DNA from: a virus
Strand: one strand, 5' to 3'
DNA length: 64,000 nucleotides
IMG/VR virus record: IMGVR_UViG_3300044213_000170
Span: 81,401 to 145,400 of that record
In this document: in pieces, positions 1 through 64,000 of the stretch
Layout of the letters: every line of letters begins with the position of its first letter
Numbering within the stretch: position 1 is the first letter of the stretch
Notes under the pieces: model-generated
Told to the model about the DNA's origin: nothing
The model's input: the letters and a program-made list of their open reading frames with translations, nothing else
The model's database searches: none
Program-made: the position numbers and the translations under genes

Positions 1-75
1 TGGCAGGGGGTTAGGGAATCGAACCCTATCACCTACGGTCAAAGCGTAGTATCTGCTCCAATCGATTTACCCCCA
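1..75 (-). tRNA. tRNA-Gln(UUG)
   Basis: Cloverleaf; anticodon loop CUUUGAC; GTTCGATTC T-loop; encoded CCA at window edge. Confidence 0.85.
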
Positions 76-159
76 ACTGATCTGAAGTGTTGCTTATTCT
101 ATACAATGTACAATATAAGCAACAGTTTGTTGGTCTCGCATAATGCGAATTATAAAACT

Positions 160-236
160 TGGCGACCCCGGATGGATTTGAACCACCGACATTTGGTTTT
201 GGAGACCAACGTTCTGCCAGACTGAACTACGGAGCC
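160..236 (-). tRNA. tRNA-Trp(CCA)
   Basis: Cloverleaf; loop CUCCAAA; CCA end. Confidence 0.93.
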
Positions 237-243
237 ATTAAAT

Positions 244-334
244 TGGCGGAGGGCTAGAGAGTCGAACTCTAAAGGCGCTATTAACGCTCGGCGGTTTTCA
301 AGACCGTTACCGTCACCAATCGGCTTGGCCCTCC
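244..334 (-). tRNA. tRNA-Ser(UGA)
   Basis: Loop CUUGAAA; long variable arm; CCA end. Confidence 0.93.
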
Positions 335-343
335 ATTTTGTGA

Positions 344-456
344 TTGTCGTTACGGGGTTTACCGTACCTGAAACTAGTCCCACCGCTTGCCAATCTTACT
401 GAATGGACCTATAGACTTATGTGGCGCTTCCGTGCATTCTCATTACACTATGACAA
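344..456 (-). ncRNA. tRNA-like structured RNA with enlarged central region
   Basis: Terminal pairing UUGUC/GACAA; D-like arm GUGU-AAUGAGAAU-GCAC; T-like hairpin UACGG/CCGUA; no canonical anticodon arm. Confidence 0.4.
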
Positions 457-460
457 AACT

Positions 461-538
461 TGGCGCAGACCAAAGGACTCGAACCTTTGCGGGAATCTAG
501 AATGCGGAGGACATGCCCCCTACCCCTCCATTATCTGC
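461..538 (-). ncRNA. tRNA-like RNA with canonical acceptor/T arm/CCA but aberrant D and anticodon region
   Basis: GCAGAU/GUCUGC-G-CCA; CAAAGG-UUCGAGU-CCUUUG; internal GGAGG/CCUCC hairpin. Confidence 0.6.
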
Positions 539-545
539 ATTAACT

Positions 546-621
546 TGGTGCCGTCGCCATGAATCGAACACGGGACCTTCTCATTACAAGTGAGTTGCTC
601 TACCAACTGAGCTACAACGGC
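546..621 (-). tRNA. tRNA-Thr(UGU)
   Basis: Loop CUUGUAA; CCA end. Confidence 0.93.
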
Positions 622-630
622 TTTAATAAA

Positions 631-709
631 TGGCGCACCGTACGAGATTCGAACTCGTGATCTCCGCCGTGACAGGGCGGCGCCTTAGGCCAGACTGAGC
701 TAACGGTGC
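631..709 (-). tRNA. tRNA-Asp(GUC)
   Basis: Loop CUGUCAC; CCA end. Confidence 0.93.
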
Positions 710-714
710 AAATT

Positions 715-790
715 TGGCGCTCGGTAGGGGAATCGAACCCCTCTTCCCGCCGTGAAAGGGCGGTGTCCTAGACCGATAGACGAACCGAGC
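715..790 (-). tRNA. tRNA-Glu(UUC)
   Basis: Loop CUUUCAC; CCA end. Confidence 0.93.
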
Positions 791-796
791 ATAATA

Positions 797-870
797 TCTT
801 GAGACGGTGGAATCAAACCACTCTAGTCAGCATCTTCTCTGTGAAGATGCCCGTAATCATACTCCTCAAA
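797..870 (-). ncRNA. Degenerate tRNA or tRNA-like RNA
   Basis: UUGAG/CUCAA ends; GUGG-UUUGAUU-CCAC T-like arm; 8-bp GCAUCUUC/GAAGAUGC hairpin; no CCA. Confidence 0.45.
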
Positions 871-872
871 AT

Positions 873-939
873 ACTATATGTAAGTACACTACTCATCGGC
901 TGTGCCATTTGACTGTTCGGCAATGTACTTGCATATAGT
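873..939 (-). ncRNA. Long-stem structured RNA candidate with GCCGAA after the stem
   Basis: About 16-20 bp terminal inverted repeat (actatatgtaagtaca...tgtacttgcatatagt). Confidence 0.45.
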
Positions 940-1022
940 TTAGGGCTGTGGTCACTTTCGACTTAACATTTAACTAAGGCTTTCTTTATGCATTTATATC
1001 CTTAGCACCCTTCTTAAACATT

Positions 1023-1051
1023 ATTATAAAAGAAAATACTTTTATTGTCAA
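1023..1051 (-). promoter_or_regulatory. sigma70-type promoter
   Basis: TTGACA-17-TATAAT. Confidence 0.85.
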
Positions 1052-1056
1052 CTATG

Positions 1057-1141
1057 TAGTGGATGCGGTTGGAGTCGAACTTACTCATCCGAAGAAACTG
1101 GGTTACAGCCAGCCACACCTCTCCAACTGTGTCGCACTTCC
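1057..1141 (-). pseudogene. Degenerate tRNA-Tyr(GUA), tandem paralog of 1149..1234
   Basis: Loop CUGUAAC; variable arm similar to its neighbour; mismatched T stem; 3' end ACUA instead of ACCA. Confidence 0.7.
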
Positions 1142-1148
1142 ATTAATT

Positions 1149-1234
1149 TGGTGGGTAAGGATGGATTCGAACCAACTCATCCGAAGGAAAGAGATTTACA
1201 GTCTCCCGCGCCTCTCCAACTGCGCCGCTTACCC
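1149..1234 (-). tRNA. tRNA-Tyr(GUA)
   Basis: Loop CUGUAAA; long variable arm; CCA end. Confidence 0.92.
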
Positions 1235-1243
1235 ATAGTACAT

Positions 1244-1272
1244 ATTATATCGAAAAAAATAATTTTCGTCAA
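1244..1272 (-). promoter_or_regulatory. sigma70-type promoter
   Basis: TTGACG-17-TATAAT. Confidence 0.8.
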
Positions 1273-1314
1273 CTAAAAAAAAAATAGCCGTAAACTTGTT
1301 AAGGCTATTTTGTT

Positions 1315-1389
1315 TGGTGGAGGATAGCGGGGTCGAACCGCTGACTGAAGCTTGCAAAGCTACCGTGTTCCCAACTATACCAATCCCCC
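1315..1389 (-). tRNA. tRNA-Ala(UGC)
   Basis: Loop UUUGCAA; G3:U70 pair; CCA end. Confidence 0.92.
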
Positions 1390-1400
1390 CGATAACTTAT

Positions 1401-1574
1401 TTATTCTTCTTTGCCACGCTTGGTGGACTTTGCCAACCGATTATTAGTTTCAATCATCTTAGTATACATTTTGAAATACTCGCGACGATCGGTATTGTTT
1501 AAAATCCTTGCAGCACGGCGCTTAACCGCTTTAGGCATTTTTATTGCTTTAATGTCATATCCTCTACAGGTCAT
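1401..1574 (-). CDS. Small basic hypothetical protein (57 aa, MTCRGYDIKAIKMPKAVKRRAA...)
   Basis: Manually translated ORF below the track cut-off; GAAAG upstream; fills the gap between RNAs. Confidence 0.6.
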   Translation of the reverse strand: MTCRGYDIKAIKMPKAVKRRAARILNNTDRREYFKMYTKMIETNNRLAKSTKRGKEE

Positions 1575-1599
1575 TTTATTTCTTTCAAAAATAATTAAT

Positions 1600-1820
1600 T
1601 GTAGTTCAGTGTCCTCAGGTTTATCACTGATGTTTAGACGTTCAGAGCCGGACTTCCTAACGTCGAGTTCTTCCAGGACTTGTTACTCGGGCTACTAAGC
1701 CAGGTGCTCCTTTTCAGCTACCGCCCAAAATGGACAGTGGGGAGTTGAACCCCCTCCTGCTTTACACTAGTTCAACGTTCGAACATCTTACTAATGTGCT
1801 TTTCACTTGCTAACACTACA
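1600..1820 (-). ncRNA. YrlA/Y-RNA-like RNA with a circularly permuted tRNA-like domain
   Basis: 5'->3' order: T arm (GGGG-UUCAACU-CCCC), loop-closed acceptor stem (ACUGUCCA-UUU-UGGGCGGU), D-like arm, all closed by CAGG/CCUG; UGUAG/CUACA termini. Confidence 0.6.
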
Positions 1821-1824
1821 AACT

Positions 1825-1900
1825 TGGTCTCCGTAGAAGGATTTGAACCTTCACCGCATGGTCCCAAACCATGAACGCTACCGGGTTACGCTATACGGAG
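1825..1900 (-). tRNA. tRNA-Pro(UGG)
   Basis: Loop UUUGGGA; CCA end. Confidence 0.92.
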
Positions 1901-2331
1901 TTTATACTTTTCAACATAATCGTCTATAATGGGCTGAACCTCATTAACATAACGACTATGAACATAACTATGATGTGTAGGACATAAAGGAACTAAATTC
2001 GCAGGTTCATTGTTATCATGGTTGTGATCGTGATGATGCACTGCTACAATTTTATCTTCCTCACACACTACACACTTTTTATCGTGGTGTAAGAAGCAAA
2101 TGGATTGATACTTTTCGCCCTTCCAATTACCGTTACTTTCACCACTTCTAAAATGCTTGTTTGAACAACTTCTACTGCAAGTACCTTTAGAGTTCTTGAA
2201 GTCCTTAATAGGGGTCGAACATACTATACATTCTTTTATATTAACAGGATTTAGATAACAATTATCCTCGTGCCGTTTAATATTTTGTGGTTCGTTTCTT
2301 TACCGCAGTATTGACAATTAATATGTTTCAT
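1886..2331 (-). pseudogene. HNH homing endonuclease with a 1-nt frameshift near 2290
   Basis: MKHINCQYCGKET continues in another frame as QNIKRHEDNC...CSRSC...CVVC...VHHHDHNHDNN...NLVPLCPTHH; span of 446 nt is not a multiple of 3. Confidence 0.75.
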
Positions 2332-2400
2332 ACATTTATTTATCATTTAGCGCACAGAATGAGATATTCTCAAACAGACTGCTCTACACTCCGAAATCTC

Positions 2401-2476
2401 TGGTAGGACGTGACGGTCTCGAACCGCCGACATTCACGGTGTAAACGTGACGCTCTACCAACTGAGCTAACGTCCT
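2401..2476 (-). tRNA. tRNA-Val(UAC)
   Basis: Loop UUUACAC; CCA end. Confidence 0.93.
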
Positions 2477-2495
2477 ATATCTTTTACTTATGTTT

Positions 2496-2524
2496 ATTAT
2501 ACAGACACAAATAATAAATGTCAA
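2496..2524 (-). promoter_or_regulatory. sigma70-type promoter
   Basis: TTGACA-17-TATAAT. Confidence 0.85.
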
Positions 2525-2629
2525 ATAATTTTTGCAATTTCCGGTGCAAAAACTGCACTTGCAAATGCTATATAAAATAATAATATCAACATACTCTAAT
2601 CCTCTAGACTATAGTATATTTAATATGTA

Positions 2630-2703
2630 TGGAGCGGAATATCAGAATCGAACTGATGACGTCTGCTTGGAAGGCAGTGGTTTTACCATTAAACTAATCC
2701 CGC
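2630..2703 (-). tRNA. tRNA-Gly(UCC)
   Basis: Loop CUUCCAA; U73; CCA end. Confidence 0.92.
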
Positions 2704-2713
2704 ATTTTATTCT

Positions 2714-2790
2714 TGGTGCCTTGACCTGGATTCGAACCAGGGACCTACGCCTTATCAAGACGGTGCTACTACCAGCTGAGCTATCAAGGC
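2714..2790 (-). tRNA. tRNA-Ile(GAU)
   Basis: Loop UUGAUAA; CCA end. Confidence 0.88.
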
Positions 2791-2795
2791 CAATT

Positions 2796-2880
2796 TGGTG
2801 CCCCCCAAGAGACTCGAACTCTCACGCCTTGCGGCGCTGGAACCTAAATCCAGTGCGTCTACCAATTTCGCCAAAGGGGC
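2796..2880 (-). tRNA. tRNA-Leu(UAG)
   Basis: Loop UUUAGGU; long variable arm; CCA end. Confidence 0.93.
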
Positions 2881-2889
2881 AATGATGTT

Positions 2890-2966
2890 TGGCTCCTCGA
2901 CGTGGGCTCGAACCACGGACATCTTGATTAACAGTCAAGCGCAACTACCAACTGTGCTATCGAGGA
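2890..2966 (-). tRNA. tRNA-Asn(GUU)
   Basis: Loop CUGUUAA; CCA end. Confidence 0.93.
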
Positions 2967-2985
2967 ATAAAATTCAACAGTATAT

Positions 2986-3015
2986 ATTATATATGCGATA
3001 TAAATTTGCTGTCAA
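2986..3015 (-). promoter_or_regulatory. sigma70-type promoter
   Basis: TTGACA-18-TATAAT. Confidence 0.75.
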
Positions 3016-3116
3016 GTATTTTAGAACACACTAGTGATTCGACCTAGTAAATGGGCCCGCCACAATAGTTTATCGTTCTATCGGCCGAGTTATTCGTCTA
3101 ATGTGCTCTAAAATAC
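3016..3116 (-). ncRNA. Long-stem structured RNA candidate with GACGAA after the stem
   Basis: Terminal inverted repeat gtattttagaacacactag...ctaatgtgctctaaaatac. Confidence 0.5.
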
Positions 3117-3129
3117 CTTCTTATTAAGA

Positions 3130-3262
3130 AGATATGTTAGGGTTGTACCCTAACCAGTTATCTGTACTTTGCTGTTATCGCCAGCATTTCATCCAACTGT
3201 CCGCCCATTTGTCACATTTTATATGGCGTTGTGTGCTGGCTCGCGTTGCCTTATCACGCCGA
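3130..3262 (-). ncRNA. Structured non-coding RNA candidate
   Basis: Stems GUUAGGGU/ACCCUAAC, CAGUU/AACUG, GCCAGCA/UGCUGGC, GGCGU/ACGCC in a non-coding stretch. Confidence 0.45.
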
Positions 3263-3292
3263 AAATTAACAATAGTCAATTTTCTTTTTACA

Positions 3293-3326
3293 TAAACAAA
3301 AACCCCAGGGTGTTTAATCCTGGGGT
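3293..3326 (-). terminator. Intrinsic terminator (attenuator)
   Basis: ACCCCAGG-loop-CCUGGGGU followed by UUUUGUUU. Confidence 0.85.
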
Positions 3327-3351
3327 CCTTAGAGTGGTTGTAGTGTTGTTT

Positions 3352-3495
3352 TTACGCTACAATGTCCCCCTGGACCCCGATCTTAATCTCCGGTGTACGA
3401 TCATTATGATTTCCAGTAACCATACACCAAGAGGCAGACATCGCCTGTCTCTGTTTGGCATAAAAGTTTACTGATGATGATAAAATCGTGTTCAT
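3352..3495 (-). CDS. Putative attenuator leader peptide (47 aa, all 20 amino acids)
   Basis: MNTILSSSVNFYAKQRQAMSASWCMVTGNHNDRTPEIKIGVQGDIVA*; lies between a consensus promoter and the terminator; overlaps the antiterminator arm. Confidence 0.65.
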   Translation of the reverse strand: MNTILSSSVNFYAKQRQAMSASWCMVTGNHNDRTPEIKIGVQGDIVA

Positions 3496-3505
3496 GATGT
3501 TTTGT

Positions 3506-3534
3506 ATTATATGTTATTTATACTTTGTTGTCAA
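3506..3534 (-). promoter_or_regulatory. sigma70 promoter with embedded T4-type late promoter
   Basis: TTGACA-17-TATAAT; TATAAATA at 3515-3522. Confidence 0.85.
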
Positions 3535-3575
3535 GAAGTTTTGATTATGTTGTAAAAATACAACAAATTAAAATT

Positions 3576-3660
3576 TGGTGCGCCTAGCCGGAATCGAACC
3601 AGCATGACCGAAGTCGGGAGATTTTAAGTCTCCTGTGTCTACCTATTTCACCATAGGCGC
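3576..3660 (-). tRNA. tRNA-Leu(UAA)
   Basis: Loop CUUAAAA; long variable arm; CCA end. Confidence 0.93.
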
Positions 3661-3680
3661 ATTTGTTTTGCAATAACTCT

Positions 3681-3709
3681 ATTGTAGCAATATTTCTATT
3701 TATTGTCAA
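3681..3709 (-). promoter_or_regulatory. sigma70-type promoter
   Basis: TTGACA-17-TACAAT. Confidence 0.75.
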
Positions 3710-3729
3710 CAATATTTTGTTGTTATTTT

Positions 3730-3821
3730 TGGTACCAGCGGAGGGGATCGAACCCTCTCAAGAACGCTAATCTGGCGCTAAAAGTCTTATAAGGACTCTC
3801 TGACTTCCAAGTCTCGCTGGT
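3730..3821 (-). tRNA. Non-canonical tRNA with UAU anticodon (reads AUA), long V-arm and minimal D-loop
   Basis: Loop CUUAUAA; 7-bp acceptor stem; T arm; CCA; D hairpin GACU-UGGA-AGUC; V-arm AGCGC/GCGUU. Confidence 0.8.
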
Positions 3822-3826
3822 AAAAC

Positions 3827-3903
<77 letters not shown>

Positions 3904-3912
3904 GATTTTTCT

Positions 3913-3941
3913 ATTATATGTTATTCTGCATTTATTGTCAA
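3913..3941 (-). promoter_or_regulatory. sigma70-type promoter at the head of the tRNA array
   Basis: TTGACA-17-TATAAT overlapping the MTase stop. Confidence 0.85.
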
Positions 3942-4859
3942 TGACAAATTATTTATTGCATCTATCTGCTGAAATCGTAAATCCATCTTAGTAAACATAG
4001 AAGTATCTTGTTCGATTAAAATGCATCGACGATTTTTGTTAGATGCAGCAATACCAGTGCTTCCACTGCCCGCAAAAGTATCCAACACCATATCACCAGG
4101 TTTGGATAACAATTCAATAAAGTACTCTAACACTTCAGTAGGCTTTTGTGTGGGATGAATTTTATCTTTGCCCAATCCGCCGCTATAGGTAATTGTGTTA
4201 GGAATAACACATTCGATCAATCCGTTTGATCTTTTGCGATCAGCCAACATCTTTTTACTATCAGCTAATGCCTTAGCAAACGCCTTGTCGATTGGTATAC
4301 CTTGAGAGATATATTTGTATACGATACTGCTGACTTTGTCTGCCGCCGCATAACGCTCAACCATAGATCCTTCAGTCGCATCTGCATTAAATGTTCTAGA
4401 GCCCTTGGGTTTAATGCCGAACAAAACGTATTCACAGCCACTTACTGGATTTACTCGACGATTGAATGGGACTGCTGCAGGTTTTTTCCAAGTCCATACA
4501 CGCTTAGACTCAAACCCAGCGTCGTTCATTGCGGTAATGAGATAACTTAAATATCTATCACTGATAAAAATTGCAAAACTTCCGCCCTTACGAAGTTTTG
4601 TAAACCACATCCTTGCCCAATCATTTAACTGTTGTTGGAATTCTTCATGACCAACATCGTCCCAGTCGTTATCAAATTCTTCACTGAAATTTTGATTATG
4701 GATTGTTGTTTTATTTTTGCCGGTTTCCTTGTCGAGCCAAATTGGATTTGCACCGTTTTTACTGATATTGTAAGGCGGATCTGTCAACAACAAATCAATC
4801 GAAGAATCGGGTATTTGATGTGCAATTGTCAAACAATCGCCGTTTAATCTAGTAATCAT
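3921..4859 (-). CDS. Site-specific DNA methyltransferase (N6-A/N4-C, beta class)
   Basis: DPPY motif near the N-terminus; HPTQKP; DTFAGSGSTG near the C-terminus; start moved to ATG 4859, 7 nt after TATAAT. Confidence 0.92.
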   Translation of the reverse strand: MITRLNGDCLTIAHQIPDSSIDLLLTDPPYNISKNGANPIWLDKETGKNKTTIHNQNFSEEFDNDWDDVGHEEFQQQLNDWARMWFTKLRKGGSFAIFISDRYLSYLITAMNDAGFESKRVWTWKKPAAVPFNRRVNPVSGCEYVLFGIKPKGSRTFNADATEGSMVERYAAADKVSSIVYKYISQGIPIDKAFAKALADSKKMLADRKRSNGLIECVIPNTITYSGGLGKDKIHPTQKPTEVLEYFIELLSKPGDMVLDTFAGSGSTGIAASNKNRRCILIEQDTSMFTKMDLRFQQIDAINNLSLTINAE

Positions 4860-4866
4860 AAATGTG

Positions 4867-4895
4867 ATTATACAATAATTTGGATTTATTGTCAA
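4867..4895 (-). promoter_or_regulatory. sigma70 promoter giving a likely leaderless MTase mRNA
   Basis: TTGACA-17-TATAAT-7nt-ATG. Confidence 0.8.
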
Positions 4896-6379
4896 TATAC
4901 TATCATAAACCCTGGTAAATTATTACCGGGCATATGACTAGGGGCGTGATATTGGAATTTAAACTTTAAATCGGTGAACGGTTTCGCTGATGCAACTACT
5001 CCCCCCTCATCAGTGATATCCAATCTCCCCAAATATGCAGAACTTTGATTGACTACATTGGTCATCATTTTTGCATATTCTTCTGCATCAGGTCCTTTGG
5101 TCACTGCATTTAACGTGCCAACACCCAATGCATAAGTTAATATGTCTGTTGCAGCTTTAACTGGATTAGCTTTGAAACTAGGATATCCTGCTTCTTTTTC
5201 GGCGGCCTTGTCTTTTTTCATACCCATATAGAACTGACCGTCGGCAGGTAATCCTACAGGTCTTCCCCAAGGACCAGCAACCATTATTGGATAGATTGCC
5301 TTTAAGAAATCTCCGTAGTCTGTTGCACTATTGCCTTTTACTAAGGATTTCACTAAATTTTGAAGTGACGTCCAGTTATCAAATTCTCCGCCAAGGATCT
5401 CTACGGCTTTTTTATATTCAGGAATCTTAACAAAATTTGCAGCTTTTACCAACTTATCGACGTTCTTGCCGCCGGCATTAGGATGATATGCTTTAAATAA
5501 AGCAAATAGCTTTTCTTGTGTACTATCTTTCTTAATGGTTTTTTCAAAGTTATCCATTAAATCACTAATACTTCTGAAGCTAGTGCCACTACCTGTTAAA
5601 CTTTTAACACTAAACTTTGTAGAACCAACAATTACATCAACTAAAGGAAAATTGCCCTCGGCCGGAAATTCAATTGATTGATTGCCTTTAGCAAACATTA
5701 TAGGTGCTAATATTTCTCCAAAGTCTACACTCAATTGATTTCTTGCTCTATCAGTCAAATGTCGATTTACTTCCGGATCTAATGTAGTGTTGCCGCCACT
5801 GGCTGCTACATTAACTAAACCCAATAATATTTGCATTAATTCGGGACGAGTTTTTGTTTTTGCTAAGACTGCTTGTTGCGTAGCAGATATTAATTCGTCT
5901 TTTGTATATATTTTACCGGCTAACCCTAATGTTGTAGGTGTAAACTCTTTAATGCTTACACTAACGCCAGTCTCATCTGTCTTTGCACCAGAGCTAGCAA
6001 CAACCAGTGTATAAATTACTGTATTAACTACATTGTCCGCAGTATCATTGCCTTGTGGAGGTTTATTTGCTGATATAGGAGTGGCGCTTGTTTCGAAACT
6101 TAGAATATTGTTTCTATATTTGCCGCTGATTGCAGCCTGTTCAGGTTCTATTGGCAGGGAATCTAATCCATGCGATTGAAAATATTGCTTAATCGCTTGT
6201 TTCTCTGCTCCGAATATACGAATATAAAATACAGGGCTAATATTTTTTTTCTCCACTGCAAATCTGTAGTCAGGCAGTTGTTCTTGCAAATTTTTTGCAA
6301 GAGCCTGTGTTTCTGCGCGGGTCGCATATCGCGCCGCTACATCTAATTCTTCAGATATTGTTATTTCGTTAAATCTCAT
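4892..6379 (-). CDS. Putative PD-(D/E)XK (restriction-like) endonuclease with a capsid-targeting-like N-terminus
   Basis: DFGEILAP...FPAEGNFPLVDVIV...FSVKS; adjacent to the MTase; starts MRFNEITISEE. Confidence 0.55.
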   Translation of the reverse strand: MRFNEITISEELDVAARYATRAETQALAKNLQEQLPDYRFAVEKKNISPVFYIRIFGAEKQAIKQYFQSHGLDSLPIEPEQAAISGKYRNNILSFETSATPISANKPPQGNDTADNVVNTVIYTLVVASSGAKTDETGVSVSIKEFTPTTLGLAGKIYTKDELISATQQAVLAKTKTRPELMQILLGLVNVAASGGNTTLDPEVNRHLTDRARNQLSVDFGEILAPIMFAKGNQSIEFPAEGNFPLVDVIVGSTKFSVKSLTGSGTSFRSISDLMDNFEKTIKKDSTQEKLFALFKAYHPNAGGKNVDKLVKAANFVKIPEYKKAVEILGGEFDNWTSLQNLVKSLVKGNSATDYGDFLKAIYPIMVAGPWGRPVGLPADGQFYMGMKKDKAAEKEAGYPSFKANPVKAATDILTYALGVGTLNAVTKGPDAEEYAKMMTNVVNQSSAYLGRLDITDEGGVVASAKPFTDLKFKFQYHAPSHMPGNNLPGFMIVY

Positions 6380-6512
6380 AATGAATGTCAGTTTAGTTTA
6401 TTTATTAAAAAACGTCAAGTTTGAAAATCTATTTCCCATATCAGTAGAAACCATAGGTTTTGTGCAATGCAACATAAATATATTAGTAGAAACACTGATA
6501 TAGGATAAGCAC

Positions 6513-6686
6513 ATGACAAAAATTATTAAAAAAATTAAAATGATTATTTCAAAAAGTCAGTCTCTTCAGTCTGACCTAGAACTTTATATTTCTAAACGTC
6601 GGCCAACTAACCAAGTAGATGTAGAACGTGCAATTACTGACTTTTATCGCCAAGCAGCAAGAGGCGGATATAATGTATTTCGTTGA
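6513..6686 (+). CDS. Small protein, DUF3563-like
   Basis: 57 aa, ...QSDLELYISKRRPTNQVDVERAITDF...; AGGA SD; ATAAATA upstream. Confidence 0.55.
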   Translation: MTKIIKKIKMIISKSQSLQSDLELYISKRRPTNQVDVERAITDFYRQAARGGYNVFR

Positions 6687-6859
6687 AATCTAATGGCATT
6701 TTATTTTTCTATCTTGGAAGATTAATCAGAAAAACAAGGACTATAACCATGAAAAATATTAAAGAATTCATTAATGAACTCGTTTATTTTGTACAGCTTT
6801 TTAAAAATAATTGGAAGCTAAAATTTACTGATATTTTACGGAACGAGTAAAGCATTAAC

Positions 6860-6881
6860 AAAAAGGGGCAATGCCCCTTTT
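6860..6881. terminator. Bidirectional intrinsic terminator
   Basis: aaaaaggggc-aat-gcccctttt between convergent genes. Confidence 0.75.
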
Positions 6882-7632
6882 ATTTTCTTTCTATGTCTTC
6901 TTCTATACAACTATCCCCGTATTGTATCTCTACTATTTTACAGGGCCAATCGTATGGGTTAATCAATTGATGCCAATGACCGACGGGTATATATACGCTC
7001 ATGTGTTGTTCTAGTTCTTTTGAGGGCAATGTATAACCATTATTCATCATGCTGTTTAATAGACATTTGCCCTCACTAACTAACCAAAATTCATTACGCT
7101 TAAAGTGTCGTTGCATACTTAGACTGCTGTACGGGTCAATAGTCAATTCCTTTACTTTACATCCATCTACTTCGTGTAATACACGATAGTATCCCCATTG
7201 ACGTTCTGTTTTTGGTGCTTTCCATTCTTGCAATATCCAGCTACTACTATTGGCTTTATTTTCGCCGCCGACGCCGAACATGAAAAGCACACCTTTACAA
7301 ATCATCTCAGGGATATTCAGTGCGGTTCGATCTCCCCCATTTGCAAAAATAATTTCATCGTTAGGATATTGGGTTTGCATTGCCCGAATAAACTCACAAG
7401 CACTGCCGTCGGCATCATCAAAGCCATATGCCGCATCAACTACGTCGATCGAACTAACGATTAGTTGTCGTTCATACAGTGGCATAAAGCTGCGGCCTTT
7501 CTTACGCTCAAGCCACTGATCGCTATTAACGCCTACTATAAGTTTATCACCAAGTGCTTTTGCCGCTTTAAAGTAAGCAATATGTCCGCTGTGTAGCGGA
7601 TCGAATCCGCCTGTTGTAAGTACTATTTTCAT
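6880..7632 (-). CDS. Cytidylyltransferase (HxGH) fused to a type II mannose-6-phosphate-isomerase-like cupin
   Basis: GGFDPLHSGH; FANGGDR; RQWGYY...SLSMQRHFKRNEFW...IVEIQYG. Confidence 0.88.
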   Translation of the reverse strand: MKIVLTTGGFDPLHSGHIAYFKAAKALGDKLIVGVNSDQWLERKKGRSFMPLYERQLIVSSIDVVDAAYGFDDADGSACEFIRAMQTQYPNDEIIFANGGDRTALNIPEMICKGVLFMFGVGGENKANSSSWILQEWKAPKTERQWGYYRVLHEVDGCKVKELTIDPYSSLSMQRHFKRNEFWLVSEGKCLLNSMMNNGYTLPSKELEQHMSVYIPVGHWHQLINPYDWPCKIVEIQYGDSCIEEDIERK

Positions 7633-7636
7633 AATT

Positions 7637-8089
7637 TTACAGTGTAATATCTTCCATCCCAGCAGTTCTTAGTCTGCTGATGTGACCTAGCATAAAGTTT
7701 TTACTTTCTATGCCTTTCATTAGTCCCAACCATTTATTGCGTACCAGTGCAACTTCATTTATAAGAGTTTCATAATCGATTACTTCATCCTCACCGTCGA
7801 CATACTTTTCAGCATCTCGACTGGTCAATGCTCGATTATAGTTTTCAAGATATTTTTGAAAATGTTTTTTACGAATTTTCTTAAGTTGAATATTCAAATA
7901 ATTCAATACTGCTTCAATTTCTTGCAATTGATTAAACCGATGCTCAGTTATACCAGGAAGATCCGAAATACTTCTTTCTAATCGCCCTCGCACACCACAA
8001 TCGAGTTTAGCTTCCTGTAGTTCATTTTCGTAATAATTAATGAACTCAGGAAGATTACCGATGTCTTGAACTATTTTATGATACCACAT
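7637..8089 (-). CDS. uvsY: UvsY-like recombination mediator
   Basis: Helical 150 aa with LTSRDAEKYVDGE and a C-terminal RLRTAGMED; close to UvsX. Confidence 0.8.
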   Translation of the reverse strand: MWYHKIVQDIGNLPEFINYYENELQEAKLDCGVRGRLERSISDLPGITEHRFNQLQEIEAVLNYLNIQLKKIRKKHFQKYLENYNRALTSRDAEKYVDGEDEVIDYETLINEVALVRNKWLGLMKGIESKNFMLGHISRLRTAGMEDITL

Positions 8090-8325
8090 TAGTCTTCGTA
8101 GTCGTAATTTTCATCATCAGCATCGTCGTCGAAATTACCAGCATATTCGTCATAACTACGTTTAGTATATGTATCGATTGATGCAAACTCTTTTAACGAG
8201 TTGTCATCTAGCATATCAACTAACATACTCATGATAGTATCACTGGCTTCTTGCCGATCTTTTGCAGGAATATATTGTTTAAGGGTAGAATATACTTCGC
8301 CCAATACATCAACTTCTATAGTCAT
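8089..8325 (-). CDS. Hypothetical acidic protein
   Basis: ORF overlapping both neighbours. Confidence 0.75.
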   Translation of the reverse strand: MTIEVDVLGEVYSTLKQYIPAKDRQEASDTIMSMLVDMLDDNSLKEFASIDTYTKRSYDEYAGNFDDDADDENYDYED

Positions 8326-9395
8326 TGTTCTTCCTCTTGGGGTTCTTCGGCAGTCACGGTCGATTGTCGATGGGGATTTTTGCTGAAATCTTCCATAACC
8401 TGATCCAATGTGCCATCTTCATTTCGTTCCCATGCTTTTCGGAATTGTTTGATAATGGTACCGTCTGCTAATGTATATTTAAGACTATTGCCTTCTTTCT
8501 GCAATAAACCTTTAGATTCGATCATATCAACTAATCCGCTGTAGGGGTTCATTCCGGTTTCATAAGGGATTTTAATTTGGACTGATTCAAAAGGTTTCGC
8601 ATATCGTGTTTTCATAATCTTACAAGCGGCACGAATACCTTTAACTTCGCTGACTTTGTTGCCATCTTCATCCTCTTTGAGTTTAAGTTTACGCATTGCA
8701 ACAACGATAGAGCTTGCATAGATAAAGCCCTGACCACCTGAAATCTTGTCATCAGGATCAAACATATCCTGTGATGCGTAGGTGTGGTTAGTTGCAACGA
8801 GTCCGATATTCAAATCACCGATCATATTCACACAGTTACGAACAAGAGCAGTCAGTGCCTTTGGCTTACGTCCCATGTCACCCTTCATATCACCGGCTTC
8901 GAACTGATTAACGTCTGTTGGTGTCAACATCATACCCAATGAGTCAAGTACAAACATAACCTTTGGGCGACTATCTTCTGGCAGTGCCTTATACTCTTTA
9001 ACAAAGTCACTGATCAACTTAGCAACGTCGTCAATCATCGCTACGTTAAGTTTAAGAAGTTTATCTTCGGAAGTATCTACTCCCAAAGCATGTAACCAGG
9101 CCTCGTCTAATGCATTTTCTGTATCGACGAGAATAACATAAATTCCCTGTTCTTGTGCATTCTTGACTAAGTTTCCACTACAGATAAATGATTTACCTGC
9201 GCCCGATTCACCCGCAAATACTGTTACTTTACCTAACGGTACTCCTTTATTAAAATCGCCGCTGATAAGATAGTTTAGTGCATAATTATTTGTAGAGATC
9301 CAAGTGTCTGGATCGCGGAATCCGATACTGATTCCATCGATGCTTTTTGTAATATTTTTTCTAAATTTACTTACATCAAAAGGTTTAGTTGCCAT
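8322..9395 (-). CDS. uvsX: UvsX/RecA-like recombinase
   Basis: Walker A GESGAGKS; DTENALD; LDSLG; SGGQG. Confidence 0.95.
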   Translation of the reverse strand: MATKPFDVSKFRKNITKSIDGISIGFRDPDTWISTNNYALNYLISGDFNKGVPLGKVTVFAGESGAGKSFICSGNLVKNAQEQGIYVILVDTENALDEAWLHALGVDTSEDKLLKLNVAMIDDVAKLISDFVKEYKALPEDSRPKVMFVLDSLGMMLTPTDVNQFEAGDMKGDMGRKPKALTALVRNCVNMIGDLNIGLVATNHTYASQDMFDPDDKISGGQGFIYASSIVVAMRKLKLKEDEDGNKVSEVKGIRAACKIMKTRYAKPFESVQIKIPYETGMNPYSGLVDMIESKGLLQKEGNSLKYTLADGTIIKQFRKAWERNEDGTLDQVMEDFSKNPHRQSTVTAEEPQEEEQ

Positions 9396-9545
9396 GATTA
9401 GTTTCCTTAGTTAATTTTTAATATGTAGAGACAAATAGTTGTCTGTATTCCTATATAGCATTTTACGATATTCAAACAATTTAGTCGATAATCCCCGGAA
9501 TTTTCGAAAACTAATTGCAATTTCATGTTACATTTACAATAGAAA

Positions 9546-9568
9546 TGTAGGGGACCGTCTCCCCTACA
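9546..9568 (-). terminator. Hairpin downstream of the SSB gene
   Basis: tgtagggga-ccgtc-tcccctaca. Confidence 0.55.
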
Positions 9569-9590
9569 AGACACAAGCTAACAATAATAA

Positions 9591-10598
9591 TTATTGTTTC
9601 TGACGGTTACGAATTTGTGCTAAGATGTCCATGGCATTTTTACTGCCGCTGGCTGCAGGGGCAGTTACTGCCGGTGCAGAATCTTCTGTATCAAACGGAG
9701 GATTTTCTTCTACTGCTGCTGTAGGTAGTGGAGGTGTGGATTTAGTTACTACAGGAGTCGATGCTGGAGCCGCACCTGCATCACCACGCATATTATTCAA
9801 CTCGGTATTCATCATACCTGAAGGTTTGTAGTATGCACCCCAACGTTCCATATCGTATGGCTCACCATCTACAGATGCTTCGAACATCTCTTTGATGATC
9901 TTCAATTCGACTTCACTTGGTTTCTTAGGCAAAAAGTCTGCCAAGTTATACAAACCAAATCGCTCAATGGCTTGAAGTTCATCAGTAGTCAATGCATTTT
10001 CGCGACGTGCCCAAGTACTAGTACTATAGTCGGCGTATCCACCTTTCGAAGTTTTCTTGATGTTGAAATCAAGTCCTGCTTCGTAATCAGTTGGCATATT
10101 TTCTAACTCTGGATCCATCAATGCATTTTTAACCAAGTTAAAAATCTGTGGACTAATAACAAAACGACGAATTGGATTCTCTGGGGTTTTGTCGTCACTT
10201 AGCGGGTTCTCACGAACGAAGCCTTGGAACAAGTAGCTTTTCTTTTTCCAATATTTACGACCCATTTCCTCGAGTGCAGGATCTTTAAACCAAGTACGCA
10301 CTTCTGCCAGAACGGGACAAGATTCTTGCCACATTTCAACGCATGGTACTTGTACAAAAGTTGGTTTACTATCCGGTTGACCTTTGATGCCAGCGAATGG
10401 CAATTTGATCATTAATCGCTCGACCCAGAAAAAACTATTTTTATCATTTGCGTCAGGGAGGAAACGTACACGAGCGGTAGTTCCTTCTGCGATATTCCAA
10501 TGGGCGTAAATGCCATTGTCACCGCCTTGAGATCCTTGTGGACCTTTGTTTTCTTGTGCTGCCAATTTGGCGCGAATTTCTGCTAAAGATGTGGCCAT
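9591..10598 (-). CDS. Single-stranded DNA-binding protein (T4 gp32-like)
   Basis: RVRFLPD; CVEMW..CPV; DYEAGLDFNIKK; YADYSTS. Confidence 0.9.
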   Translation of the reverse strand: MATSLAEIRAKLAAQENKGPQGSQGGDNGIYAHWNIAEGTTARVRFLPDANDKNSFFWVERLMIKLPFAGIKGQPDSKPTFVQVPCVEMWQESCPVLAEVRTWFKDPALEEMGRKYWKKKSYLFQGFVRENPLSDDKTPENPIRRFVISPQIFNLVKNALMDPELENMPTDYEAGLDFNIKKTSKGGYADYSTSTWARRENALTTDELQAIERFGLYNLADFLPKKPSEVELKIIKEMFEASVDGEPYDMERWGAYYKPSGMMNTELNNMRGDAGAAPASTPVVTKSTPPLPTAAVEENPPFDTEDSAPAVTAPAASGSKNAMDILAQIRNRQKQ

Positions 10599-10753
10599 AA
10601 TATTTCTCCTTAAAAAATGCCATAATGTTTTGTGCCTAGATATAAACTTGCACCGTGCAAGTATATAACAATAATATTTAGCCTGTCAAGACAAAAAGTA
10701 AATTTTTCTTCCGGCACAGATTTAGTATAGCTGTGCTTTCGGTTAAAATCAAA

Positions 10754-12136
10754 TTATTTGGTTAAACCTGCCAAACGTTTAAGTATGCTGAATGATTCTT
10801 CGCTTTCGTGCACTGCTGCACTCATTCTGCTCAAATCCCTATCGTTGGTGCTGGCGCCGTAATTGCTTCTGGGATCCTGGACTGTCATTTTAGGAATTTC
10901 CATTTGAGCAGATAATATTACATTTTCTGCACGATCCACTTCTTCTTTACTCTCGAAATAATATACACCATCTTCAACTCGATATTCGAATCCCCATTCA
11001 TCCAATAGTTCATTTAATTTTTCATCAACGGTATCATCTGTTTCAAATTCAGGATGTTGTGTTGTATAGGGTTCAGGATTGTCTATTTTACTCAATGGGC
11101 TACTATTTTCTTCGAGGCTGTTGGCCCAAGCTTCGAATTCTTCGCCTACTTTGTCGCTATGTGATTTGTATGCGCGATGCACGATAGGCAATGCATCCAA
11201 TAACCGATCATCAAATACACGTTTGACAAATCGTTCTTTTAATGCATCCATATCAAATTCTTCTTCATCTAATACTTCAGGGGTCCACAATGCACGATAT
11301 TGTTCATATCCTCGTTGACCTCTGACTGTAAATAAATCTCTATGTAGTTTACCATAATGATCTATTGCAGCTTCAACCATCACTTGAGTTTCTACATCGT
11401 CAAATTTGCGACCTCGCATATTGCGTACAAAATGCTTTAGCGAATTCATTTCACTAATCAATTTGCTAATATGTTTGCCGAACTCGTCATGAATGGCGCC
11501 ACCGTTTTTAACGTGACGGGCATATGCGCGGGCCCCATTGACTGTGGTGCCTTCGGGTAGTCTAAAACGTTCTCCAAGGGAATTCTCGACGTAGAAACAT
11601 TCGATATTACGACTTCTTGCGCCGGGCTTTGTTTCGTCCACAATGGGTTTGCTATGTCTTGCTATGATTCGAACGTTTTCTAATTTTTGATAACTGCTGC
11701 GACTAGTACCATAAAATTTGTTTTCATTTAAGTTTACATCGTCTGAAGAGACAACCTCTGCATCTTTATTGGCGTGCTTTAAGTCACGCAAATTTAGCCC
11801 GCTTTTTGCAATATCTCTGATATCAAAACTATCAAAACTGTTTTGCATCGAGAAACGGCGTAGACCACGTAAAAACTGGTACCAATTGTTTTTAACTTCT
11901 TCGGGCATTTCTGCGTCGATTTCTTTGTCAAAATAAACTTTTAAAGTTTGATTGTCGACCATGCTAATGGTTATGTTTCCGTAATTTTTCCCGTTATCCA
12001 CATAGTCGAAGTTAAAGAATCTTGCCTTTGTAGGATCTACAGTACTTTTGGCATTTTCGTCGCCGATGTTGATATTCGAAAATCTATTGCGAATTTTATC
12101 AAATAAGTTTTCGGCCGTTTTTTCAATTGCTATCAT
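10754..12136 (-). CDS. Hypothetical late protein (probably virion/head associated)
   Basis: 460 aa; TATAAATA 7 nt upstream; acidic C-terminus ending LKRLAGLTK. Confidence 0.75.
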   Translation of the reverse strand: MIAIEKTAENLFDKIRNRFSNINIGDENAKSTVDPTKARFFNFDYVDNGKNYGNITISMVDNQTLKVYFDKEIDAEMPEEVKNNWYQFLRGLRRFSMQNSFDSFDIRDIAKSGLNLRDLKHANKDAEVVSSDDVNLNENKFYGTSRSSYQKLENVRIIARHSKPIVDETKPGARSRNIECFYVENSLGERFRLPEGTTVNGARAYARHVKNGGAIHDEFGKHISKLISEMNSLKHFVRNMRGRKFDDVETQVMVEAAIDHYGKLHRDLFTVRGQRGYEQYRALWTPEVLDEEEFDMDALKERFVKRVFDDRLLDALPIVHRAYKSHSDKVGEEFEAWANSLEENSSPLSKIDNPEPYTTQHPEFETDDTVDEKLNELLDEWGFEYRVEDGVYYFESKEEVDRAENVILSAQMEIPKMTVQDPRSNYGASTNDRDLSRMSAAVHESEESFSILKRLAGLTK

Positions 12137-12178
12137 AGTATAGTATTTATAAATTTATGCAAATCCATATGCTGCAAA

Positions 12179-13741
12179 TTAAAGCATAATAAATGGCATA
12201 GGGGTTAACAATTCTGATTCGTCTTTTAACTTTTCATCTACATTAGGATCAAAATCACGAATTACGCCGGCCATTCTGACTGCTAATAGCATACTCATGA
12301 CTAGGTCGTCTGTTTCACCGATCTTTGCTGCAAAACTGCTGCCTGCTGCAACAAACGTTTTTAACTCGCTGATCAGTGGTTTGCTGGCTAAATGTAATTT
12401 TTTAGTTTCTATTAGATTCTTAAGTTTGCTGCACGCACTGATTTTTGTTTTATGCGTAGTATTAAATCCTTTTCGATATCTGCGTGTTGCACCAGGTCTC
12501 CCCGGTTCGCTTAAAAAGATACCTTTAATGTTTTCTTCTCCGTATTCGTCAATGGCTATTAAAGCTGCTTCGCCCAATGTATTATTCTCTACACTATAAT
12601 ATACATCCGTTTCTGACCCAGTTTCATCTGAAATATATTTCACAATCTCTGCAAGTATTTTTATTTGTTGTTGTACAGGAGTCTTATTATGTTGCCATTC
12701 TCCTATTTGCAACATTGATGGCATTTCTAATATTTGTATGGCCGACGGATCTCCCCCTGTACCTAAACTCGGGTCAAGTGCTACACAATATAAATGATTT
12801 TTAGATGGTTTTTTATACCAACGCACTTGTCCTTGTTTTAACACTGGATCTATACCGGCCATTTCTGTTAAGAATAAAGGATTGATCAACGTTTCATCAT
12901 AAATGATGAACTCACATTCAATCTCTCGACGGAATCGTTCTTCTCCTAATTGAGATTTCATGCTCGCAGCCCACGCAGTGTCCCTGTCAGGATGTTCTTG
13001 CCATTTACTTCTGTATGCTTTAAATCCATTGACTCCCACTTCAGTTTCATTGCCAAACTCATCTTGCGTTTTATTTGCCTGTCTCCATATTTGTGCAAAT
13101 TGATCTTCGTCGCTGTTAGGAGTAGAAGTAATGATACATTTACCGCCTGTTGCCAATGTAGGGCTAATAGAAGTCCAAAATTCAGATGCTATTGTTGGTC
13201 GCACGAATGCAAACTCGTCACAGTATAATAGTGATATCGACATACCACGACCTGTGTTTTCTGTTGTTGTAGCACTTACTATACGTGACCCGTTGTCGAA
13301 ATCTACACTGCCTTTATTATAACTAGTAACACCTGCTCTTATAAAGTCAGGCACTGCTTCATATGCATATCGAATGCGTTGCATAATTTCTTGCGAACCT
13401 GTATATTTGTGTGCAGCAACCAAAATTGTACTGTCCGCCACAAACATTGCATACCATAACAAATACCCCGCGGCGGTAGTAGATTTACCCGTTTGGCGCG
13501 GCATTAAACTAATAGAATATCTATTTTTATGATATGTTTCGATTAGTCTGGTTTGATACGCATACGGCACATATTTCATCCGGCCACGAGTCGGGTGCTG
13601 TATGTAAAAATAATTATTTAGGAAATAATCGGGCCCAGTGTCAGGATCTGCACATTTTGCAAATTCAATTACCTGCGCTTCGGTAAAACTTTCAATTTGA
13701 TTCGGTTTTTTGATTAGGACCGATTCGAGTGGTTTTGCCAT
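12179..13741 (-). CDS. Terminase large subunit (T4 gp17-like)
   Basis: PRQTGKS; LYCDEFAF; ITSTPN; ALDPSLG; DDLVM; start refined to MAKPLES. Confidence 0.95.
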   Translation of the reverse strand: MAKPLESVLIKKPNQIESFTEAQVIEFAKCADPDTGPDYFLNNYFYIQHPTRGRMKYVPYAYQTRLIETYHKNRYSISLMPRQTGKSTTAAGYLLWYAMFVADSTILVAAHKYTGSQEIMQRIRYAYEAVPDFIRAGVTSYNKGSVDFDNGSRIVSATTTENTGRGMSISLLYCDEFAFVRPTIASEFWTSISPTLATGGKCIITSTPNSDEDQFAQIWRQANKTQDEFGNETEVGVNGFKAYRSKWQEHPDRDTAWAASMKSQLGEERFRREIECEFIIYDETLINPLFLTEMAGIDPVLKQGQVRWYKKPSKNHLYCVALDPSLGTGGDPSAIQILEMPSMLQIGEWQHNKTPVQQQIKILAEIVKYISDETGSETDVYYSVENNTLGEAALIAIDEYGEENIKGIFLSEPGRPGATRRYRKGFNTTHKTKISACSKLKNLIETKKLHLASKPLISELKTFVAAGSSFAAKIGETDDLVMSMLLAVRMAGVIRDFDPNVDEKLKDESELLTPMPFIML

Positions 13742-13806
13742 TGTTTTAAATTCCAGTTTCGTGTATAATAAATATTTATGTAAACCAATCACAGTGAGAT
13801 TTCAAA

Positions 13807-14331
13807 ATTTCTGACGTACTTTTATTAAATAGCGACTTTAATCCTATTAGCATTCTGCCATTAAGTGTTATTAGTTGGCAGCACGCTATCAAATTGCATT
13901 TCTTGGATCGTATTACCATCTTAGAGGAATACGACAATTGGGAAATACGTAGTGAATATTTAACTATGAAAGTCCCAGCAGTGGCGGTAACCAAGGAATA
14001 CTTTAAATATAAAAAATCTGCTAAGTTCAGTAGAGCCAATCTTTTCTTACGAGATCTATACCAATGTCAGTATTGCGGAGATACTTTTGATCCAAAAGAT
14101 CTAACGCTAGACCACGTAAAGCCCAGAAGTCGGGGAGGTCTAACTAATTGGGAAAATTCTGTTACTGCTTGTAAATCTTGTAATTGGAAAAAAGGCGATA
14201 AAGATATAAAGCCATTGCGAGCACCATTCAAGCCCGAACTATTTCATTTAATTAACAAATGGAAACAACGGCCAATTACTGTGCGGCATCCAAGTTGGTA
14301 TGCTTATTTGGGGATAGAGCCGTTTAAATAG
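13807..14331 (+). CDS. HNH endonuclease
   Basis: RDLYQCQYCG...LTLDHVKP...NSVTACKSCN; frame extends upstream to ATT 13807 (ISDVLLLNSDFNPIS). Confidence 0.85.
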   Translation: MSDVLLLNSDFNPISILPLSVISWQHAIKLHFLDRITILEEYDNWEIRSEYLTMKVPAVAVTKEYFKYKKSAKFSRANLFLRDLYQCQYCGDTFDPKDLTLDHVKPRSRGGLTNWENSVTACKSCNWKKGDKDIKPLRAPFKPELFHLINKWKQRPITVRHPSWYAYLGIEPFK

Positions 14332-14533
14332 GCTTTTCCCCGGTAAGATATGGTCTTGCAAACCAGAGTTTAAACCAGGCCTCTGTGCCTGGTTTAATTT
14401 TATGCTCTCGTTGTAATTTGGCTTTTTCTGTTCCAGTATAACTTATGTTATCCGGTTGGCCGATTTTATATTCTTGAATATTTGGGCGATTAGTAATGCC
14501 GGCTAGCAATTTAAGTTGTTGTAAATCATCCAT
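14324..14533 (-). CDS. Hypothetical protein
   Basis: 69 aa; LKLLAGI; IKPGTEAWFKLWF. Confidence 0.75.
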   Translation of the reverse strand: MDDLQQLKLLAGITNRPNIQEYKIGQPDNISYTGTEKAKLQREHKIKPGTEAWFKLWFARPYLTGEKPI

Positions 14534-14919
14534 TATACACCGTATTTGTTCTTTTTCTTTTTAGATACAGGACTGACTTTATTTACATTGCTTAATTCTT
14601 CGCTGCGATTAGAACTTAATCGCTTGACTTTGCCTGCGCCTACCATTTTAGCTGCCGCATTAACAATTTCTAATTCTTCGTCGGTATACGCACTCAATAA
14701 CGGATCTCCCGCGATCGCTCCTGTTGCAGCTGTAGGGAAATCCGGTGCACCGGCCATGGCCAATCCAAAACGATATCCGGCATATGGATTGCCATTTGAT
14801 TTATTTTGACTAATTCCAGGGACGCTCATTGCCCCTTTGATGGCCGCCACTTGTTGACTATCTAACTTTTCAAAATTAGCAGGAATATCTCCTTCAGTTA
14901 AAATTTCCGAAATCTTCAT
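14533..14919 (-). CDS. Putative internal head protein
   Basis: MKISEILTE leader resembling the T4 capsid-targeting sequence. Confidence 0.6.
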   Translation of the reverse strand: MKISEILTEGDIPANFEKLDSQQVAAIKGAMSVPGISQNKSNGNPYAGYRFGLAMAGAPDFPTAATGAIAGDPLLSAYTDEELEIVNAAAKMVGAGKVKRLSSNRSEELSNVNKVSPVSKKKKNKYGV

Positions 14920-15347
14920 TTTTTCTTTCCTTCCGCCAGACCCTGCTGTGCTTGTTCAGCGGATCGAATTCGTTGCAATAAATGTTGCATTGGTGATTCT
15001 AAACTACGAGCACGACGTTCTGCATCAGTTAAATTCTGATCACGGTCTGCGTATTGCCAATTGCTACCACCTAACGATTCATATTCTTTTTTCATATTAT
15101 CGTATTCGGCTTTTAGTTTTGGTAATGATGCAATTAAATTCGAAATTTCTTTTTCTCTAGCTAACGCACGACCTCGGTCATCCCTTGCAGCGACACGTTC
15201 TAATCCACGACTTCGCTTATCAAATTTTGCTTTTGCTGCAGCACGTTGTTCTGCGCTAGGTGCAAATGCAGCGCCCATGCCTGCTTGTGCTTGTTGCATG
15301 CTTGCTTTTTTTCGATAATTGCCCAGGGTGACTTCGTTTATTTTCAT
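14916..15347 (-). CDS. Putative internal head protein
   Basis: MKINE leader; QQGLAEG motif. Confidence 0.6.
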   Translation of the reverse strand: MKINEVTLGNYRKKASMQQAQAGMGAAFAPSAEQRAAAKAKFDKRSRGLERVAARDDRGRALAREKEISNLIASLPKLKAEYDNMKKEYESLGGSNWQYADRDQNLTDAERRARSLESPMQHLLQRIRSAEQAQQGLAEGKKK

Positions 15348-17071
15348 TTTTGCACCTTTATACTCTGATATTCTTTATATACATTTTCACGCATTGCTAA
15401 CGGATTATCGCTAAATCTTGCAGCGCCGTGTTTATGCATAGTTTTCTCTTGCCCGGCAACTTCTCCGTTACCGCCTTTTAATTGAACATCTGTATTAAAT
15501 ACTTCTTCCTCGGGGGTATTTGCTAATTCCTCTTCATTTGGTTCATCAACAGTATCATTAGCTTCAATTACCGGGTACTCTTTTCCATCGACTTCAAATG
15601 AATCTTTGTGCTGTGCTTTAGCTTTAGCCAGTTTACCGCTGAATTCGTTGCCCTCTTCCATATCTTCTTCGTCGGCAACCTCAACTTCAACAGGTTGATA
15701 TACTTGTTGTGGCTGACTATTACCCAATCCTGCCAATTTCAATAACTGTGCTAACTTAACCGCTTCATCACCTTCTGCATTAACGCTAACATTTTGGTGG
15801 CCGTCATTGTCCATATTCATGCTAATACTAGTATGTCCTTCTTCGTGGCCGCCCTCACAACCACATTCCATCATACCACATTCTTGACATACCTCTGACT
15901 CTTCTTCATTGCCAGTTTCTTCTACCCCGGCTAGTTTTAACATTTCGTCTAGTTCGGTATCATGTTTTGGTTTTTTTCCGGTCTGAGGAAGATTCAATTT
16001 CTTTTGCATTTGTTTGATCATCTCTTCGTCGCTGGGATGACCTAACGTATCTAATACTTTCTTACCTGTTTTTTTTGCTAGGTCGGCAACTGTACCTGCA
16101 ATACCTTCGTCGGCTAAACTACGCTCATATTGATCCGTATAGTTTTCAAATGCACTTTTCTTAGGACGACCACGGCCGCGCTTAACTACCGTTACGTTTT
16201 CGCTGTCATCAGTTTCACCTGTCTTAGGATCATACTTACGTGTATAAATCGTGCCACCGGTTGTTGGGTCTGCTTTCTTATCAAACTTTCCAGTGCCTGC
16301 ATTTGTACGGGATTTGACTGATTTCATCATGTCTTCCCAACCTTCAGAAATTTGTTCTGTAGTCATACCGCTATCGACTAAAGTTTTAACAGCAGCAATG
16401 GCTTCTTCTACTTTACCTGCATTGTGTGCCTTCCAAGCGGTGGCATAAGCAATAGATTTTTCTTTTGGTGTTAGTTTACCGTCTTTAGCATATGACTTCT
16501 TAATATGTTTAACCATGCGCTCTGCTTTTGCTCCTGGTGGTGCAACTTCTGCCATCTCACCTTCTACCTTTGGCAAATTCTTTAACATAAATGATTTAGC
16601 TTGACGCTGTTTTACGTTTTTCATTTGACGCATAAATTCTTGTTCAGGCTCATCACGATTATCTAGATCATCAAAATCATAATCAGCAGCACGATTCATA
16701 GCATCATAGGCTTTATTAATAGAACGATTTGCTAGACGATCATAGTTTTTAGCACGGATCTTGTCAACAATACCTTCTTCGACGCCTTGCTCTTCGCCTA
16801 GTTTTTTGCCTGCGGCGGCGGCGTGCTGGAATTTTTCTTTGCCGTATTTTTTACGTCCAATACTTGCTGCAACTGCTTCGGGATCTTTTGCCCCGCCTGC
16901 TTTAGCTGCGGCAGCGACTTTCTTAAAGCCCATATATTTTTCATTTAACTGACCCTCCACGGTTTCCATATTTTCCGCCAATTTAGATTTGGCTTTTGGT
17001 GTTTCTGTTTTAGGCTGTGCGGCTTGTTCGACTGCGTGTAGCTTATTCAAAATATCATACATATTATTCAT
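15344..17071 (-). CDS. Putative processed internal head/core protein with an AT-hook
   Basis: Modular K/E-rich protein; many (V/L/M)xE sites; KRGRGRPKK. Confidence 0.6.
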   Translation of the reverse strand: MNNMYDILNKLHAVEQAAQPKTETPKAKSKLAENMETVEGQLNEKYMGFKKVAAAAKAGGAKDPEAVAASIGRKKYGKEKFQHAAAAGKKLGEEQGVEEGIVDKIRAKNYDRLANRSINKAYDAMNRAADYDFDDLDNRDEPEQEFMRQMKNVKQRQAKSFMLKNLPKVEGEMAEVAPPGAKAERMVKHIKKSYAKDGKLTPKEKSIAYATAWKAHNAGKVEEAIAAVKTLVDSGMTTEQISEGWEDMMKSVKSRTNAGTGKFDKKADPTTGGTIYTRKYDPKTGETDDSENVTVVKRGRGRPKKSAFENYTDQYERSLADEGIAGTVADLAKKTGKKVLDTLGHPSDEEMIKQMQKKLNLPQTGKKPKHDTELDEMLKLAGVEETGNEEESEVCQECGMMECGCEGGHEEGHTSISMNMDNDGHQNVSVNAEGDEAVKLAQLLKLAGLGNSQPQQVYQPVEVEVADEEDMEEGNEFSGKLAKAKAQHKDSFEVDGKEYPVIEANDTVDEPNEEELANTPEEEVFNTDVQLKGGNGEVAGQEKTMHKHGAARFSDNPLAMRENVYKEYQSIKVQK

Positions 17072-17084
17072 GATTTAAATCCTA

Positions 17085-17675
17085 TTATTTGACCGGTGAA
17101 GGTATCTTGTTTTGTTTACTACCAACAGGGCTTAATTTTCCTTGTGGCATATCTGATGTTGTTTTTGCAGCCTGTGTTTTACCGCCTGCTGCTGTTGGCA
17201 TATGGTATGCACGAGCATTCATTAATTCTTTCATTAAGTTTTCTACTCGTTCCTCGCCCACTAATCCTTTGGAATCTTCTGCTTTTAATTCTGGTGTGTC
17301 TAATACAACATCACCATCCGGATTGCTAACTTCTTTGCCATCCATGATGGCTTCGATTGGGTGATCTGCAGGAGTGACGCGAATAGCAGATGGAGCGCAA
17401 CAGCCACATTCTGCAATTGCATTACGAATTTGATCATCGTTTGCTGGATAACAAACAGTAATGTCGAACATATTAATTTCGACTGGCCCCATATTCGGAA
17501 ACATTGGGCTTTCTTGAATTGGTAAACGTTTTGTATCAGTGATGGTTTCTACTTTATACACTCCCAATGATTGTTTAATCTTGGATTTCATTTCGTTAGT
17601 CATTTCACAGGCCAAACGAACTTTAAAAGTATAAGTTTTTTTGCTTTCCATCAAGTAAGATTTAAAAGACTTCAT
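17085..17675 (-). CDS. Putative head-associated protein
   Basis: MKSFKSYLMES leader; ATAAATA upstream. Confidence 0.65.
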   Translation of the reverse strand: MKSFKSYLMESKKTYTFKVRLACEMTNEMKSKIKQSLGVYKVETITDTKRLPIQESPMFPNMGPVEINMFDITVCYPANDDQIRNAIAECGCCAPSAIRVTPADHPIEAIMDGKEVSNPDGDVVLDTPELKAEDSKGLVGEERVENLMKELMNARAYHMPTAAGGKTQAAKTTSDMPQGKLSPVGSKQNKIPSPVK

Positions 17676-17711
17676 AGTGATTCCTATTATAAGATATTTA
17701 TTCGAATTTGA

Positions 17712-18203
17712 TTATTTTTTCTGTTGTTTCAGAATTTCCGTCAACAGAGTATTACGATCTATTACAGTTCCCTCGCCTTCAATGGGGTTTGGAAGTGCAG
17801 TGCCTGATTGTTTTGCCTGCTGATCTAATCGCATCTTTTTCAACTGTAAATCGACCATTTTTAGCTTTTTATCTAGTTTAGCTTGTTTAGCAGTGATAGC
17901 GTGACCTAATAACGTACCAGCAGTTTGAAATACCACTCCGCTAAATCGAGCCTCCATGGCCATACCCAAATCCATTAAATCATTGAATTTATCTTTGGCT
18001 AATTGTGCTAGCTCGTCCATTTCAGCATCGCTGGATTCCAATCCCCTTACACCCGGCAATGCTTGATCAATCTTGTCTATAGTATCGTCGATGTCTTTAA
18101 AAACTTCTTGTTGTTCTGCCAATTGAACACTGGCTTGCTCGGGGGTTAGATCATCCGGCAGATTTTCAGGTAAATTAAATAGTTCGGTAAGTTTTTTAGT
18201 CAT
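17712..18203 (-). CDS. Hypothetical helical protein (small terminase candidate)
   Basis: 163 aa helical/coiled-coil protein; late promoter; in the packaging/head block. Confidence 0.55.
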   Translation of the reverse strand: MTKKLTELFNLPENLPDDLTPEQASVQLAEQQEVFKDIDDTIDKIDQALPGVRGLESSDAEMDELAQLAKDKFNDLMDLGMAMEARFSGVVFQTAGTLLGHAITAKQAKLDKKLKMVDLQLKKMRLDQQAKQSGTALPNPIEGEGTVIDRNTLLTEILKQQKK

Positions 18204-18217
18204 ACCAATATTTATAG

Positions 18218-18646
18218 TTATTTAGTGCCAGCAAATATTTGATTTTCGTTAATAACTCTAAACTTAAGTCCATTTTGTTGACAAAACGTAGCCGCTGCTT
18301 GCCATTTACAGTGGTTTAATACTACCGCAGCTTTGTCCCTTGCACTTTTGGCAGCTTCCATTGTGGTTTCCTTGCTGGGCTTAATTTCTACGATTTCACC
18401 GTGTGTCACGCCATCCTTATCTTGATATATTACCAAAAAATCCGGCACATAAATTGTCTTTTTTTTGGTAAAAGGATTTATATAGCTGATATGTATGGCT
18501 TCGCTGGCCCATTGTAATATACTAGGATTATCGTCCAGAAATCTCATCATAGTCAATTCCCAAGAACTTCTGTAATGAGGCTTTTTCTTCCCTATGTATT
18601 TTTCTGGTTTTTTTGGCTCGTAAAATCCGTTTGCAAACTTGGCCAT
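18218..18646 (-). CDS. Head completion nuclease (T4 gp4-like, TnsA-like fold)
   Basis: KYIG...YRSSWE...WASE...YVPDF...EIKP...KWQAA. Confidence 0.9.
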   Translation of the reverse strand: MAKFANGFYEPKKPEKYIGKKKPHYRSSWELTMMRFLDDNPSILQWASEAIHISYINPFTKKKTIYVPDFLVIYQDKDGVTHGEIVEIKPSKETTMEAAKSARDKAAVVLNHCKWQAAATFCQQNGLKFRVINENQIFAGTK

Positions 18647-18650
18647 ACAA

Positions 18651-19028
18651 TTACCATATTACAGTTCTTGCTACGTGTCTGTTGGGCAGATGAGTATTTA
18701 CTATGCCTAATAAACTAGTGGTTACCCTAGAACTATTCAAGTATAATGCCAATGTGCTGTTTAGCATATTTGCAGGCAACAACTTGAACTGTTCTAGTAC
18801 CTTAAGCGGATCTTCTCTGTTTTTTTGAGCAGTATTAATTACTGTTTGTGCTAATAATTGTGCACTTTCCTTATTACCAGTAACTTGTTCAAACCAGCTT
18901 AAAATAGCATCATCGGTGTTAGACGATACTGTGTATGCCGGAGTATAATAATTTGAAAAAAACTCAGTAGTAGAGTTTTGTGCATTAGTATTTAAATTAC
19001 TAGGTTGTGCTGGGTTATATGTTGTCAT
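18651..19028 (-). CDS. Hypothetical structural protein
   Basis: Start refined to MTTYN. Confidence 0.7.
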   Translation of the reverse strand: MTTYNPAQPSNLNTNAQNSTTEFFSNYYTPAYTVSSNTDDAILSWFEQVTGNKESAQLLAQTVINTAQKNREDPLKVLEQFKLLPANMLNSTLALYLNSSRVTTSLLGIVNTHLPNRHVARTVIW

Positions 19029-19033
19029 AAAAT

Positions 19034-21310
19034 TTAAGCCGAGTAATCCCCGGACCAATCTGAAGCTGTAGTTGTGGCATCAGCTCCGCCACCTGCTACA
19101 ACTGTATCATTATTTACTGCATTTGGAATTGCAGAATCCTGATTATTGCTGACTACTGCGGTGTCGGGATTGATTCCCGAATTACTGAACACGGTGCTGG
19201 TCCAATTGGTTGCTGTAGGTGCTTGCACTTGAGTAAAATTTCCCGATGCATCTTTGAAATATTGAGAACCGTCTTGATATGTTATTGTGCCAGATCCGTC
19301 ATTTTCGTAAACAGAACTCACAACGTTCTGATTGGGATTGTTTGCATTAAATCCGCCGGTGCCGAACGTAGATCCAACGAAATTGCTGATACTGCCAGTT
19401 ACACTATTAAATCCTTGGCTTATGCTATTCGCAAAACCATTAGCAATAGGTTGTAAAGTATTATTAATTAATTTACCAGTAACTAATCCTGCAGCACCGC
19501 TTATACCTGCTGCCACAGTTTTACCGATTGCACTTTGACCTAAAAATCCGCCAGTCAATCCTTGATATAAAGATTGTCCTGCCAATGCTCCGCCTACTAA
19601 ACCTGCTGTTCCTGTTAAACTGTTGACTATCTGTGCAGATGTGCCGCCTACTGTTGTAGTAATACCAGTAGTGGGATTTGTGTAGTAGCTTACTCCTCCA
19701 GCGAATGTTTGGCCAGTTGACGAAATCAAAGCACCTGTATTTTGCGGCACTGCTGGGTTTTGCAGTACATTTGGATTATATGATGATCCAGGGATCAACC
19801 CAACCTGATTACCATTTGCATCTTTTGTTACTACTGTTCCATCATTGTATGTTTGCTGCGATACAACATTTCCTTGAGGGTCCGTAATTGTTTGTGTGCT
19901 TTTTAAATTATCTGTCGGGCTATTGGGATTATATGTACCGTTAGCTGTAGTAAAGACCGATGTAGTGCTAATTTGTTTTCCGGTAGGATCAAGTACTGCT
20001 ACAGTCTGTTGATTTGTAATTGGTTGTCCTGCACTATTAACATAAACATATGAACCGCCGGACCCTTGGACCGTGTATACCGGTGCCTGCCCCTGAGACT
20101 GGAAAACACCAGTAACTACTCCTTGTACCCATTGATTTGATACCTGTTGCCCTGTTTGTAACAACCCGCCAGCTGCTGCGCCTGCTATTCCACTTATTAC
20201 ATTTGTTGGGGATGGTAACATACCGAAGTTTGTGGTCGGTACACTAACAGAATTGCTGAATGCACTATTGATTGCTTGACTAACTGCACTAATTCCGATA
20301 CTACCCAATGTTTGTGCTGCTAAATTTTGAAAATTTGTGCCTTGTAAATTCTTTATTAAATTCGCAATATTATTTGCGGTCGATAATAAATTAGATCCGC
20401 TTGAGCCGTCAGGTCTTGCCAAGTCCTTAGTACCACTATTTAATGCACCGAGTAAACCGTTGTCATTATAAATGTTAGTTACGCTGGTGCTAATTGGACT
20501 TTGTACATCATCATAATGTATAGTAGCAAAGCCCTCGACATCCAATGGATTTATATAACCTGTTTTGTACTTGACTGTTTCAAACGTAATAGTCATGGTA
20601 TTCTCTAATAGACCAGTACCGTCGACATTACTATGCTCGCCGTGACGCCAATCTGTTATGATAGGATTTATTAATTCGTATTCAGTAAATCTTTTATTAT
20701 GTAAACTAAAAAGTTGTATACTTTTAAAAAACGGTATATTACTACCATTTCTAGTAGTGTACCCCCATTTCGAAGTAGGTCTTCCAGCATAAATTCCTGT
20801 CTGCTGTTTAAAACCCGAATAAGGATTTGTCAGTGTAGCAGTTGAAGAAAATAAACTATTATCTGTAGAATAATCGCTATCTCGGTAATAATATGTATAG
20901 TAATCGTTCCACAGGCCTGTAACGGTATCGGCGGCATCATCATGAAAAGTTATACTAACTGGATCGTATGATATGTGTGTTTGTATAACATTTTTCCTGT
21001 TATAAGAATTCAAAGTTTTTGTGTCGATTTTAAATTTTGGTAATTCAACTCTTTTAGCTAGCATGCCTGCTTCTAACTGTTGTAAGCTAGTTTGACTAGA
21101 TACTGTTGATCCTGATATTGTGTTAGATAATGTAGATAAAAACCCCGCCGGTAAATCGGAATTTATTTGCAGTCTGACGTAATATAAAAATGCCTGTTTA
21201 GGCGATAACTTGTAATTATCAGCTAAAAAAAGTTTTGTAGCGTGTTGATAATCGTGTGTCCACTGACCTTGTGTAAGTGGTTTTAAATCGGCATTATACA
21301 GAGTAGACAT
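19034..21310 (-). CDS. Tail-tube-fold baseplate/tube initiator-like protein with a long Gly/Ser/Thr-rich extension
   Basis: KRVELPK...YDPVSITFHDD...YELINPII...MTITFE; adjacent to the tail tube gene. Confidence 0.65.
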   Translation of the reverse strand: MSTLYNADLKPLTQGQWTHDYQHATKLFLADNYKLSPKQAFLYYVRLQINSDLPAGFLSTLSNTISGSTVSSQTSLQQLEAGMLAKRVELPKFKIDTKTLNSYNRKNVIQTHISYDPVSITFHDDAADTVTGLWNDYYTYYYRDSDYSTDNSLFSSTATLTNPYSGFKQQTGIYAGRPTSKWGYTTRNGSNIPFFKSIQLFSLHNKRFTEYELINPIITDWRHGEHSNVDGTGLLENTMTITFETVKYKTGYINPLDVEGFATIHYDDVQSPISTSVTNIYNDNGLLGALNSGTKDLARPDGSSGSNLLSTANNIANLIKNLQGTNFQNLAAQTLGSIGISAVSQAINSAFSNSVSVPTTNFGMLPSPTNVISGIAGAAAGGLLQTGQQVSNQWVQGVVTGVFQSQGQAPVYTVQGSGGSYVYVNSAGQPITNQQTVAVLDPTGKQISTTSVFTTANGTYNPNSPTDNLKSTQTITDPQGNVVSQQTYNDGTVVTKDANGNQVGLIPGSSYNPNVLQNPAVPQNTGALISSTGQTFAGGVSYYTNPTTGITTTVGGTSAQIVNSLTGTAGLVGGALAGQSLYQGLTGGFLGQSAIGKTVAAGISGAAGLVTGKLINNTLQPIANGFANSISQGFNSVTGSISNFVGSTFGTGGFNANNPNQNVVSSVYENDGSGTITYQDGSQYFKDASGNFTQVQAPTATNWTSTVFSNSGINPDTAVVSNNQDSAIPNAVNNDTVVAGGGADATTTASDWSGDYSA

Positions 21311-21328
21311 ACAAATATTTATCTCAAT

Positions 21329-21353
21329 AAAAAACCCACTCGAAAGTGGGTTT
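21329..21353 (-). terminator. Intrinsic terminator after the tail tube gene
   Basis: AAACCCACT-TTCG-AGTGGGTTTTTT. Confidence 0.85.
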
Positions 21354-21370
21354 AAGTAGTTAATGCCAAT

Positions 21371-21985
21371 TTAACCAGTAATGGTTGTACCGTTTCCACG
21401 TGGAACACTAGTACCAACACCGCCACCAGTTGTTTGCATAGCGTTATCCATGCGAATCGACATAGTAATAGTCATTGGCTCATTATTAGCATAACTTGCT
21501 TCGTTGTAGTTAACATCAGTTAAGAAACAACCATATAATTCCCAAGCCTCTAATATTACTGGTTCGTATGCACCGTTCGATCCGTCTAGCATTTCAATTC
21601 GTGCAGTGAATTTATAGTCGATACCAGAACTTGCACTAGCTTGTTCCATAAAATCAAACTGCTTTTGTAATTGTTCGCCAACCAAACGACTTACATTGCC
21701 GCCTGCGTCATCACGTAATACCACTTGTGCAGCTTGCCATACTGGACGACCTGCCAAGTATACGTGGCTGTTATATACTGGAATATCAATCGCTTCCATT
21801 TGAACTTGTGGGCGTGCAAAACTTACAATTTGTTTAGTAAGTTCTGTAGTAGGTGTAGTAACACCAAACTTATCAAAACTTCCTCTAAAACGAAACTGCA
21901 ATTTTGGCATCAACAAGCCCTGGGCCGAAGCACTTTGGTTTCCGCTCAACGGTACTGTAAATTTTGTTAATGATGAAACTGCCAT
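21371..21985 (-). CDS. Tail tube protein (T4 gp19-like)
   Basis: PKLQFRFR; YLAGRPVW; WELYGCF; follows the sheath gene. Confidence 0.88.
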   Translation of the reverse strand: MAVSSLTKFTVPLSGNQSASAQGLLMPKLQFRFRGSFDKFGVTTPTTELTKQIVSFARPQVQMEAIDIPVYNSHVYLAGRPVWQAAQVVLRDDAGGNVSRLVGEQLQKQFDFMEQASASSGIDYKFTARIEMLDGSNGAYEPVILEAWELYGCFLTDVNYNEASYANNEPMTITMSIRMDNAMQTTGGGVGTSVPRGNGTTITG

Positions 21986-21989
21986 TTTA

Positions 21990-24900
21990 TTATGCTCCTG
22001 TTCCTACTGTTGTTGCAGGTGCTATGTTGCTACTTTGTAACTGACCTGCGGCTACTAACCTAATAGGAATGTAAATAAACTCAACATCCTTGGTCGGTTG
22101 TACTGCAATATCTACCCATAATTCGTTACGATCGATACGAGTTGGCGTATTATTGCTGCTATCGCAAACTACTAAGTAATCTGCTACACCTCGTTTAGCA
22201 ACTAAATCATTCATTATGCCGCTAACTACAGCAGTAACGTTCTTTTGTGTAATCGAATCATTTGGTTCAAATAAGAACGGACGACTCACAATGTTTAATT
22301 GTTTTCTAATATAATTTACTAATCGTGCTACGTTAATGCGATCCAAACTACTTGGGTTACCTGCTAATGTCTTTTGACCGTATATTACTAAACCTGCACC
22401 TGGCAAGTTAGTTAACGGATTGATTTTATTAGCATACATAACATCGCGTAGTCCCTGGGTAATACCTGCAGAAATAAAAGCGCCTGATGCTCCGTCTACG
22501 TAACCGATAGCAGATATGTTATCTACTATACCTCTACGTGTACCTGCCGGTGCTATCCAAGGATAACTTGCATTGTCGCTATTTAAAATTGCTTTTAATA
22601 CTGCATGACTTGGAGGTACTACAATAATATTTCCAGATAGGTCAGTAGTTTGCCCCGATGGATAATATACCCCAACGTATGGGTCAGTAACTGATAATGC
22701 TGTTTCACCTGTTGCATTACTACCAGCGGCATTTGATGCCCAATTTTGAATTGCTGTTTCTGATGCAGGCAATCTGAATGGAGTATCACCGATGACAAAT
22801 GCTGTATTGCCTTTATCGTTGTTTAACGTTGCCATATAAGGCATCAATTCTGGATAACCAGGACATGCTATTAAATTAAATTGCGTTGCATCTTCTCTCA
22901 ATGAAGTGCTGCTATCAATTGCTGCTGTTAATGCTGCAATTACAACACCGCGCTGGGCTTTACGACCAAAATTTGGGATTGATTCAGGCTGATATCCAAC
23001 AACAGATACCCAAGTACTTTCTACGGCAGGTATCACTTGATTTGGATATGCCGACGCTGTAAAGTACATAGACTTAAATTGTTTTACATTAAACCCGCTA
23101 GCTCTTGTATTAAACAATAACATTCCGCGTGGATGTAATGTTGGATCTGGCGCATCTAAATCTACATAACTGCTTACAGCTAATTCTGCCATACTAGGCA
23201 TATCATCTAATGCAGGATCTACGTTGCCGCTAGTTGCCCATCGAGCATCAGCAAAGATAATGCCATTTTGACTTACGCTATCAGTATTGCTAATTGCTAC
23301 CCATTTGTCAATTCCAGATACACGTTCCCATCTATTAATCTTTGGGAAATTTTCTACATCGCTGGTATCTAGCCATAGATCACCATAAACCAACGCATTC
23401 CCGTTATCTTGGGATGCAGGGCTACTAGATCTTACTATAATGCCGTTGGCATTTGTATTTGATAAATTATATCCACGAACATCTGCGGTAACAGTTCTAT
23501 ATCCTGCCCAAGCAGAGCCAGTGTTGATCATAATATCAACACGAGAAGGAGAATTGAAATACCAATTGGTATTGTCAACTGGCTGAGATACAGGCGCCGT
23601 AGGCGATGCATAATAGCCTGTCGAACACAGAGGTGCCCAGTTAGATATCAAATATGACATATCATTTGTGGCACTAAGATATGTATTAGTCGATGTAGCA
23701 TTAATACCAACGTTAGCTAAAGGTGTTCCGGTTATATCCTGTACACCAATATCACCCCCAGTTACATGTGTTATAGTAACTGCACCCGATACCGTAATAG
23801 CAGCACTTACATTAGGCATATCTGCTGCAACAATTGCCCTTACTAATCCAGACGGACTAGCTGTAGTTACTGTTATTCTCTTAGATAGAAAATTTCCAGA
23901 ACCAGTCGAATAATATACATCAAATTGGTCATTAACGCTTGGATTAAGAACCACAGGAGTAGTTGCGGTTGCAACTGTTGGGCCAGCATTTTTTCTATAG
24001 AAAAACTGACTTCCTACAGTTGGATACAGATTTAACTCAACTTGAACATCCGCAAACATTGTGCCCACTGGAATGTTTAATCCACCACCAGTGGGATCAA
24101 AAATATGAGTAGCAGTCGATGCATTAGATGTGAAAACTGTTAGTTCTACTGGCACCCAACTATTAGTTGGTGCATTAAACTGCTTTACTACTGGTGCATA
24201 TCCGTTGCCGATTATGCTGGTCTTATGCCACACACTGCCCGTAGGACGGCCTTGGCCTAGTGTGATATCAGTTGTTTCAAAATGCGGTACCTTATAGTAC
24301 GGACCAACACTTAGAGCAGCACCATAATAAATGCCAGGTTTAATTCCTAAATCTCTCAATGCGAAACCCACATGATCGACAATATTTAATTTGCCATCAA
24401 CATGAGTACCGTCACTGGTTGCAGTATGGATTGCTGTAATAATCAATTGGGTGGTGCTACTAACCCTAGCAGAAACACCGGTGATCGATGCTGCATTAAT
24501 ATATCCTGCAACTGTTGCTAAACTATCGCCTATATTTAAACCAATAGTTTGGCCGTTTACAGAAATAGTTGCACTTGCAGTGATTACGCCGTCGGTACTA
24601 GTAACTGTTCCTGTAACTGTAGGAACACCTTGTTCCCAACCAATATTGCCTACTAGTTGCCACGTATTATCATAACGTTTGCAGAAAATATGATTGTGAC
24701 CAGTAGTTACTACTGCAACATAAGATCCGATCGTACCAAAAGATGTATCTGGACCTAAATCATCATCTGCGGCATCACCTGTAAATACTCTTTGCTTATC
24801 ATAATCAACAAATACCGTTTGTTGTTCAAACATCTGAGTAGATGCATTCCACTCAAATATACCGAAATTTGTATCAGCTGTATCAAACCAATATGTGCCG

Positions 24901-25295
24901 TCAACAGGACCGTTTACTGGACGGATAGATGTACCAGTAAGTTCTGCTAAATCGACATCTGCACGTTGAACATAGATGTTATTACTTACACCTAGCGCAC
25001 TGTAAGCCGCCAATAAACCATATTCGTTTTGTTCGCCGGCATTGATCGACGATCCTGTCGATGATGTATTAAATATTGGATTGCCGAACGTGTTAACTAA
25101 GTCACGTTGGCTTGCAATATTATAAACTGTGCCTGCATTTTCTTTTAATGTGCCGCTAGCATAAGCTGTGCCGCCTGGCGCAACTTTATTTTCTGCTGTG
25201 GCTAATAATACGTATGCTGTACTTCCGTTAGTAGATGGAGCATAATTGCTCTGATCTGTTACACTAACTTGTACGCCTGGAGAAACTAATGCCAT
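21990..25295 (-). CDS. Tail sheath protein (T4 gp18-like, enlarged)
   Basis: MALVSPGV; WIAPAGTRRG; YGQKT; DRINVARL; FEPND; EFIYIP. Confidence 0.95.
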   Translation of the reverse strand: MALVSPGVQVSVTDQSNYAPSTNGSTAYVLLATAENKVAPGGTAYASGTLKENAGTVYNIASQRDLVNTFGNPIFNTSSTGSSINAGEQNEYGLLAAYSALGVSNNIYVQRADVDLAELTGTSIRPVNGPVDGTYWFDTADTNFGIFEWNASTQMFEQQTVFVDYDKQRVFTGDAADDDLGPDTSFGTIGSYVAVVTTGHNHIFCKRYDNTWQLVGNIGWEQGVPTVTGTVTSTDGVITASATISVNGQTIGLNIGDSLATVAGYINAASITGVSARVSSTTQLIITAIHTATSDGTHVDGKLNIVDHVGFALRDLGIKPGIYYGAALSVGPYYKVPHFETTDITLGQGRPTGSVWHKTSIIGNGYAPVVKQFNAPTNSWVPVELTVFTSNASTATHIFDPTGGGLNIPVGTMFADVQVELNLYPTVGSQFFYRKNAGPTVATATTPVVLNPSVNDQFDVYYSTGSGNFLSKRITVTTASPSGLVRAIVAADMPNVSAAITVSGAVTITHVTGGDIGVQDITGTPLANVGINATSTNTYLSATNDMSYLISNWAPLCSTGYYASPTAPVSQPVDNTNWYFNSPSRVDIMINTGSAWAGYRTVTADVRGYNLSNTNANGIIVRSSSPASQDNGNALVYGDLWLDTSDVENFPKINRWERVSGIDKWVAISNTDSVSQNGIIFADARWATSGNVDPALDDMPSMAELAVSSYVDLDAPDPTLHPRGMLLFNTRASGFNVKQFKSMYFTASAYPNQVIPAVESTWVSVVGYQPESIPNFGRKAQRGVVIAALTAAIDSSTSLREDATQFNLIACPGYPELMPYMATLNNDKGNTAFVIGDTPFRLPASETAIQNWASNAAGSNATGETALSVTDPYVGVYYPSGQTTDLSGNIIVVPPSHAVLKAILNSDNASYPWIAPAGTRRGIVDNISAIGYVDGASGAFISAGITQGLRDVMYANKINPLTNLPGAGLVIYGQKTLAGNPSSLDRINVARLVNYIRKQLNIVSRPFLFEPNDSITQKNVTAVVSGIMNDLVAKRGVADYLVVCDSSNNTPTRIDRNELWVDIAVQPTKDVEFIYIPIRLVAAGQLQSSNIAPATTVGTGA

Positions 25296-25390
25296 GTTTC
25301 ATATCCTCATAAACTATAAAGATATTTATTAAATATCTAAAAAAATACAAGGTTGTGTTGCCCTTTGCAAAGGTTTGGGTAAATATAGCT

Positions 25391-25738
25391 ATGAAAAGAC
25401 CACTTTGTTTAGTCTGTAATCAAAATTTGGCTGCTGTAAACTATATAAAGAATAGTCAATATCACTACAGAAAAATGTGTGATAGTTGTATTCGAAAAGG
25501 TAAAAAGATAAAGGCCGTTCCGGCTTGGTTTAGAGCCGGATATCGAAAAAAGCAAATCTGCGAATGGTGTGGATACAAAGCAAAATACTTAGATAAACAA
25601 ATGACAGTTTATCATGTTGATGGGAATCTAAAAAATGTTTCGTCTCAAAATCTTAAGACAGTATGCCTTAATTGTCGTATAGAACTTGCACATAGCCATC
25701 TGCCATGGAAAGAAAGTCCTATTATACCAGACTTTTGA
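25391..25738 (+). CDS. HNH/zinc-finger protein
   Basis: Several CxxC motifs; VYHVDGNLKN...NLKTVCLNC. Confidence 0.75.
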   Translation: MKRPLCLVCNQNLAAVNYIKNSQYHYRKMCDSCIRKGKKIKAVPAWFRAGYRKKQICEWCGYKAKYLDKQMTVYHVDGNLKNVSSQNLKTVCLNCRIELAHSHLPWKESPIIPDF

Positions 25739-26324
25739 GCTCGGCGTATAATTCCTCAATTGACCCGTTATTATCAATAATTGCATCAAAATTTGTAGGT
25801 GCCCAGCTATACTCGCTTGCATGAATATTAGGATAACATTCTTTCATTAATTGCGGCGCCGATCGTGCAGTATGAAACCAATCGGGATCTCTTCCCCTCG
25901 AAATTCTAATCATTTTGCCGCCTGCTTGTCTAATACTATTAATTTCGTTCGGAAAACGACAGTCAGTAATAACAATATTATCCGTTGCATTACGTAGTCT
26001 ATTTTCCAAGCTAGCAATCCACATATCGTCATGAAACCCGACTCTGATAACTTCTGTCCCCCATAATTGTAAGACTAATCGGGGTGTCAACTCCGGCATT
26101 CCCAGTCGTGCGGCCCACCAAGTATCAACGGTTTCTCGCCATTCTCTTGCTTGTGCTGTGCGGCCTTCTAGTAGATCTCTATCCCATCCGAATATATTCG
26201 AAACTGCATCTTTAAGAGTACTAGCAAAACTTTCTCTCCGAAACCCGTGAAAATTAACCAAGTAGTCTGCCGCAGTATCTTTGCCTGATCCGATTAACCC
26301 AACCAGTCCAATAATTGTTGTCAT
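25722..26324 (-). CDS. Deoxynucleoside monophosphate kinase (T4 gp1-like)
   Basis: GLIGSGKDT; TPRLVLQLWGTE; ITDCRFPNE; HASE. Confidence 0.93.
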   Translation of the reverse strand: MTTIIGLVGLIGSGKDTAADYLVNFHGFRRESFASTLKDAVSNIFGWDRDLLEGRTAQAREWRETVDTWWAARLGMPELTPRLVLQLWGTEVIRVGFHDDMWIASLENRLRNATDNIVITDCRFPNEINSIRQAGGKMIRISRGRDPDWFHTARSAPQLMKECYPNIHASEYSWAPTNFDAIIDNNGSIEELYAELKSLV

Positions 26325-26391
26325 AAATTACCCTGTGTATGTCAAGTATTTTACACAGATTTAAATTCTTGTCAACAATTAATGAGTTAGT

Positions 26392-27552
26392 TTATCCAGT
26401 AATCCAAGTTAACGGTTGAGAACCATCAACATAGCGTTTCAATTCCTCTTCGAGCTTTTCCATTTCGGCTTGTGCTTCCTGCATCAATGCGGCTCCATTT
26501 AACTGTGACCCGCCTTGTGGTCCTGCTACCGAACTAAACTTGCCACGTGCTTGCCCTAAAATGCTCTTAGCAAATGCCAATGAGTATTCTTGTAACCAAG
26601 GATATACTTGCGGATCACTCAATAGCATACTGTCTGGTTTTTGGTTATATACCCAAAGCAACACACTTTCAGTACTAATGTTTCCGTCTACCTCGGGACT
26701 CCAAACTTTTGTTTGTCGTAAACTATAGCCAGGGGCAACTTCAGTTGCACCCAGACTCTGAGTTGCTATAACTGTTATCACTGTACAAGAACCGTCCACA
26801 CTTGCTACAGTGTATTGACCGCTATATCCCGCAACCGGACATTGTTCTATATAAATTCTATTGCCTGCCGCTATAGTAACTGGGTTACCTAACGTAAGGG
26901 TAATAGTGCTACCTATAGCAGTGCCGTTACTGGTTATTGTACTGATATTTAAATAGGTGTGGCCGTAATCGGGTATTTTACGAAGAACTGTGAGTTTCTT
27001 CGTTACTTTATTCCAAGTATAATTCATGTAACCACCAAACATAGTCATAGCTAATTTTTGATAGTCAACGAACAGTTCATAATTTAACAAACCACCAACA
27101 CGGCCTGCTACCAACATATATGTATTCAAATAACCACTAGCAAATGGTTCAAATTGACTGGCAGTTGTACCTGTAGTACTGCCGATGCCTCTACGGAAAA
27201 TTTGTCTAACATCCGTTATGTAACTAGGCAAAATATATTCTTGAACTTCGGGCAGTAAATTTAAAAATACATAGCTTTCTTCTGTTGAATTTTGTGCTTT
27301 TTGTCTGTACTTTGTCAGTGCTTGTTTAATCGAAAGCTCATAATGTTCTTTGTCTAATTCAACATCAACAATTTGATCACCTAAGCGCAAACGAATATAA
27401 TCAATCATTTCGTTACGAAGTTGATTAAGTGTGTGAATTTGTGCATTAACCTCTATGGCACTATCTTGGCTGATAGGGCCCGGGCCGCCGAGATTTTCTG
27501 TCTCTATAGAGAAACTAGATGTTAACCCTGGTTGTATCTGTAATGATGGCAT
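26392..27552 (-). CDS. Neck protein (T4 gp13-like) with an inserted beta domain
   Basis: YIRLRLG..VDVEL; WLQEYSLA..K..LGQARGKF; LNGAAL. Confidence 0.85.
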   Translation of the reverse strand: MPSLQIQPGLTSSFSIETENLGGPGPISQDSAIEVNAQIHTLNQLRNEMIDYIRLRLGDQIVDVELDKEHYELSIKQALTKYRQKAQNSTEESYVFLNLLPEVQEYILPSYITDVRQIFRRGIGSTTGTTASQFEPFASGYLNTYMLVAGRVGGLLNYELFVDYQKLAMTMFGGYMNYTWNKVTKKLTVLRKIPDYGHTYLNISTITSNGTAIGSTITLTLGNPVTIAAGNRIYIEQCPVAGYSGQYTVASVDGSCTVITVIATQSLGATEVAPGYSLRQTKVWSPEVDGNISTESVLLWVYNQKPDSMLLSDPQVYPWLQEYSLAFAKSILGQARGKFSSVAGPQGGSQLNGAALMQEAQAEMEKLEEELKRYVDGSQPLTWITG

Positions 27553-27596
27553 AAATTATATCCTATTAACCGTATTTAGCTAATAGGATACAATAC

Positions 27597-28748
27597 TCAT
27601 TCGACTTTTAACAATAGAATATCTGTGTTAATTCGGCCATTCATTTTAATCTCAGTGGCTTTGATGTCTTCGAGGAATTTACGCAATTGTACCTTGCCCG
27701 TTTTTGCAAATTCTTTAAGTTTTTCGTCGGGTTTACGTAGCGTTTTGCACACACTTTTGTCTGCGTCAAATCCTGTTATTGTTGTACCTTTGATTCCCAA
27801 AGTTTGGTAGCTGGCCGCAACATACTTACCCAATTTGCGAGTTTTGGCATTATAGATCCACAATGCACTTGCGCCCACAACGTCTGCAGGATTTATACTG
27901 ACAATCTTGAGTTCTTTATTTTCTTTGGCAAATTTCAGTTTAGCAACCAATTTTTCTTTACTGGGTGCTTTTTTAACTCTTGCTTTTTTAGTGGCTTTTT
28001 TAACACCACGATATTGTTCGATCGCCGATAACAAGTCCGAGATCCACGAAATACGGCGTTTGAAATCAGCGGTCTTATAATGGGAATATGCCTCTTTAAG
28101 TTGACTATCTGTTTTTGCCTGTGCTTGTTCCAGCTCTTCTTTACGTTTACTGTAAAGACTTTCATATTTGCTCAATTGACTTTGAACAATATTTTTGTTG
28201 GTGAGCCAGTCATAAAACTTAACAGAGCTCAGGTCATCATACTTTCCTTCAAGTTCTCCAATGAGCTCCGAGGTTTTTTCTGCCAGTCTGTCCTGGATAG
28301 TAGGTTTATACACTGCTGGTTCAGCGGCTTCGGCGTGAAGCACTTGCTCGGGCTCCGCTGTTGCAATTGCTTCTAATATGCATTTGTCCAAGAATTCGAT
28401 ATGCCGTGGTCGAAAATGCATCCCGGCTCGATGTGCCATAACGAGGCTACACGCCGTCATAGGAATACTACGGTCCGACGACCGTTCAAATGCACGGATT
28501 TCTTCTTTGGAAAACTCCGATGCAGTTTTCATCCACTCGACGACATATTTTTTGGTATCTTTTTGACTGTAATAATAATTGTAGTAATAAAAACTTCGAC
28601 GAAGTAAGTTATCAAATTGATCCTGTGGCCAATCTTTCGATTCTTCGGGCCACTGAGGCTCTGTCCCAGTGTACTTTTCATCTAAAAAATGGCCGCCCCT
28701 GGGCTTGCTTACTTTAGTTTTAATTTTGATTCCAGCTACAACCGCCAT
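27597..28748 (-). CDS. Conserved hypothetical phage protein
   Basis: 383 aa; consensus sigma70 promoter upstream. Confidence 0.8.
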   Translation of the reverse strand: MAVVAGIKIKTKVSKPRGGHFLDEKYTGTEPQWPEESKDWPQDQFDNLLRRSFYYYNYYYSQKDTKKYVVEWMKTASEFSKEEIRAFERSSDRSIPMTACSLVMAHRAGMHFRPRHIEFLDKCILEAIATAEPEQVLHAEAAEPAVYKPTIQDRLAEKTSELIGELEGKYDDLSSVKFYDWLTNKNIVQSQLSKYESLYSKRKEELEQAQAKTDSQLKEAYSHYKTADFKRRISWISDLLSAIEQYRGVKKATKKARVKKAPSKEKLVAKLKFAKENKELKIVSINPADVVGASALWIYNAKTRKLGKYVAASYQTLGIKGTTITGFDADKSVCKTLRKPDEKLKEFAKTGKVQLRKFLEDIKATEIKMNGRINTDILLLKVE

Positions 28749-28781
28749 AATAATACCCTTTAAGTTGTTTATCTAACCATT

Positions 28782-28810
28782 ATTATAACAGAGGCGGATA
28801 TTTTTGTCAA
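28782..28810 (-). promoter_or_regulatory. sigma70-type promoter
   Basis: TTGACA-17-TATAAT. Confidence 0.8.
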
Positions 28811-28819
28811 ATACAAAGG

Positions 28820-30094
28820 CTATGTGGGTTTTGGAATGTCAGATTCTGACATTACTACTATATTAGTAGCATCCCGGATCGTATTGTCCATTACTTGTTT
28901 TAGTTGATCAAATTTTCCCAAATATGCATTCATAGTTTTATGGTAATTAAACATCCAGTCTGTGTTCATCGAATCCAAAGTTTGAGCGCATTCTAAGAAA
29001 AAATCGTGTCTGTTGGATAAAAAATCGTTGGTCGAGGAAGTTGTGCGTATATAGCCATCTCCCCATCCCCACCCGTCTATTTTATCGATTCCACTTTTCA
29101 TCAATATAAACTCATTATCCTTGCAAGGGTAAAATCTATAGGTCTGATGTGTATAATAAAAATCCGGACGGGTTTCTATTACTTGATCATAGACAAAATT
29201 GTTGGCTATTTCGTAATCTTTTTTTAGTTGTTGTGCTTTTTTGGCCAAATAAGATAAATGCAAATGTCTCCATAGGCCCCGTGCTTCGCCATTATTAATT
29301 TGGGGGGTGGTGAAATCGCTTACTGTTTGTTCATCTACTATTTCGAGTCCTTTTAGTAACGTACCAAAATATACAGAAATATCATCAATCCTTAATTCCT
29401 TTGTATCAGGAGATCGTCGAAATGTTGGAGTTACAAAATCAGATTTTTTCCAAGTAACAAAATAATAATCAACCTGTTCTGCCATAGAGCTGAAAAAGTG
29501 CATCATATTAGCTCTGCACAATAAAAATGTTCTATAGTGCCCGACTAGCAAAACTGCTATGCGTTTAAATCTATAAGGTTTAACAATTGCTTTTCGATAA
29601 AAATCAGTAAAGTTGCTTTCTAATTCATTAATTTTTCTGTTTATTTCTTCTAGTTTTAAAATATTTGAAAAATTTATAGATGCTATATTACTGCGATTTT
29701 CTTTTTGTTTAACCAGTAATTCATCGTGCCGAGCGGTTACCTGTCTCTCAGACTCAGTCACTAGTAGTTCTTGTTGTTGCAACTCAAGTGTATATTTGTC
29801 GAGCTGTAATCTAATATTGTCTATGGTCAATCGTATAGCAGACAATTCCAATCGGCGTTCACTAAGATCAAGTCTGTCTGCTCGTGATTCTAACTGATCT
29901 TTTTCAATTTGTATGCTTTCATTATCTAATTCAGAAGTCTGCCCGTTTGATAGCTGCCATATTTCTAAATTCTGTTTTTGACCGATTAATTCTTCCAGTT
30001 CAAGATGCAATTCTTTGGCTTTTTCGGTCAACCCAGGATACCAAAGTGCATTTGTATCAACCACTTTTCGCCTAAAAAATTGTCGTTCATTCAT
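28820..30094 (-). CDS. Coiled-coil protein with a possible glycosyltransferase-like C-terminal domain
   Basis: Heptad-rich N-terminus; IAVLLVGHYRTF...YDQVIETRPD. Confidence 0.55.
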   Translation of the reverse strand: MNERQFFRRKVVDTNALWYPGLTEKAKELHLELEELIGQKQNLEIWQLSNGQTSELDNESIQIEKDQLESRADRLDLSERRLELSAIRLTIDNIRLQLDKYTLELQQQELLVTESERQVTARHDELLVKQKENRSNIASINFSNILKLEEINRKINELESNFTDFYRKAIVKPYRFKRIAVLLVGHYRTFLLCRANMMHFFSSMAEQVDYYFVTWKKSDFVTPTFRRSPDTKELRIDDISVYFGTLLKGLEIVDEQTVSDFTTPQINNGEARGLWRHLHLSYLAKKAQQLKKDYEIANNFVYDQVIETRPDFYYTHQTYRFYPCKDNEFILMKSGIDKIDGWGWGDGYIRTTSSTNDFLSNRHDFFLECAQTLDSMNTDWMFNYHKTMNAYLGKFDQLKQVMDNTIRDATNIVVMSESDIPKPT

Positions 30095-30098
30095 AATG

Positions 30099-30350
30099 TT
30101 ATCCTAGTAGCCGGCTAAATGTTAGCCACTGATCGAATGTTTCTATAGCATTTTCCAACGATAGTTCAAGTTGATTTAGTTTGGCAGATTTGATATTTCG
30201 TCGACGACATTCCACCATTTCATTGGTTATTTCAAAAATAATATTTTCACAACTTCGGTACAGTTTCAATAAATCCCGCTTATGGTTGTGGTTTTCCGTA
30301 GCGCGAATTGCTCGAGCCATTCGATCTAATGTTGTTTGAAGTTCAGTCAT
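30099..30350 (-). CDS. Hypothetical protein
   Basis: Start refined to MTELQ. Confidence 0.7.
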   Translation of the reverse strand: MTELQTTLDRMARAIRATENHNHKRDLLKLYRSCENIIFEITNEMVECRRRNIKSAKLNQLELSLENAIETFDQWLTFSRLLG

Positions 30351-30426
30351 CTTTGTATTATATTTAGTATTTAGTTTATTATTTATAGTCAATTTGACTA
30401 TAAATACAATATATTTGGGACCAGAT

Positions 30427-31800
30427 ATGCCAAGATTAAGTATGTGGCGTGACAACCACTCCAATGATTATAAGTTTTTTGACCGTAGAATTTCGGAAGA
30501 ATTTACCATCGGCGGTACCGGTATTTTACTACACAAATACTTAGGTCCGCAAACAAATACCGCTGCAACTGCATATAGTTTAACATCAGACGCAGTAACT
30601 GGAACCAATTCCCTTAGTTTTGCTAACGTTTCATTGATAGAAGTAGGGCAGACTATACAAGGCATTAATATCGATACAAATACCACTATTACTAAAATAA
30701 ATGTAGCAGCAAACACTGCAACTATCAGTAGTTCGTTAACTGGCAATATTGCCGGCGGCACTCCTGTAAATGTTTATTGGAACGATGCTACTAAACCCAA
30801 TTATACTACAGATAGCGTATTAAATATTCAAGATTTACTGTTTTTAGAAAATAGAGATAGAAAATATGATACTAGTGTGTATGCGTTAAGAGGAATTTAT
30901 ACCGTAAGTGATAACGATTGGGACTTGACTCAATTTGGTTTAATGTTAAGTACCGATACTATTGTTCTTACCTTTCACTTAAATGATACCGTGGCCTCTA
31001 TAGGTCGAAAGTTAATGAGCGGAGATGTAATCGAATTACAACACAAAAAAGATTACTTCCCATTAAACGATGATTTGCCAGCTGCATTAAAAAGATTTTA
31101 TGTTATTCAAGATGTAACATTTGCGGCAGAAGGCTTTAGTCAAACTTGGTGGCCACATTTGATCAGGATCAAAGCCAAACCAATGGTTAATTCACAAGAG
31201 TACAAAGATATTCTGAATAGCATTACTACAGTTGGAACTCCGACTGGAACACCAATCGGCCAAGTAATGTCAAACCTTGCCAAGTTAGGCGAAATCAACG
31301 ATGCTGTATTAGCACAAGCAGAAATTGATGTTCCAGTAAGCGGTACTGATATCAATTCAATATATAATGTTACATTGGACCCTAATGGTTTACCAGGTGA
31401 TCCAACCGGATCATCGCTGAAAAATCTATCAGTTAATAGCACAAATAAACTGGCCAGAGCAACTACGCCGGATGCAAATATCCCTGCCTATTTGGGCGGT
31501 GACGGGTTGGCTCCCGACGGGTATCCTGTAGTACAGAGCACCAGCTTCCCCACAAATCCTAAAATCGGAGACTTCGTGTTACGTACAGATTTTGTCCCTA
31601 ATAGATTATTTCGATTCGATGGTGCACGTTGGAATAAAATAGAAGATAGTGTCAGAACAAATACTACTCCGGGACCAGCTAATGCAACCCAACACGGTAG
31701 ATTTTATAATGACAATAGTACATTTACTGACTTGGAAGGACAAACGCAGCCAACAAGACAAAGCCTTAGCAAAGCACTTAAACCCAAAGCAGATAATTAA
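30427..31800 (+). CDS. Neck/head-closure protein (T4 gp14-like)
   Basis: MPRLS; QDLLFLENRDRKYD; LTQFGL; GDVIEL; TATAAATA at 30399. Confidence 0.75.
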   Translation: MPRLSMWRDNHSNDYKFFDRRISEEFTIGGTGILLHKYLGPQTNTAATAYSLTSDAVTGTNSLSFANVSLIEVGQTIQGINIDTNTTITKINVAANTATISSSLTGNIAGGTPVNVYWNDATKPNYTTDSVLNIQDLLFLENRDRKYDTSVYALRGIYTVSDNDWDLTQFGLMLSTDTIVLTFHLNDTVASIGRKLMSGDVIELQHKKDYFPLNDDLPAALKRFYVIQDVTFAAEGFSQTWWPHLIRIKAKPMVNSQEYKDILNSITTVGTPTGTPIGQVMSNLAKLGEINDAVLAQAEIDVPVSGTDINSIYNVTLDPNGLPGDPTGSSLKNLSVNSTNKLARATTPDANIPAYLGGDGLAPDGYPVVQSTSFPTNPKIGDFVLRTDFVPNRLFRFDGARWNKIEDSVRTNTTPGPANATQHGRFYNDNSTFTDLEGQTQPTRQSLSKALKPKADN

Positions 31801-31811
31801 CAGGACAACCA

Positions 31812-33629
31812 ATGGCTTATCAATCTTTTTTTTATGATCAACAAATACGTAGATACATTATCCAATTTATCAGGATACTAAGCAATCTACAAGTGGAATT
31901 TGGCAAGGATCGAAACGGGGTAACTGCTTTACAACGTGTACCGGTCGTCTACGGTGACAGCAGTCGCCAAGTTGCAAGTATTATTCAAAACGGCAGTGAA
32001 AACTATATGAACAGTTTGCCGGCCATGGCCGTTTATATAGGCGGGTTCGAGTACGACCGAGGCCGAGTTATGAATCCCACATATGTAGATAAGCTGAATC
32101 TCCGAGAAAGAATATATGATCAGCAAACCGGAGAATATGGCACTACCCAGGGCGATACATATACAGTCGAACGATTAATGCCAGTCCCTTATAAATTAAC
32201 ATTGAAGGTAGATGTTTGGACTAGTAATACCGAACAAAAATTACAAATTTTAGAACAACTCTGCACATTATTCAACCCAGCACTGGAAATTCAAAGCACA
32301 GATAATTATGTCGACTGGACTAGTATCACTTATATTTTACTGACTGGTGTCAATTGGAGTAGTAAACCTGTTCCTACCGGTACTGATTCTCCTCAAGTTG
32401 AAACTGCATCACTGACGTTCGAGCTACCGATGTTTTTAAGTGCTCCGGCCTTGGTTAAAAAATTAGGAGTCATACAAAAAATTGTGGCCAATTTGTACGA
32501 TGCTAACGGAGATATCAACAATGCAATCTACAATGAAGGTAATTTATTATCCCGCCAATATTTTACTGTATTGAATTATGGTATAATACTATTAGAAAAT
32601 AGAATCAAATTGGTGCCTACAACCAATCACGTAATAGATAGATTGGGTGAACAAATCGTCAAAGAAGTAACCGAAGATATAAAAAATAACGTGTCTGTTG
32701 CCTTAACAGATACCGTGGGATTAGAACCAGGTATGTTTATTAGGGGCCTATCTATTACCGGTGCTGGCAATATCACTACTTCGATTGGTAGCACCATTGT
32801 TAATGGTATTCAAACTAACTTTTTATCCGATTTAACCCCGAATGTAGTATTATATCATGACGGAAATAGAGTTGGCACTGTAAGTTCTATTTCTAGTAAT
32901 ACCGAACTAATATTAACTGCAAATAGTCTAATAGATGTAACAACCTCAAATACGTTTACTTACACAGACCATTTTACAACGTATACAGGAAATGTAACTA
33001 TATCAAATATTTCCGGTGATGTTGTTCGATCTACTGGTCGTATTACTGCAAATATCGGAGATAAAATTGCATTTACCAGCTATCCCGAACAACTAGGTGA
33101 TGATCCGCAGTGGCGAAATGTAATAAATGTTTACGGTAATCTAGTCAACGGTTCTAGTAGAATTAGCGTGGAATTAGATTCCGGCGCAGAAATAGTAGGC
33201 ACAGTGGCATATAATCCGTACGATGCAACTGTATTGTTATGGAATCCTGATTTGGATACTATTCCAACAAATACCTTAGACCCGATTAATGCCATCATTG
33301 ATCCAATGTCTAGCAGACCTAATAGAGATTTACAAAATCTAGTAGAAGGTACCAGATACCTGTTGGTCAATGACTATATAACAGCCGCAGGCGAACAGCC
33401 AATTTATAACTGGATGGGGGTTGACAATACTCCGCTGATAGCGTATGCTAACGATATTATTCAATATCATGGCAATCACTGGATCGTTGCGTTTAAAAGC
33501 GATAGCGAACCAACTACGCAATACGTTACAAATATGACCACTGGTATCCAATATAAATGGGACGGAAGTCAGTGGACTAAGAGTTATGAGGGGTTTTACC
33601 CTGCAGGAAAATGGCAACTAATACTATAA
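31812..33629 (+). CDS. Tail sheath stabiliser/terminator (T4 gp15-like) with C-terminal extension
   Basis: FFYDQQIRRYI; VPVVYG; MPVPY; QILEQL..LFNP. Confidence 0.85.
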   Translation: MAYQSFFYDQQIRRYIIQFIRILSNLQVEFGKDRNGVTALQRVPVVYGDSSRQVASIIQNGSENYMNSLPAMAVYIGGFEYDRGRVMNPTYVDKLNLRERIYDQQTGEYGTTQGDTYTVERLMPVPYKLTLKVDVWTSNTEQKLQILEQLCTLFNPALEIQSTDNYVDWTSITYILLTGVNWSSKPVPTGTDSPQVETASLTFELPMFLSAPALVKKLGVIQKIVANLYDANGDINNAIYNEGNLLSRQYFTVLNYGIILLENRIKLVPTTNHVIDRLGEQIVKEVTEDIKNNVSVALTDTVGLEPGMFIRGLSITGAGNITTSIGSTIVNGIQTNFLSDLTPNVVLYHDGNRVGTVSSISSNTELILTANSLIDVTTSNTFTYTDHFTTYTGNVTISNISGDVVRSTGRITANIGDKIAFTSYPEQLGDDPQWRNVINVYGNLVNGSSRISVELDSGAEIVGTVAYNPYDATVLLWNPDLDTIPTNTLDPINAIIDPMSSRPNRDLQNLVEGTRYLLVNDYITAAGEQPIYNWMGVDNTPLIAYANDIIQYHGNHWIVAFKSDSEPTTQYVTNMTTGIQYKWDGSQWTKSYEGFYPAGKWQLIL

Positions 33630-34042
33630 ACCAAGGGTGTGGCAGTTTAATTTACTGTACATCTACCCATCGATATCTATTTTTATTACGTAACAACGGC
33701 AAAACTAAAAACACGTGGGGGCTTGTTGGTGGCAAAATCGAAGCCGGAGAATCGATTCAAGACGGCTTAATCAGAGAGATTCGAGAAGAATTGGGCGGAG
33801 AAATTCGTGATGCTAAAATAATACCCATAGAAAAGTATACTAGTGATAATAATAAATTCGTATACCACACATTCCTAATTAAAGTGGAGCATGAATTTAT
33901 TCCGTACTTAAACAATGAACATAAAGGCTACTGTTGGGTTCCGTTAGATGACTATCCGAAACCGTTACATCCCGGTGTTTATAAAACAATAAAAATAGAA
34001 CGTAACAGATCGAATATTATTCAAGAAACATCAGTTGATTGA
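33611..34042 (+). CDS. Nudix hydrolase
   Basis: GGKIEAGESIQDGLIREIREELG Nudix box. Confidence 0.92.
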   Translation: MATNTINQGCGSLIYCTSTHRYLFLLRNNGKTKNTWGLVGGKIEAGESIQDGLIREIREELGGEIRDAKIIPIEKYTSDNNKFVYHTFLIKVEHEFIPYLNNEHKGYCWVPLDDYPKPLHPGVYKTIKIERNRSNIIQETSVD

Positions 34043-34578
34043 GACGACTGTTTAGTAAAAAATAATTGTATACTAATTCTAGGTTCAGGTGCAGCTAAAG
34101 TAACCATTGTGGTTGAATGCCAGACTGGCGGTTTGAACCAAGCCATACTATTATGATAAGGGAATATCCACCCCTGTTTTCCGGGCATTTCAGGATCATC
34201 ATATAAAAATAATCCTCCCCAGTTCCAATTCCAATTTCGATTTAAATAAATGGTGCTACTTAATCGATTTGTATCTTCTGGTGCATCATGATGCCAGTTA
34301 ATTTGACTGCCGGGCGGCCATATATGCATAAACACCGTTAAATTATCCATGTTGCCAAAATCTTCATGGACTTCATTTGCATATTTTTCCCAAAAATAGT
34401 TTTTATATTGGTCTAATGGTAAAACAAAGACTCCGCTGTATGCCCCAGTCTCGAGTCCTTCTCCCCATCTACCCATATAATTAATTTCGAAACTAGCTGA
34501 ACCTTTTTTACTGGCTAGGTAGTCATGAAATTCGTTTACTTTGTCCGACTCTAAAAAATTATATCTATTATAAATCAT
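34021..34578 (-). CDS. 2OG-Fe(II) oxygenase, prolyl-4-hydroxylase-like
   Basis: WHHD; IYLN..W...WGG; WHS; RISIQ. Confidence 0.88.
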   Translation of the reverse strand: MIYNRYNFLESDKVNEFHDYLASKKGSASFEINYMGRWGEGLETGAYSGVFVLPLDQYKNYFWEKYANEVHEDFGNMDNLTVFMHIWPPGSQINWHHDAPEDTNRLSSTIYLNRNWNWNWGGLFLYDDPEMPGKQGWIFPYHNSMAWFKPPVWHSTTMVTLAAPEPRISIQLFFTKQSSQSTDVS

Positions 34579-34587
34579 GTTTTTTAT

Positions 34588-35145
34588 TTACCACTGGGTG
34601 CTGATAAAGAATAACTGAAATAATCTACCGTCATTTATATCTGTACCAAAATAATCTAAACTACTATGAAAGATATTTCCTCTATACATTGCTAATCGAT
34701 TATACTTATTACCTATTTTATCAACTAAGTCCCACTTTGTCATGTCCTGGGATTCGTATAATCGATCTCCCATTTCGTCTGATGTCAATGCGCCCGTTGC
34801 TTTGTGGCGAAATAATCCTGTGCCCCCTGTTACAGGTGCATCGGGAGTTAAGTAGCAAACTGCGGCCCACGTATTATGATGGTCACTATGTATCCAGCTA
34901 CGATCCTGTGCAGTAGTTAACTGAAAGCTACCAGTGAAACCATCCGTGTCGTGCCAATTGGTTACTTCTCCGCCGTGATTCCAGAGGATAGTTTGAATAG
35001 CATCTTTAAGACTTTGATCTAAGAAACTTTTAGTTCTACTACCCGGATAGTTGCCCGAAATGGTGAATTCTTGTGCTATTGCAAAATTCCTAACTTGATC
35101 AGGATTGCTATAAAAATCATCTACTACGATTACATTAGTTTTCAT
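34588..35145 (-). CDS. 2OG-Fe(II) oxygenase-like (DUF6445-type)
   Basis: VVDDFY.NPD; YPG.R; WIHSD; YNRL; FHS; RLFQLFF. Confidence 0.75.
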   Translation of the reverse strand: MKTNVIVVDDFYSNPDQVRNFAIAQEFTISGNYPGSRTKSFLDQSLKDAIQTILWNHGGEVTNWHDTDGFTGSFQLTTAQDRSWIHSDHHNTWAAVCYLTPDAPVTGGTGLFRHKATGALTSDEMGDRLYESQDMTKWDLVDKIGNKYNRLAMYRGNIFHSSLDYFGTDINDGRLFQLFFISTQW

Positions 35146-35935
35146 TGAAAAATTTCCCTTCTATTAGACTTTCTATTCTTTGATGTATACTATTTTCCCA
35201 GTACGGTCGAGATAAATTATAATTTTCTTCGATGTAAGGTAACATTTTATTGTAATCATCGGGTTGAAGATTGTCGAATATTTTTTCTAATTCTTCAATC
35301 GTATTGAATTGCAATATTCCATTTATATTAAAATATTTATCTATATTTGTACACCCGTAATATATTGGAACTGTTTTTGTTGCAAAACAATCTAATAATT
35401 TTTCGCTGTACATATTTGGCATTACTTGGTTCTCAGTGACGATATGGAATTTAGCATTAGTAAAGAATGAATTTTTATCAGCAACCCGAGGAGGACTACG
35501 ATGCCAATACCAGTCAAATGGTCCTATATTTGTTTTTTTTCCAAAACGATCCATGATCATAAAACGCATCCGATGTTCTTTAGTCCATATTTTACTACTC
35601 ATCAAAAATGTTATTTGATCTTTTTTGTCTAATATTAAACCACTATCAACCCACGTGCCTACTGGACAAAATTCTTGGCTATTAGGTAGTGTTAAAATCC
35701 TGGGATCGTATGCTAATATCAAATCGTAGTTTGTGTGGTGTTGTTGCACCATTTGCCAAAAGTCTAAATATAATGCAGGAGGTTCGCACTGAACTAATAC
35801 ATTGATATCTGCTGTGGCATCTGCATAAACATTATCAAAACAAATACTTACTTTCTTAGGAAATAATTTTGTAAACCCGTGATTAAAGTGGCCGCTATAG
35901 CCGGGCAAATATCCAATTTGGTTAATGACCCACAT
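35135..35935 (-). CDS. Glycosyltransferase family 10 (fucosyltransferase-like)
   Basis: KFHIVTEN...YSEKLLDCF...VPIYYG. Confidence 0.85.
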   Translation of the reverse strand: MWVINQIGYLPGYSGHFNHGFTKLFPKKVSICFDNVYADATADINVLVQCEPPALYLDFWQMVQQHHTNYDLILAYDPRILTLPNSQEFCPVGTWVDSGLILDKKDQITFLMSSKIWTKEHRMRFMIMDRFGKKTNIGPFDWYWHRSPPRVADKNSFFTNAKFHIVTENQVMPNMYSEKLLDCFATKTVPIYYGCTNIDKYFNINGILQFNTIEELEKIFDNLQPDDYNKMLPYIEENYNLSRPYWENSIHQRIESLIEGKFFNEN

Positions 35936-35936
35936 A

Positions 35937-36794
35937 TTATCCTGCTGTTTTTATAATTCTACTAACTTGTTTAATTGTATTGCTAAACACAATCGCAGCA
36001 TTGCTGAAATTACTATCCCTACAAACTAATCCGCCGCACCGCGCAAGAGTCATTGCTTCCATAAAACTTTCTTGCCAATATTTCTTTCGAAAGAACATAT
36101 CATATTCCCAACCCCACTGCGTTATGCCTGTTATTTGTTCAGTAGGTAATCTTAGTAAATTAGGATAATAACAAATTATACTACGATATCTGTTCTCCAT
36201 CTTAACAAGACTCTCTACATTATCTGTAGATACATATAGACGTTCGTATATCCCAGTCTCAAGTTCTTTATCAATGGCCTTACAGTAATCTTCATAAGTC
36301 ACTGTACCATAATTTGTTTGGGCCGCCATGGTAGTCATTCTGACATGAGCGCCCAATACTTTTTCATTTATACGAACCAATTTACATAAGTCATCTACTC
36401 GTGTTGTTATTTCGTTTTGTATATGAATTTTATTCAACACTCTTTTATAATCCGCTAACCGTGGACTGTTTTCAATAGAATCTAATCCGCTATACGTTTT
36501 ACCAATAGGTAAAAATCCCCCGTCAACGTAACTGGAATCTATTTTCTGATCCAATACATAATTCATTATATGTTCGTATGGTTTTTCGATTCCGTACATC
36601 TCCATTGTTGAGCGATTACGAACGATATGAGCTACTGCTTCTTGTAAGAATTCGTCGTCATTTGTATGTTCACTGAATGGGCTTAATCGAAGTACCACAT
36701 TATCAAACTCTATATCCGCTAGGGGGATAATTCCGGATTGTAAAAAACGGCTAAATGGACCGCCGCCAGGCATTGTAAAAATATAATTACGCAT
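35937..36794 (-). CDS. NodZ/O-fucosyltransferase-like glycosyltransferase
   Basis: LGAHVR; LYVSTD; LARC..LV...SNFS. Confidence 0.75.
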   Translation of the reverse strand: MRNYIFTMPGGGPFSRFLQSGIIPLADIEFDNVVLRLSPFSEHTNDDEFLQEAVAHIVRNRSTMEMYGIEKPYEHIMNYVLDQKIDSSYVDGGFLPIGKTYSGLDSIENSPRLADYKRVLNKIHIQNEITTRVDDLCKLVRINEKVLGAHVRMTTMAAQTNYGTVTYEDYCKAIDKELETGIYERLYVSTDNVESLVKMENRYRSIICYYPNLLRLPTEQITGITQWGWEYDMFFRKKYWQESFMEAMTLARCGGLVCRDSNFSNAAIVFSNTIKQVSRIIKTAG

Positions 36795-37617
36795 TTTTAG
36801 TTATCGAATATTTGTCAAAGATATCACTGATAGCATCGATATAGAAAATATCATTACTTTGACCGAATGTTAGGTTAAAATATTTAGTTGCTGTAGAGTC
36901 TATCGGAACTTTTGCCGATGGGCGATAATAATCATTATTATTGTTTATCTGCTCGGCAGGGAAACCTAACATCGATAAAATTTGATTACCCATGTGAAAT
37001 ACCAAATCAGTCGTAGGATGGTTGGTGCTATCAAAAAGATTTGTTTTAGTAAAATTATCTGCAATATAATCAACAACTTTAATATCAGTAATTAGCTCCT
37101 TCAGCTTGAGATACTTGATGTCCGCATCAAATCGTTGTTTATACAAAAAATCAATTTGATTATTAAGATACTGCTGGATAATTTGATTTTTAGTTAGACC
37201 GCGATCAATTAAATCGGTGATGGGTTTTTGGTTGCCTACTATCGATCGTAATGGTTGATTGAAATTATCTGAACTATCTATGGTTGTAGTTACTAGTATA
37301 GGCCAAAAAGATTTTACTAATATATATGGAATAGTTATGGATTTAGCAGAAGATTTTAGAAACGGTTGAATACTTTTTGTAGAATTACCACCGTACTCGT
37401 CCCCAAGTGGCTGATGTATAAAAAGATCTGCCTTTTTTAAATTTGCGAGATGATCCGACCAAGTCAAAAACGATCTGTTAGCTCTTATTAAATCATAATT
37501 CTGTACTACATCTACTATTTGATATTCATTAGTAAACTGCGTCGACTGCATAAGGACGTCATAGATCATTCTTCCTTGGCAAGTAGCATATATCAACGCA
37601 ATTTTTTTCTGAGTCAT
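36787..37617 (-). CDS. WcbI-family polysaccharide biosynthesis protein
   Basis: YATCQ; ADLFIHQP; LF.S.NHP. Confidence 0.7.
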   Translation of the reverse strand: MTQKKIALIYATCQGRMIYDVLMQSTQFTNEYQIVDVVQNYDLIRANRSFLTWSDHLANLKKADLFIHQPLGDEYGGNSTKSIQPFLKSSAKSITIPYILVKSFWPILVTTTIDSSDNFNQPLRSIVGNQKPITDLIDRGLTKNQIIQQYLNNQIDFLYKQRFDADIKYLKLKELITDIKVVDYIADNFTKTNLFDSTNHPTTDLVFHMGNQILSMLGFPAEQINNNNDYYRPSAKVPIDSTATKYFNLTFGQSNDIFYIDAISDIFDKYSITKNA

Positions 37618-37620
37618 AAT

Positions 37621-38589
37621 TTATAGTGTGTTCATCCAATGATCGATCATTTCGTCAATCATTGATTCAAATGTGTATTTTGGTTTCCAATTTAATTGTT
37701 GGCGAATATCAGTGCTGTCGCCACGAAGATATCTAAGTTCTTCTGGTCGCATGAATTTTTCATTCTGGACTACATAGTCCTCATAATTCATACCCAATGA
37801 CTTGAAGGTATATTCACATAATTCTCTCACCGTGTGACTTTCACCAGTGGCCACTACCCAATCCCTTGCTTCGGCATTATTTGTAATTGCATGGATGGCA
37901 CGAACATAATCATAGCTATGACCCCAATCTCGGCTGCTATCCATATTACCTAATTCTAATGTATTTGTTAACCCTTTTTTAATTTCAACCGCAGTTTTAA
38001 CAACTTTATTAGTAACAAAATTGGTGCCTCGACGCGGGCTTTCATGATTGAACAAAATACCATTACAAGCATGAAGTTTATAAGCGGCACGATAATGTCT
38101 TGTTAAATTAAAAGCCGCTAGTTTACTGATTCCATACGGGCTTACTGGCACCATCGGAGTAGTTAATCGTTGTGTTTGATCTGGATCGATACTGTTACCA
38201 AACATTTCGCTGGAACTGGCTTGATAATATTTTGCTTCAGGGCATAGTTGCCTGTAATAATCAAGCATATACAAAACACCCATGGTATTTGTTTGTAGGG
38301 CAAATGCAGGCATATCAAAGCTGATACGAACATGACTCATTGCACCCAAGTTATAAATCTCGTCCGGTTTCACTTTAGAAATAACTTCGTGTAAACTCAG
38401 CGGATCCGTTAAGTCTCCGTAATGTCGAGTAATATCCTCATTAATTTTTTCTAGTCTAGAACTTTGATTTTCGGGCACACTGTGTCTGCGAACAATGCCG
38501 TGAACTTCATACCCGAGTTCTAGTAGATATTCTGATAGATAACTACCATCTTGTCCGGTAATACCTGTTATTAGTGCTTTTTTTGTCAT
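37621..38589 (-). CDS. gmd: GDP-mannose 4,6-dehydratase
   Basis: ALITGITGQDGSYL; YQASSSEMFG; GILFNHESPRRG; RDWG. Confidence 0.97.
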   Translation of the reverse strand: MTKKALITGITGQDGSYLSEYLLELGYEVHGIVRRHSVPENQSSRLEKINEDITRHYGDLTDPLSLHEVISKVKPDEIYNLGAMSHVRISFDMPAFALQTNTMGVLYMLDYYRQLCPEAKYYQASSSEMFGNSIDPDQTQRLTTPMVPVSPYGISKLAAFNLTRHYRAAYKLHACNGILFNHESPRRGTNFVTNKVVKTAVEIKKGLTNTLELGNMDSSRDWGHSYDYVRAIHAITNNAEARDWVVATGESHTVRELCEYTFKSLGMNYEDYVVQNEKFMRPEELRYLRGDSTDIRQQLNWKPKYTFESMIDEMIDHWMNTL

Positions 38590-38590
38590 T

Positions 38591-39286
38591 TTATTTCTTC
38601 CATAATTTCTTTTGACTCAGATCTGAATAATTTTCATATCCGCCACAATCTGGTGTATCTTCTGCTACTTGGTCCATTAATATAATACCCCGAGCTGCAT
38701 CCTCCGGGGTCATATACATATGCCAACCACAAATGTCTGTATCATCATCCCATTGGCTTACTGCCATATCTCTGCCGTCATATCTGGCCTTAACTAACCA
38801 ATCGTAAGCATCTTTGTCGTCTGTTAGTATCATTCCGCCTCGTCCGATTGGGATACGTTTTTTGATTTGGAAACTGACCACATGAAATCCGCCGGCATAC
38901 ATTCCTTTTTTCCAACGTGTTGCTGCATCCCATATAGGATAAGGTTTAAGTTGATATATACCCGACCATTGTTCATCTCTGAATGTAGGATTACAGCCTG
39001 CGTGGCGTATATTCATTGGAACACTCTGATATGTTTGTTTAGGAATCTCTACGTCTCCTGTAGCATTCAAATACTTTAAACTCAAAAATAAACCGTTAGT
39101 GCAACAATCAACACTTATTCCATATTTTGCACCTGCGAATTCGGCCACTTTCTGTTCAAATATTTCAACTACATCGCGAGGGTCATTCCAATTATATCCT
39201 AACTGTTTAACTAAATCAAGTTCTGGGCGTTGAAATTCTTTCGGTAATTTGCCCGATGGCCAACTATTAAATGGGTTTGTTGTCAT
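38591..39286 (-). CDS. DegT/DnrJ/EryC1/StrS sugar aminotransferase (short form)
   Basis: FEQKVAEF.GAKY; SFQIKKRIPIGRGGMI. Confidence 0.85.
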   Translation of the reverse strand: MTTNPFNSWPSGKLPKEFQRPELDLVKQLGYNWNDPRDVVEIFEQKVAEFAGAKYGISVDCCTNGLFLSLKYLNATGDVEIPKQTYQSVPMNIRHAGCNPTFRDEQWSGIYQLKPYPIWDAATRWKKGMYAGGFHVVSFQIKKRIPIGRGGMILTDDKDAYDWLVKARYDGRDMAVSQWDDDTDICGWHMYMTPEDAARGIILMDQVAEDTPDCGGYENYSDLSQKKLWKK

Positions 39287-39806
39287 AATGATATCCTAGT
39301 TTTTCTGCGTATTCATATGATTTGTAAGAATCGCGAGTCTTAATTGGTTTTGCTGGATTACCGACATATATGGTCCAGGGCATTGTGTCTTCTTTAAGTA
39401 AGCTGTTAGCGCCTAGAACACTACCTTCGGCCATTGTGACTCCTGGCAGTATTACACTGTTAGCTAATGCTCCGCTAAATCTTCTTAAAGTAATTGCGGC
39501 AAGATGTTGCTGTTCTTTATACTCATCCGGTATGAGTGGTCCTACTAGGCCCTGCCCAACGAATGTTTCACTTCCGCATACATACTTACTTCCAACGCTC
39601 ATAAAACAAAAATCTTCTACAATCAGTCCTGTAGTTTTCCCGCCTATAACAGCAACGTGAGGACTAACGTGTACATAATCACCTATTGTCAGCTGAGTGG
39701 TACAATAAAAAAAACTGTCTATTGCTACTCGATTACCAATTTTAATTAATTCGGGTCTTCGAAATTCTGCACTTGGGCTGATATAAACATCACTGCCAAC
39801 TATCAT
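39267..39806 (-). CDS. Hexapeptide-repeat acyltransferase
   Basis: Left-handed beta-helix repeats; VILPGVT...VLGANS; YVGNPA. Confidence 0.88.
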   Translation of the reverse strand: MIVGSDVYISPSAEFRRPELIKIGNRVAIDSFFYCTTQLTIGDYVHVSPHVAVIGGKTTGLIVEDFCFMSVGSKYVCGSETFVGQGLVGPLIPDEYKEQQHLAAITLRRFSGALANSVILPGVTMAEGSVLGANSLLKEDTMPWTIYVGNPAKPIKTRDSYKSYEYAEKLGYHYDNKPI

Positions 39807-40213
39807 AAAAATGCCTTGTCCATTGCCTGGCCTTGGTATGGCCCTGTTTTATATTCGTAAACTACGGTATCATCTTCAAGAATCAAATAAGTATGACCGC
39901 CTTCGAAGGTCATGCTACAATCACCTTGATTAATAATTACTTTTTCAAGTAAGGCTCCGTTGGTGTCAAATAAACTACATTCCACACTGCCTTTTATAAC
40001 TACCCAAGATTCTTGAGCAATGACTTGGGGTCTTGGTGCAGGTTTCCAGATGTGCTGATGTGGTTTAAAAGTTTTTCCTTTTTCCATTCTCAATGTTGCC
40101 AATTGGATAAATTGATCTTCTGGGGCAACTTCGGTCCTGTCACTGATTTCTTCATATCTGTGAACAATGTGTAATAATTTTTGAGGGTCAATTTTACTGT
40201 AAATTTTATACAT
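39803..40213 (-). CDS. Cupin (WbuC-like)
   Basis: PHQH...QE..VV.KG...GGH...EYKTGPY; start refined. Confidence 0.75.
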   Translation of the reverse strand: MYKIYSKIDPQKLLHIVHRYEEISDRTEVAPEDQFIQLATLRMEKGKTFKPHQHIWKPAPRPQVIAQESWVVIKGSVECSLFDTNGALLEKVIINQGDCSMTFEGGHTYLILEDDTVVYEYKTGPYQGQAMDKAFL

Positions 40214-41261
40214 GATAAAAATCCATATGTTTAAGTTTTTGTAACCAAGTATCAAATTGTTTATGCACTACTTCGTCACTGAATTTACTCTCTGCCCACT
40301 CTCTGCAAGCACGAGGATTTATATTTTTTATGTTGTTTCCTGCTTCTAGAAAAGTTTTAAAGTCTTTGCATCGATAACCGGTGACACCTTGTTGTACAGT
40401 ATCAACAAATCCGCCCCAATCTGTGGTTATCACTGGCGTCCCCGATAGCATAGCTTCTACTACAATATTCCCAAACGGTTCTATATAATGTGTTGCGGCA
40501 ATCAAACAACTTGCTTTTTTTAACAGTTCTTTTCTTTGTTCAACGTTAACATAACCAACACATTCTACGTGAGCAGGAATGCTTGCATACCCCAAGTCTT
40601 GAAGACTGCCGGGTCCTGCAATTACTAATTTTTTACCTAATTTTTCTGTAATTTGAATTGCCAAATGTATGCCTTTATCTTGGCTTATTCTGCCCAAATA
40701 AACAAAATAATCCTCTTTGTCATCACAGAATTCAAACTCATTCACCGTGAACGCATTAGGAATCACTGCGTCCCACCAACTGGGTTGCAACATTTGTTGG
40801 TAAAGTCCATTGTAGTAATGCATTTGGCTATAACTAGTAAATCCCTTGTATGGTGCAAACACACACTCTAATAGATAACCTATACTAGGTTCCACTATTT
40901 TTAAATCCATGTGCTCTTTTACTGCTGCTTGATGACTTATTCCATAAAAGCAAAGAACCATATCACCGGGTTGTTTAACTTTATGTAATCGATCACTGAC
41001 CCTATTGCAAAACAGTTGAGTATATGCAGGGTGTTCTTTCATCATTGCACCTTCATGAGGTGGCGGTAATTCTTTGTTAGTTATTGCCGAAAAGTGCTCA
41101 CAATCCACTTCGCTACTTTCATGACCGTAATGAATCATATTATAGTCATATTGCTTCATATTTTCAATGAATTTGCTTACTGCGATATTAAATGGCTCCA
41201 TCCTATATTTAGGATTAGTTATGCCGTAAGGGTTTGCTAATATATGTAAAGTCTGTGTCAT
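40206..41261 (-). CDS. Glycosyltransferase family 4
   Basis: LGRI..DKG; EPFGNIVVEAMLSGTPVI. Confidence 0.92.
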   Translation of the reverse strand: MTQTLHILANPYGITNPKYRMEPFNIAVSKFIENMKQYDYNMIHYGHESSEVDCEHFSAITNKELPPPHEGAMMKEHPAYTQLFCNRVSDRLHKVKQPGDMVLCFYGISHQAAVKEHMDLKIVEPSIGYLLECVFAPYKGFTSYSQMHYYNGLYQQMLQPSWWDAVIPNAFTVNEFEFCDDKEDYFVYLGRISQDKGIHLAIQITEKLGKKLVIAGPGSLQDLGYASIPAHVECVGYVNVEQRKELLKKASCLIAATHYIEPFGNIVVEAMLSGTPVITTDWGGFVDTVQQGVTGYRCKDFKTFLEAGNNIKNINPRACREWAESKFSDEVVHKQFDTWLQKLKHMDFYHV

Positions 41262-41345
41262 ACTATTTGATTATAGTACTATTTACTCTATAATTCAATT
41301 GGATTTTTGAATTTCTTGTTACCTATATGTTCGAATTTTTAATCA

Positions 41346-41379
41346 AAAAAAAGTAACGCTACCGAAGTAGCGTTACTTA
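41346..41379 (-). terminator. Intrinsic terminator after the collagen gene
   Basis: AAGTAACGCTAC-TTCG-GTAGCGTTACTTTTTTT. Confidence 0.9.
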
Positions 41380-41416
41380 GAGCTTATGTTATGTTAGATA
41401 ACAATCCAACTTTGGA

Positions 41417-44400
41417 TTATAGTCTACCAATAACAACCTCGATGATGCCTGTTGTGCCGTTAAAGTCCTCTAGGGCTTTACCGATTACAGTACCAATCTT
41501 TGGATTAGCTTCAGCACGGGCCATTCCGTTACCAGCTGCAACCATCATATCACCTTTGCGTACTGTGCCTGTTACAAAACATGGTACACGACCGTGTAAT
41601 GCAACATCAGCTACGTACTCTGCATCCAACTCACTGTTCATTAAGTAAGATGGATTTGTAGTGATAACCCCTGCTACAGTTGTTACCATATCTTCAGCCG
41701 CTAATGTAACTTCATTAGTACCTCCGAAGCAAACTACTGTACCTGGTTGATAACGAGCATCTGCTACATAACGCTCTGCCAAGTCAGCGTAACGAGCGTT
41801 AACTGCTGTAACGTTTAATACGTTTGTACTTGGATTATAGTAGAAGCTACTAGCACCGTAAGCAGTTTGGTTAGAACCAGTCGCGCTTACAAATACTGGA
41901 TAGTAGTTTGCGTTTGTAGTTGTTGCTGTTGCGTTGATAATAGTGCTTGGACCTGCTGGACCTTGTGCACCAGTTGCACCTGTTGGACCTTGTGGACCTT
42001 GTGGACCTGTTGGACCTTGTGCACCTGTTGCACCTGTTGCACCTGTTGCACCTGTTGCACCTGTCGGACCTTGTGGACCTTGTGGACCAGTTGAACCTTG
42101 TGCACCTGTTGCACCTGTTGGACCTTGTGGACCTTGTGGACCAGTTGGACCTTGTGCACCTGTTGCACCTGTTGCACCTGTCGGACCTTGTGGACCTTGT
42201 GGACCAGTTGAACCTTGTGCACCTGTTGCACCTGTTGGACCTTGTGGACCTTGTGGACCAGTTGAACCTTGTGCACCTGTTGCACCTGTTGCACCTGTTG
42301 GACCTTGCGGACCTTGTGGACCAGTTGAACCTTGTGCACCTGTTGCACCTGTTGGACCTTGTGGACCTTGTGGACCAGTTGAACCTTGTGCACCTGTTGG
42401 ACCTGTTGCACCTGTTGCACCTGTTGGACCTTGTGGACCTTGTGGACCAGTTGAACCTTGTGCACCAGTTGCACCTGTTGGACCTTGTGGACCTTGTGGA
42501 CCTTGTGGACCAGTTGCACCAGTTGAACCAGTTGCACCAGTTGCACCAGTTAGACCTTGTGGACCTTGTGGACCTTGTGGACCAGTTGAACCTTGTGCAC
42601 CAGTTGCACCTGTTGGACCTTGTGGACCTTGTGGACCTTGTGGACCTGTTGCACCTTGTGCACCTGTTGGACCTGTGCTACCTGTTGCACCCTGTGGACC
42701 TTGTGGACCTTGTGGACCTTGTGGACCTGTTGCACCTGTTGCACCTGTTGGGCCTTGTAGACCTGTTGCGCCAGTTGCACCCTGTGGACCTTGTGGACCT
42801 TGTGGTCCTTGTGGTCCTGTTGCACCAATTGGACCTTGCGGACCTGTACTACCTGTGTTACCAGTTGGACCCTGTGGACCTTGTGGACCTTGTGGACCAG
42901 TTGAACCTTGTGCACCTGTTGGACCTTGTGGACCTTGTGGACCAGTTGAACCTTGTGCACCTTGTGGACCTTGTGGACCTTGTGGACCTGTGCTACCAGT
43001 TGCACCTGTAGGACCTTGTGGACCTTGTGGACCAGTTGAACCTTGTGCACCTGTTGCACCTGTTGCACCTGTTGGACCTTGTGGACCTTGTGGACCAGTT
43101 GAACCTTGTGCACCTGTTGCACCTGTTGGACCTTGTGGTCCTTGTGGACCTTGTGGACCTGTGCTACCTGTTGCACCTTGTGCACCTGTTGGACCTTGTG
43201 GACCTTGTGGACCAGTTGAACCTTGTGCACCTGTTGGACCTTGTGGACCTGTACTACCTGTTGGACCTTGTGGTCCTTGTGGACCTTGTGGACCTGTGCT
43301 ACCTGTTGCACCTTGTGCACCTGTTGGACCTTGTGGACCTTGTGGACCAGTTGCACCTGTATTACCAGTTATACCCTGTGGGCCTTGTGGACCTTGTGGA
43401 CCTTGTGGACCTTGTGGACCAGTTGAACCTGTATTACCAGTTATACCCTGTGGGCCCTGTGGACCTTGTGGACCTTGTGGACCTTGTGGACCTGTTGCAC
43501 CTTGTGCACCTGTTGGACCTTGTGGACCTGTTGCGCCAGTTGGACCTTGTGGACCTTGTGGACCTTGTGGACCAGTTGAACCTTGTGCACCTGTTGGACC
43601 TTGTGGACCTTGCGGACCAGTTGAACCTGTATTACCAGTTATACCCTGTGGGCCTTGTGGACCTTGTGGACCTTGTGGACCTTGTGGACCAGTTGCACCT
43701 GTATTACCAGTTATACCCTGTGGGCCCTGTGGACCTTGTGGACCTTGTGGACCTTGTGGACCTGTTGCACCTTGTGCACCTGTTGGACCTTGTGGACCTG
43801 TTGCGCCAGTTGGACCTTGTGGACCTTGTGGACCTTGTGGACCTGTTGCACCTTGTGCACCTGTTGGACCTTGTGGACCTGTTGCGCCAGTTGGACCTTG
43901 TGGACCTTGTGGACCTTGTGGACCAGTTGAACCTTGTGCACCTGTTGGACCTTGTGGACCTTGCGGACCAGTTGAACCTTGTGGACCTTGTGGACCTTGT
44001 GGACCAGTTGAACCTTGTGCACCTGTTGGACCTTGTGGTCCTTGTGGACCTTGTGGACCAGTTGAACCTTGTGCACCTGTTGGACCTTGTGGACCTTGTG
44101 GACCTTGTGGACCTGTGCTACCTGTTGCACCTTGTGCACCTGTTGGACCTTGTGGACCTTGTGGACCAGTTGAACCTTGTGCACCAGTTGCACCTGTTGG
44201 ACCTTGTGGACCTTGTGGACCAGTTGAACCTTGTGCACCTGTTGGACCTTGTGGACCTTGTGGACCAGTTGAACCTTGTGCACCTGTTGGACCTTGTGGG
44301 CCAGTTGAACCTTGTGCACCTGTTGGACCTTGTGGACCTTGTGGACCTGTTGCGCCAGTTGGACCTTGTGGACCTTGTGGACCAGTTGCACCTGTATTAC

Positions 44401-46780
44401 CAGTTACACCCTGTGGACCTTGTGGACCTTGTGGACCTTGTGGACCTGTTGCACCTTGTGCACCAATTGGGCCTTGTGGACCTTGTGGACCAGTTGCACC
44501 TTGTGCACCAATTGGGCCTTGTGGACCAGTTGCACCTTGTGCACCTGTTGGACCTTGTGGACCAGTTGCACCTGTTGGGCCCTGTGGACCTTGCGGACCT
44601 GTCGAGCCTTGTGCACCAGTTGCACCAGTTGCACCTTGTGCACCTGTTGGGCCTTGTGGACCTTGTGGACCTGTATTACCCTGTGGGCCAGTTGGACCTT
44701 GTGGACCAACAACACCTTGTGGACCTTGTGGACCTTGTGGACCTGTATTACCCTGTGGGCCAGTTGGACCTTGTGGACCAACAACACCTTGTGGGCCCTG
44801 TGGACCTTGTGGACCTGTGTTACCAATCGGGCCTTGTGCGCCTTGTGCGCCTGTGTTACCCTGTGGGCCCTGTGGGCCTTGTGGACCTGTGTTACCAATT
44901 GGACCTTGCGGACCAGTAGCACCTGTTGGACCTTGCGGACCAGTAGCACCTGTCACACCCTGTGGACCTTGTGGACCTTGTGGACCTTGTGGACCAATTG
45001 CTTGGATTTGACTATATGTTGCACCGTCATTGGTAAATTCCCAATGCTTTGCAGATTCATTCCAACGTAATTGTACCGCAGCATCGTCGCCGCGCATTAC
45101 TCGGATGCCTGCGTTCATTGTTGGGGTACCTGTAGTGAAATCGCTGTTCAAATCAACAATATTATCTGCGACACTTAATGTAGTAGAATGAACTGTAGTT
45201 GTTGTACCGTTAACAGTTACGTTACCACTGATAACCAAATCGTCATTAACAACAACACGACCTGAACCAGGTGCAGTTAATGTTAAGTCAATATTTGCAC
45301 TACTTGTAAGCTGATTGGTATGAATTCCTGTACTAAATGTAATAGGATTGCCATCGGTTGATGTGAAATTTTGACCACCTTCTAACTGCAATGTACCTGC
45401 AATTTGAACCGTTGTGCCGGTTGATCCTAACTGTAATACGCCTGTTCCCGATGTAGAAATACGTATATTTTGGTCAAGATCGGCAGTAAAGTTCATTGTC
45501 GAATCTGTACTATGAAGAACTTCAACTCCATTAACATATAAAGAACCGGGACCCACATATACATCTTTCCACTGATGTGATAAGCTACCTAAGCTGTAAG
45601 TAACGTTTGCACTTGGTATAATGTTACCATCAAAGTTTGACATATATACTTTCGTTGCACCGTTTGCCCCAGCATTAACAGTATTAATTGCGGCTGCTAA
45701 ACTGCTTTCAGCAGCTTCAGCACGACTTGTTTCTGCAACAATATTAGTTGCATTTGTTGCAATCGAGCTTGCTAAACTACTTTCTGCACGTTCAGCACGT
45801 GTAACTTCTGTGGAAACTGCAGCACCTAAACTACTTTCAGCAGCTTGTGCACGACTTGTTTCTACTGCTACATCAGCGGTAATAGCTGTACTTAAATTGC
45901 TTTCAGCGGCTTGTGCACGGCTTGTTTCTACTGCTACTGCGGCAGTAATAGCACCTGCTAAACTACTTTCAGCAGCTTGTGCACGACTTGTTTCTACTGC
46001 TACATCAGCGGTAATAGCTGTACTTAAATTGCTTTCAGCGGCTTGTGCACGGCTTGTTTCTACTGCTACTGCGGCAGTAATAGCACCTGCTAAACTGCTT
46101 TCAGCGGCGTGTGCACGACTTGTTTCTACTGCTACATCAGCCGTGATAGCTGTACCTAAACTACTTTCAGCGGCTTGTGCACGACTTGCCTCTACTGCCA
46201 CTGCGGCAGTAATAGCACCTGCTAAACTGCTTTCAGCTGCTTCGGCGCGACTTGTTTCCGCTAAAACATCAGCACTGAATGCAAGACTGTTATTATTAAC
46301 AGTTAATGTGCCAGATGCATCGCGTAATGTAAGTGTACCAATACCAACGCTGGAAGCCGCATTAATGGCAGGTGCAAAAACCGAAGTAACTGCAAAGAAA
46401 ATTGCAGTACCTGTAGTTGCTTGTGTTAATTCGATCTTTGCTGTATTGTTGTCAACTATTACAATGTTTGCAACCAATAAGTTATGATGTGAATCATAAA
46501 CAAAATATGCAAAGTTTGTAGTGTCGAAATTATGTGTAACGGTCCATTCTGTACTTGCTGTACCCTGGGTATGGACATAAGCAGTTTGCTTACTTCCAAT
46601 TGGAACCCAAGTAAAAGTACCTGATCCGCTCACCAATTCGGCCCACAAGTATAGTTGCCCTTCTTTCAGCACCATTGTATATGGTGCGGGATCCGCAGGA
46701 AAGCCTGAAGCGTTAACTTCGAATACGATGTTACCGTTCATTGCTAAGTCTGACAGAACTCTAACTTGTTCGTTAGCCAT
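41417..46780 (-). CDS. Collagen-like fibre protein with coiled-coil repeats and a C-terminal autocleaving chaperone-like domain
   Basis: 339 Gly-X-Y triplets; C-terminal YADLAERY...VALHGRVP...IGKALE. Confidence 0.9.
41945..44995 (-). repeat. Collagen Gly-X-Y repeat (9-bp units, e.g. GGTCCACAA)
   Basis: 3051 nt of [15 protein letters not shown] triplets. Confidence 0.97.
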
Positions 46781-46785
46781 TTTTT

Positions 46786-47028
46786 TTATACTCCTAATAA
46801 GTTTTCATTTTGTTCTACGGTATTAAATCTTTCAATAGGATTAGCTCCTGTGAAGATTACATTACCTTCTAACGCTTTGTTAATTAACATCACTAAGTGA
46901 TATTGAAAAGTAATGAACTCTGCTTTTTCAGCGTCGGTCACATCGGTTCTCAATTTGAACTCAGCAATGTTATTCTCAACTTTTTCCAACCAGTAATAAA
47001 TGTGATGATTTACTGTACGAGATGTCAT
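46786..47028 (-). CDS. Hypothetical protein
   Basis: 80 aa; coupled between fibre genes. Confidence 0.7.
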
Positions 47029-47273
47029 AATATTACCGCCCTTCCTCTTGCCAATAATTCTGCTCTTTCAAATAGCATTTTCATATATGCTAAATTTCTT
47101 TTGAATTCTCTTTTATCATTGATATTATGAAAGTCTGCTGTATCAGCATTATCTTTCAAAACAGCCAAACACACTTCGACCTGCGCCAATGCACTATCAA
47201 AATTACTTAGTCCGTTTATCCAAATGTAAGGTAAATTTTTCATTTCGTTTAGTGTGGGGGATTTCTCCCCCAC
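47025..47273 (-). CDS. Hypothetical protein
   Basis: AAGGAG SD before GTG start. Confidence 0.7.
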   Translation of the reverse strand: MGEKSPTLNEMKNLPYIWINGLSNFDSALAQVEVCLAVLKDNADTADFHNINDKREFKRNLAYMKMLFERAELLARGRAVIL

Positions 47274-47321
47274 GTTCTCCTTATTTATTTTAAGTTGTTA
47301 ACTTCAGTCATAATCTTCGGA

Positions 47322-50300
47322 TTATAAACCTGCCATACTTACGACGGACACCTTAATATTGCGAGCTTCTGTTAAGAACAATGTTAAGCGGTTAGAAGAA
47401 GTTTCTTCTACGCTTACAATATCGTTTCTCCAAGAACCATCGTCACGCTGTACTAAGATTGTGAACGTCACAAACGTTGCCCCCAAGTTATGGTTGATAA
47501 CGTGTGTTGTAGCAGCAGTTACTGACTGATATGTATAAATTAACGCATCGTAGTCAGAACGGATCTTAGCTTCTGCGGCTGTTGCACGATAAACTTCCGA
47601 ACTCAATGCAGTGCTGCTTGCTAACAAGTTGATTTCGCCTTGTAAGCTAGATTCAGCTGCTTGAGCACGTGAAACTTCACTTGCTAAGTCCGAAGAAACT
47701 ACCCTGATTGCAGAACTTAAACTGCTTTCAGCACCCTGTGCACGTGTTACCTCAACACCTAAGTTGTTTACTACAGAAGTAATGTTGTTCTGTAATGTAT
47801 ACTCAGCTGCTTGAGCACGTGTAACTTCGTTATTAACGTTAGTTTGTACTGTTGCGATACTATTAGCTAAACTTGTTTCAGCTGTAGTTGCACGGTTAAC
47901 TTCAGTTGTTAAATCGCTTGCTACGCCAGCAATATACCCTGCTAAACTGCTTTCGGCACTTTCAGCACGTGTTACTTCAGTGTCTAACTTAGACTGTACT
48001 GTTGCAACACTATTTGCTAAACTGCTTTCTGCTGTTTGAGCACGTGTAACTTCTGCGTTAATTGCGGAAGTATTATTGCTGATTAAACCAGCTAAACTTG
48101 TCTCGGCAGCTTTTGCGCGAGCAACTTCATTGCTGATATTTGTAGCATTTGTACTAATATCATATGTATTTGTTAATACATTTGCAGCAATGCTGTTTTC
48201 AGCGGATGTTGCACGACTTTGTTCAGCAGCAATCGAACTAGATAACGAACTTTCAGCGGCTTGTGCGCGGGCAATTTCGTCTGCCAATAATCTACTCGAA
48301 CCAGTATACAACTCATTGATTGCACTAACGATATTACTGTGAGCAGTTGTATCTAATAATGCTAAATCACCAATCTGAGACTGTAATGTACCTTCAGCTG
48401 TTGTGGCACGTGTTACTTCGTGATCAATGTTATTTTGTAATGTTGCTTCTGCGGCTTCTGCGCGAGTAGCTTCATTATTTACATTGGTCTGAACAGTAGA
48501 AATATCAGCAGCTAAACTTGTTTCTTCGGCTTTAGCACGAACAACCTCAGTTGCTAAATCAGCAGCTACACCGGACATCGAACTTGCTAAACTACTTTCA
48601 GCAGCTTTAGCACGAACAACTTCAGTATTTAAGTTAGTTTGAACTGTTGCAATAGCACCAGCTAAACTACTTTCTGCACGTTCAGCACGTGTTACTTCAG
48701 TATCTAAGTTAGATTGAACTGTTGCAACGCTATTTGCTAAACTGCTTTCTGCTGTTTCGGCACGTGTAACTTCGTTATTAATTGCAGTTGTATTACTTGC
48801 AATTAAACCAGCTAAACTTGTCTCAGCAGCATTTGCGCGGCTTACTTCAGCAGCTACTGTACCAGCGATACTTGCTTCTGCAGTTTGAGCACGTGTTACT
48901 TCTGCACTAATTGCGGCAGCATTTGAGCTATCACCAGCAATACGAGCAGTTGTTTCTGTGCTTAACTCACCAGCTAAACTTGTTTCCTCGGCTTTAGCAC
49001 GAACAACTTCAGTTGCTAAATCAGCAGATACACGGGAAATCGAACTTGCTAAACTGCTTTCAGCAGCTTCTGCACGAACAACTTCAGCACTTACTGTACC
49101 AGCAATACTTGTTTCAGCAGATTCTGCGCGAGCAGTTTCATTACTGATAGCTGTTACATTTAATGCAATAGCAGCAGCCATCGATGCATCGTCAATAGCA
49201 TTTTGTGCTTTCATTGCATAGTAATCTGTGCTTAATGCACTTAAATCACCAGCAATACTTGCTTCTGCGCCAGTTGCACGTGTTACTTCTGCGCTTACGC
49301 TAGATGCAATACTTGCTTCTGCATTCTGAGCACGTGAAACTTCTGCGCTAATTGCAGCAGCATTTGAGCTTTCAGCAGCTTCTGCACGAACAACTTCAGC
49401 ACTTACTGTACCGGCAATACTTGCTTCTGCAGCTTTGGCGCGGCTTACTTCGGCATCAATATTGTTTTGCAATGTTGTTTCCGCAGCTTCTGCACGAGCA
49501 GTTTCATTACTGATAGCTGTGTTAGTTGCAGCAACATTAGCAGAAATTGCTTGTTCAGCAGTTTGAGCACGTGTTACTTCAGCACTTAACTCACCAGCAA
49601 TACTTGTTTCGGCAGCTTTAGCGCGAACAACTTCAGCAGTTACTGTACCAGCAATACTTGCCTCTGCAGCAGTTGCACGATTTACTTCTGCACCAATTGC
49701 AGCAGTATTTGAGCTTTCTGCGGCTTTAGCGCGAACAACTTCAGCAGCTAATGCTGATGCATTTGAGCTGTCACCAGCAATACGAGCGTTAGTTTCTACA
49801 ACTAAATCACCAGCAATGCTTGTTTCAGCAGCTTTAGCACGAACAACTTCAGCACTTAACTCACTGGCAATACTTGTTTCGGCTGCTTTAGCACGAACAA
49901 TTTCAGCGCCTAAGTCACCAGCAATACTTACTTCAGCGGCTGTTGCACGGCTTACTTCAGCAGTTACTGTACCAGCAATACTTACTTCAGCGGCTGTTGC
50001 ACGGCTTACTTCAGCAGTTACTGTACCAGCAATGCTTGCTTCTGCGTGTTGAGCACGTGTTACTTCAGCAGCTAAGGCTGTTGCATTTGAGCTGTCACCA
50101 GCGATACGAGCGTTAGTTTCTACAACTAAATCACCAGCAATGCTTGTTTCAGCAGCTTTAGCACGAACAACTTCAGCACTTAACTCACCGGCAATACTTG
50201 CCTCGGCACCAGTTGCACGTGTTACTTCTGCGCTTACGCTAGATGCAATACTTGCTTCTGCATTTTGAGCACGAGTTGCTTCCGCAGCAGTTGCAGCAGC

Positions 50301-53300
50301 ATTTGAGCGTTCTGCGGCCATAGCACGTGTAACTTCTGCAGCCAATGCTGTTGCATTTGAGCTATCACCAGCAATACGAGCGTTAGTTTCTACAACTAAA
50401 TCACCAGCAATACTTGCTTCTGCGCCAGTTGCACGTGTCACTTCAGCACTTAGGTTTGCATCAATGCTTGTTTCGGCTGCTTTAGCACGAACAACTTCTG
50501 CACTTAAGTCACCAGCAATGCTTGTTTCAGCGGCTGTTGCACGGCTTACTTCAGCAGTTACTGTACCAGCAATGCTTGCTTCTGCGTGTTGAGCACGTGT
50601 AACTTCTGCACTTACGTTAGATGCAATGCTTGCTTCTGCAGCTGTTGCACGTGTAACTTCTGCAGCCAATGCTGTTGCATTTGAGCTATCACCAGCAATA
50701 CGAGCGTTAGTTTCTACAACTAAATCACCAGCAATACTTGCTTCTGCGCCAGTTGCACGAACAACTTCGGCACTTAAGTTACTTGCGATGGAATGTTCTG
50801 CAGATTGAGCTCTAAATACTTCAGTACTTAGATCGCTTGCAATGATTGCTTCTGCACTGGTAGCACGTGTAACTTCTGCGCTAATTGCAGCAGCATTTGA
50901 GCTTTCTGCAGCAGTTGCACGACTTACTTCAGCAGTTACTGTACCAGCAATGCTTGTCTCAGCAGCTTTAGCGCGGCTTACTTCTGATGTTAAATCGCTT
51001 GCAATGCTTACTTCTGCAGCAGTTGCACGACTTACTTCAGCAGTTACTGTACCAGCAATGCTTGTTTCAGCAGCCTTAGCACGAACAACTTCAGCACTTA
51101 AGTCACCAGCAATACTTGTTTCGGCGGCTTTGGCACGAACAACTTCAGCACTTAAGTTACTTGCAATACTTGTTTCTGCAGTATGAGCACGTGTTGCTTC
51201 TGCACTGATTGCAGCAGCATTTGAGCTTTCTGCGGCCATAGCACGTGTAACTTCTGCAGCCAATGCTGTTGCATTTGAGCTGTCACCTGCGATACGAGCG
51301 TTGGTTTCGATTACTAAATCGCTTGCAATGCTTGCTTCTGCACCAGTTGCACGACTTACTTCAGCAGTTACTGTACCAGCAATACTTGTTTCGGCGGCTT
51401 TGGCACGAACAACTTCAGCACCTAAGTCACCAGCAATGCTTACTTCTGCAGCAGTTGCACGACTTACTTCAGCAGTTACTGTACCAGCAATGCTTGTCTC
51501 AGCAGCTTTAGCGCGGCTTACTTCTGATGTTAAATCGCTTGCAATACTTGTTTCTGCGGTATGAGCACGTGTTGCTTCTGCGCTAATTGCAGCAGCATTT
51601 GAGCTGTCACCTGCGATACGAGCGTTGGTTTCGATTACTAAATCGCTTGCAATACTTGCTTCTGCAGCTTTGGCGCGGCTTACTTCAGCAGTTACTGTAC
51701 CGGCAATGCTTACTTCTGCAGCAGTTGCACGACTTACTTCAGCAGTTACTGTACCAGCAATGCTTGTCTCAGCAGCTTTAGCGCGGCTTACTTCTGATGT
51801 TAAATCGCTTGCAATGCTTGATTCAGCAATTTGAGCACGATTAGCTTCTGCGATAATTGCAGTATTTAAGCTGCTTTCCGCTGTCTGAGCACGTGTTACT
51901 TCAGCAGCTAATGCTGTTGCATTTGAGCTGTCACCTGCGATACGAGCGTTGGTTTCTACAACTAAATCGCCTACAATGCTTGCTTCTGCAGCTTTGGCGC
52001 GAGCAATCTCGACTGCTAATCCTGTATCGTGTTCTAATGTGTAGATACGAGCATCTAAGCTGCTTTCTACATTTTCAGCACGAGCAACTTCAGTATTTAA
52101 GTTAGTTTGAACGGTTGCGATAGCACCAGCTAAACTACTTTCGGCGCCTGTAGCACGTGTAACTTCTGCACTTAAACCAGCGGCAATACTGCTTTCTGCA
52201 GCTTTGGCACGTGTAACTTCTGCGGCAATACTGTTAGCTAAACTTGTAGATAAGTTACTAATTGCACCAGCAAAACTACTGTCGGCAGCATTGAAGTAAG
52301 ATACAATTTCAGTCAAGCTGTCTATTGCAGCAGGGTCTGTGTTGCTTACGATAAAGTCAATACGCTTGCTTAAACTTAATTCAGCAGCAGTTGCACGACT
52401 TACTTCAGCAGTTACTGTACCAGCAATGCTTGTTTCTGCGGCTTTAGCACGTGTTACTTCTGCACTTAAGTCACCAGCAATACTTGCTTCTGCAGCAGTT
52501 GCACGACTTACTTCAGCAGTTACTGTACCAGCAATGCTTGTTTCTGCGGATTTAGCACGTGTTACTTCTGTTGTTAAATCGCTTGCGATACTTGTTTCTG
52601 CGGTATGAGCACGTGTTGCTTCTGCACTGATTGCAGCAGCATTTGAGCTTTCTGCAGCCATTGCGCGAGTAACTTCTGCGGCCAATGCTGTTGCATTTGA
52701 GCTGTCGCCAGCGATGCGGGCATTTGTTTCTACAACTAAATCACTAGCAATGCTTGTCTCAGCAGCTTTAGCGCGGCTTACTTCTGATGTTAAATCGCCT
52801 ACAATGCTTGCTTCTGCAGCAGTTGCACGACTTACTTCAGCAGTTACTGTACCAGCAATGCTTGTTTCTGCGGCTTTAGCACGTGTTACTTCGGCACTTA
52901 AATCACTTGCGATACTTGTTTCTGCATTTTGAGCACGTGTTGCTTCTGCACTGATTGCAGCATTTAAACTACTTTCAGCAGTCCGGGCACGTGTAACTTC
53001 TGCAGCCAATGCTGTTGCATTTGAGCTGTCACCAGCAATGCGGGCATTTGTTTCTACAACTAAATCACCTGCGATGCTTGCTTCTGCACCAGTTGCGCGA
53101 ATAACTTCTGCACTAATTGCAGCAGCATTTGAGCTTTCTGCAGCTTTAGCACGTGTTACTTCAGCACTTAAATCACCAGCAATACTTGCTTCTGCGCCAG
53201 TTGCACGTGTTACTTCTGCGCTTACGCTAGATGCAATACTTGCTTCTGCATTCTGAGCACGTGTAACTTCTGCGCTAATTGCAGCAGCATTTGAGCTTTC

Positions 53301-56300
53301 TGCGGCTTTAGCACGTGTAACTTCTGCAGCCAATGCTGTTGCATTTGAGCTGTCACCAGCAATACGAGCGTTAGTTTCTACAACTAAATCGCCTACAATG
53401 CTTGCTTCTGCAGCAGTTGCACGACTTACTTCAGCAGTTACTGTACCAGCAATGCTTGTTTCTGCGGCTTTAGCACGTGTTACTTCGGCACTTAAATCAC
53501 TTGCGATACTTGTTTCTGCATTTTGAGCACGTGTTGCTTCTGCACTGATTGCAGCAGCATTTGAGCTATCACCAGCGATGCGGGCTGTTATCTCTGTGCT
53601 TAAATTGCTAGCAATACTTGCTTCTGCATTTTGAGCACGTGTTGCTTCTGCGGCCAATGCGGCAGCATTTGAGCTATCACCGGCGATACGAGCGTTGGTT
53701 TCTACAACTAAATCGCCTACAATGCTTGCTTCTGCAGCAGTTGCACGACTTACTTCAGCAGTTACTGTACCAGCAATACTTGCCTCAGCACCAGTTGCAC
53801 GTGTTACTTCAGCTCTTAGGTTTGCAGCAATGCTTGCTTCTGCAGCTGTTGCACGTGTAACTTCAGCACTAATTGCAGCGGTATTCGAACCTTCTGCGGC
53901 TTTAGCACGTGTTACTTCAGCACTTAAGTCACCAGCAATACTTGCTTCAGCAGCAGTTGCACGGTTTACTTCAGCAGCTACTGTACCAGCGATACTTGCT
54001 TCTGCGCCAGTTGCACGTGTTACTTCTGCGCTTACGCTAGATGCAATACTTGCTTCTGCATTCTGAGCACGTGTAACTTCTGCGCTAATTGCAGCAGCAT
54101 TTGAGCTTTCTGCGGCTTTAGCGCGAACAACTTCAGCAGCTAATGCTGATGCATTTGAGCTATCGCCTGCGATACGAGCGGCAGCTTCAGCATCAATATT
54201 ACTTTGTAATGTTGTTTCTGCGGCTTTAGCACGTGTTACTTCAGCACTTAAATCACCAGCAATACTTGTTTCGGCAGCTTTAGCGCGAACAACTTCAGCA
54301 GTTACTGTACCAGCAATACTTGCCTCTGCACCAGTTGCACGATTTACTTCAGCAGTTACTGTACCAGCAATGCTTGCTTCTGCGCCAGTTGCACGAACAA
54401 CTTCAGCAGTTACTGCACCAGAAATGCTTACTTCAGCGGCTGTTGCGCGGCTTACTTCTGCACTGATTGCAGCGGCATTTGAGCTTTCTGCAGCTTTAGC
54501 ACGTGTTACTTCAGCACTTAAATCACCAGCAATGCTTGCTTCTGCGCCAGTTGCACGAACAACTTCAGCACTTAAGTTGCTTGCAATACTTGCTTCTGCA
54601 GCTTTAGCACGTGTAACTTCTGCAGCTAATGCTGATGCATTTGAGCTGTCGCCAGCAATACGAGCTGCTGTTTCTGTACTTAAATCACTTGCAATACTTG
54701 CTTCTGCAGCTTTGGCACGTGTAACTTCTGCAGCTAATGCTGATGCATTTGAGCTGTCGCCAGCAATACGAGCTGCTGTTTCTGTACTTAAATCACTTGC
54801 AATACTTGCTTCTGCGCCAGTTGCACGTGTCACTTCAGCACTTAGGTTTGCATCAATGCTTGTTTCGGCTGCTTTAGCACGAGCAACTTCAGCAGTTACT
54901 GTACCAGCAATACTTGCCTCAGCACCAGTTGCACGAACAACTTCAGCACTTAAATCACTTGCAATACTTGTTTCGGCTTGTTCAGCGCGACGTGTTTCGT
55001 TGGCAATATTTGTAGCATTTAGTGCAACGTTTGCAGATATTAAACCTTCTGCTGTTGTAGCACGATTTACTTCGTTACTAATATCTGTTGCATTTGTAGC
55101 AATTAATGCAGCTAAACTTGTTTCTTCTGTCGAAGCACGATTTACTTCTGTTGTTAAGTTACTTGCTACAGTATTGATACTTACACCTAAACTGCCTTCG
55201 GCTGCGTATGCACGGCTTACTTCTGCGGCTAATGCAGCAGCGTTTGAGCTATCACCAGCAATACGAGCTGCTGTTTCTGTGCTTAAGTCTCTAGCAATGC
55301 TTGTTTCAGCTGCTTTAGCGCGGCTTACTTCAGAGCTTAAATCACTTGCAACACTAGACTCAGCTGCTTTGGCGCGAGCAACTTCAGCGGCTAAATCACC
55401 AGCCAAACTGCTTTCTGCTGTCTCGGCACGTGCAACTTCGTTATTAATTGCAGTTGTATTACTTGTAATTAAACCAGCTAAACTTGTTTCGGCAGTATGT
55501 GCACGTGCAACTTCTGTTGCCAAGTCAGCGGCTACGCCGGCTAAACTTGTAGAAATTACGCCTTCGGCTGCTTTAGCACGATTTACTTCTGATGTTAAAT
55601 CAGCAGCAATATTACTTTCAGCGGCTTCTGCACGACTTTGTTCTGCATTAATTGCATGTGTGACGTCGGTATTGATGTTATCAATACGTGTACTTAAACT
55701 ACCTTCTGCGCTAGTTGCACGAGCTACTTCGCTTGCTAAATCTGCTGCAACACTAGATAAACTAGAGCTAATTGCAGATTCTTCAGCCGATGCACGAGCA
55801 GTTTCGTTAGAAATTGCGGTTGCATTTGAAGCAATAGCAGCAGCCATCGATGCATCATCAATGGTATTTTGTGCTTTCATTGCATAGTAATCTGTACTTA
55901 ATGCACTTAAATCACCAGCAATACTTGCTTCTGCGCCAGTTGCGCGGCTTACTTCTTTGTTTACATTGTTTTGTACTGTTGCGATAGAACCAGCTAAACT
56001 ACGTTCGGCAGTTTCTGCACGTGTAGTTTCTGTATCTAAGTTAGACTGAACAGTATAGATATTTGTTTGCAATGTTGTTTCTGCGTGTTCTGCGCGAGCA
56101 GTTTCATTGCTAATATCTGTTGCATTTGTATTAATTTGTGCTTGTAAGCTAGAATCTTCAGTAATACGAGCATTTGTCTCTGTTACCAAATCAGCAGCTA
56201 CAGTAGCAATAGCGGCAGCATTTGTACTGTCACCTGCGATACGAGCACTAGTTTCTGTGTTTAAATTGCTAGCAACGGTAGCAATATAACCATCTAAGCT

Positions 56301-57581
56301 GCTTTCTGCTGTTTGAGCGCGAGTAACTTCTGTTGCCAAGTCAGCGGCTACGCCGGCTAAACTTGTAGAAATTACGCCTTCGGCTGCTTTAGCACGAGCG
56401 ACTTCAGCATCAACACTAGTTTGTACTGTTGCAATAGCACCAGACAAACTTGTCTCTGCCAATTTAGCACGATGTACTTCTGTTGTTAAATCGTTAGCAA
56501 CACCAATAGTAGCACTAGCCAAGCTGCTTTCAGCTGTCTGTGCACGTGATGTTTCTGCTGTTAAGTTATTAGAAACTGTTGCGATATAACCATCTAAACT
56601 ACTTTCTGCAGCTTCTGCGCGAGCAGTTTCGTTGCTTAAGTCGGTATTTAAATTGTCAATATGTGTTTGTAATGTTGTCTCAGCAGCTTGAGCACGACTT
56701 ACTTCATTTGCAATGTTAGTTGCATTTGTATTAATTTGTGTTTGTAGGCTGGCTTCAACACTAGTTGCACGATTAACTTCAGAAGCTAAATCGCTTGCAA
56801 CACTGCTAATACTTGTACCCAATGCTGATTCAGCATTTTGAGCACGTGTTTTTTCAGTAGCAATGCTAGCTGCTAAACTTGTCTGAGCAGATGCTAAATC
56901 ACTAGCAATACTCGATTCAGCTGCTTGTGCACGGCTTACTTCTGTATTCAATGCAGTTTGGTCTGCTTTTAATGCAATAGCTGCGGCATTTGAGCTGTCA
57001 CCAGCGATACGAGCAGTAGTTTCTGTGCTGATTGCACTTTGTAAACTTGTTACTGCGGTATTTAATGCACTTGCTAAACTGCTATCACCAGCAATGCGGT
57101 TTGCAGTTTCTGTAGCTAAATCACCAGCTAAACTGCTGTCGCCAGCAACACGAGCTGTTGTTTCAGTACTGATTGCACTAGTTAAACTACTAACAGCCGA
57201 CGTCAAGTTTGCTTGTACAGAAGTAATCATTCCTGTAATTGTAGTTGCAAAATGCGGGTCGTCGTTTAATGCTCTAGCTAGTTCATTTAATGTGTTCAAT
57301 AAATTTGGTGCGCTATCTACTAATTTGGCAATCTGAGCATCAGTATAGTGTTCTGCATCTAACAACGCTTGTGCAACGTCTGCGGATACAATGAAATCTA
57401 CAATGATAACCTGACTTAAACCATTTAAAGTTGAATAACGCAATTTCTTGTCCGTGGTATTAAACCAAATGCGGCCTGGTTGAACTGAACTTGGATCGCT
57501 GGCTAAACTTTCAACGATCAAATTCTCTGCCCAACCGTTATCCGCTAGTGTAATACCATGAATAATCGGGAATTGTGCCAT
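47322..57581 (-). CDS. Giant coiled-coil fibre protein (3419 aa)
   Basis: Repeats such as AEVTRAKAAEASIAGDLS and ETNARIAGDSSNA; phage-fibre motif LVDSAPNLLNTLNELARALNDDPHF. Confidence 0.88.
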   Translation of the reverse strand: MAQFPIIHGITLADNGWAENLIVESLASDPSSVQPGRIWFNTTDKKLRYSTLNGLSQVIIVDFIVSADVAQALLDAEHYTDAQIAKLVDSAPNLLNTLNELARALNDDPHFATTITGMITSVQANLTSAVSSLTSAISTETTARVAGDSSLAGDLATETANRIAGDSSLASALNTAVTSLQSAISTETTARIAGDSSNAAAIALKADQTALNTEVSRAQAAESSIASDLASAQTSLAASIATEKTRAQNAESALGTSISSVASDLASEVNRATSVEASLQTQINTNATNIANEVSRAQAAETTLQTHIDNLNTDLSNETARAEAAESSLDGYIATVSNNLTAETSRAQTAESSLASATIGVANDLTTEVHRAKLAETSLSGAIATVQTSVDAEVARAKAAEGVISTSLAGVAADLATEVTRAQTAESSLDGYIATVASNLNTETSARIAGDSTNAAAIATVAADLVTETNARITEDSSLQAQINTNATDISNETARAEHAETTLQTNIYTVQSNLDTETTRAETAERSLAGSIATVQNNVNKEVSRATGAEASIAGDLSALSTDYYAMKAQNTIDDASMAAAIASNATAISNETARASAEESAISSSLSSVAADLASEVARATSAEGSLSTRIDNINTDVTHAINAEQSRAEAAESNIAADLTSEVNRAKAAEGVISTSLAGVAADLATEVARAHTAETSLAGLITSNTTAINNEVARAETAESSLAGDLAAEVARAKAAESSVASDLSSEVSRAKAAETSIARDLSTETAARIAGDSSNAAALAAEVSRAYAAEGSLGVSINTVASNLTTEVNRASTEETSLAALIATNATDISNEVNRATTAEGLISANVALNATNIANETRRAEQAETSIASDLSAEVVRATGAEASIAGTVTAEVARAKAAETSIDANLSAEVTRATGAEASIASDLSTETAARIAGDSSNASALAAEVTRAKAAEASIASDLSTETAARIAGDSSNASALAAEVTRAKAAEASIASNLSAEVVRATGAEASIAGDLSAEVTRAKAAESSNAAAISAEVSRATAAEVSISGAVTAEVVRATGAEASIAGTVTAEVNRATGAEASIAGTVTAEVVRAKAAETSIAGDLSAEVTRAKAAETTLQSNIDAEAAARIAGDSSNASALAAEVVRAKAAESSNAAAISAEVTRAQNAEASIASSVSAEVTRATGAEASIAGTVAAEVNRATAAEASIAGDLSAEVTRAKAAEGSNTAAISAEVTRATAAEASIAANLRAEVTRATGAEASIAGTVTAEVSRATAAEASIVGDLVVETNARIAGDSSNAAALAAEATRAQNAEASIASNLSTEITARIAGDSSNAAAISAEATRAQNAETSIASDLSAEVTRAKAAETSIAGTVTAEVSRATAAEASIVGDLVVETNARIAGDSSNATALAAEVTRAKAAESSNAAAISAEVTRAQNAEASIASSVSAEVTRATGAEASIAGDLSAEVTRAKAAESSNAAAISAEVIRATGAEASIAGDLVVETNARIAGDSSNATALAAEVTRARTAESSLNAAISAEATRAQNAETSIASDLSAEVTRAKAAETSIAGTVTAEVSRATAAEASIVGDLTSEVSRAKAAETSIASDLVVETNARIAGDSSNATALAAEVTRAMAAESSNAAAISAEATRAHTAETSIASDLTTEVTRAKSAETSIAGTVTAEVSRATAAEASIAGDLSAEVTRAKAAETSIAGTVTAEVSRATAAELSLSKRIDFIVSNTDPAAIDSLTEIVSYFNAADSSFAGAISNLSTSLANSIAAEVTRAKAAESSIAAGLSAEVTRATGAESSLAGAIATVQTNLNTEVARAENVESSLDARIYTLEHDTGLAVEIARAKAAEASIVGDLVVETNARIAGDSSNATALAAEVTRAQTAESSLNTAIIAEANRAQIAESSIASDLTSEVSRAKAAETSIAGTVTAEVSRATAAEVSIAGTVTAEVSRAKAAEASIASDLVIETNARIAGDSSNAAAISAEATRAHTAETSIASDLTSEVSRAKAAETSIAGTVTAEVSRATAAEVSIAGDLGAEVVRAKAAETSIAGTVTAEVSRATGAEASIASDLVIETNARIAGDSSNATALAAEVTRAMAAESSNAAAISAEATRAHTAETSIASNLSAEVVRAKAAETSIAGDLSAEVVRAKAAETSIAGTVTAEVSRATAAEVSIASDLTSEVSRAKAAETSIAGTVTAEVSRATAAESSNAAAISAEVTRATSAEAIIASDLSTEVFRAQSAEHSIASNLSAEVVRATGAEASIAGDLVVETNARIAGDSSNATALAAEVTRATAAEASIASNVSAEVTRAQHAEASIAGTVTAEVSRATAAETSIAGDLSAEVVRAKAAETSIDANLSAEVTRATGAEASIAGDLVVETNARIAGDSSNATALAAEVTRAMAAERSNAAATAAEATRAQNAEASIASSVSAEVTRATGAEASIAGELSAEVVRAKAAETSIAGDLVVETNARIAGDSSNATALAAEVTRAQHAEASIAGTVTAEVSRATAAEVSIAGTVTAEVSRATAAEVSIAGDLGAEIVRAKAAETSIASELSAEVVRAKAAETSIAGDLVVETNARIAGDSSNASALAAEVVRAKAAESSNTAAIGAEVNRATAAEASIAGTVTAEVVRAKAAETSIAGELSAEVTRAQTAEQAISANVAATNTAISNETARAEAAETTLQNNIDAEVSRAKAAEASIAGTVSAEVVRAEAAESSNAAAISAEVSRAQNAEASIASSVSAEVTRATGAEASIAGDLSALSTDYYAMKAQNAIDDASMAAAIALNVTAISNETARAESAETSIAGTVSAEVVRAEAAESSLASSISRVSADLATEVVRAKAEETSLAGELSTETTARIAGDSSNAAAISAEVTRAQTAEASIAGTVAAEVSRANAAETSLAGLIASNTTAINNEVTRAETAESSLANSVATVQSNLDTEVTRAERAESSLAGAIATVQTNLNTEVVRAKAAESSLASSMSGVAADLATEVVRAKAEETSLAADISTVQTNVNNEATRAEAAEATLQNNIDHEVTRATTAEGTLQSQIGDLALLDTTAHSNIVSAINELYTGSSRLLADEIARAQAAESSLSSSIAAEQSRATSAENSIAANVLTNTYDISTNATNISNEVARAKAAETSLAGLISNNTSAINAEVTRAQTAESSLANSVATVQSKLDTEVTRAESAESSLAGYIAGVASDLTTEVNRATTAETSLANSIATVQTNVNNEVTRAQAAEYTLQNNITSVVNNLGVEVTRAQGAESSLSSAIRVVSSDLASEVSRAQAAESSLQGEINLLASSTALSSEVYRATAAEAKIRSDYDALIYTYQSVTAATTHVINHNLGATFVTFTILVQRDDGSWRNDIVSVEETSSNRLTLFLTEARNIKVSVVSMAGL
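47570..57160 (-). repeat. Degenerate 54-bp (18-aa) and 75-bp (25-aa) coding repeats
   Basis: E-x-x-R-A-x-x-A-E motif recurring at 18- or 25-residue spacing. Confidence 0.9.
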
Positions 57582-57788
57582 TTTTAAATGTTAACTTTCT
57601 TAAAATTTATTAATACTTGTAATACAGGAGAATGTATTACAAATAAAAAAAACCTGGTGCATATTAAACTGATTTTAATACACAGCAGATCTACTTCTCT
57701 ACGCTTCTCATCTCATATCTAAGTATTTACCGTTTTTTATGAGAAATAATAGCGTAGCATTAAATTTTGAATGTTTTATTTTAAGAAA

Positions 57789-57998
57789 TTATGGTCTTTT
57801 TATAAATTGTTTTAAGGTTAAAAGTTCTCGGTCAACTAATAAGGCTTCGCTGTTACTATGAAATATTCTCCATTCTGTTTCCGATTTATCGGTTTCAAAA
57901 ACAAATGAGTCGACGCTAACATTAACTAGTTTGCATCCTTTTGCTTTAAGGTATGCAGCTAAATGTAGTTCTTTTACTGAAATTTTTATTGTTGTCAT
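57789..57998 (-). CDS. Small protein, DUF5659-like
   Basis: ELHLAAYLKAKG..L......FVF. Confidence 0.55.
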   Translation of the reverse strand: MTTIKISVKELHLAAYLKAKGCKLVNVSVDSFVFETDKSETEWRIFHSNSEALLVDRELLTLKQFIKRP

Positions 57999-58003
57999 TG
58001 TTT

Positions 58004-59350
58004 TTACCCGAAAAATACCGTTACCCAGCCCGCTGTTGCCGCGGTTAAATTAATATTAAAACTATTCTCATCGATTATTTGTACAGGCACGATCATTTTG
58101 TGTCCTGCTTCATTGAACACCGATTCAACGAAATATTTTGTTCCTCTATTATGTACTACTGTCCATACGCTCGACATAGTAAATGTAAATGTTTGAACAG
58201 GTTTATTAGTTAAGTCCGCATAACTACCCGACGTAGCAACTGTTGATAAATCAGCGATGTTGGATTTTAATGATAGATTTGCGGTCAGATCAGTTAAGAA
58301 CGCAGGATCATTACCGATTGCAGATGCTAATTCGTTTAATGTATTTAATAAATTAGGAGCACCATCGACTAAGTTAGTAATCGCATTATTAATTGCCGTA
58401 TTAACATAAGTTATGTTAGCGTATTCGGCATCATTTATAAATGTACTTACTGTTGTCGGTACATTAACCAAATCAGTATAGCTACCAGTAAATGCTACCT
58501 TTGCAAGACTAGAAGTTAATGCTGTTAAATTAGTCTGTAATTCGGCTTGAGCCGATATTATAGTAGTCGATAAACTTGTTTCTACATTTGATAGATTAGC
58601 ACTTAAACTGGTTATAGTTGCAGAAATATTTGCTTCTGCATTTGTAGCTCTATTAACTTCGTTTTGTAATTCATTACTTATTGTAGTAATGAAGTGCGGA
58701 TCATTACCGATTGCATTAGCTAATTCTTGCAGTGTGTCTAGGGTAGACGGGGCGCCAGTGGTGATGGACTGTATTTGTTGCAGTGCTGAATCTAATAGCG
58801 CAGCATTTGCAACCGTAGCAGGCAGTCCCAATCCGCCGATATATACATAACCTTCGACAAATATTACTTTTCCTGCGGTAAGCGCAGAAGGTACAGTTGT
58901 ATCCGAAAATTCTAAAATGCCGCTTTGATAATCAAAGAACCAACTATCATTATTACCAGATCCGTCCGGATATAACCGTGTACCGGTTACTGATGGATTT
59001 ACTGCACCGGGATCGTCAACATAAACTTTTAGCTGATATTGTGGTCCAAACTCTACTCCGATCCAGTTTGATTTACCTGTTAACCAAGCTCTATTAGTTC
59101 GTACTGTTAAGTCTGCTTTGGTTTTGATAGCCGATAACCCGGTATAAACATCAATGATTGATGTTTTAGTAATCGGAGGTACAAATGGAATATCACCTGA
59201 GTTAACCCAAATGTTATCGCCACGTACTAATAATGGACTAGGATACTGTTCATTACTGGGGCTCTTATATTGACTAGCGTCGGTGCTTGCTACCCCGTAA
59301 CCAATTTTCTTATATAAGTAGTCTAACTTTTGAGAATCAGAAATAGCCAT
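58004..59350 (-). CDS. Fibre/structural protein
   Basis: FDYQSGIL; two GAP..L.TL.ELA.AIGNDP.F motifs; SGSY.DL repeats; C-terminal WTVVHN domain. Confidence 0.8.
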   Translation of the reverse strand: MAISDSQKLDYLYKKIGYGVASTDASQYKSPSNEQYPSPLLVRGDNIWVNSGDIPFVPPITKTSIIDVYTGLSAIKTKADLTVRTNRAWLTGKSNWIGVEFGPQYQLKVYVDDPGAVNPSVTGTRLYPDGSGNNDSWFFDYQSGILEFSDTTVPSALTAGKVIFVEGYVYIGGLGLPATVANAALLDSALQQIQSITTGAPSTLDTLQELANAIGNDPHFITTISNELQNEVNRATNAEANISATITSLSANLSNVETSLSTTIISAQAELQTNLTALTSSLAKVAFTGSYTDLVNVPTTVSTFINDAEYANITYVNTAINNAITNLVDGAPNLLNTLNELASAIGNDPAFLTDLTANLSLKSNIADLSTVATSGSYADLTNKPVQTFTFTMSSVWTVVHNRGTKYFVESVFNEAGHKMIVPVQIIDENSFNINLTAATAGWVTVFFG

Positions 59351-62300
59351 TAATGTGTTGCCGTTTCAATACTTATTGATGTTACAGACTGTCCGTTGAT
59401 TAATTTTACTCTGACAAAAATTTCATTGGTTGCTGTATTTGATGAACTTTCTGTGCCAAATGTTGCAGTATGACTTGAGTTTGTAACTAAGGTATTCAAA
59501 CTTACTGTACCGCCTATTGCACAACCGTTACTCCCGTTCCCTGGATTATTTGTACCGGGCAATCCAGAACCGTTATATGCTACTCCCATATCTAACCAAC
59601 CGTTTAAGCTGGATGTTGAATCAATTTGACTTCCGGGCAATGCTACCCATAACCCTGCAATATTTCCAGAATATTTAACATCAAATTTACTTACACCTAT
59701 TCGAGTAAATTTGAAAGTAAAATATTGTGCTCCGTCACGGCCAGAACTTAAATCCGGTCCTATTGGAAGATATCCTACGGAGTAATTCGTTTGATCGTGG
59801 GTCAATACTGCGGCAACTACAGTTGCATCATATGATTGCAATGTTGTATGTTGACTATCGAACACAGTATTAGCTGTAATAATCGGAGTATCTGAATTGC
59901 CTGGATTGACTATGCGAACTCCGTTGCCGCTTCCGGATCCGGCTCCGTTAACTGGAATACTAGTCTCTTCAATTTGATTAGTTGTTCCAGTTTTATATAA
60001 AATAGTTACACCCGGATCAAATGTATGTGATCCCATTGCATAACTGTTCTGAGCGGTTAAACTTGGGCCAGCAGTTCCCGCCCCAAACCCGCTTGCTACC
60101 GTTACAGTGGTTGAAATATATGCGCTACCTGTTGCTACATATAAATTTCTTTCCAACGGAGTTGTAATCCCGGCAGTAGTATATGTAATACTTGTCGGCA
60201 CCGATAGTGCCCCGGCTCCGGCTCCTGTGATAAATGTATCCGATGTTGGATACATATCCCCGCTTAGTTTGTTAACATTCCCAGAAATTGTAAACTGACT
60301 TGCATTTGTTAAATGCGGTATTGAACTAGAATAGCTAGCAACATTTGCAGTTAGTGCTATGCTGGTATTTGACCAAGTAGGTGCTCCTGGATTACTATTA
60401 TCATAATACCAATGTACAGTATTTGTATTTGATCCTGCTGTGTCTGTTATATATAACTCGTTCCATCCTGCGTTGACTACACCTGCCGCCGATGCACTAA
60501 AACTGTGCCAAAAACCTGCGGCAACATTACTTAATACATTATGATAATCTTGATTATCTGCAATTACCAAATTACCATAAGTACCGTTACTAGATCCCGT
60601 TAATATTACGTTACCCGCATCGTATCCGTTTAGCACCGCAGTCACTGTTCCAGTATCACCTGGACCCACATTAGCCACGGGTGTAGTTGCATATGATTTT
60701 GAACGACTGACAAGATTAACTAATGTGCCGCCTGCGACCGAGTATCCTTTGGAAGCAGTATTGTCAGTTTGAGTGAAATTAGTCATTCTGTAACCGGTTA
60801 ATCCGTTGACAGAAATATTTTGGTTGTTTGGAAATGCTGGAGGTTTTGGTGGTACAAGTTTACCTAGCACTGCATTTAATTGTGCAATCCCATCTGTTAT
60901 CGATGTAGTTGCCGATAATGCAGCCGCATTGCTTATTAATTGTCCGATAGTATTGTTTCCTAATGTAGTTGCATTGCCCCAAATATCTATAGGTGCGGCG
61001 TTTACTACTCTACCCTTAGTATCTATGGTAAGACCTGGTACCTGACCGTGTGTACCGTACAATCCAGCATGTACTCCAGTATCGTGCAAACTAGTATCCA
61101 CCACATATCCGTTTGCATCAATTACAATATTTCCTGAATTATTATTAATAAAATTTTGTGCACTTACATTAGAAGTAATAACACCTGCATTACCTGCAGC
61201 ATTTAAAATAGTTGTTTGACCGTTTGTTGTCAAACTTAATTCTCCGGGTGCACTCGAAGTTAATTTAGTGCCTGACAAATATATAGAATTACCACTTAAA
61301 TATAAATCTCTGAATGCGCGGTCTAAACTACCTAAATCATAAACTTCATGTGCTGTTGGTATAATACTGCCTGATACATTTGTATTTGCGCCAACATTTA
61401 AATTTGCGGTAGTTGTTACTGTATTAAACGTTGGGTTTTCAGCCGATCCTATTCCTAGATCAACGTTAAATGTGCGCTGACTGCCAGAAATTATTAAATT
61501 GCCCGTTACATTATCATAAGTTACATTAGTCAGTCCAGATAAATTGTTTATTTGATTTTGTAAGTTAGCTTCAATGTTAGCTGTTATGGCATCTACATTT
61601 ACTAAATTAGTAATTTGACTTTGTAAACTCGATTCGACTGTTTGCATTAATGCTTCAGTATTACCTAATGCATTAATTTGGGCTTGTAAACTCGAATCCA
61701 CCGCGGTTCTTGATGCGGCTTCCGCGGCCAAACTTGACTGTAAAAGCGTTACTTCACTTGCCAATGCCTCAGCTATACTTGATTCTGCAGCTGTTGCTCT
61801 ACTTGTTTCGCTTGCCAGATCAGTAGTTATGCTGGAGATCGAAATTGCTAAACTGCTTTCAGCAGCAGTCGCACGAGCAACTTCATTGGATAAGTCACTA
61901 GTAATAGTTGCCTCCGCAGCAAGTGCACGGCTTACTTCGGCAGTTACATCGATTGCAATGCTCGATTCGGCGGCTTGTGCCCGTGATGTTTCAACATTAA
62001 CTGTACTGGCGATGCTTACTTCAGCGGCTGTTGCTCTACTTGTTTCACTTGCTAAATCAGCAGCAATAGCAGTGCTTAATGTAGTGATTTGACTTTGTAA
62101 ATTGGATTCAACCGTTGATGTAATTGCATCTACGTTTACTAAATTAGTTATTTGACTTTGTAAACTTGCCTCAACTGTTTGCATCAATGCATCGGTATTG
62201 CCTAGTGCATTGATTTGAGCTTGTAGATTGGCCTCTGCCGCTTCTGCTCTGGAAATTTCATCTGCTAGTCCGGAACTACTAGCCAATCTAACTGTAAATT

Positions 62301-63096
62301 CTGTGCCAGCACTAGTAGATAATGTTAAATTACTAGAAATGGGATCGTATATTAAATTGTCAACACCTGCTACTGCTGTGGTGCTAATTGATGTAATTAA
62401 GCCTTTGCTATCGACTGTTACAACAGGAACCGAACTGGCATTTCCGTAAGTACCAGTAATTACTCCGTTATTTGGTAATAGTAAATCTGATGTGATATTA
62501 CCATTACTATCAACTACCAAGTTACCATTTACATATATTCCGCCATTTAAATTTGCGGAATTATTAACAGTTAAACTGTTAAATGTAGGAGTTTCACTAC
62601 GGCCCACCCCTATATCAACAATATACGCTGACCCGTTACTCGATAGTAGTGTTAAATTGCCCGAACCACTATCATAGCTAAGATTACTTACACCCCCAAT
62701 CGGGACCCCGTTTATTAATAAACTTCCGTTGTTGTATGTAATGTTACCGCCATCTAATATGAGGCTTTGTGCAACAATACCATTGGATTCGAATTGAGTG
62801 CTGCCAAAAACTGGTACACCGTTTGAATAGTAATATCCGTTTGCGAATATGTCGTAATTTATTCGAACATTACCATACGACCAAATGTCATGAGTAGTTA
62901 AATTTCCCGTGTTAAAGACAACATTACTTATCATAGTACCGACATTAATGTTGGCACCACCGCTTAATTTTAGACCGTCCCCTAAAAAGGTGTATATTTC
63001 TTGTAAATTATCGTTTACTTTAATAAACGCATCATACACCGAATCCCCTGTATTAGAATCCGGACTATCACCTAAATTAATTAACTGAAGCGTCAT
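59350..63096 (-). CDS. Large fibre/baseplate-attached structural protein
   Basis: N-terminal INLG..PD..TGD..YDAFIKVNDN (T4 gp9/gp10 N-terminus-like); ETSRA.AAE repeats; beta-rich C-terminus. Confidence 0.8.
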   Translation of the reverse strand: MTLQLINLGDSPDSNTGDSVYDAFIKVNDNLQEIYTFLGDGLKLSGGANINVGTMISNVVFNTGNLTTHDIWSYGNVRINYDIFANGYYYSNGVPVFGSTQFESNGIVAQSLILDGGNITYNNGSLLINGVPIGGVSNLSYDSGSGNLTLLSSNGSAYIVDIGVGRSETPTFNSLTVNNSANLNGGIYVNGNLVVDSNGNITSDLLLPNNGVITGTYGNASSVPVVTVDSKGLITSISTTAVAGVDNLIYDPISSNLTLSTSAGTEFTVRLASSSGLADEISRAEAAEANLQAQINALGNTDALMQTVEASLQSQITNLVNVDAITSTVESNLQSQITTLSTAIAADLASETSRATAAEVSIASTVNVETSRAQAAESSIAIDVTAEVSRALAAEATITSDLSNEVARATAAESSLAISISSITTDLASETSRATAAESSIAEALASEVTLLQSSLAAEAASRTAVDSSLQAQINALGNTEALMQTVESSLQSQITNLVNVDAITANIEANLQNQINNLSGLTNVTYDNVTGNLIISGSQRTFNVDLGIGSAENPTFNTVTTTANLNVGANTNVSGSIIPTAHEVYDLGSLDRAFRDLYLSGNSIYLSGTKLTSSAPGELSLTTNGQTTILNAAGNAGVITSNVSAQNFINNNSGNIVIDANGYVVDTSLHDTGVHAGLYGTHGQVPGLTIDTKGRVVNAAPIDIWGNATTLGNNTIGQLISNAAALSATTSITDGIAQLNAVLGKLVPPKPPAFPNNQNISVNGLTGYRMTNFTQTDNTASKGYSVAGGTLVNLVSRSKSYATTPVANVGPGDTGTVTAVLNGYDAGNVILTGSSNGTYGNLVIADNQDYHNVLSNVAAGFWHSFSASAAGVVNAGWNELYITDTAGSNTNTVHWYYDNSNPGAPTWSNTSIALTANVASYSSSIPHLTNASQFTISGNVNKLSGDMYPTSDTFITGAGAGALSVPTSITYTTAGITTPLERNLYVATGSAYISTTVTVASGFGAGTAGPSLTAQNSYAMGSHTFDPGVTILYKTGTTNQIEETSIPVNGAGSGSGNGVRIVNPGNSDTPIITANTVFDSQHTTLQSYDATVVAAVLTHDQTNYSVGYLPIGPDLSSGRDGAQYFTFKFTRIGVSKFDVKYSGNIAGLWVALPGSQIDSTSSLNGWLDMGVAYNGSGLPGTNNPGNGSNGCAIGGTVSLNTLVTNSSHTATFGTESSSNTATNEIFVRVKLINGQSVTSISIETATH

Positions 63097-63171
63097 TCTG
63101 TTGTCTCTTCTCTTCTCATCACTACCATATCCGTTATGAGTTTGGTAATATTAGTATATTTAGTCAAATAA

Positions 63172-63203
63172 AATCATTGTTCGGAAAGATTCCGAACAAT
63201 GAT
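63172..63203 (-). terminator. Hairpin/terminator after the second collagen gene
   Basis: atcattgttcggaa-aga-ttccgaacaatgat. Confidence 0.7.
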
Positions 63204-63210
63204 AGTTATT

Positions 63211-64000
63211 TTAGTCTCTTCCTACTACTACTATGATCATACCAGTCGGTACTTCTGCTGTAGCAGTAAAATCTTCAATACTCTTGCCAATAATTGTTCC
63301 TGCAGCAGGGGAATTATTTACCATTGCGAATCCATTTTCTGCACTTACTAATAAATCACCTTTTCTGACAGATCCTATTACTTTTACCGGAACTCTTCCT
63401 TGTAATGCTATAGCCACCGGATAATCTGCTACTAAGTTAGAATTCATTAGATAGGCCGGTTCTGCCGAAACTACCCCAGCGACTCTTGTATCATTGTTCT
63501 TAGTAGATACAGTGACTTCTTGATTTCCACCAAATACTAATATTGTACCATAAGAATATTCATTATCAGCTGCATATGCTTCTGCAACGTCGGCATATAG
63601 AGCATTAACTGCGGTTACAGTTAACTTATTAGTACTTGGATTATAGTAGAACCCACTATTACTATATGCTGTCGCGTCTACGCCTTGAGATGCTACAAAT
63701 ATTGGATAATAGTTTGCATTTGTTGTTTGATTTGCCGCATTAATAGTAGTGCTAGGCCCTGTTGGACCTTGTGGACCTTGTGGACCAGTTGAACCTTGTG
63801 CACCTGTTGGGCCTTGTGGGCCAGTTGAACCTTGTGCACCTGTTGGACCTTGTGGACCTTGTGGACCAGTTGAACCTTGTGCGCCGGTTGGCCCCTGTGG
63901 GCCCTGTGGGCCCTGCGGACCTGTACTACCTGTCGATCCTGTACTACCAGCCGGACCTTGTGGGCCTTGTGGACCTGTTGAACCAGTTGTGCCTTGTGGT
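63211..64000 (-). CDS. Second collagen-like fibre protein, 3' part only (runs off the window)
   Basis: GPQ/GST/GPT repeats, then STIINAA...YADVAEAY...[11 protein letters not shown]...IIGKSIE; paralog of 41417..46780. Confidence 0.9.

Follow-up and report, generated by a model that had tools for sequence, protein, structure and literature searches.

The tRNA operon of an uncultured freshwater giant phage is probably headed by a ribosome-dependent transcription attenuator whose leader open reading frame (ORF) samples every amino acid. The unit lies on the minus strand of the window, i.e. the whole stretch of 64,000 nucleotides that was analysed, and is present as a single copy in the 145-kb IMG/VR contig from which the window is taken; the phage is called giant because this contig is estimated to be 42% complete. 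A general tRNA-shortage attenuator had been proposed at this position from the letters of the window (the sequence-only reading). The comparative data presented here support this proposal, and we infer from it a response to starvation and to anticodon nucleases.

The unit opens with a sigma-70-type promoter (3506-3534, minus strand) in which TTGACA (3534-3529) and TATAAT (3511-3506) are separated by a 17-nt spacer and which matches at 12 of 12 positions, confirming the perfect promoter of the sequence-only reading in both place and strand. The ATG at 3495 lies 10 nt past the -10 hexamer, and the mRNA is therefore predicted to be nearly leaderless, with a 5' UTR of about 3-4 nt as judged from the promoter position, in keeping with the earlier description of the ORF as almost leaderless. 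The leader ORF itself (3352-3495, minus strand) has the claimed 47 codons, starts at 3495 and ends with a TAA codon at 3354-3352. Its translation contains all 20 amino acids plus an internal Met, and the full set is indeed reached within the first 36 codons. Among the relatives with enough upstream DNA a promoter matching at least 10 of 12 positions is found within 120 nt in 91 of 91; the start is leaderless-like in 31 of them and preceded by a 30-60-nt leader in 60, of which 45 carry an SD-like run.

Relatives of the unit were collected in IMG/VR by a scan for the terminator motif, which gave 81 loci, and by a scan for a conserved in-ORF motif combined with a profile search, which added 37 units with variant terminators. 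The resulting 118 units, many of them from contigs of 200-360 kb, represent 94 different RNAs and 90 different peptides. Another 115 distinct homologues came from a collection of 5.8 billion proteins searched with a profile. The neighbouring methyltransferase led to 67 loci, only one of which (L005) has the unit and most of which are without a neighbouring tRNA array. Distant blastn searches of GenBank phages gave no match to the window unit or to a consensus-like relative, and no cultured phage is therefore available. When genomes of bacteria and archaea were scanned with a loose pattern, none among the at least 120 matches listed fitted the family profile. Freshwater metatranscriptome contigs from four runs are confined, in relatives, to the conserved stretches of terminator and tRNAs; one of them extends from a terminator into the downstream small ORF, in a library that may include DNA and with contigs that give no transcript ends. 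A full-text literature search found no publication on a leader ORF ahead of phage tRNA arrays or on this element.

The core of the putative switch is a pairing between the antiterminator 5' strand inside the ORF (seg2) and the antiterminator 3' strand (seg3). Both elements of this switch that had been claimed from the window are present: GGGGTCC at 3378-3372 faces GGACCCC at 3328-3322, and the latter overlaps a terminator consisting of ACCCCAGG (3326-3319), a 9-nt loop, CCTGGGGT (3309-3302) and a T-run to 3298. In the transcript this intrinsic terminator (3294-3330, minus strand) has an 8-bp GC-rich stem of ACCCCAGG with CCUGGGGU (3309-3302) followed by the U-run; a simple terminator scan missed it only through an 8-nt limit on the loop. 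The sequence ACCCC is common to the window terminator and the antiterminator 3' strand, and the family has ACCC(C/U) at this place. The antiterminator domain (3316-3382, minus strand) is closed by an outer helix of GAUC+GGGGUCC (3382-3372) with GGACCCC..GAUU (3328-3316), the outer stem of which also sequesters the AGG of the terminator arm, and contains an inner helix and a hairpin B (3362-3338, minus strand) that holds the stop codon. In the family the domain spans about 66 nt with a median of 21 bp and has the stop codon at its centre, with seg2 starting 21-25 nt ahead of it and seg3 following at a distance of 23-26 nt. Hairpin B is found with 48 different pairs of arm sequences, and in 89 of the 94 units the stop codon lies in its 5' arm or loop or abuts it.

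Covariation in both helices had been suggested by the sequence-only reading as a check on the alternative folds. RNAalifold on MAFFT alignments returned the terminator only or nothing, because the middle parts were misaligned, and named structures and per-sequence folds were used instead. All 7 positions of the core antiterminator helix are complementary in 83 of 94 units. Of its cells in the alignment 97.3% are paired, with compensatory changes at 3 of the 7 pairs. The terminator has 99.3% of cells paired and one variable pair (CG in 69 units, UG in 16 and UA in 9). The 69 units with C at the shared nucleotide have G opposite it in the antiterminator in 65 cases; the 25 units with U have A there in 23, and A or G opposite it in the terminator. 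Covariation is thus seen in both helices, and at the shared base it is three-way.

Folding calculations point to read-through as the default state. The predicted median free energy is -26.6 kcal/mol for the antiterminator domain compared to -17.8 kcal/mol for the terminator, the antiterminator being the stabler of the two in 93 of 94 units, and the domain is part of the minimum free energy structure of transcripts without the terminator 3' arm in 89 of 94. As the antiterminator forms first and is predicted to be the stabler fold, transcription would by default continue, and termination should depend on a ribosome that keeps pace with the RNA polymerase to the end of the ORF. The opening of the 5' half of the domain, which termination is predicted to require, would be done exactly by such a ribosome. 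Upstream of the domain, a further hairpin P1 (3388-3433, minus strand; -19.0 kcal/mol, z -4.0) lies within the ORF, where it starts in the region of the Trp codon and extends as far as the Thr-Pro-Glu codons. Its closing stem is predicted in 84 of 94 relatives (median z -2.5), with no consistent upstream partner for seg2. P1 occupies the place of the trp-leader pause hairpin and may have a pausing role.

Based on this anatomy we infer that the ORF is translated and that the outcome is set by timing. The strong promoter would drive a leader of about 200 nt, in which each amino acid, elongator Met included, is represented in the 47-codon ORF. The final third of this ORF, together with the stop codon, would be enclosed in the ~66-nt antiterminator domain, whose 3' strand is the 5' arm of the terminator. 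Only a ribosome that has decoded every codon quickly enough to cover the region from seg2 to the stop codon while RNA polymerase makes the terminator 3' arm would free ACCCCAGG, and the terminator would form. A lagging ribosome would leave the antiterminator intact and transcription would continue downstream, in the window into the ncRNA and in most relatives into an ORF of 50-60 aa, and on into the tRNAs, the levels of which would presumably be affected. Shortage of any charged tRNA, cleavage of tRNAs by host nucleases or a general failure of translation could each cause such a lag.

The evidence that the ORF samples every amino acid comes from the family. A set of 20 in one peptide of this length may arise by chance, as the sequence-only reading had cautioned, and the window peptide by itself is suggestive only; the family data are decisive. 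The complete set is present in 175 of 205 distinct peptides of 35-53 aa, compared with about 3% by chance, at a median pairwise identity of 43%, so that the retention of the amino acids despite divergence, which the sequence-only reading had named as a check, is observed. The same is true of ORF length (35-53 codons) and of ORF position, with the stop codon keeping its distance to the antiterminator 3' strand in most units. The IMG/VR peptides (n = 90, 35-51 aa) have all 20 residues in 81 cases, 19 in 8 and 18 in 1. The independent database sample (n = 115) has 94 peptides with all 20 and 20 with 19, the missing residue being mostly Cys or Val; the fraction of homologues without one residue, again mostly Cys or Val, is 10-18%. 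For a 46-mer, the chance of containing all 20 is about 0.35% with the phage proteome composition and about 3% with the flattened composition of the family itself. Random draws with these two compositions are expected to give 0.4 and 3.0 complete peptides per 90, respectively, compared to the 81 observed. After thinning to less than 50% identity, all 20 are still present in 16 of 21 representatives.

Cys is present as a single copy in 79 of 90 peptides, spread over 20 alignment columns, and His as a single copy in 78 of 90, spread over 18; Tyr occupies 22 columns, typically beside Trp or in an S-Y-D-R position, and an internal Met is found in 87 of 90 peptides. The single Cys, His and Tyr residues relocate among many columns and are almost never lost. 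Because of this relocation without loss, descent alone does not explain the complete set, and selection must act on the presence of each residue type rather than on its position. Accordingly, shuffling within columns, which keeps the column compositions, leaves 15.6 +/- 3.3 complete peptides (2000 shuffles, maximum 28) compared to the 81 observed. On sequence grounds, selection of this kind would be explained only by decoding of the ORF. As far as we could find, no other reading frame has been described in which the presence of residue types is kept while their position is free.

The diversity of residues is also concentrated ahead of seg2. The set is completed at a median of codon 37, before seg2 in 77 of 84 units and earlier than in the shuffles. 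The geometric sensing zone holds 18.95 distinct residues compared to 18.0 +/- 0.11 in shuffles and has 19-20 residue types in 73 of 94 units, with a Glu codon usually at its edge as the usual borderline residue. No single residue is enriched in the leader ORFs, the rare residues occur mostly once, and tandem runs are absent. With a single codon for each amino acid, sensitivity should be lower than in classical attenuators with their tandem codon runs.

These observations bear on an alternative that we regard as unlikely, although it survives better than the others, namely that the unit senses transcription-translation coupling in general. It would then report on overall ribosome performance as affected by host shut-off, toxins or antibiotics that target ribosomes, or the energy state, and not on individual charged tRNAs, and the balanced composition would only make the decoding time representative of average translation. 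A default-on architecture would answer any ribosome lag, the single codons in place of tandem runs fit such a role, and uORF sensors already known, whiB7 among them, react to many kinds of translation stress (PMC10274678). However, a merely representative ORF has no need to keep exactly one copy of the rarest residues through some 20 relocations each, nor to concentrate the set upstream of seg2, and single codons in whiB7 do give amino-acid-specific sensing (PMC10274678). The two explanations overlap and are compatible with each other.

Besides the relocating residues the peptides share the strongly conserved motifs AKQxGFMPxYWS and NDRTPE and an invariant Trp. Together with the conserved length, these would be expected if the ORF encoded a functional small protein, with the hairpin just its terminator, the pairing a means of stabilising the mRNA and the complete residue set a matter of descent. 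Gene callers do annotate a hypothetical protein here, and all 115 database homologues are entered as unnamed or hypothetical proteins. We nevertheless consider a small protein quite improbable. The rare residues relocate with their presence kept and column shuffling destroys the complete set; synonymous sites within both motifs are also conserved, which points to constraint at the RNA level; the covarying pairing is mutually exclusive with the terminator; and the leader peptide has no match in Pfam, PHROGs or the protein atlas. Selection on composition leaves the conservation of motifs and synonymous sites unexplained, which suggests extra constraints at the level of the RNA or the nascent chain.

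Codon choice in the leaders is equally biased. GAG makes up 89% of Glu codons compared to 18% in phage genes, and the codons for Asp, His, Tyr and Phe are mostly NNU and not NNC (a fraction of about 0.9 compared to 0.6-0.75 in phage genes). Both preferences could reflect tuned decoding speed or plain RNA structure and are confounded by RNA-structure constraints. Comparison of codon usage with the phage tRNA set is uninformative, as the phage tRNAs can read every codon of the ORF. A TnaC-like arrest module (Trp ... Asp-Arg-x-Pro) was set aside, the Trp-to-Pro spacing varying from 11 to 16 residues.

That the terminated ~200-nt transcript is itself a trans-acting small RNA with the reading frame secondary, for which rnTrpL, reportedly an attenuator-derived trans-acting small RNA, is a precedent and with which the well-folded window transcript (z -3.9 relative to shuffled controls), the high conservation at the nucleotide level and the self-contained unit of strong promoter and terminator agree, is very improbable as an alternative and could rather be an added function, since it leaves unexplained the selection for all 20 residues, a frame kept across indels and a covarying helix that cannot coexist with the terminator.

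The genomic position of the unit would link the proposed attenuator to tRNA supply. The tRNA array (1-3903, minus strand) is on the same strand as the unit and has 17 tRNAs in the window and 18 beyond the window start, which jointly cover all 20 amino acids. The window unit sits inside the array, with three tRNAs upstream on the same strand; in its subfamily the tRNAs ahead of the unit are Met, (Ile) and Leu. In this region, adjoining a CAU tRNA, ARAGORN predicts a 92-nt tRNA-Ile with anticodon UAU (3730-3821, minus strand), which is below the Rfam tRNA threshold. In relatives with enough flanking DNA every unit stands at the 5' end of a same-strand tRNA array or close to it, and about 70% of these units have no tRNA within 4 kb upstream and their first tRNA 180-970 nt downstream.

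The same contig has a further perfect promoter about 3.6 kb beyond the window start (L260:7700-7835, minus strand), in front of an SD and a 7-codon ORF with hairpins behind it. This ORF has two Lys and two Arg codons and lies directly upstream of tRNA-Lys(CUU) and tRNA-Lys(UUU); judged by its sequence, the region is possibly a candidate mini-attenuator specific for Lys and Arg. A palindrome TGTTG-N8-CAACA just upstream of the -35 box of its promoter has a matching copy at 3565-3548 in the window and is not conserved ahead of the units of relatives.

Directly behind the window terminator follow a structured ncRNA (~3262-3130), a promoter at 3015 and tRNA-Asn. The ncRNA (3130-3262, minus strand), of unknown family and without a match in Rfam, would be the first read-through product. 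It has a motif hairpin GGC-AACGCGA-GCC at about 3251-3237 and conserved blocks AUAGGGAACGCGACCCU ... GGGCGGCCUACC ... GGUAGCGUAUUAAAG with visibly covarying stems in the window and in relatives (e.g. L101, L131 and L079). The motif and the conserved downstream blocks follow 76 of the 94 units, either behind the attenuator or behind a small ORF. The latter encodes 50-60 aa, has a good SD and starts 17-19 nt past the terminator in 65 of 94 units (e.g. L131:8940-9098, plus strand, and L101:5252-5422, plus strand). Its product carries the motif HTLTxEQxxKLIxDKFERA and has no match in Pfam, PHROGs or the protein atlas. The small ORF is absent from the window and appears to have been lost by the window phage.

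How much of the array read-through could control differs between phages. The sequence-only reading had cautioned that downstream tRNAs have their own promoters, and this holds true, with perfect promoters at 3015, 2524 and 1051 in the window. These internal promoters reduce what the switch can control in the window phage, where the adjacent ncRNA is all that read-through could gate, tRNA transcription being supplemented by it. In relatives the interval between the terminator and the first tRNA has a promoter-like site in 36 of 83 and none in 47 of 83, and the first tRNAs of these 47 would therefore depend on read-through.

Since the products are tRNAs, the proposed attenuator would act as a negative-feedback controller of their supply. 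On balance we lean towards the broader reading that giant lake phages keep their translation supply under closed-loop control, in which the ORF would probe decoding one codon class at a time, any shortage of charged tRNA, including that caused by anticodon-nuclease cuts, would turn on the ncRNA/tRNA operon and decoding speed restored by the phage tRNAs would turn it off. If so, it would be without precedent among leader-peptide attenuators both in controlling tRNA genes and in having been shaped by selection for a complete set of amino acids, with an ORF that seems built by selection to read all amino acids minimally, in some cases with as few as 35 codons. It would explain how complete tRNA sets are regulated in phages and would tie these arrays to the sensing of depleted or cleaved tRNAs. 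It could also serve as a compact natural part for sensing a shortage of any amino acid or any tRNA. With its perfect sigma-70 promoter and self-contained 240-nt layout the window unit is directly testable.

Classical leader-peptide attenuators each read one amino acid. The phage unit resembles trpL, hisL, leuL, thrL and pheL in its short leader ORF with the stop codon ahead of the shared strand. As in the trpL/hisL type, antiterminator and terminator are mutually exclusive and an upstream hairpin is predicted at the place of the pause hairpin. All complete units have a 35-53-codon ORF; the terminator lies directly after it and the antiterminator partly inside it. Unlike these systems, the phage unit has no tandem or enriched regulatory codon, and downstream of it are the ncRNA, the small ORF (in relatives) and tRNA genes instead of biosynthetic enzymes. 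There is further no conserved 1:2 'protector' pairing in the phage units, so that an untranslated leader should read through and not super-attenuate. The unit has no match in Rfam at the gathering threshold, His_leader (RF00514) scoring 17.2 bits compared to a threshold of 49.

T-box riboswitches likewise couple the charging status of tRNA to read-through by a choice between antiterminator and terminator. The T-box makes direct contact with one specific uncharged tRNA and works without translation, whereas in the phage unit sensing would pass through the ribosome and concern all tRNAs at once. T-box or specifier features were not found in the window unit, which has no Rfam match at either threshold. 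GOLLD RNA shares with the unit the tRNA-array neighbourhoods of lake phages. It is, in contrast, a large non-coding RNA of about 400-800 nt without reading frame or terminator switch, and the window unit does not match it. In one relative a GOLLD RNA with an embedded tRNA (Rfam RF02032, 226 bits; L082:4147-4611, minus strand) lies about 0.9 kb downstream of the attenuator unit in the same orientation.

The closest known analogue would be the whiB7 (wblC) uORF attenuator of mycobacteria and other Actinobacteria, by functional resemblance only, in which efficient translation leads to termination and stalled translation to read-through (PMC10274678). In both cases a uORF of mixed composition is followed by a choice between antiterminator and Rho-independent terminator. 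Which starvations the whiB7 uORF responds to depends on its amino-acid content, and one codon can be enough (PMC10274678). Without its single Trp codon or its three His codons it no longer senses starvation for the residue concerned (PMC10274678). The whiB7 uORF is enriched in Ala, the residues absent from it vary by species, with several missing in M. tuberculosis, and it controls a transcription factor (PMC10274678). The phage array, in contrast, has no WhiB gene downstream and no evident sequence relationship to whiB7, and its leader ORF is selected for the complete set of amino acids, with the rare residues usually present once, ahead of tRNA genes.

Follow-up and report, generated by a model that had tools for sequence, protein, structure and literature searches.

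An extra-armed phage tRNA with a UAU anticodon, conserved across phage tRNA arrays, as a probable lysidine-independent reader of AUA

Positions 3730 to 3821 of a 64,000-nucleotide stretch of a viral genome (IMG/VR record IMGVR_UViG_3300044213_000170), hereafter the window, encode a genuine and very strongly conserved phage tRNA with a UAU anticodon. In bacteria, AUA stands alone among sense codons in that it is normally read only once the essential enzyme TilS has rewritten a CAU anticodon. We consider it probable that the molecule described here, tRNA(UAU), is a working AUA-decoding tRNA-Ile that does not need lysidine, and that a consensus promoter drives transcription of both it and a lysidine-type tRNA(CAU). 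Its expression, its charging with isoleucine, its use on the ribosome and any role of its extra arm are what we infer from the evidence below. If tRNA(UAU) reads AUA directly, it would represent another, portable solution to the AUA problem, widespread in phages and mobile elements, and would help explain how AT-rich phages are translated in hosts in which AUA is rare.

Results

The gene and all its parts lie on the minus strand. It is 92 nt long with its CCA encoded, is called by ARAGORN, scores 116.6 bits with covariance model R1, has a fold z-score of -3.5 and is further supported by covariation. The 5' strand of the acceptor stem (3815–3821, tRNA positions 1–7) pairs with 3734–3740 as ACCAGCG/CGCUGGU over 7 bp, with both-sided changes in six of the seven pairs; the 3' side of the molecule (3730–3740) continues through the invariant discriminator A73 (3733) to CCA (3730–3732). 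The first acceptor pair is A1-U72 here and G1·U72 in most relatives. A single connecting nucleotide, A8, leads into the compact D arm GACU-UGGA-AGUC (3802–3814 with the connector), which has 4 bp and a 4-nt loop carrying G18 and G19. The anticodon arm (3780–3800) consists of a 7-bp stem, GAGAGUC/GACUUUU, and the loop CUUAUAA with UAU at 3789–3791. It is followed by the extra arm AGCGC-CAGAUUA-GCGUU (3763–3779), with 5 bp and a 7-nt loop (3768–3774) that carries GAU, by a linker with the sequence CUUGA (5 nt, 3758–3762), and by the T arm GAGGG-UUCGAUC-CCCUC (3741–3757), in which four of five pairs are compensatory and the loop has the canonical UUCGAUY form.

A preliminary description, made from the sequence alone, had noted the one-nucleotide spacing between acceptor and D stems, the D hairpin, an anticodon stem extendable to 7 bp and the intact T arm and CCA, and all of these are present. 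It had also seen a class II variable arm, which holds for the position of the extra arm and not for its format, as 5 bp with a 7-nt loop are the dimensions of an anticodon arm. Among canonical tRNA features, the molecule keeps the 7-bp acceptor, the 5-bp T stem, the UUCRAnY T loop, the contact between G18G19 and the T loop, and the discriminator with CCA. It misses the connector of U8 and position 9, the 7–11-nt D loop, the 5-bp anticodon stem and the 4–5-nt or class II variable region; in their place stand A8 alone, a D loop of 4 nt, an anticodon stem of 7 bp and a 17-nt arm with a 5-nt linker. The Rfam tRNA model RF00005 gives no match at 3730–3821 at its gathering score (29 bits), and none at E ≤ 10 in a 271-nt slice; the sole Rfam match in this stretch, a 13-bit plastid UTR match on the T arm, was rejected as spurious.

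All five helices are supported by compensatory changes. An alignment of 74 distinct homologues has 99.6% of its cells paired and both-sided changes at 17 pairs; none of 500 shuffles does as well. When diverged bacterial and cyanophage copies are included, in an alignment fitted to the covariance model, 23 of 28 pairs are compensatory, including three of four in the D stem (GCAU/AUGC, GCAC/GUGC and GAAC/GUUC in the diverged copies) and six of seven in the anticodon stem. Furthermore, the elbow pair between D and T loops, G19:C56, switches to A19:U56 in three distinct variants. U33, UAU, A37 and A73 are invariant in the 74 phage variants, whose 7-nt anticodon loop has the form Y-U-U-A-U-A-N; UAU is retained in the diverged copies, and UAU and A37 are invariant across the homologues found. 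The linker CUUGA is constant in the phage set and varies in bacterial copies.

Mean pairwise identity of tRNA(UAU) is 92% (90% without the search-pattern columns) versus 56–76% in 28 other isoacceptor classes at the same loci; the homologue sets were collected with exact patterns taken from tRNA(UAU) itself, so that the apparent conservation is inflated and the frequency of the arm without UAU cannot be derived from them. The preliminary description had looked to homologue covariation as a check and to a lack of conservation as grounds for abandoning its reading; the stems covary, and the tRNA is strongly conserved. Anticodon-stem length is coupled to the type of D arm within the family, as the stem has 7 bp in 107 of the 108 members whose connector is 1 nt long and 5 bp in 21 of the 25 whose connector has the normal length of 2 nt; since the two architecture classes are clades, this coupling may reflect few independent events.

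Among the matches listed, tRNA(UAU) occurs in at least about 150 IMG/VR contigs. Copies lie within tRNA arrays, on the same strand as their neighbours and 2–9 nt from them, and the arrays consist of ordinary tRNAs that form a full decoding set. All 149 UAU tRNAs among 2,966 array tRNAs are of the extra-arm type. A copy is also found in the cultured cyanophage S-SRM01, at 32944–33034 of MW015081.1, where it is unannotated: the published tRNAscan-SE annotation holds 11 tRNAs and not this one. Diverged copies reside in Rhodobacteraceae chromosomes in island-like settings. When bacterial genomes were scanned with a 16-base pattern, about 114 of the 120 matches listed were due to chance, and five loci (six places) carried the tRNA. 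Bin labels of metagenome-assembled genomes (Haliscomenobacter, Aquiluna, Gammaproteobacteria) on phage-like array contigs were rejected as host evidence.

In the window, a tRNA with a CAU anticodon (3827–3903, minus strand) lies 5 nt upstream of tRNA(UAU). It scores 74.3 bits with the Rfam tRNA model and has near-identical copies in three complete relatives (G002–G004). Annotated E. coli tRNA-Ile genes are 83% identical to this neighbour over 96% of its length, which marks it as lysidine-type and bears out the earlier suggestion that it is Ile2-like. Nine nucleotides further upstream, a sigma-70-type element, TTGACA-17-TATAAT (3913–3941, minus strand), agrees with the consensus at 12 of 12 positions and is likely, judged by this consensus match, to be the promoter of the CAU and UAU tRNA pair. 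A fixed partnership between the two tRNAs was rejected, as the neighbours of tRNA(UAU) vary in relatives and include Ser(GCU), His, Gly, Leu and Cys tRNAs.

AUA is abundant in the phage, at 19 per 1000 codons and 29% of isoleucine codons, which settles the phage side of a codon-usage comparison proposed in the preliminary description. Among structural genes, those for terminase and sheath included, its share of isoleucine codons is 24–45%. Across 280 orthologous columns, ATA is accompanied by ATT in 60%, by ATC in 41%, by valine codons in about 30% and by leucine codons in only 11–14%, and its column profile is the same as that of ATT and ATC, unlike that of TTA and CTA. By the measure of these columns, AUA is shown to mean isoleucine in these phages, neither leucine nor serine. 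Neither an IleRS-type synthetase (PF00133) nor TilS (PF01171) was found in the source record or in four complete relatives (338–480 kb).

The decoding arm is the UAU arm. With the extra arm taken out in silico, ARAGORN continues to call tRNA-Ile(UAU) in 61 of 74 sequences; with the UAU hairpin taken out, it calls a tRNA in only one of 74. The converse arrangement, in which the extra arm is the true anticodon arm and the UAU hairpin an insert, was rejected for decoding on the same one of 74 and on A33 and U37 of the extra-arm loop. The topology with the UAU hairpin as an insert is nevertheless relevant to a possible second function of the extra arm, considered below.

The meaning of AUA bears directly on one proposal of the preliminary description, namely that SerRS or LeuRS charge tRNA(UAU) through its long arm, so that serine or leucine would be inserted at AUA. 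The arm does occupy the variable-arm position, and A73 is a Leu/Tyr-type discriminator in bacteria. Precedents are the nematode nev-tRNAs (PMC3333845, PMC4300185) and serine-inserting allo-tRNAs (PMC5389517). However, the AUA columns are Ile-like rather than Leu- or Ser-like, and AUA is common in essential structural genes, so that miscoding would hurt the phage most. UAU is invariant, whereas anticodons drift in tRNAs of synthetases that are blind to them (35 anticodons among allo-tRNAs), and the extra-arm format is matched by none of the 283 distinct Ser/Leu/Tyr tRNAs in the same arrays. The compact D arm, moreover, lacks the D-loop elements that bacterial LeuRS uses. Mistranslation is thus disfavoured, and we regard it as very improbable.

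The format of the extra arm is suggestive in another way. Anticodon-arm dimensions of 5 bp and 7 nt are found in 67 of 69 UAU variants, as against none of the 283 Ser/Leu/Tyr tRNAs, and the loop CAGAUUA differs from CUGAUAA, the commonest tRNA-Ile(GAU) loop in the same arrays, only at positions 33 and 37. This raises a refinement of the AUA-reader explanation, which we hold to be possible though doubtful: the UAU arm would decode on the ribosome, and the GAU hairpin would imitate the anticodon arm of tRNA-Ile(GAU) for IleRS, supplying the determinants G34, A35, U36 and A38, so that any host IleRS could charge an otherwise poorly accepted UAU tRNA. Either arm may stack on the D stem, with one arrangement serving the synthetase and the other the ribosome, and the GAU hairpin would be disabled for decoding by A33 and U37. 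With the UAU hairpin taken as an insert, the linker of 5 nt corresponds to a canonical variable loop, which would place the extra arm at the canonical anticodon-arm position.

Sequence variation points in the same direction. The extra-arm stem covaries while the loop stays constant across phage, cyanophage and bacterial copies that differ in linker and other stems, and all three loop variants seen (CCGAUUA, CAGAUCA and CAGAUAA) retain GAU. The loop is unchanged in 146 of 147 tRNAs chosen regardless of loop. Outside anticodon loops, CAGAUUA is restricted to UAU tRNAs within the arrays. Near-identical tRNAs occur, furthermore, in phages with evidently different hosts, S-SRM01 on the one hand and psbA-less jumbo phages on the other (psbA, PF00124, was found neither in the source record nor in the four complete relatives), and the presence of the same tRNA across phages of different hosts calls for a universal recognition element.

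Several points weigh against such a dual use. GAU was spotted post hoc, and a random central triplet would be an isoleucine anticodon by chance in a few percent of cases. Three loop substitutions make a weak test, as the probability that all of them would spare GAU by chance is about 0.2, and samples had been selected on loop sequence. A33 and U37 exclude a U-turn and t6A37, the latter being an IleRS determinant in E. coli. IleRS would, moreover, have to reach the arm while gripping the acceptor end. The same phage also encodes an 87-nt tRNA-Lys(UUU) bearing an extra arm, which was considered as a second case of a copied anticodon and dropped: long forms are sporadic, three among 96 Lys(UUU) tRNAs, and none are alike.

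A different view is that tRNA(UAU) is a tRNA-like RNA of mobile elements with no role in translation, serving as decoy, antidote or sensor in phage-host conflict, for instance by titrating or withstanding a toxin or nuclease directed at tRNA-Ile. One Roseovarius genome holds two copies with ORFs of Xre/MbcA/ParS antitoxin domains 6 nt and 35 nt downstream and an integrase fragment nearby, a placement directly upstream of antitoxin-type ORFs that also counts against the AUA-reader view. Allo-tRNA(UAU) species likewise occur near toxin-antitoxin systems, are inactive as suppressors and are sometimes toxic (Mukai et al., PMC5389517). The phage already possesses a canonical AUA reader, and the extreme sequence conservation exceeds what decoding alone usually demands. 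Yet the placement beside antitoxin ORFs, the sole hint that ties tRNA(UAU) to a conflict system, was seen in one genome; bacterial copies elsewhere stand beside unrelated genes, namely RNase T-like exonucleases, HupE/UreJ and unknowns, and a tRNA-targeting toxin was identified nowhere. Everything that translation needs is kept, from the 7/5 branch, A73-CCA, the T loop and the G18G19 elbow pair to Y32-U33-NNN-A37 and a compensated arm length, and tRNA(UAU) is embedded among ordinary tRNAs of a full decoding set. We consider a non-translational role improbable.

Discussion

Of the three readings offered in the preliminary description (a TilS-independent AUA reader, a mistranslating tRNA or a nuclease decoy), the first is the best supported, by the invariant UAU and A37, by abundant AUA of isoleucine type and by the lack of a phage IleRS or TilS; replacement of tRNA-Ile2(CAU) is not part of it, as the CAU tRNA coexists. 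In the explanation we favour, tRNA-Ile2(CAU) and tRNA(UAU) would be transcribed jointly from a host-type promoter, and tRNA(UAU) would be excised from the array as its neighbours are. Host IleRS would then charge it with isoleucine, a step for which the isoleucine-like AUA columns and A73 offer indirect support, and it would serve the many AUA codons of the phage on the ribosome, independent of host TilS. The body of the tRNA is a derived compact design: the D loop has shrunk to 4 nt, a single nucleotide is left between the acceptor and D stems, and the lengthening of the anticodon stem from 5 to 7 bp should preserve the distance from anticodon to elbow. The extra arm with its invariant CAGAUUA would be an accessory recognition element, for which IleRS is the leading candidate partner because the loop displays GAU.

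Objections to direct AUA reading deserve mention. For the IleRS of model bacteria, U34 is a poor determinant, and an unmodified UAU anticodon could misread AUG too. A lysidine-type AUA reader is already encoded by the phage and by its complete relatives, so that to invoke a need for another is to argue rather than to report a finding.

Both the Rfam tRNA model and the tRNAscan-SE annotation of S-SRM01 miss tRNA(UAU), which means that an AUA reader is systematically missing from inventories of phage tRNAs and from analyses of codon compensation. Direct testing is possible with S-SRM01 in its Synechococcus host. If, in addition, the extra arm does serve IleRS as a second anticodon arm, phages and mobile elements would possess an AUA decoder independent of both host and TilS, and identity and decoding would be naturally separated on one tRNA, which would be useful for orthogonal tRNA engineering.

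Our literature search for this architecture found no description and only analogues, treated in turn here. The closest in appearance are the allo-tRNAs (Mukai et al. 2017, Nucleic Acids Res 45:2776, PMC5389517; review PMC7609411), among which UAU is the most frequent of 35 anticodons. Mukai et al. also mention unusual 'five-stem-junction' forms and an association with mobile elements and toxin-antitoxin loci (PMC5389517). Like the allo-tRNAs, tRNA(UAU) is a noncanonical bacterial or phage tRNA in which a long additional arm is combined with a D tetraloop and a lengthened anticodon stem. Allo-tRNAs, however, have an 8/4 or 9/3 branch, G73 or U73 of serine identity, a tRNASec-like long D stem with tetraloop and diverse anticodons, whereas tRNA(UAU) has a 7/5 branch, an invariant A73, a tetraloop on a 4-bp D stem, UAU in every copy and an extra arm with a fixed 7-nt loop. 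An 8/4 or 9/3 fold was rejected for tRNA(UAU), as A8 faces C (U faces U in variants) and the five T-stem pairs are 100% paired, four of them covarying. The allo-tRNA precedent invoked in the preliminary description hence stands as a resemblance and fails as membership.

Some published allo-tRNA(UAU) may nevertheless belong to the extra-arm family. Six allo-tRNA(UAU) species converted to CUA gave no amber suppression in E. coli, and two were toxic (PMC5389517); if those molecules are relatives, this counts against translational use. Five Acidobacteria genomes, chosen in search for these allo-tRNAs, gave matches to model R1 of only about 38 bits, a score comparable to that of ordinary tRNA-Leu(UAA)-like matches.

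In function, the nearest parallels are the tRNA-Ile(UAU) of Mycoplasma mobile and the suppressor of a tilS deletion in Bacillus subtilis (PMC3575796, PMC3919564), in which UAU reads AUA without lysidine, the same job as proposed here. With such TilS-independent tRNA-Ile(UAU), our tRNA shares UAU and A37 in a standard 7-nt loop. Those molecules are ordinary class I tRNAs that replace tRNA-Ile2(CAU) and TilS, and that of M. mobile relies on an adapted IleRS (PMC3575796). In contrast, tRNA(UAU) combines a compact core with an extra arm, coexists with a retained tRNA-Ile2(CAU) and travels between phages of different hosts.

The compact core itself resembles tRNAPyl and mammalian mt-tRNASer(UCN), which share a 1-nt acceptor-D connector, a small D loop and an elongated anticodon stem (PMC7609411); mt-tRNASer(UCN) also keeps G18 G19 and the T-loop motif. 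Since both function in translation (PMC7609411), a compact core can work on ribosomes. They differ from tRNA(UAU) in a 6-bp anticodon stem and a 3-nt variable loop, against 7 bp and a 17-nt arm with 5-nt linker here, and in unrelated anticodons, synthetases and lineages, so the likeness is architectural only. Class II tRNAs for Ser, Leu and Tyr have arm loops of 3–6 nt and their own anticodons, as opposed to a 7-nt loop and UAU. Finally, the nematode nev-tRNA-Ile(UAU), which is leucylated in vitro (Hamashima et al. 2012, PMC3333845; PMC4300185), likewise unites UAU with an arm at the variable position; it is, however, eukaryotic with a Leu-type class II body, whereas tRNA(UAU) has an anticodon-arm-like arm on a non-Leu body, in phages in which AUA behaves as an isoleucine codon.

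A compact tRNA with a UAU anticodon and a second hairpin

The phage record holding the window (145.4 kb, IMG/VR, estimated 42% complete, GC 39%) comes from a T4-like myovirus with a T4-type large terminase, a tail sheath and a gp15-like protein, and carries 34 tRNA genes on a single strand, covering all 20 amino acids. At 3730-3821 of the window (minus strand), ARAGORN calls a 92-nt tRNA with the anticodon UAU, hereafter the UAU tRNA. Its acceptor strands are ACCAGCG (5') and CGCUGGU (3'), the latter followed by A73 and CCA; a single A connects the acceptor stem to the D hairpin GACU-UGGA-AGUC, after which comes another single A, and the UAU arm consists of a 7-bp stem (GAGAGUC/GACUUUU) and the loop CUUAUAA. 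A second hairpin, AGCGC-CAGAUUA-GCGUU, stands immediately 3' of the UAU arm and is joined by the 5-nt linker CUUGA to the T arm GAGGG-UUCGAUC-CCCUC. The minimum-free-energy fold matches this layout (z-score -3.5 against shuffles), so that sequence, ARAGORN call and fold agree with the structure given in the preliminary description. The Rfam tRNA model reported the UAU tRNA neither at the gathering threshold nor, on a short slice, at E<=10.

The gene lies 5 nt downstream of a tRNA with the anticodon CAU (3827-3903, minus strand), which shares 83% identity with tRNA-Ile genes of E. coli, as annotated, and hence is of the lysidine-dependent type, bearing out its earlier assignment as Ile2-like. 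A promoter matching the consensus TTGACA-17-TATAAT at 12/12 positions (3913-3941, minus strand) precedes the pair by 9 nt, and another promoter comes only after the UAU tRNA; going by the consensus match, both AUA readers thus look like one transcription unit in this phage. Within 450 bp there are three consensus or near-consensus promoters of this form (3506-3534, 3681-3709 and 3913-3941, minus strand), each preceding a tRNA or the leader region, and no intrinsic terminator was detected. The array neighbours of the UAU tRNA vary among phages, with gaps of mostly 2-9 nt, which indicates an ordinary array member without a tie to the CAU tRNA.

Conservation and covariation

Exact-pattern scans found the gene in at least about 150 IMG/VR contigs, so the lack of conservation that had been named as an argument against it is not what is observed. 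Among the matches listed for a pattern without the second hairpin, 146 of 147 tRNAs had the identical loop and linker. The homologue covariation proposed as a check is indeed present: in an alignment of 74 distinct phage homologues, 99.6% of cells are paired and 17 of 29 pairs change on both sides, values matched by none of 500 shuffles, and slid registers drop to 42-51% paired. Furthermore, the tertiary pair G19:C56 is replaced by A19:U56 in three variants, a switch not readily accounted for without the contact between D and T loops that a normal L-shaped tRNA has. U33, the UAU anticodon, A37 and A73 are invariant in this set.

Searching with a covariance model built from this alignment recovered a match of 90.8 bits in the cultured freshwater cyanophage S-SRM01, where the gene is unannotated, as well as diverged copies in Rhodobacteraceae chromosomes and one further alphaproteobacterial genome. 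With the diverged copies included, in an alignment fitted to the model, 23 of 28 pairs are compensatory, among them three of four in the D stem and six of seven in the long anticodon stem. The UAU anticodon is retained in every bacterial and cyanophage copy found; the bacterial copies have other linkers. The second loop reads CAGAUUA almost everywhere (sole variants seen: CCGAUUA, CAGAUCA and CAGAUAA), while its stem covaries (AGCGC/GCGUU, AGCCC/GGGUU, UGCUC/GAGUG, GGCAG/CUGUG).

Among 2,966 tRNAs of the phage loci, all 149 UAU tRNAs are of the extra-arm type, and CAGAUUA occurs outside an anticodon loop in no other tRNA. Mean pairwise identity of the UAU tRNA is 92% (90% outside the search-pattern columns), compared with 56% to 76% for 28 other isoacceptor classes of the same loci, figures subject to ascertainment bias, the loci having been gathered with patterns drawn from the UAU tRNA itself.

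The long arm and the decoding arm

The preliminary description had taken the extra arm for a class-II variable arm. A long arm is present, yet its format is not of the Ser/Leu type: when the variable arms of 283 distinct Ser, Leu and Tyr tRNAs from the same arrays were folded, they had 2-7 bp and loops of nearly always 3-6 nt, and none combined 5 bp with a 7-nt loop, as 67 of 69 UAU tRNAs do. The long arm of the UAU tRNA has the dimensions of an anticodon arm. With the second hairpin deleted in silico, 61 of 74 sequences keep their ARAGORN call as tRNA-Ile(UAU), whereas deletion of the UAU hairpin leaves a tRNA call in 1 of 74. Hence, it is the UAU hairpin that bears a proper anticodon loop (Y32, U33, A37), and the second hairpin, with A33 and U37, is accessory.

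The second hairpin could conceivably supply the IleRS determinants G34, A35, U36 and A38 that the UAU arm lacks, an idea that we regard as attractive but tentative. Its loop includes GAU, which ordinary tRNA-Ile has as its anticodon and which is kept in all three loop variants; it differs from CUGAUAA, the commonest tRNA-Ile(GAU) loop of the same arrays, only at positions 33 and 37; and if the 5-nt linker is taken as a normal variable loop, the hairpin falls exactly at the canonical anticodon-arm position. Together these features suggest that it offers determinants to IleRS. However, the GAU match was spotted post hoc, three loop substitutions are too few for a strong test, the samples were selected on the second-loop sequence, and the loop lacks A37, the site of t6A.

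The meaning of AUA and the proposed function

AUA occurs at 19 per 1000 codons in the record (29% of Ile codons); in the genes for terminase, sheath and other structural proteins, its share of Ile codons is 24-45%. In 45 orthologue clusters from the fetched loci, the 280 columns containing ATA also hold ATT (60%), ATC (41%), Val codons (about 30%) and Leu codons (11-14%); Ser codons are absent among these partners. This profile matches those of ATT and ATC, unlike TTA and CTA, which share columns with other Leu codons in 35-56% (rare CTC 13%), and it follows that AUA is an Ile codon in these phages. A conserved tRNA placing Ser or Leu at AUA would harm the phage's own proteins. Together with the fixed anticodon and the arm format, this disfavours Ser or Leu charging, the mistranslating role that had been considered earlier.

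We consider it probable that the UAU tRNA is a working AUA-decoding tRNA-Ile without need of lysidine, and infer its expression, charging and use by the ribosome. Neither an IleRS-type synthetase nor the lysidine-making enzyme TilS is encoded in the record or in four complete relatives (338-480 kb), so the host must provide for both charging and lysidine formation. In three of the complete relatives the UAU tRNA occurs together with a lysidine-type CAU tRNA, which it would supplement, not replace; such a second AUA reader would benefit an AT-rich phage where host TilS or host tRNA-Ile2 falls short. Of the 11 tRNAscan-SE tRNAs given for S-SRM01, 10 begin their anticodon with U and hence read codons ending in A, and the UAU tRNA is not among them (PMC8557907). 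The AUA reader missing from that annotated set is the UAU tRNA gene, which fits the AUA-decoding reading.

A separate observation on codon usage concerns a 3,419-aa ORF (47322-57581, minus strand), rich in Ala, Ser, Thr and Glu and nearly devoid of AUA (3 of 206 Ile codons). Of the six other large genes checked, five have AUA at 24-45% of their Ile codons, and one, the Gly-rich ORF 41417-46780, has it at 15%. The 3,419-aa ORF also shuns AGA, GGA and CTA and prefers CGT and GGT, an extreme bias suggesting that AUA is still a slow codon in this system.

A non-translational role in conflict seems unlikely. The Roseovarius sp. MAG chromosome OY829373.1 holds three copies, two of which have ORFs with Xre/MbcA/ParS antitoxin-type domains 6 nt and 35 nt downstream (L218:1966-2249 and L294:4028-4557), with an integrase fragment close to the first copy; moreover, allo-tRNA(UAU) genes occur near toxin-antitoxin loci and, as amber suppressors, were inactive, two being toxic (Mukai et al., PMC5389517). 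The antitoxin link is nevertheless confined to one genome, unrelated genes stand beside other copies, and the UAU tRNA retains every feature that a translating tRNA needs. The first Roseovarius ORF (62 aa) consists of the C-terminal toxin-binding domain alone, a RecD-like helicase fragment is also nearby, and no toxin gene was recognised near these copies. In a Rhodobacteraceae genome (L299:1653-2783), two paralogous ORFs stand after a tRNA copy, and the farther of them matches the RNase T/DEDD exonuclease family.

Compact core and relation to known tRNAs

At least 120 further IMG/VR loci hold UAU tRNAs with the identical second loop and other bodies. Among 133 distinct sequences, a 2-nt connector with a normal D arm goes with a 5-bp UAU stem in 21 of 25 and a 1-nt connector with a tiny D arm with a 7-bp stem in 107 of 108, although the two architecture classes are probably clades and the coupling may not count as many independent events. 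The two added pairs may offset the loss of core layers that the short D loop entails and hold the anticodon-to-elbow distance, as expected if the ribosome uses the UAU arm. The same three core features (one connector base, small D loop, longer anticodon stem) are shared by tRNAPyl and mitochondrial tRNASer(UCN), both of which work in translation (PMC7609411).

The UAU tRNA belongs with the non-canonical extra-arm tRNAs having UAU anticodons. The allo-tRNA precedent invoked earlier holds for the tetraloop, the longer anticodon stem, the extra arm and the UAU anticodon, but not for the 8/4 or 9/3 branch, that family's defining feature, which is absent. Part of the published allo-tRNA(UAU) 'five-stem-junction' forms, compared by description only, may belong to the same family (PMC5389517). 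The proposed job is that of the class I tRNA-Ile(UAU) of Mycoplasma mobile (PMC3575796), from which the UAU tRNA differs in its body and in standing alongside tRNA-Ile2, and likeness to nematode nev-tRNA-Ile(UAU) is limited to UAU and an extra arm (PMC3333845). We found no description of this architecture in the literature. The compact-core subfamily represented in the window occurs widely among freshwater phages, and it escapes both the Rfam tRNA model and at least one published tRNAscan-SE annotation.

Other unusual tRNAs and array contents

Upstream of the window, the record has an 87-nt tRNA with the Lys anticodon UUU (G000:C1:77463-77549, minus strand), a class II-like D arm and a 15-nt variable region forming a 3-bp arm with the loop UUUAU; long Lys(UUU) forms are sporadic in related arrays (3/96, no two alike). 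Two complete relatives (L162, G003:C1:243500-253000; L168-L173, G001) hold over-long tRNAs (99-nt Pro(UGG), 84-nt Lys(UUU), 85-nt Gln(UUG)) and a tRNA with the amber-reading type of anticodon, CUA, labelled 'Pyl' by ARAGORN. ARAGORN makes no call on two tRNA-like stretches (470-545 and 1075-1140, minus strand); one closes with a T arm and GCCA and has CUA in its interior, and the other resembles a degenerate duplicate of the adjoining tRNA-Tyr(GUA). Finally, a small Cys- and His-rich ORF region between tRNA-Val and tRNA-Pro (1886-2330, minus strand) may encode a homing-type endonuclease inside the array, judging from an HNH-like motif (...CPTHHSYVHS...) seen by eye in its translation.

Follow-up and report, generated by a model that had tools for sequence, protein, structure and literature searches.

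Does the pairing of an unnamed nuclease-like gene with a DNA methyltransferase (MTase) gene in an uncultured phage represent a restriction-modification system owned by the phage, and might the nuclease travel inside the virus particle? The question was raised by a 64,000 nt stretch (the window; positions 81,401 to 145,400 of IMGVR_UViG_3300044213_000170), which is part of a 145 kb fragment, 42% complete, of a T4-like jumbo phage from a freshwater lake. The first-pass annotation described a beta-class amino-MTase abutted by a 495 aa ORF, here called c0, with a PD-(D/E)XK-like pattern, a leader resembling that of T4 internal proteins, a late-type element and an overlapping promoter upstream, and a consensus sigma-70 promoter for the MTase embedded in the c0 stop. 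All of these sequence features were found where they had been placed (Table 1), and the observation is therefore confirmed. Two details required correction. The MTase most likely starts at an ATG 7 nt after the -10 hexamer, rather than at the TTG at position 4895 given in the ORF list, and S257 of the SVK motif is not conserved in the wider family, so that the conserved pattern is E...D...xK and not D...SxK.

Table 1. Positions of features in the window
Position	Strand	Feature	Details
4892..6379	-	c0, 495 aa nuclease-like ORF	Starts MRFNEITISEE; member of an unnamed virus-only family
6350..6379	-	N-terminal leader, residues 1-10 (MRFNEITISE)	I-x-E at residues 8-10 (I8-S9-E10); candidate capsid-targeting or propeptide segment
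5480..5977	-	Conserved core of c0, residues 135-300	Shared with distant relatives; holds K144, P148, D219-F-G-E222, P239, N243, D248, K259 and G263
5714-5716	-	E222	In DFGE
5636-5638	-	D248	In NFPLVD
5603-5605	-	K259	In SVK
6399..6406	-	T4-type late-promoter-like motif AATAAATA	ATAAATA at 6399-6405 with the preceding A; 19 nt before the c0 ATG
6390..6418	-	Weak sigma-70-like site TTGACG-17-TAAACT	9/12; overlaps the late motif
4867..4895	-	Consensus sigma-70 promoter TTGACA-17-TATAAT for the MTase	12/12; c0 stop TGA (4894-4892) inside the -35 hexamer
3921..4859	-	Beta-class amino DNA MTase, 312 aa from the ATG at 4859	DPPY near residue 38, FAGSG near residue 264; inferred CATG-specific and probably N6-adenine
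17085-17675		196 aa ORF with a clearer T4-type leader	Aromatic residues at positions 4 and 7, [IL]-x-E at 8-10

To determine what c0 might be, we first sought relatives. A search returned 275, all annotated as hypothetical, and the family was found only in viral contigs. Two scans of one genome per prokaryote species, with the family alignment and with an alignment of its short forms, found no cellular relative, though each scan rested on two peptide patterns and could miss distant relatives. A tblastn search of 50,697 phage records returned one weak match, in phage C48C1 (29% over 39% of the query), and a DNA search found only the tRNA-Met gene. No nuclease family was matched by profile searches with Pfam, using the protein, 10 distant relatives and all 48 members of the broader alignment at E values up to 10, or with PHROGs and NCBIfam, and a profile search of PDB sequences was also negative. 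A search for short stand-alone relatives of the core found only three fragments. However, K144, P148, G221, E222, D248, K259 and G263 are invariant in 48 of 48 aligned sequences down to 18% identity, and the same residues are kept in 10 further divergent forms. With position 257 variable, only two acidic residues and one lysine remain, and E222 could stand in for the missing acidic residue. By protein-language-model features, the nearest named clusters to residues 135-300 in a protein atlas are all Type II restriction enzymes (SmaI 0.90 and 0.86, HinP1I 0.85, ThaI 0.84, HaeIII 0.82 and MspI 0.82), but scores below 0.9 are only leads, the atlas model of the protein is mediocre (pLDDT 0.61) and its best structural match to a restriction enzyme is TM 0.32/0.26. 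A nuclease fold is inferred from sequence.

The adjacent MTase matches PF01555 (5.4e-36) and phrog_67 (4.5e-56), and its DPPY motif precedes FAGSG, as in the beta class. Matches to adenine-specific families were weak and lay below their cut-offs. Co-occurrence of the pair across relatives had been named beforehand as a test, and the two genes do travel together. Of 70 informative c0 loci, 41 have the orthologous MTase (58-71% identical) directly downstream and three more have it adjacent and divergent, leaving 26 that lack an adjacent MTase. Conversely, 45 of 56 MTase-orthologue loci have a c0 relative next to them, even where c0 has fallen to 24-33% identity, while 11 lack it. The pair sits in many different flanking contexts, with upstream and downstream neighbours changing many times.

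The strongest result concerns CATG. Of the 16 four-base palindromes, only CATG is strongly depleted in these loci (0.36 and 0.29 of expectation). The CATG count is zero in 17 of 26 MTase-less loci, but in 0 of 44 MTase-bearing loci. Four of four long records with c0 but no MTase contain no CATG at all (0/174, 0/144, 0/148 and 0/123, observed over expected), over 43-88 kb. CATG is the only absent 4-mer in three of them, and the other also lacks AGCT. MTase-bearing records retain CATG (74/404 and 213/424). In record G005, where the MTase sits elsewhere in the record, no 4-mer is absent and CATG is not among the three most depleted palindromes. Relative G010, which is 97% complete and has a TerL 77% identical, carries neither gene (a positive control was found at 1.6e-100) and has normal CATG (59/72) in its 21.6 kb locus. 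CATG is also normal in 67 of 80 relatives sampled via TerL.

There are exceptions to this pattern. Nine of the 26 MTase-less loci keep CATG. Seven of these fall in one clade with G005, while two (L036 and L037) are unexplained. The MTase was not found in five of the exceptions' very short records, which shows nothing. We considered whether the exceptions carry a dead nuclease, but all keep K144, D219, E222, D248 and K259, and this was rejected. A further locus, L261, holds a paralogue with CATG present and no MTase in 32 kb. On the c0 tree, the MTase state and the CATG-zero state each change at least six times, always in step or uninformatively, but only four well-supported independent contrasts exist, of which two or three go the expected way and none the other way (sign test p 0.25). 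MTase-bearing loci are also CATG-depleted, which a host CATG enzyme could explain as well. The evidence that both proteins act on CATG is indirect.

Are the two genes expressed at different times? The MTase promoter is conserved: of 20 distinct c0-MTase junctions, 16 keep a -35/-10 pair with a 17 nt spacer and a start codon 4-7 nt after the -10, and 14 of these match at 11/12 or better. The MTase mRNA is probably leaderless. The total of nine promoter-like sites in 3700-6900 is not above that in shuffled sequences (mean 10.7), and only the 12/12 quality and the conservation of the sites carry weight. A late motif of the T4 type is present within 42 nt upstream of c0 in 28 of 30 distinct relatives. 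In this genome the motif precedes 22 of 192 ORFs, including tail sheath and virion-protein genes, against about two expected. In the window it lies further from the ATG than the 4-7 nt seen in 24 of the 29 regions that carry it, and the overlapping sigma-70-like site may add early or middle transcription. An early MTase and a late nuclease are supported by these conserved elements, with the timing itself inferred.

The leader of c0 is conserved at the amino acid level. The strict motif occurs in 23 of 78 c0 ORFs, but only 2 of 1143 other ORFs, and an [LI]xE ending at residues 5-12 occurs in 94 of 119 family members against 77 of 760 control ORFs. Position 2 keeps K or R through AAA, AGA, CGA and CGT codons, and position 6 keeps a hydrophobic residue through seven different codons, so selection is on the peptide. 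A hypervariable linker follows. The same leader sits on five other ORFs of this genome, and it recurs on unrelated ORFs lying in units headed by late motifs. One leader-bearing protein belongs to DUF6267, but it has no similarity to c0 beyond the leader, and paralogy was rejected. The 196 aa ORF and its homologues in relatives combine their clearer leader with a late motif and a 'virion structural protein' PHROG match. However, the c0 leader in the window has N4 and T7, with hydrophobic residues at 3 and 6, and so lacks the aromatic residues at positions 4 and 7 that target T4 IPIII (PMC9026906), though distant relatives of c0 have this feature. Peptidase_S77, a gp21-type prohead protease, and Gp23, a gp23-type capsid protein, are encoded by two of five long relatives, but neither was found in the other three or in the 42% complete 145 kb fragment itself. 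Support for capsid targeting is only indirect.

The interpretation offered by the first-pass annotation, that the MTase protects progeny DNA while the nuclease is loaded late and delivered at infection to cut host or competitor DNA, is partly supported: the restriction-modification part gained strong comparative support, the packaging part only indirect support. Our preferred explanation, held tentatively, is that the genes form a phage-borne restriction-modification pair directed at CATG. In this view, host RNA polymerase transcribes the MTase from its own promoter and the enzyme marks CATG in phage DNA, probably at N6 of the adenine. The 495 aa protein would be the cognate endonuclease, with E222 on a helix, D248 at the end of one strand and K259 on the next strand, in a PD-(D/E)XK-like arrangement. 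It would be transcribed late together with virion genes, probably taken into the prohead by its leader and trimmed there by a gp21-type protease, and would then enter the next host with the already methylated DNA and cut unmethylated CATG sites of host or competing DNA. Relatives that lost the MTase would spare themselves by having no CATG. Our analysis establishes the linkage of the genes, the invariant residues, the conserved promoter elements and leader, and the CATG pattern; the fold, enzymatic cleavage and its site, the methylated base, the timing of expression, and packaging, trimming and injection are all inferred.

The best surviving alternative, though we consider it unlikely, is that the CATG pair is real but the nuclease is not packaged, and instead is made late and works inside the infected cell, for example to destroy remaining host DNA or superinfecting phage DNA. 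The linkage and CATG evidence fits equally well. Short relatives (400-420 aa) have no leader and no late motif, three of the eight showed a sigma-70-like promoter, and in six of the eight the stop overlaps the MTase start, so the family does not need packaging. The N-terminal motif, which in the window departs from the T4 rules, could then serve folding, stability or translation of a leaderless mRNA, as many late genes here seem leaderless and their first codons could be constrained. Against this, 0 of 9 other ORFs whose late motif ends 5-7 nt before the ATG carry the leader motif, the codon variation described above indicates selection on the peptide, the leader is followed by a hypervariable linker and recurs on unrelated ORFs in units headed by late motifs, and a nuclease that arrives only late does little for host takeover.

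Less likely still, c0 encodes packaged cargo or a virion protein with another function, such as DNA binding or anti-defence, and CATG methylation or avoidance answers CATG-cutting enzymes of the hosts. Site avoidance and orphan MTases are common phage answers to host restriction, and the lack of any nuclease family match, the depletion of CATG in MTase-bearing loci and the 11 MTase loci without c0 are consistent with this. However, as CATG is normal in G010 and in most TerL-sampled relatives, the pressure follows c0 and not the phage group as a whole. Complete absence of CATG over such lengths suggests that a single site is fatal, the E, D and K residues are invariant and the atlas neighbours are restriction enzymes, and the MTase stays beside c0 while c0 diverges. 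That the adjacency is merely inherited gene order and the shared motifs chance is very unlikely, for although the loci come from related phages, which inflates raw counts, and the contrast test is underpowered, the pair keeps together while its neighbours change, the MTase and CATG-zero states change in step or uninformatively, and the promoter inside the c0 stop codon is conserved.

A bolder possibility, again tentative, is that an entire unnamed, virus-only superfamily of restriction endonucleases is loaded into the heads of aquatic T4-like jumbo phages by a capsid-targeting leader and injected with the genome to shred host DNA at CATG within moments of infection, the phage genome being spared by an early leaderless CATG methylase or by complete removal of CATG. 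Restriction enzymes are normally seen as bacterial defence, but here a phage lineage seems to own one and use it against the cell. Three genome states make the idea directly testable: nuclease with methylase and CATG present, nuclease without methylase and CATG absent, and neither gene with CATG normal. If the nuclease is packaged, T4-type capsid targeting would deliver offensive enzymes in nature, which would extend the known injected cargo of phages and explain extreme site avoidance in uncultured phage genomes. It would also name a large family of proteins now 'hypothetical' in freshwater and marine viromes, and might add a new CATG-specific enzyme fold to the restriction-enzyme catalogue. 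Within the literature and terms searched, no paper was found on a natural phage-packaged restriction enzyme, on DUF6267 or on CATG-free T4-like phages. Cyanophage virion proteomics (PMC3037559, Table S8), in a study that names T4-GC 15 and 190, could bear on which neighbouring enzyme-like proteins are in virions.

Among known systems, the bacterial enzymes NlaIII, FatI and relatives act on CATG, the target inferred here together with adenine-type methylation, and are cellular defence systems. The Type IIP PD-(D/E)XK endonucleases SmaI (PF17411), ThaI (PF15514), HinP1I (PF11463), MspI (PF09208) and HaeIII (PF09556) are the nearest clusters in the atlas, and the E...D...xK spacing of c0 fits an alpha-beta-beta-beta core. 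MspI and HinP1I also lack the second acidic residue in the xK motif and use a helix glutamate. However, no HMM hit to any of these families was found, c0 is two to three times longer, and its family was found only in viral contigs.

Chloroviruses such as PBCV-1 encode an adjacent endonuclease and MTase, the arrangement inferred here. Their endonuclease is in the particle, the MTase is not, and host DNA degradation starts within 5 min (PMC7019647). One PBCV-1 pair, CviAII, also acts on CATG with N6-adenine methylation. That virus infects a eukaryotic alga and its endonucleases are small, while here the host is a bacterium and the protein is 495 aa, with extra N- and C-terminal domains, a T4-type leader as the proposed packaging route and no demonstrated homology to chlorovirus enzymes. 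If c0 is a packaged endonuclease, it would be the bacterial-virus counterpart of that strategy, and a natural version of the T4 engineered to carry EcoRI by a capsid-targeting fusion. With T4 internal proteins IPI-III and Alt, whose capsid targeting sequence is cut by prohead protease gp21, c0 shares a short N-terminal leader, an L/I-x-E site at residues 8-10, putative late expression and unrelated cargo bearing the same leader, but differs in having F3 and I6 in place of aromatic residues at 4 and 7, and in the absence of a protease gene from the 145 kb fragment. The natural cargo here would be a restriction enzyme, which in T4 is known only as an engineered capsid-targeting fusion that carried EcoRI into the heads (PMC9026906).

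The 145 400 bp IMG/VR virus record, of which the window is the last 64 kb, has 39% G+C and is rated 42% complete by CheckV. It encodes UvsX-, UvsY- and gp32-like proteins, a large terminase whose nearest cultured relatives are jumbo phages (PA5oct 52%, Phosso, Atu_ph07 and Rak2-like phages), tail sheath and other virion genes, and 17 tRNAs. The runs that hold the stretch are freshwater metagenomes. The 495 aa ORF and the adjacent DNA methyltransferase (MTase) gene are on the same strand, and every motif and coordinate in the first-pass annotation proved correct. However, the MTase most likely starts at the ATG at 4859, and the serine of the SVK motif, which had been read as part of a PD-(D/E)XK-like pattern, is not conserved in the wider family. 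The positions of these genes and of other features are listed in the Table.

Table. Positions of the features considered
Feature	Sequence	Position	Strand	Remarks
495 aa ORF (c0)	window	4892-6379	-	
DNA methyltransferase	window	3921-4859	-	
Second TTGACA-17-TATAAT promoter	window	3913-3941	-	12/12 match; overlaps the MTase stop codon and points into the tRNA array
tRNA-Met	window	3827-3903		in the tRNA array
196 aa ORF	window	17085-17675	-	starts MKSFKSYLME
Five further ORFs starting M-K-hydrophobic-x-E-[IV]	window; 145 kb record	14533-14919 and 14916-15347 (window); 41261-44005 (record)	- (window)	128, 143, 70, 454 and 141 aa
Examples of ORFs with a late motif ending 5-7 nt before the ATG	window	10754-12136 and 19034-21310		nine such ORFs in the record
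494 aa paralogue	L261	11564-13057		
c0-like gene and the genes that follow it	L083 (phage C48C1)	5644-9975		

The 495 aa protein has no match in Pfam, PHROGs or NCBIfam or among PDB sequences, but it is not an orphan. A word-indexed search returned 275 relatives, and none of the 120 listed carries a Pfam domain or a name other than 'hypothetical protein'. An exhaustive search of cluster representatives returned 107 relatives, and 78 loci were found in IMG/VR. Two scans of one genome per prokaryote species, each resting on two peptide patterns and able to miss distant relatives, found none, and among 50 697 phage records only phage C48C1 (Kyanoviridae) has a weak relative. In an alignment of 48 sequences reaching down to 18% identity, K144, P148, G221, E222, D248, K259 and G263 are invariant, and 10 further divergent forms found next to MTase orthologues keep them too. 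The order of the conserved segments fits the core of PD-(D/E)XK nucleases, with a helix-like segment containing DFGE, a short strand ending in FP, a strand ending in D248, a tight turn and a strand with xK259, and the helix glutamate would replace the missing second acid. This is a reading of the sequence and not a computed fold. When residues 135-300 were compared with a protein atlas, the nearest named clusters were all Type II restriction enzymes (SmaI 0.90 and 0.86, HinP1I 0.85, ThaI 0.84, HaeIII 0.82 and MspI 0.82), though such scores are only leads, and the structural part of the same search gave a TM of only 0.32/0.26 to a ThaI cluster.

To assess linkage with the METHYLTRANSFERASE, we examined the 70 of 78 loci that had at least 1 kb downstream of the ORF or showed the MTase. 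The orthologous MTase (58-71% identical) is immediately downstream on the same strand in 41, adjacent and divergent in 3, and absent in 26, where the neighbours that were scanned are not DNA methyltransferases. Starting instead from the MTase, 45 of 56 orthologue loci have a relative of the ORF beside it, including forms that are only 24-33% identical. Of the 11 that have none, one has only 390 bp upstream and another is in G005, a relative in which the ORF lies elsewhere in the record. As the genes flanking the pair differ widely between loci, the pair behaves as a unit. In many relatives (loci L026-L034, L066-L071 and others), an HNH endonuclease gene and a ClpP-like protease gene lie directly upstream of the pair.

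Of the 16 four-base palindromes, only CATG is strongly depleted in these loci, at 0.36 of a Markov expectation in those that carry the MTase and 0.29 in the others. CATG is entirely absent from 17 of 26 MTase-less loci, with 11-40 sites expected in each, but from 0 of 44 MTase-bearing loci. Four whole MTase-less records hold 0 CATG where 174, 144, 148 and 123 are expected. CATG is the only missing 4-mer in three of them, while one, the 53 kb relative G007 (loci L171-L173), also completely lacks AGCT (0 of 119 expected), which hints at a second site-specific pressure. MTase-bearing records keep CATG, with 74 observed against 404 expected in the relative G001 and 213 against 424 in the window's own genome. 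G005, whose MTase (72% identical) lies elsewhere in its record, shows no CATG depletion, as no 4-mer is absent and CATG is not among its three lowest palindromes. Nine MTase-less loci keep CATG. Seven of these form one clade with G005 and share an F268M change, so an unlinked MTase is likely there, but the remaining two, L036 and L037, are unexplained. CATG is also present in L261, which carries a paralogue with the long leader form, a late motif and the N-terminal domain of one c0 subfamily, but with a different central part (DYAGE ... SSKGTGGG). The HMM search missed this paralogue, and no MTase was found in its 32 kb record.

To determine whether CATG loss is a trait of the whole phage group, we sampled 80 loci by terminase similarity (70-88% identical). 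CATG is normal in 67, intermediate in 6, low in 3 and absent in 4, and two of the latter lie in records already known to carry the ORF. The only near-complete relative, G010 (338.5 kb, 97% complete), has neither the ORF nor the MTase, while both searches found the positive control G001 (1.6e-100 and 2.8e-132), and the G010 locus contains 59 CATG against 72 expected. There are thus three states: both genes with CATG present, the ORF alone with CATG absent, and neither gene with CATG normal. On a tree of the ORF family, the MTase state and the CATG-zero state each change at least six times. However, only four well-supported independent contrasts exist, of which two or three go the expected way and none goes against, leaving the sign test at p 0.25. 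The inference therefore rests on the size of the effect within each lineage and not on a formal test.

The MTase promoter is a 12/12 match to TTGACA-17-TATAAT, with the stop codon of the ORF inside the -35 hexamer. Of 20 distinct junctions, 16 keep a -35/-10 pair with a 17 nt spacer and a start codon 4-7 nt behind the -10, and 14 of these match at 11/12 or better. Three of the other four keep only a -10 element at the same distance from the start codon, and one has a longer leader. Such spacing implies a leaderless mRNA, though this is inferred from position alone. The first 12 bases of the second perfect promoter (TTGACAATAAAT) are the same as those of the MTase promoter.

Upstream of the ORF, 28 of 30 distinct relatives have NATAAATA or CTAAATA within 42 nt. 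When the window is counted as well, 29 regions have the motif, and in 24 of these it ends 4-7 nt before the ATG. The late promoter is TATAAATA in T4 and NATAAATA in cyanophage S-PM2 (PMC2984593). In the window's genome, the motif precedes 22 of 192 ORFs where about 2 are expected, among them the sheath gene and two genes with 'virion structural protein' PHROG matches. As it ends only 5-7 nt before the ATG in nine ORFs, many late mRNAs of this phage may be leaderless, like the MTase mRNA. In the window itself, the motif upstream of the 495 aa ORF (AATAAATA) lies 19 nt from the ATG and overlaps a 9/12 sigma-70-like site. Overlapping early and late promoters may give middle-type expression in RB49 and S-PM2 (PMC2984593), and the window's ORF may therefore not be purely late.

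The first six residues of the protein follow M-[KR]-hydrophobic-x-E-hydrophobic, and the next stretch of the family alignment is hypervariable in length and rich in P, Q and A. The strict motif lies within the first 20 residues of 23 of 78 family ORFs and of 2 of the 1143 other ORFs in the same loci, and occurs once in 214 299 internal positions. Other family members carry related forms such as MRxLLNILE or MNLMELF, and an [LI]-x-E ending at residues 5-12 is present in 94 of 119 full-length members against 77 of 760 control ORFs. Codons vary while the residue class is kept, with K/R encoded by AAA, AGA, CGA and CGT and the hydrophobic sixth residue by seven codons. None of nine other ORFs whose late motif ends 5-7 nt before the ATG has the leader motif, which argues against a mere translation constraint. 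In the 145 kb fragment, 6 of 192 ORFs start with the motif. The five besides the 495 aa ORF all lie in units headed by late motifs, and the 454 aa product of one is a DUF6267 protein (Pfam 6e-109), the homologue of which lacks this N-terminal extension in the two cyanophage relatives that were read (DSL-LC02 and S-PM2). The relative G006 has ten such ORFs.

The capsid targeting sequence (CTS) of T4 is the first 10 residues of IPIII, in which residues 4 and 7 matter for targeting and residues 8 and 10 for processing, and gp21 cuts after L/I-x-E (PMC9026906). The window protein has I8 and E10, but N4 and T7. Aromatic residues at 4 and 7 with [ILV]-x-E at 8-10 are found in distant family members, in two neighbours of the C48C1 relative and in the window's 196 aa ORF. 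In C48C1, the only relative from a cultured collection, the c0-like gene is followed by a DUF6267 gene, a small gene and a cytidyltransferase gene, and the DUF6267 gene and the small gene start with F at positions 4 and 7 and [IV]-x-E at 8-10. The 196 aa ORF, which has L-x-E at 8-10, a late motif upstream and a weak 'virion structural protein' PHROG match (1.8e-8), is a candidate internal head protein, and its homologues in G001 and G006 have the same kind of start. Two of five long relatives encode a Peptidase_S77 prohead protease and a Gp23 capsid protein with several [LI]-x-E sites in its N-terminus, while neither gene was found in the window's own fragment. In cyanophages, the T4-GC190 protein is an experimentally determined virion protein (PMC3037559), and it is the product of the gene annotated 'cytidyltransferase' beside the DUF6267 gene of S-PM2. 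Enzyme-like proteins of this neighbourhood do therefore reach virions.

A second architecture was found in eight MTase loci, which carry 400-440 aa relatives that keep the invariant residues but have no leader and no late motif. Three of them (L090, L103 and L110) showed a sigma-70-like promoter, and in six of the eight the stop overlaps the MTase start. The family therefore also exists as an ordinary operon, at least sometimes early, and the long, late, leader-bearing form looks like a derived or alternative use. This supports a functional tie to the MTase, but also shows that packaging is not needed for the basic function of the family.

The interpretation in the first-pass annotation, a restriction-modification pair whose nuclease may be packaged and injected, is thus partly supported. 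The linkage, the invariant residues, the conserved promoter elements and leader, and the CATG pattern were observed directly, whereas the nuclease fold and cleavage, methylation of CATG, the timing of expression, and packaging and processing are inferred from sequence. We consider it probable that the ORF encodes the CATG-directed nuclease cognate to the MTase and, given that, slightly more likely than not that the long form is packaged. The full statement is therefore tentative, and at best about as likely as not. A late but unpackaged nuclease is less likely, and packaged cargo of another function, with the CATG pressure coming from hosts, is less likely still. Mere shared gene order is very unlikely.

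In the literature searched, we found no natural phage example of a packaged restriction enzyme, no paper on this protein family and none on CATG-free T4-like phages. The closest working parallel is the chlorovirus system, where the endonucleases are in the virion, the MTases are not, and host DNA breaks down within minutes (PMC7019647). For delivery, the closest parallel is the T4 CTS, which carried EcoRI into heads only as an engineered fusion (PMC9026906).

Follow-up and report, generated by a model that had tools for sequence, protein, structure and literature searches.

Ten genes for soluble enzymes adjoin a collagen-like tail-fibre gene in an uncultured freshwater giant phage

We analyzed a window of 64,000 nucleotides (positions 81,401 to 145,400 of IMG/VR record IMGVR_UViG_3300044213_000170) from an uncultured freshwater giant phage, whose own contig (G000) measures 145.4 kb and is 42% complete. 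Inside the fibre and tail module, ten contiguous minus-strand ORFs (34021-41261) with intergenic gaps of −20 to +9 nt lie downstream of the gene for a 1787-aa collagen-like tail fibre (41417-46780, minus strand), at a distance of 155 nt. This agrees with a preliminary description of the locus, which had placed ten co-oriented, contiguous genes directly downstream of a collagen gene. The far border of the block is a convergent gene for a NUDIX hydrolase (33611-34042, plus strand; phrog_1198, 3e-27). The gene order of the block is kept in 17 of 17 related contigs, all from close relatives, where the block is always flanked by a fibre gene on one side and, at the same border as here (17/17), by the NUDIX gene on the other. 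The interval between these two flanking genes is a variable island that ranges from ten genes in this phage to 20 or more in relatives, some of which have sulfo-, methyl- and carbamoyl-transferases added to the block.

The fibre protein (PF01391, 2.5e-151; PHROG tail-fibre families) starts with a beta module followed by Ser/Thr/Ala-rich coiled-coil repeats, continues with 339 unbroken G-X-Y triplets (residues 596-1612) and ends in a globular domain; its C-terminal 190 aa match phrog_19602 'tail fiber protein' (8e-7). The X positions of the triplets include 197 Pro, 89 Ala and 32 Ser residues, and the Y positions 182 Gln and 148 Thr. Throughout the 339 triplets charged residues are absent, Lys among them, and Y is never occupied by Pro, all 197 Pro residues being located at X, so that the composition given earlier (Pro at X, Thr or Gln at Y, no charge) was found again. 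The proposed link to Thr-rich collagens was not supported, as the block does not track Thr at Y: in close relatives the collagens adjoining the full block have Thr at only 2-19% of the Y positions, and the Thr fraction does not differ between block-adjacent and non-adjacent collagens (0.39 versus 0.45). The phage's own contig carries three collagen-like genes, only one of which adjoins the block.

Several genes of the block, all on the minus strand, encode enzymes of a putative amino-sugar pathway. The gene at 37621-38589 specifies a GDP-mannose 4,6-dehydratase (Gmd; PF16363, 2.2e-108), which scores 359 bits against TIGR01472 (2.1e-107), under the equivalog cut-off of 415 bits. Gmd is the sole PF01370 match across the entire 145.4-kb contig, which extends the earlier remark that fcl is absent. 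It is followed upstream by a short DegT-family aminotransferase of 231 aa (38591-39286; PF01041, 7e-16) in which the Schiff-base Lys and the DAA motif are conserved, while the C-terminal domain and some 55 internal residues are absent. This protein aligns in two blocks to perosamine synthetase (3bn1/3dr7) and to 2po3, and its best matches are C4 aminotransferases. The short form recurs in every relative (17/17; 230-239 residues as translated, including the stop), and its homologues in the ESM Atlas fall into virus-only clusters. The next gene encodes an AntD-like N-acyltransferase of the left-handed beta-helix (hexapeptide) type (39267-39806; PF00132), which matches the PDB 3vbi/3vbn series with 1.6e-26 over residues 2-159, the next match being QdtC (1.6e-9); 3vbn is AntD of the Bacillus anthrose pathway (PMC6031040). 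In relative L013, the same slot is occupied by a formyltransferase (Formyl_trans_N). Taken together, Gmd, a putative C4 aminotransferase and an N-acyltransferase support a predicted route to a GDP-N-acyl-perosamine-type sugar, in which the identities of the sugar and of its acyl group would follow from the enzyme families. The logic of this pathway had been put forward before, and it is strengthened because the closest solved relative of the acyltransferase is AntD and because one relative has a formyltransferase in its place. A WbuC-family cupin of 137 aa (39803-40216; TIGR04366, 1.3e-12, above the cut-off with 42 bits), for which we used the ATG common to the relatives (the ORF list begins at a TTG at 40255), possibly has a role in sugar tailoring; a PDB search with it returned spurious designed repeats only. 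A WcbI-family polysaccharide-biosynthesis protein (36787-37617; PF18588, 7e-25) occupies a variable slot: of 80 related loci, only two (L032 and L034) contain it, and other relatives have an unrelated 253-aa ORF without a Pfam match at this position.

The block also encodes three glycosyltransferases. The gene nearest to the fibre gene specifies a retaining-type GT4 enzyme with a GT-B fold (40206-41261; PF00534, 3e-22; phrog_3408, 2.9e-76), the profile of which matched 7fg9 (1.7e-28) and a BH4 glucosyltransferase (8e-20) in the PDB. Its family is nearly phage-only, with one related locus among 185,579 species genomes. The ORF at 35937-36794 has no Pfam match, and none of its 104 homologues has a name. 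A profile of 28 homologues (A1) compared with the PDB gave 11 matches, all of them fucosyltransferases (FUT8 0.011, POFUT2 0.03, NodZ 0.07), its ESM Atlas neighbours are FUT8_N_cat/NodZ/O-FucT proteins (score 0.96), and it contains a GVHVR motif; we classify it as a FUT8/NodZ/POFUT-like glycosyltransferase (GT23/GT65-68 kind). The third transferase is GT10-like, of the alpha1,3-fucosyltransferase type (35135-35935; PF00852, 2e-5, barely above the cut-off), and its profile (A5) matched 2nzw, the H. pylori alpha1,3-FucT (9.3e-10), and 5zoi (1.5e-9). Two of the three transferases are thus of kinds that use GDP-sugars, as had been anticipated.

Of the two 2OG-Fe oxygenases previously assigned to the block, one could be substantiated. 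The protein encoded at 34021-34578 belongs to the P4H-family 2OG-Fe(II) oxygenases (PF13640, 8e-10) and has the invariant residues H96-H-D98, H154 and R167-x-S169 (HxD...H...RxS); its PDB matches are weak (9blq, 9e-4; 9ei6, 'prolyl 4-hydroxylase alpha subunit domain', 1.5e-3). The protein encoded at 34588-35145 is a DUF6445 protein (PF20043, 3.5e-19; phrog_1644, 1.3e-35), for which searches gave neither a statistical link to 2OG families nor a PDB match. Its invariant pattern HxD...H...R (H86-x-D88, H160, R174) makes an Fe/2OG oxygenase possible, and the gene is duplicated in 14 of 17 relatives. Collagen prolyl 4-hydroxylases act on X-Pro-Gly, with Pro at Y, a substrate that occurs at 0 of the 339 Y positions, and family searches of the ten block proteins revealed no PLOD-like lysyl hydroxylase domain. 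The known collagen hydroxylase specificities would have no substrate in this collagen domain because it has neither Lys nor Pro at Y, which speaks against the suggested hydroxylation of the fibre by such specificities.

We observed that the association of GT4 with collagen-like genes extends well beyond the close relatives. Of 80 viral loci with a GT4-family gene, 27 have a collagen-like ORF no more than 1 kb away from it. Among 66 distinct GT4 rows, 23 were collagen-adjacent, 10 had a collagen-like ORF near, 18 had none and 15 were untestable; the 18 without one, of 51 testable distinct loci, refer to the fetched stretch, which extended at most 10 kb to either side. A within-locus permutation predicted adjacency in 3.75 of 51 clusters, whereas 12 show it (p of about 4.5e-5, with no correction for shared ancestry), and adjacency occurs in both deep clades. 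In many divergent loci, the two genes abut at 46-235 bp on the same strand. A 338.5-kb relative has only five collagen ORFs, one of which abuts GT4, and in Synechococcus phage S-CAM7 a GT4 with 39% identity follows two collagen-like genes and is itself followed by another GT-like gene and a 2OG oxygenase. In the collagen-less loci, GT4 stands among sugar-nucleotide genes. The recurrence of GT4 beside collagen-like genes across deep divergence supports the earlier interpretation, and the 18 of 51 testable loci with no collagen-like ORF in the fetched stretch weaken it. The gene arrangement is more than chance, because its order is kept in 17 of 17 relatives and because the GT4-collagen adjacency exceeds the permutation; the adjacency may be due in part to a shared hypervariable fibre region.

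Transcription signals were found between the fibre gene and the block. An intrinsic-terminator-like hairpin with a 12-pair stem, a TTCG loop and a T8 tail (41351-41378, minus strand) directly follows the fibre gene, and a comparable hairpin with a T-run is present in relatives L007, L012 and L015, as judged by eye. A promoter-like TTGAAT-17-TATAAT sequence (41270-41298, minus strand; 10/12 match), with a TAAATA box just upstream, ends 8 nt before the GT4 ATG; overall, such promoter-like sites are not more frequent than in shuffled sequences (34 versus 36.5). Of 16 sequences, among them the window, 9 have a TATAAT box no further than about 35 nt from the GT4 ATG. The late-like motif NATAAATA precedes seven structural ORFs, and not GT4. 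From these signals, the block is predicted to form a separate transcription unit that follows a strong terminator.

None of the ten block proteins has a TM-like segment (maximal KD19 value 1.27). Searches of the phage's own contig and of the 97%-complete relative G001 for lipid-carrier families (PF02397, PF00953, PF04932, PF01943) gave no matches, and no family of initiating phosphoglycosyl transferases, flippases, polymerases or ligases was found in either; host enzymes could stand in for this machinery. The block consequently combines virus-encoded transferases with nucleotide-sugar enzymes, all soluble and with no lipid carrier among them. Based on the present data, we propose with a probability of about one half that it is a self-contained soluble glycan unit, the acceptors of which would most likely be the phage's own fibre proteins. 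Host GDP-mannose would be converted by Gmd to GDP-4-keto-6-deoxymannose, aminated at C4 by the short DegT-type enzyme to GDP-perosamine, and N-acylated by the AntD-like beta-helix enzyme, or N-formylated in one relative. The WbuC cupin and WcbI would tailor the sugar or the glycan. The retaining GT4 and the two inverting GDP-sugar-type transferases (FUT8/NodZ/POFUT-like and GT10-like) would then assemble a short glycan straight on a protein acceptor in the cytoplasm and would need no lipid carrier to do so. The P4H-family oxygenase, perhaps together with the DUF6445 protein, would hydroxylate the same or another virion protein. The 1787-aa collagen-like fibre is a likely acceptor, and the Ser/Thr-rich coiled-coil fibres next to it are possible further ones. 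That the phage glycosylates its own fibres had already been suggested; the pathway, the soluble enzymes and the recurrence of GT4 beside collagen argue for it, and the Thr data, the terminator, the missing late motif and the collagen-less loci argue against it, as do the lack of known hydroxylase targets, the two collagen-like genes of the contig that lie apart from the block, the small-molecule substrates of the nearest solved GT4 relatives and the LPS and capsule origin of many family names.

The block might instead serve to remodel the host surface, by delivering an N-acyl-perosamine-type sugar into the LPS O-chain, capsule, EPS or S-layer glycan of the host; this would make use of the host's lipid carrier, flippase and ligase and could block superinfection or the sticking of progeny to debris. 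The Gmd, DegT, WbuC and WcbI families owe their names to O-antigen and capsule pathways, L013 has an FkbM methyltransferase with a weak RfbT-family match (under the cut-off), the cassette-like diversification of the block resembles O-antigen loci, the block is predicted to be a transcription unit of its own with a sigma-70-like site, and it is also retained at loci with no collagen gene nearby. Moreover, T4-like aquatic pelagimyophages and cyanomyophages likewise have transferase and deoxysugar genes among their tail-fibre genes and collagen triple repeats in structural proteins; the part of the published account available to us (PMC7029224) reads such genes as modifiers of the host O-chain, without a link to collagen-like fibres. 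However, the lack of TM-like segments and of lipid-carrier families, the latter even in the 97%-complete relative, the nearly phage-only GT4 family and its positional tie to collagen-like genes all count against host-surface remodelling, and the phage transferases would need to fit lipid-linked intermediates of the host. We consider it somewhat unlikely, yet a serious competitor of fibre glycosylation.

It is unlikely that the acceptor is a capsid decoration, another fibre, a host protein or a small molecule, with the collagen gene as a mere neighbour in an insertion hot spot. The variable island, with its growth in gene number, would fit such a hot spot, the nearest solved relatives of GT4 act on the small molecules sucrose or tetrahydrobiopterin, the PHROG family of DUF6445 is labelled 'minor coat protein', and the island of L034 is preceded by a non-collagen Peptidase_S74 fibre. 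Yet the abutment of GT4 and collagen in many divergent loci is hard to attribute to a hot spot alone, and three transferases with an amino-sugar pathway are a large outfit for a small-molecule tag. DNA hypermodification, in which a GDP-derived sugar on a modified phage base would evade restriction, is very improbable: the block sits in the fibre module and not among nucleotide-metabolism genes, PF00303 has no match in the 145.4-kb contig (42% complete), the sole ThyA homologue of G001, although beside an epimerase-family gene (about 257.5-259.4 kb), is about 92 kb away from the block, and we know of no GDP-sugar or perosamine modification of DNA. This GT4 does share PDB neighbours with phage DNA glycosyltransferases, which are GT-B enzymes with structural matches including 7fg9, 8x3q, 5ze7/5zfk and 6kih (PMC13326640, Table 1), but the DNA glycosylation described in the available text of that source consists of arabinose, galactose and glucose units, with UDP argued to be the sugar carrier.

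The predicted route resembles GDP-perosamine and N-acyl-perosamine O-antigen pathways, in which Gmd is followed by a C4 aminotransferase and an N-acyl or N-formyl transferase, but differs from them in the absence of lipid-carrier steps, the missing C-terminal domain of the aminotransferase and the fibre-module setting. We take PDB 3bn1/3dr4/3dr7 to be the Caulobacter perosamine synthetase and 5vyr to be a WbkC-type formyltransferase. In the anthrose operon antABCD of Bacillus anthracis/cereus, a 4-keto-6-deoxyhexose is aminated at C4 and then N-acylated. Like the exosporium glycoprotein BclA of these bacteria, the phage fibre is collagen-like and contains G-X-T triplets (Thr occupies 148 of its 339 Y positions); with antABCD the phage shares a predicted route of C4 amination and N-acylation, and AntD is the nearest solved relative of its acyltransferase. 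Unlike antABCD, its route would start from GDP-mannose via Gmd, an enzyme that PBCV-1 also encodes, and not from a dTDP-sugar; the aminotransferase is truncated, there are no rhamnose genes, and the transferases are of other families. The collagen-like regions of BclA are densely glycosylated and carry GalNAc-Rha3-anthrose (PMC10050317, available part), whereas the phage acceptor is putative.

Giant viruses make their own virion glycans, and Mimivirus and chloroviruses likewise combine virus-encoded nucleotide-sugar enzymes with soluble transferases; according to the available part of PMC9614988, giant viruses decorate their own surface, Mimivirus fibril glycans carry viosamine and chloroviruses have capsid glycans. 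N-acylated 4-amino-4,6-dideoxyhexoses and collagen-like proteins are features of giant viruses that the phage would share. The Mimivirus enzyme L230, a collagen lysyl hydroxylase/glucosyltransferase described there, needs Lys, in contrast to the Lys-free phage collagen and a block without a PLOD-like domain; the phage host is a bacterium, and its sugar route is GDP-based. Mycobacteriophages use their own transferases to glycosylate capsid and tail-tube proteins (Freeman et al. 2023, cited in PMC12619734), the glycans being reported at the C-termini of these subunits and not, as proposed here, on fibres; the available portion of that source does not mention a phage amino-sugar pathway.

Tentatively, the proposed glycan unit may provide a fast-diversifying, O-antigen-like coat, built carrier-free on collagen-like and coiled-coil fibres, with an N-acyl- or N-formyl-perosamine cap and with sulfated, methylated or carbamoylated versions in relatives: a 'serotype' system that would rely on a phage-only GT4 family and a truncated DegT aminotransferase, and in which the swapping of cassettes would adjust adsorption, shielding or the stability of the fibres. 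Whichever reading applies, both the short form of DegT and the phage-only GT4 family lend themselves to enzymology. Should the acceptor indeed be the fibres, the viruses that make their own surface glycans (chloroviruses, mimiviruses, mycobacteriophages) would come to include tailed phages infecting aquatic bacteria, with a system that would combine a complete amino-sugar route with a scaffold of collagen. The many 'LPS genes' that T4-like aquatic phages carry in their tail-fibre regions would then be read as virion-coat genes and not as host-takeover genes, and this would explain how charge-free, hydroxyproline-free collagen helices of more than 1000 residues might be stabilised or shielded.

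The ten glycan-related genes (34021-41261, minus strand; gaps of −20 to +9 nt) lie on a linear IMG/VR contig of 145.4 kb, 42% complete according to CheckV, the window being its bases 81401-145400. In minus-strand order, a coiled-coil fibre gene (3419 aa; 47322-57581) comes first, followed by two small ORFs, the gene for a collagen-like fibre of 1787 aa (41417-46780) and the tightly packed block, at whose far border a convergent plus-strand NUDIX hydrolase gene (33611-34042) overlaps the end of the 2OG oxygenase gene by 22 nt. Tail sheath, tube, sheath-stabiliser and fibre families are found on all sides of the block. Near-identical DNA is present in three freshwater metagenome runs (word shares 0.98, 0.82 and 0.36), the first of which may be its source. 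The collagen domain of the 1787-aa fibre (residues 596-1612) consists of 339 G-X-Y triplets without a break, with Pro at 197, Ala at 89 and Ser at 32 of the X positions, and Gln at 182 and Thr at 148 of the Y positions; charged residues, Lys among them, are absent, and Y is never Pro. The preliminary description of this fibre, an uncharged collagen with Pro at X and Thr or Gln at Y, is therefore correct. In a PDB search, solved relatives were found for the collagen part and none for the C-terminal domain. Two other collagen-like genes are located on the contig: one runs off the end of the contig (63211-63999, minus strand; 44% Thr and 48% Gln at Y) and resembles the 1787-aa fibre in its triplets and C-terminal domain, and the other adjoins primase and helicase genes, with glycan genes absent nearby. 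A 121-aa ORF (30099-30464, minus strand) gave a weak, below-cut-off match to an ADP-ribosyltransferase exoenzyme (PF03496, E 0.0025).

Based on sequence, we predict with a probability of about 0.5 that the block glycosylates the fibres of the virion. Among the sugar-pathway genes, Gmd (PF16363, 2e-108) and WcbI are clear family calls. The DegT-like protein (38591-39286, minus strand) has 231 aa versus about 370 aa in solved relatives, and it aligns in two blocks with perosamine synthetase (3bn1, 3dr7) and with 2po3; it retains the Schiff-base Lys together with the DAA motif, and lacks the C-terminal domain as well as about 55 residues from its interior. All 17 relatives have this truncated version, which in the ESM Atlas groups into clusters (85, 55 and 69 members) of viral proteins only; it may represent a minimal PLP-dependent aminotransferase for sugars. 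The hexapeptide acyltransferase has its best solved relative in the 3vbi-3vbp series (1.6e-26, ahead of the next by 17 orders of magnitude), of which 3vbn is described as AntD of B. cereus, the N-acyltransferase used in making D-anthrose (PMC6031040). The AntD-like enzyme recalls BclA, whose collagen-like regions are described as bearing GalNAc-Rha3-anthrose (PMC10050317), and this parallel was weighed in favour of fibre glycosylation. The cupin is a WbuC-family member; its PDB matches were designed repeat proteins alone and were rejected as spurious.

The GT4 call is solid, the closest solved proteins being 7fg9 (1.7e-28), described as an alpha-1,2-glucosyltransferase (PMC13326640), and tetrahydrobiopterin glucosyltransferase (8e-20). 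A bacterial genome scan for this GT4 family returned one uninformative MAG contig; the family is nearly phage-only, which also speaks for an acceptor on the virion. The ORF at 35937-36794 had no match in Pfam. With a 28-sequence profile, its PDB matches were FUT8, POFUT2 and NodZ only (11 of 11, E 0.011-0.073, via a GVHVR motif), and its ESM Atlas neighbours are labelled FUT8_N_cat, NodZ or O-FucT; from these profiles and neighbours it is a putative FucT-like transferase. The GT10 call is weak by Pfam alone (2e-5), and a GT10 profile matches H. pylori alpha1,3-FucT at 9e-10. At two related viral loci (L004:11428-13056 and L006:7470-9086) the GT10-like protein carries an additional N-terminal fusion of about 270 aa, the translated ORFs having 543 and 539 residues (stop counted).

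The last gene of the block encodes a P4H-family 2OG oxygenase whose motif residues are all invariant. The neighbouring DUF6445 protein has an HxD...H...R pattern and is, by this pattern and without a statistical link, a candidate 2OG enzyme: it had no match in the PDB, and hhalign comparisons with 2OG proteins or profiles, three in all, fell short of significance. Among the 120 matches listed of its 2070 homologues, every name is 'hypothetical protein', and a literature search found no paper with the term DUF6445. Known collagen hydroxylases target Lys, or Pro at Y. The earlier suggestion that the phage might hydroxylate its collagen is weakened, the 1787-aa fibre offering no such target (0 Lys, 0 Pro at Y).

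Compared by blastn with phage records, the block yielded short Gmd pieces only (8 records, at most 3% of the query). GT4 relatives at 56-64% identity were found on 17 viral contigs, all of which share the order GT4, WbuC, acyltransferase (present in 16), DegT, Gmd, FucT-like (in 13), X, GT10, DUF6445, 2OG (in 15) and, at the far border of the island, NUDIX. DUF6445 occurs in two copies in 14 of the 17, and the C-terminal domain of the fibre lies upstream in 12. WcbI is found in none of them, and in 2 of 80 loci of the wider set. The variation of the island is cassette-like. At locus L013 the acyltransferase slot is filled by a Formyl_trans_N gene, which matches ArnA, gramicidin F-domains, sugar N-formyltransferases and also WbkC, so that these matches do not fix the nucleotide. 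The same locus has 9 kb of additional genes (an RCC1-repeat protein, a sulfotransferase, FkbM and other methyltransferases); the insert (L013:1111-4485 and L013:5613-9183) lies between the collagen gene and GT4, and the RCC1-repeat protein has 1124 aa. An additional PF13640 oxygenase is present at L019. Ahead of the core block, L034:1-9537 carries a Peptidase_S74 fibre gene, then a second GT4-like gene, methyltransferases, two sulfotransferases and a GT9-like gene, and also a NodU-type carbamoyltransferase and a papain-like protease.

A profile scan for GT4 relatives gave 80 viral loci (36-71% identity), in which we defined collagen-like ORFs as having at least 120 aa and at least 12 triplets in runs of at least 6. 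The expected co-occurrence with collagen genes held in part: GT4 has such an ORF within 1 kb in 27 loci and further away in 14, and none was found in the fetched flank of 19, the remaining 20 being too short. Counted as 66 distinct GT4 rows (window included), 23 are adjacent, 10 near, 18 without and 15 untestable. Both deep clades of a quick tree include adjacent rows (11 of 27 and 12 of 39), and a same-strand gap of 46-235 bp is seen in many distant loci. A like arrangement is seen in Synechococcus phage S-CAM7, where two collagen-like genes precede GT4, which is followed by a GT-like gene, an unrelated 2OG oxygenase gene and then a tail fibre gene. Within-locus permutation gave 12 of 51 clusters adjacent versus 3.75 expected (p ~4.5e-5, with shared ancestry still included). 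A 97%-complete relative of 338.5 kb has five collagen-like ORFs in all, one of which abuts GT4. Counting against the preliminary description, GT4 at loci without a nearby collagen gene is surrounded by genes for methyltransferases, epimerases and full-length DegT proteins. The emphasis of the preliminary description on Thr was not sustained, as in close relatives with the full block Thr takes up 2-19% of the Y positions of the neighbouring collagens. Mean Thr at Y does not differ between adjacent (0.39) and non-adjacent (0.45) collagens, and Thr-specific targeting was therefore dropped as an argument.

Transcription signals also speak against the preliminary reading. A hairpin of 12 pairs, trailed by T8, stands at the end of the 1787-aa fibre gene, after which a promoter-like TTGAAT-17-TATAAT stands 8 nt before the GT4 start; sigma-70-like sites overall were not above shuffles. 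T4-late-like ATAAATA motifs (6405, 12150, 17701, 18215, 21322, 25329 and 47288, minus strand) are located 12-34 nt ahead of seven structural ORFs. The motif is absent before the glycan block, yet a TAAATA-N4/5-TATAAT arrangement recurs there in relatives. The 8-mer TATAAATA was not above chance, and its placement before structural genes is suggestive by position only.

Fibre glycosylation is further favoured by the location of the block in a fibre module, by the recurrent abutment to collagen-like genes and by the solubility of the ten enzymes, none of which has a membrane-like segment. Initiating transferase, flippase, polymerase and ligase families were found neither on the contig itself nor on the 97%-complete relative, and the lack of these lipid-carrier families from both contigs points the same way. 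The enzymes could instead remodel glycans of the host, which we consider less probable but a serious rival; the O-antigen-like content and cassette variation of the block agree with this, as do its organization as a transcription unit of its own and the way in which comparable pelagimyophage genes have been interpreted in print (PMC7029224). Another acceptor is less probable again. Glycosylation of DNA is very improbable: phage DNA transferases are described with the same PDB neighbours as GT4 (PMC13326640), but a ThyA-type base synthase is absent from the 42%-complete contig and the copy in the relative lies ~92 kb from the block. That ThyA-family gene (2e-110) adjoins an epimerase-family gene (~257.5-259.4 kb of the relative), and the two may form a separate nucleotide or DNA-modification pair.

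For the fibre glycosylation preferred here, a literature search that covered few subscription journals found no description of glycans on collagen-like fibres of phages. Virion glycans made by the virus itself are described in giant viruses (PMC9614988) and in mycobacteriophages (PMC12619734).
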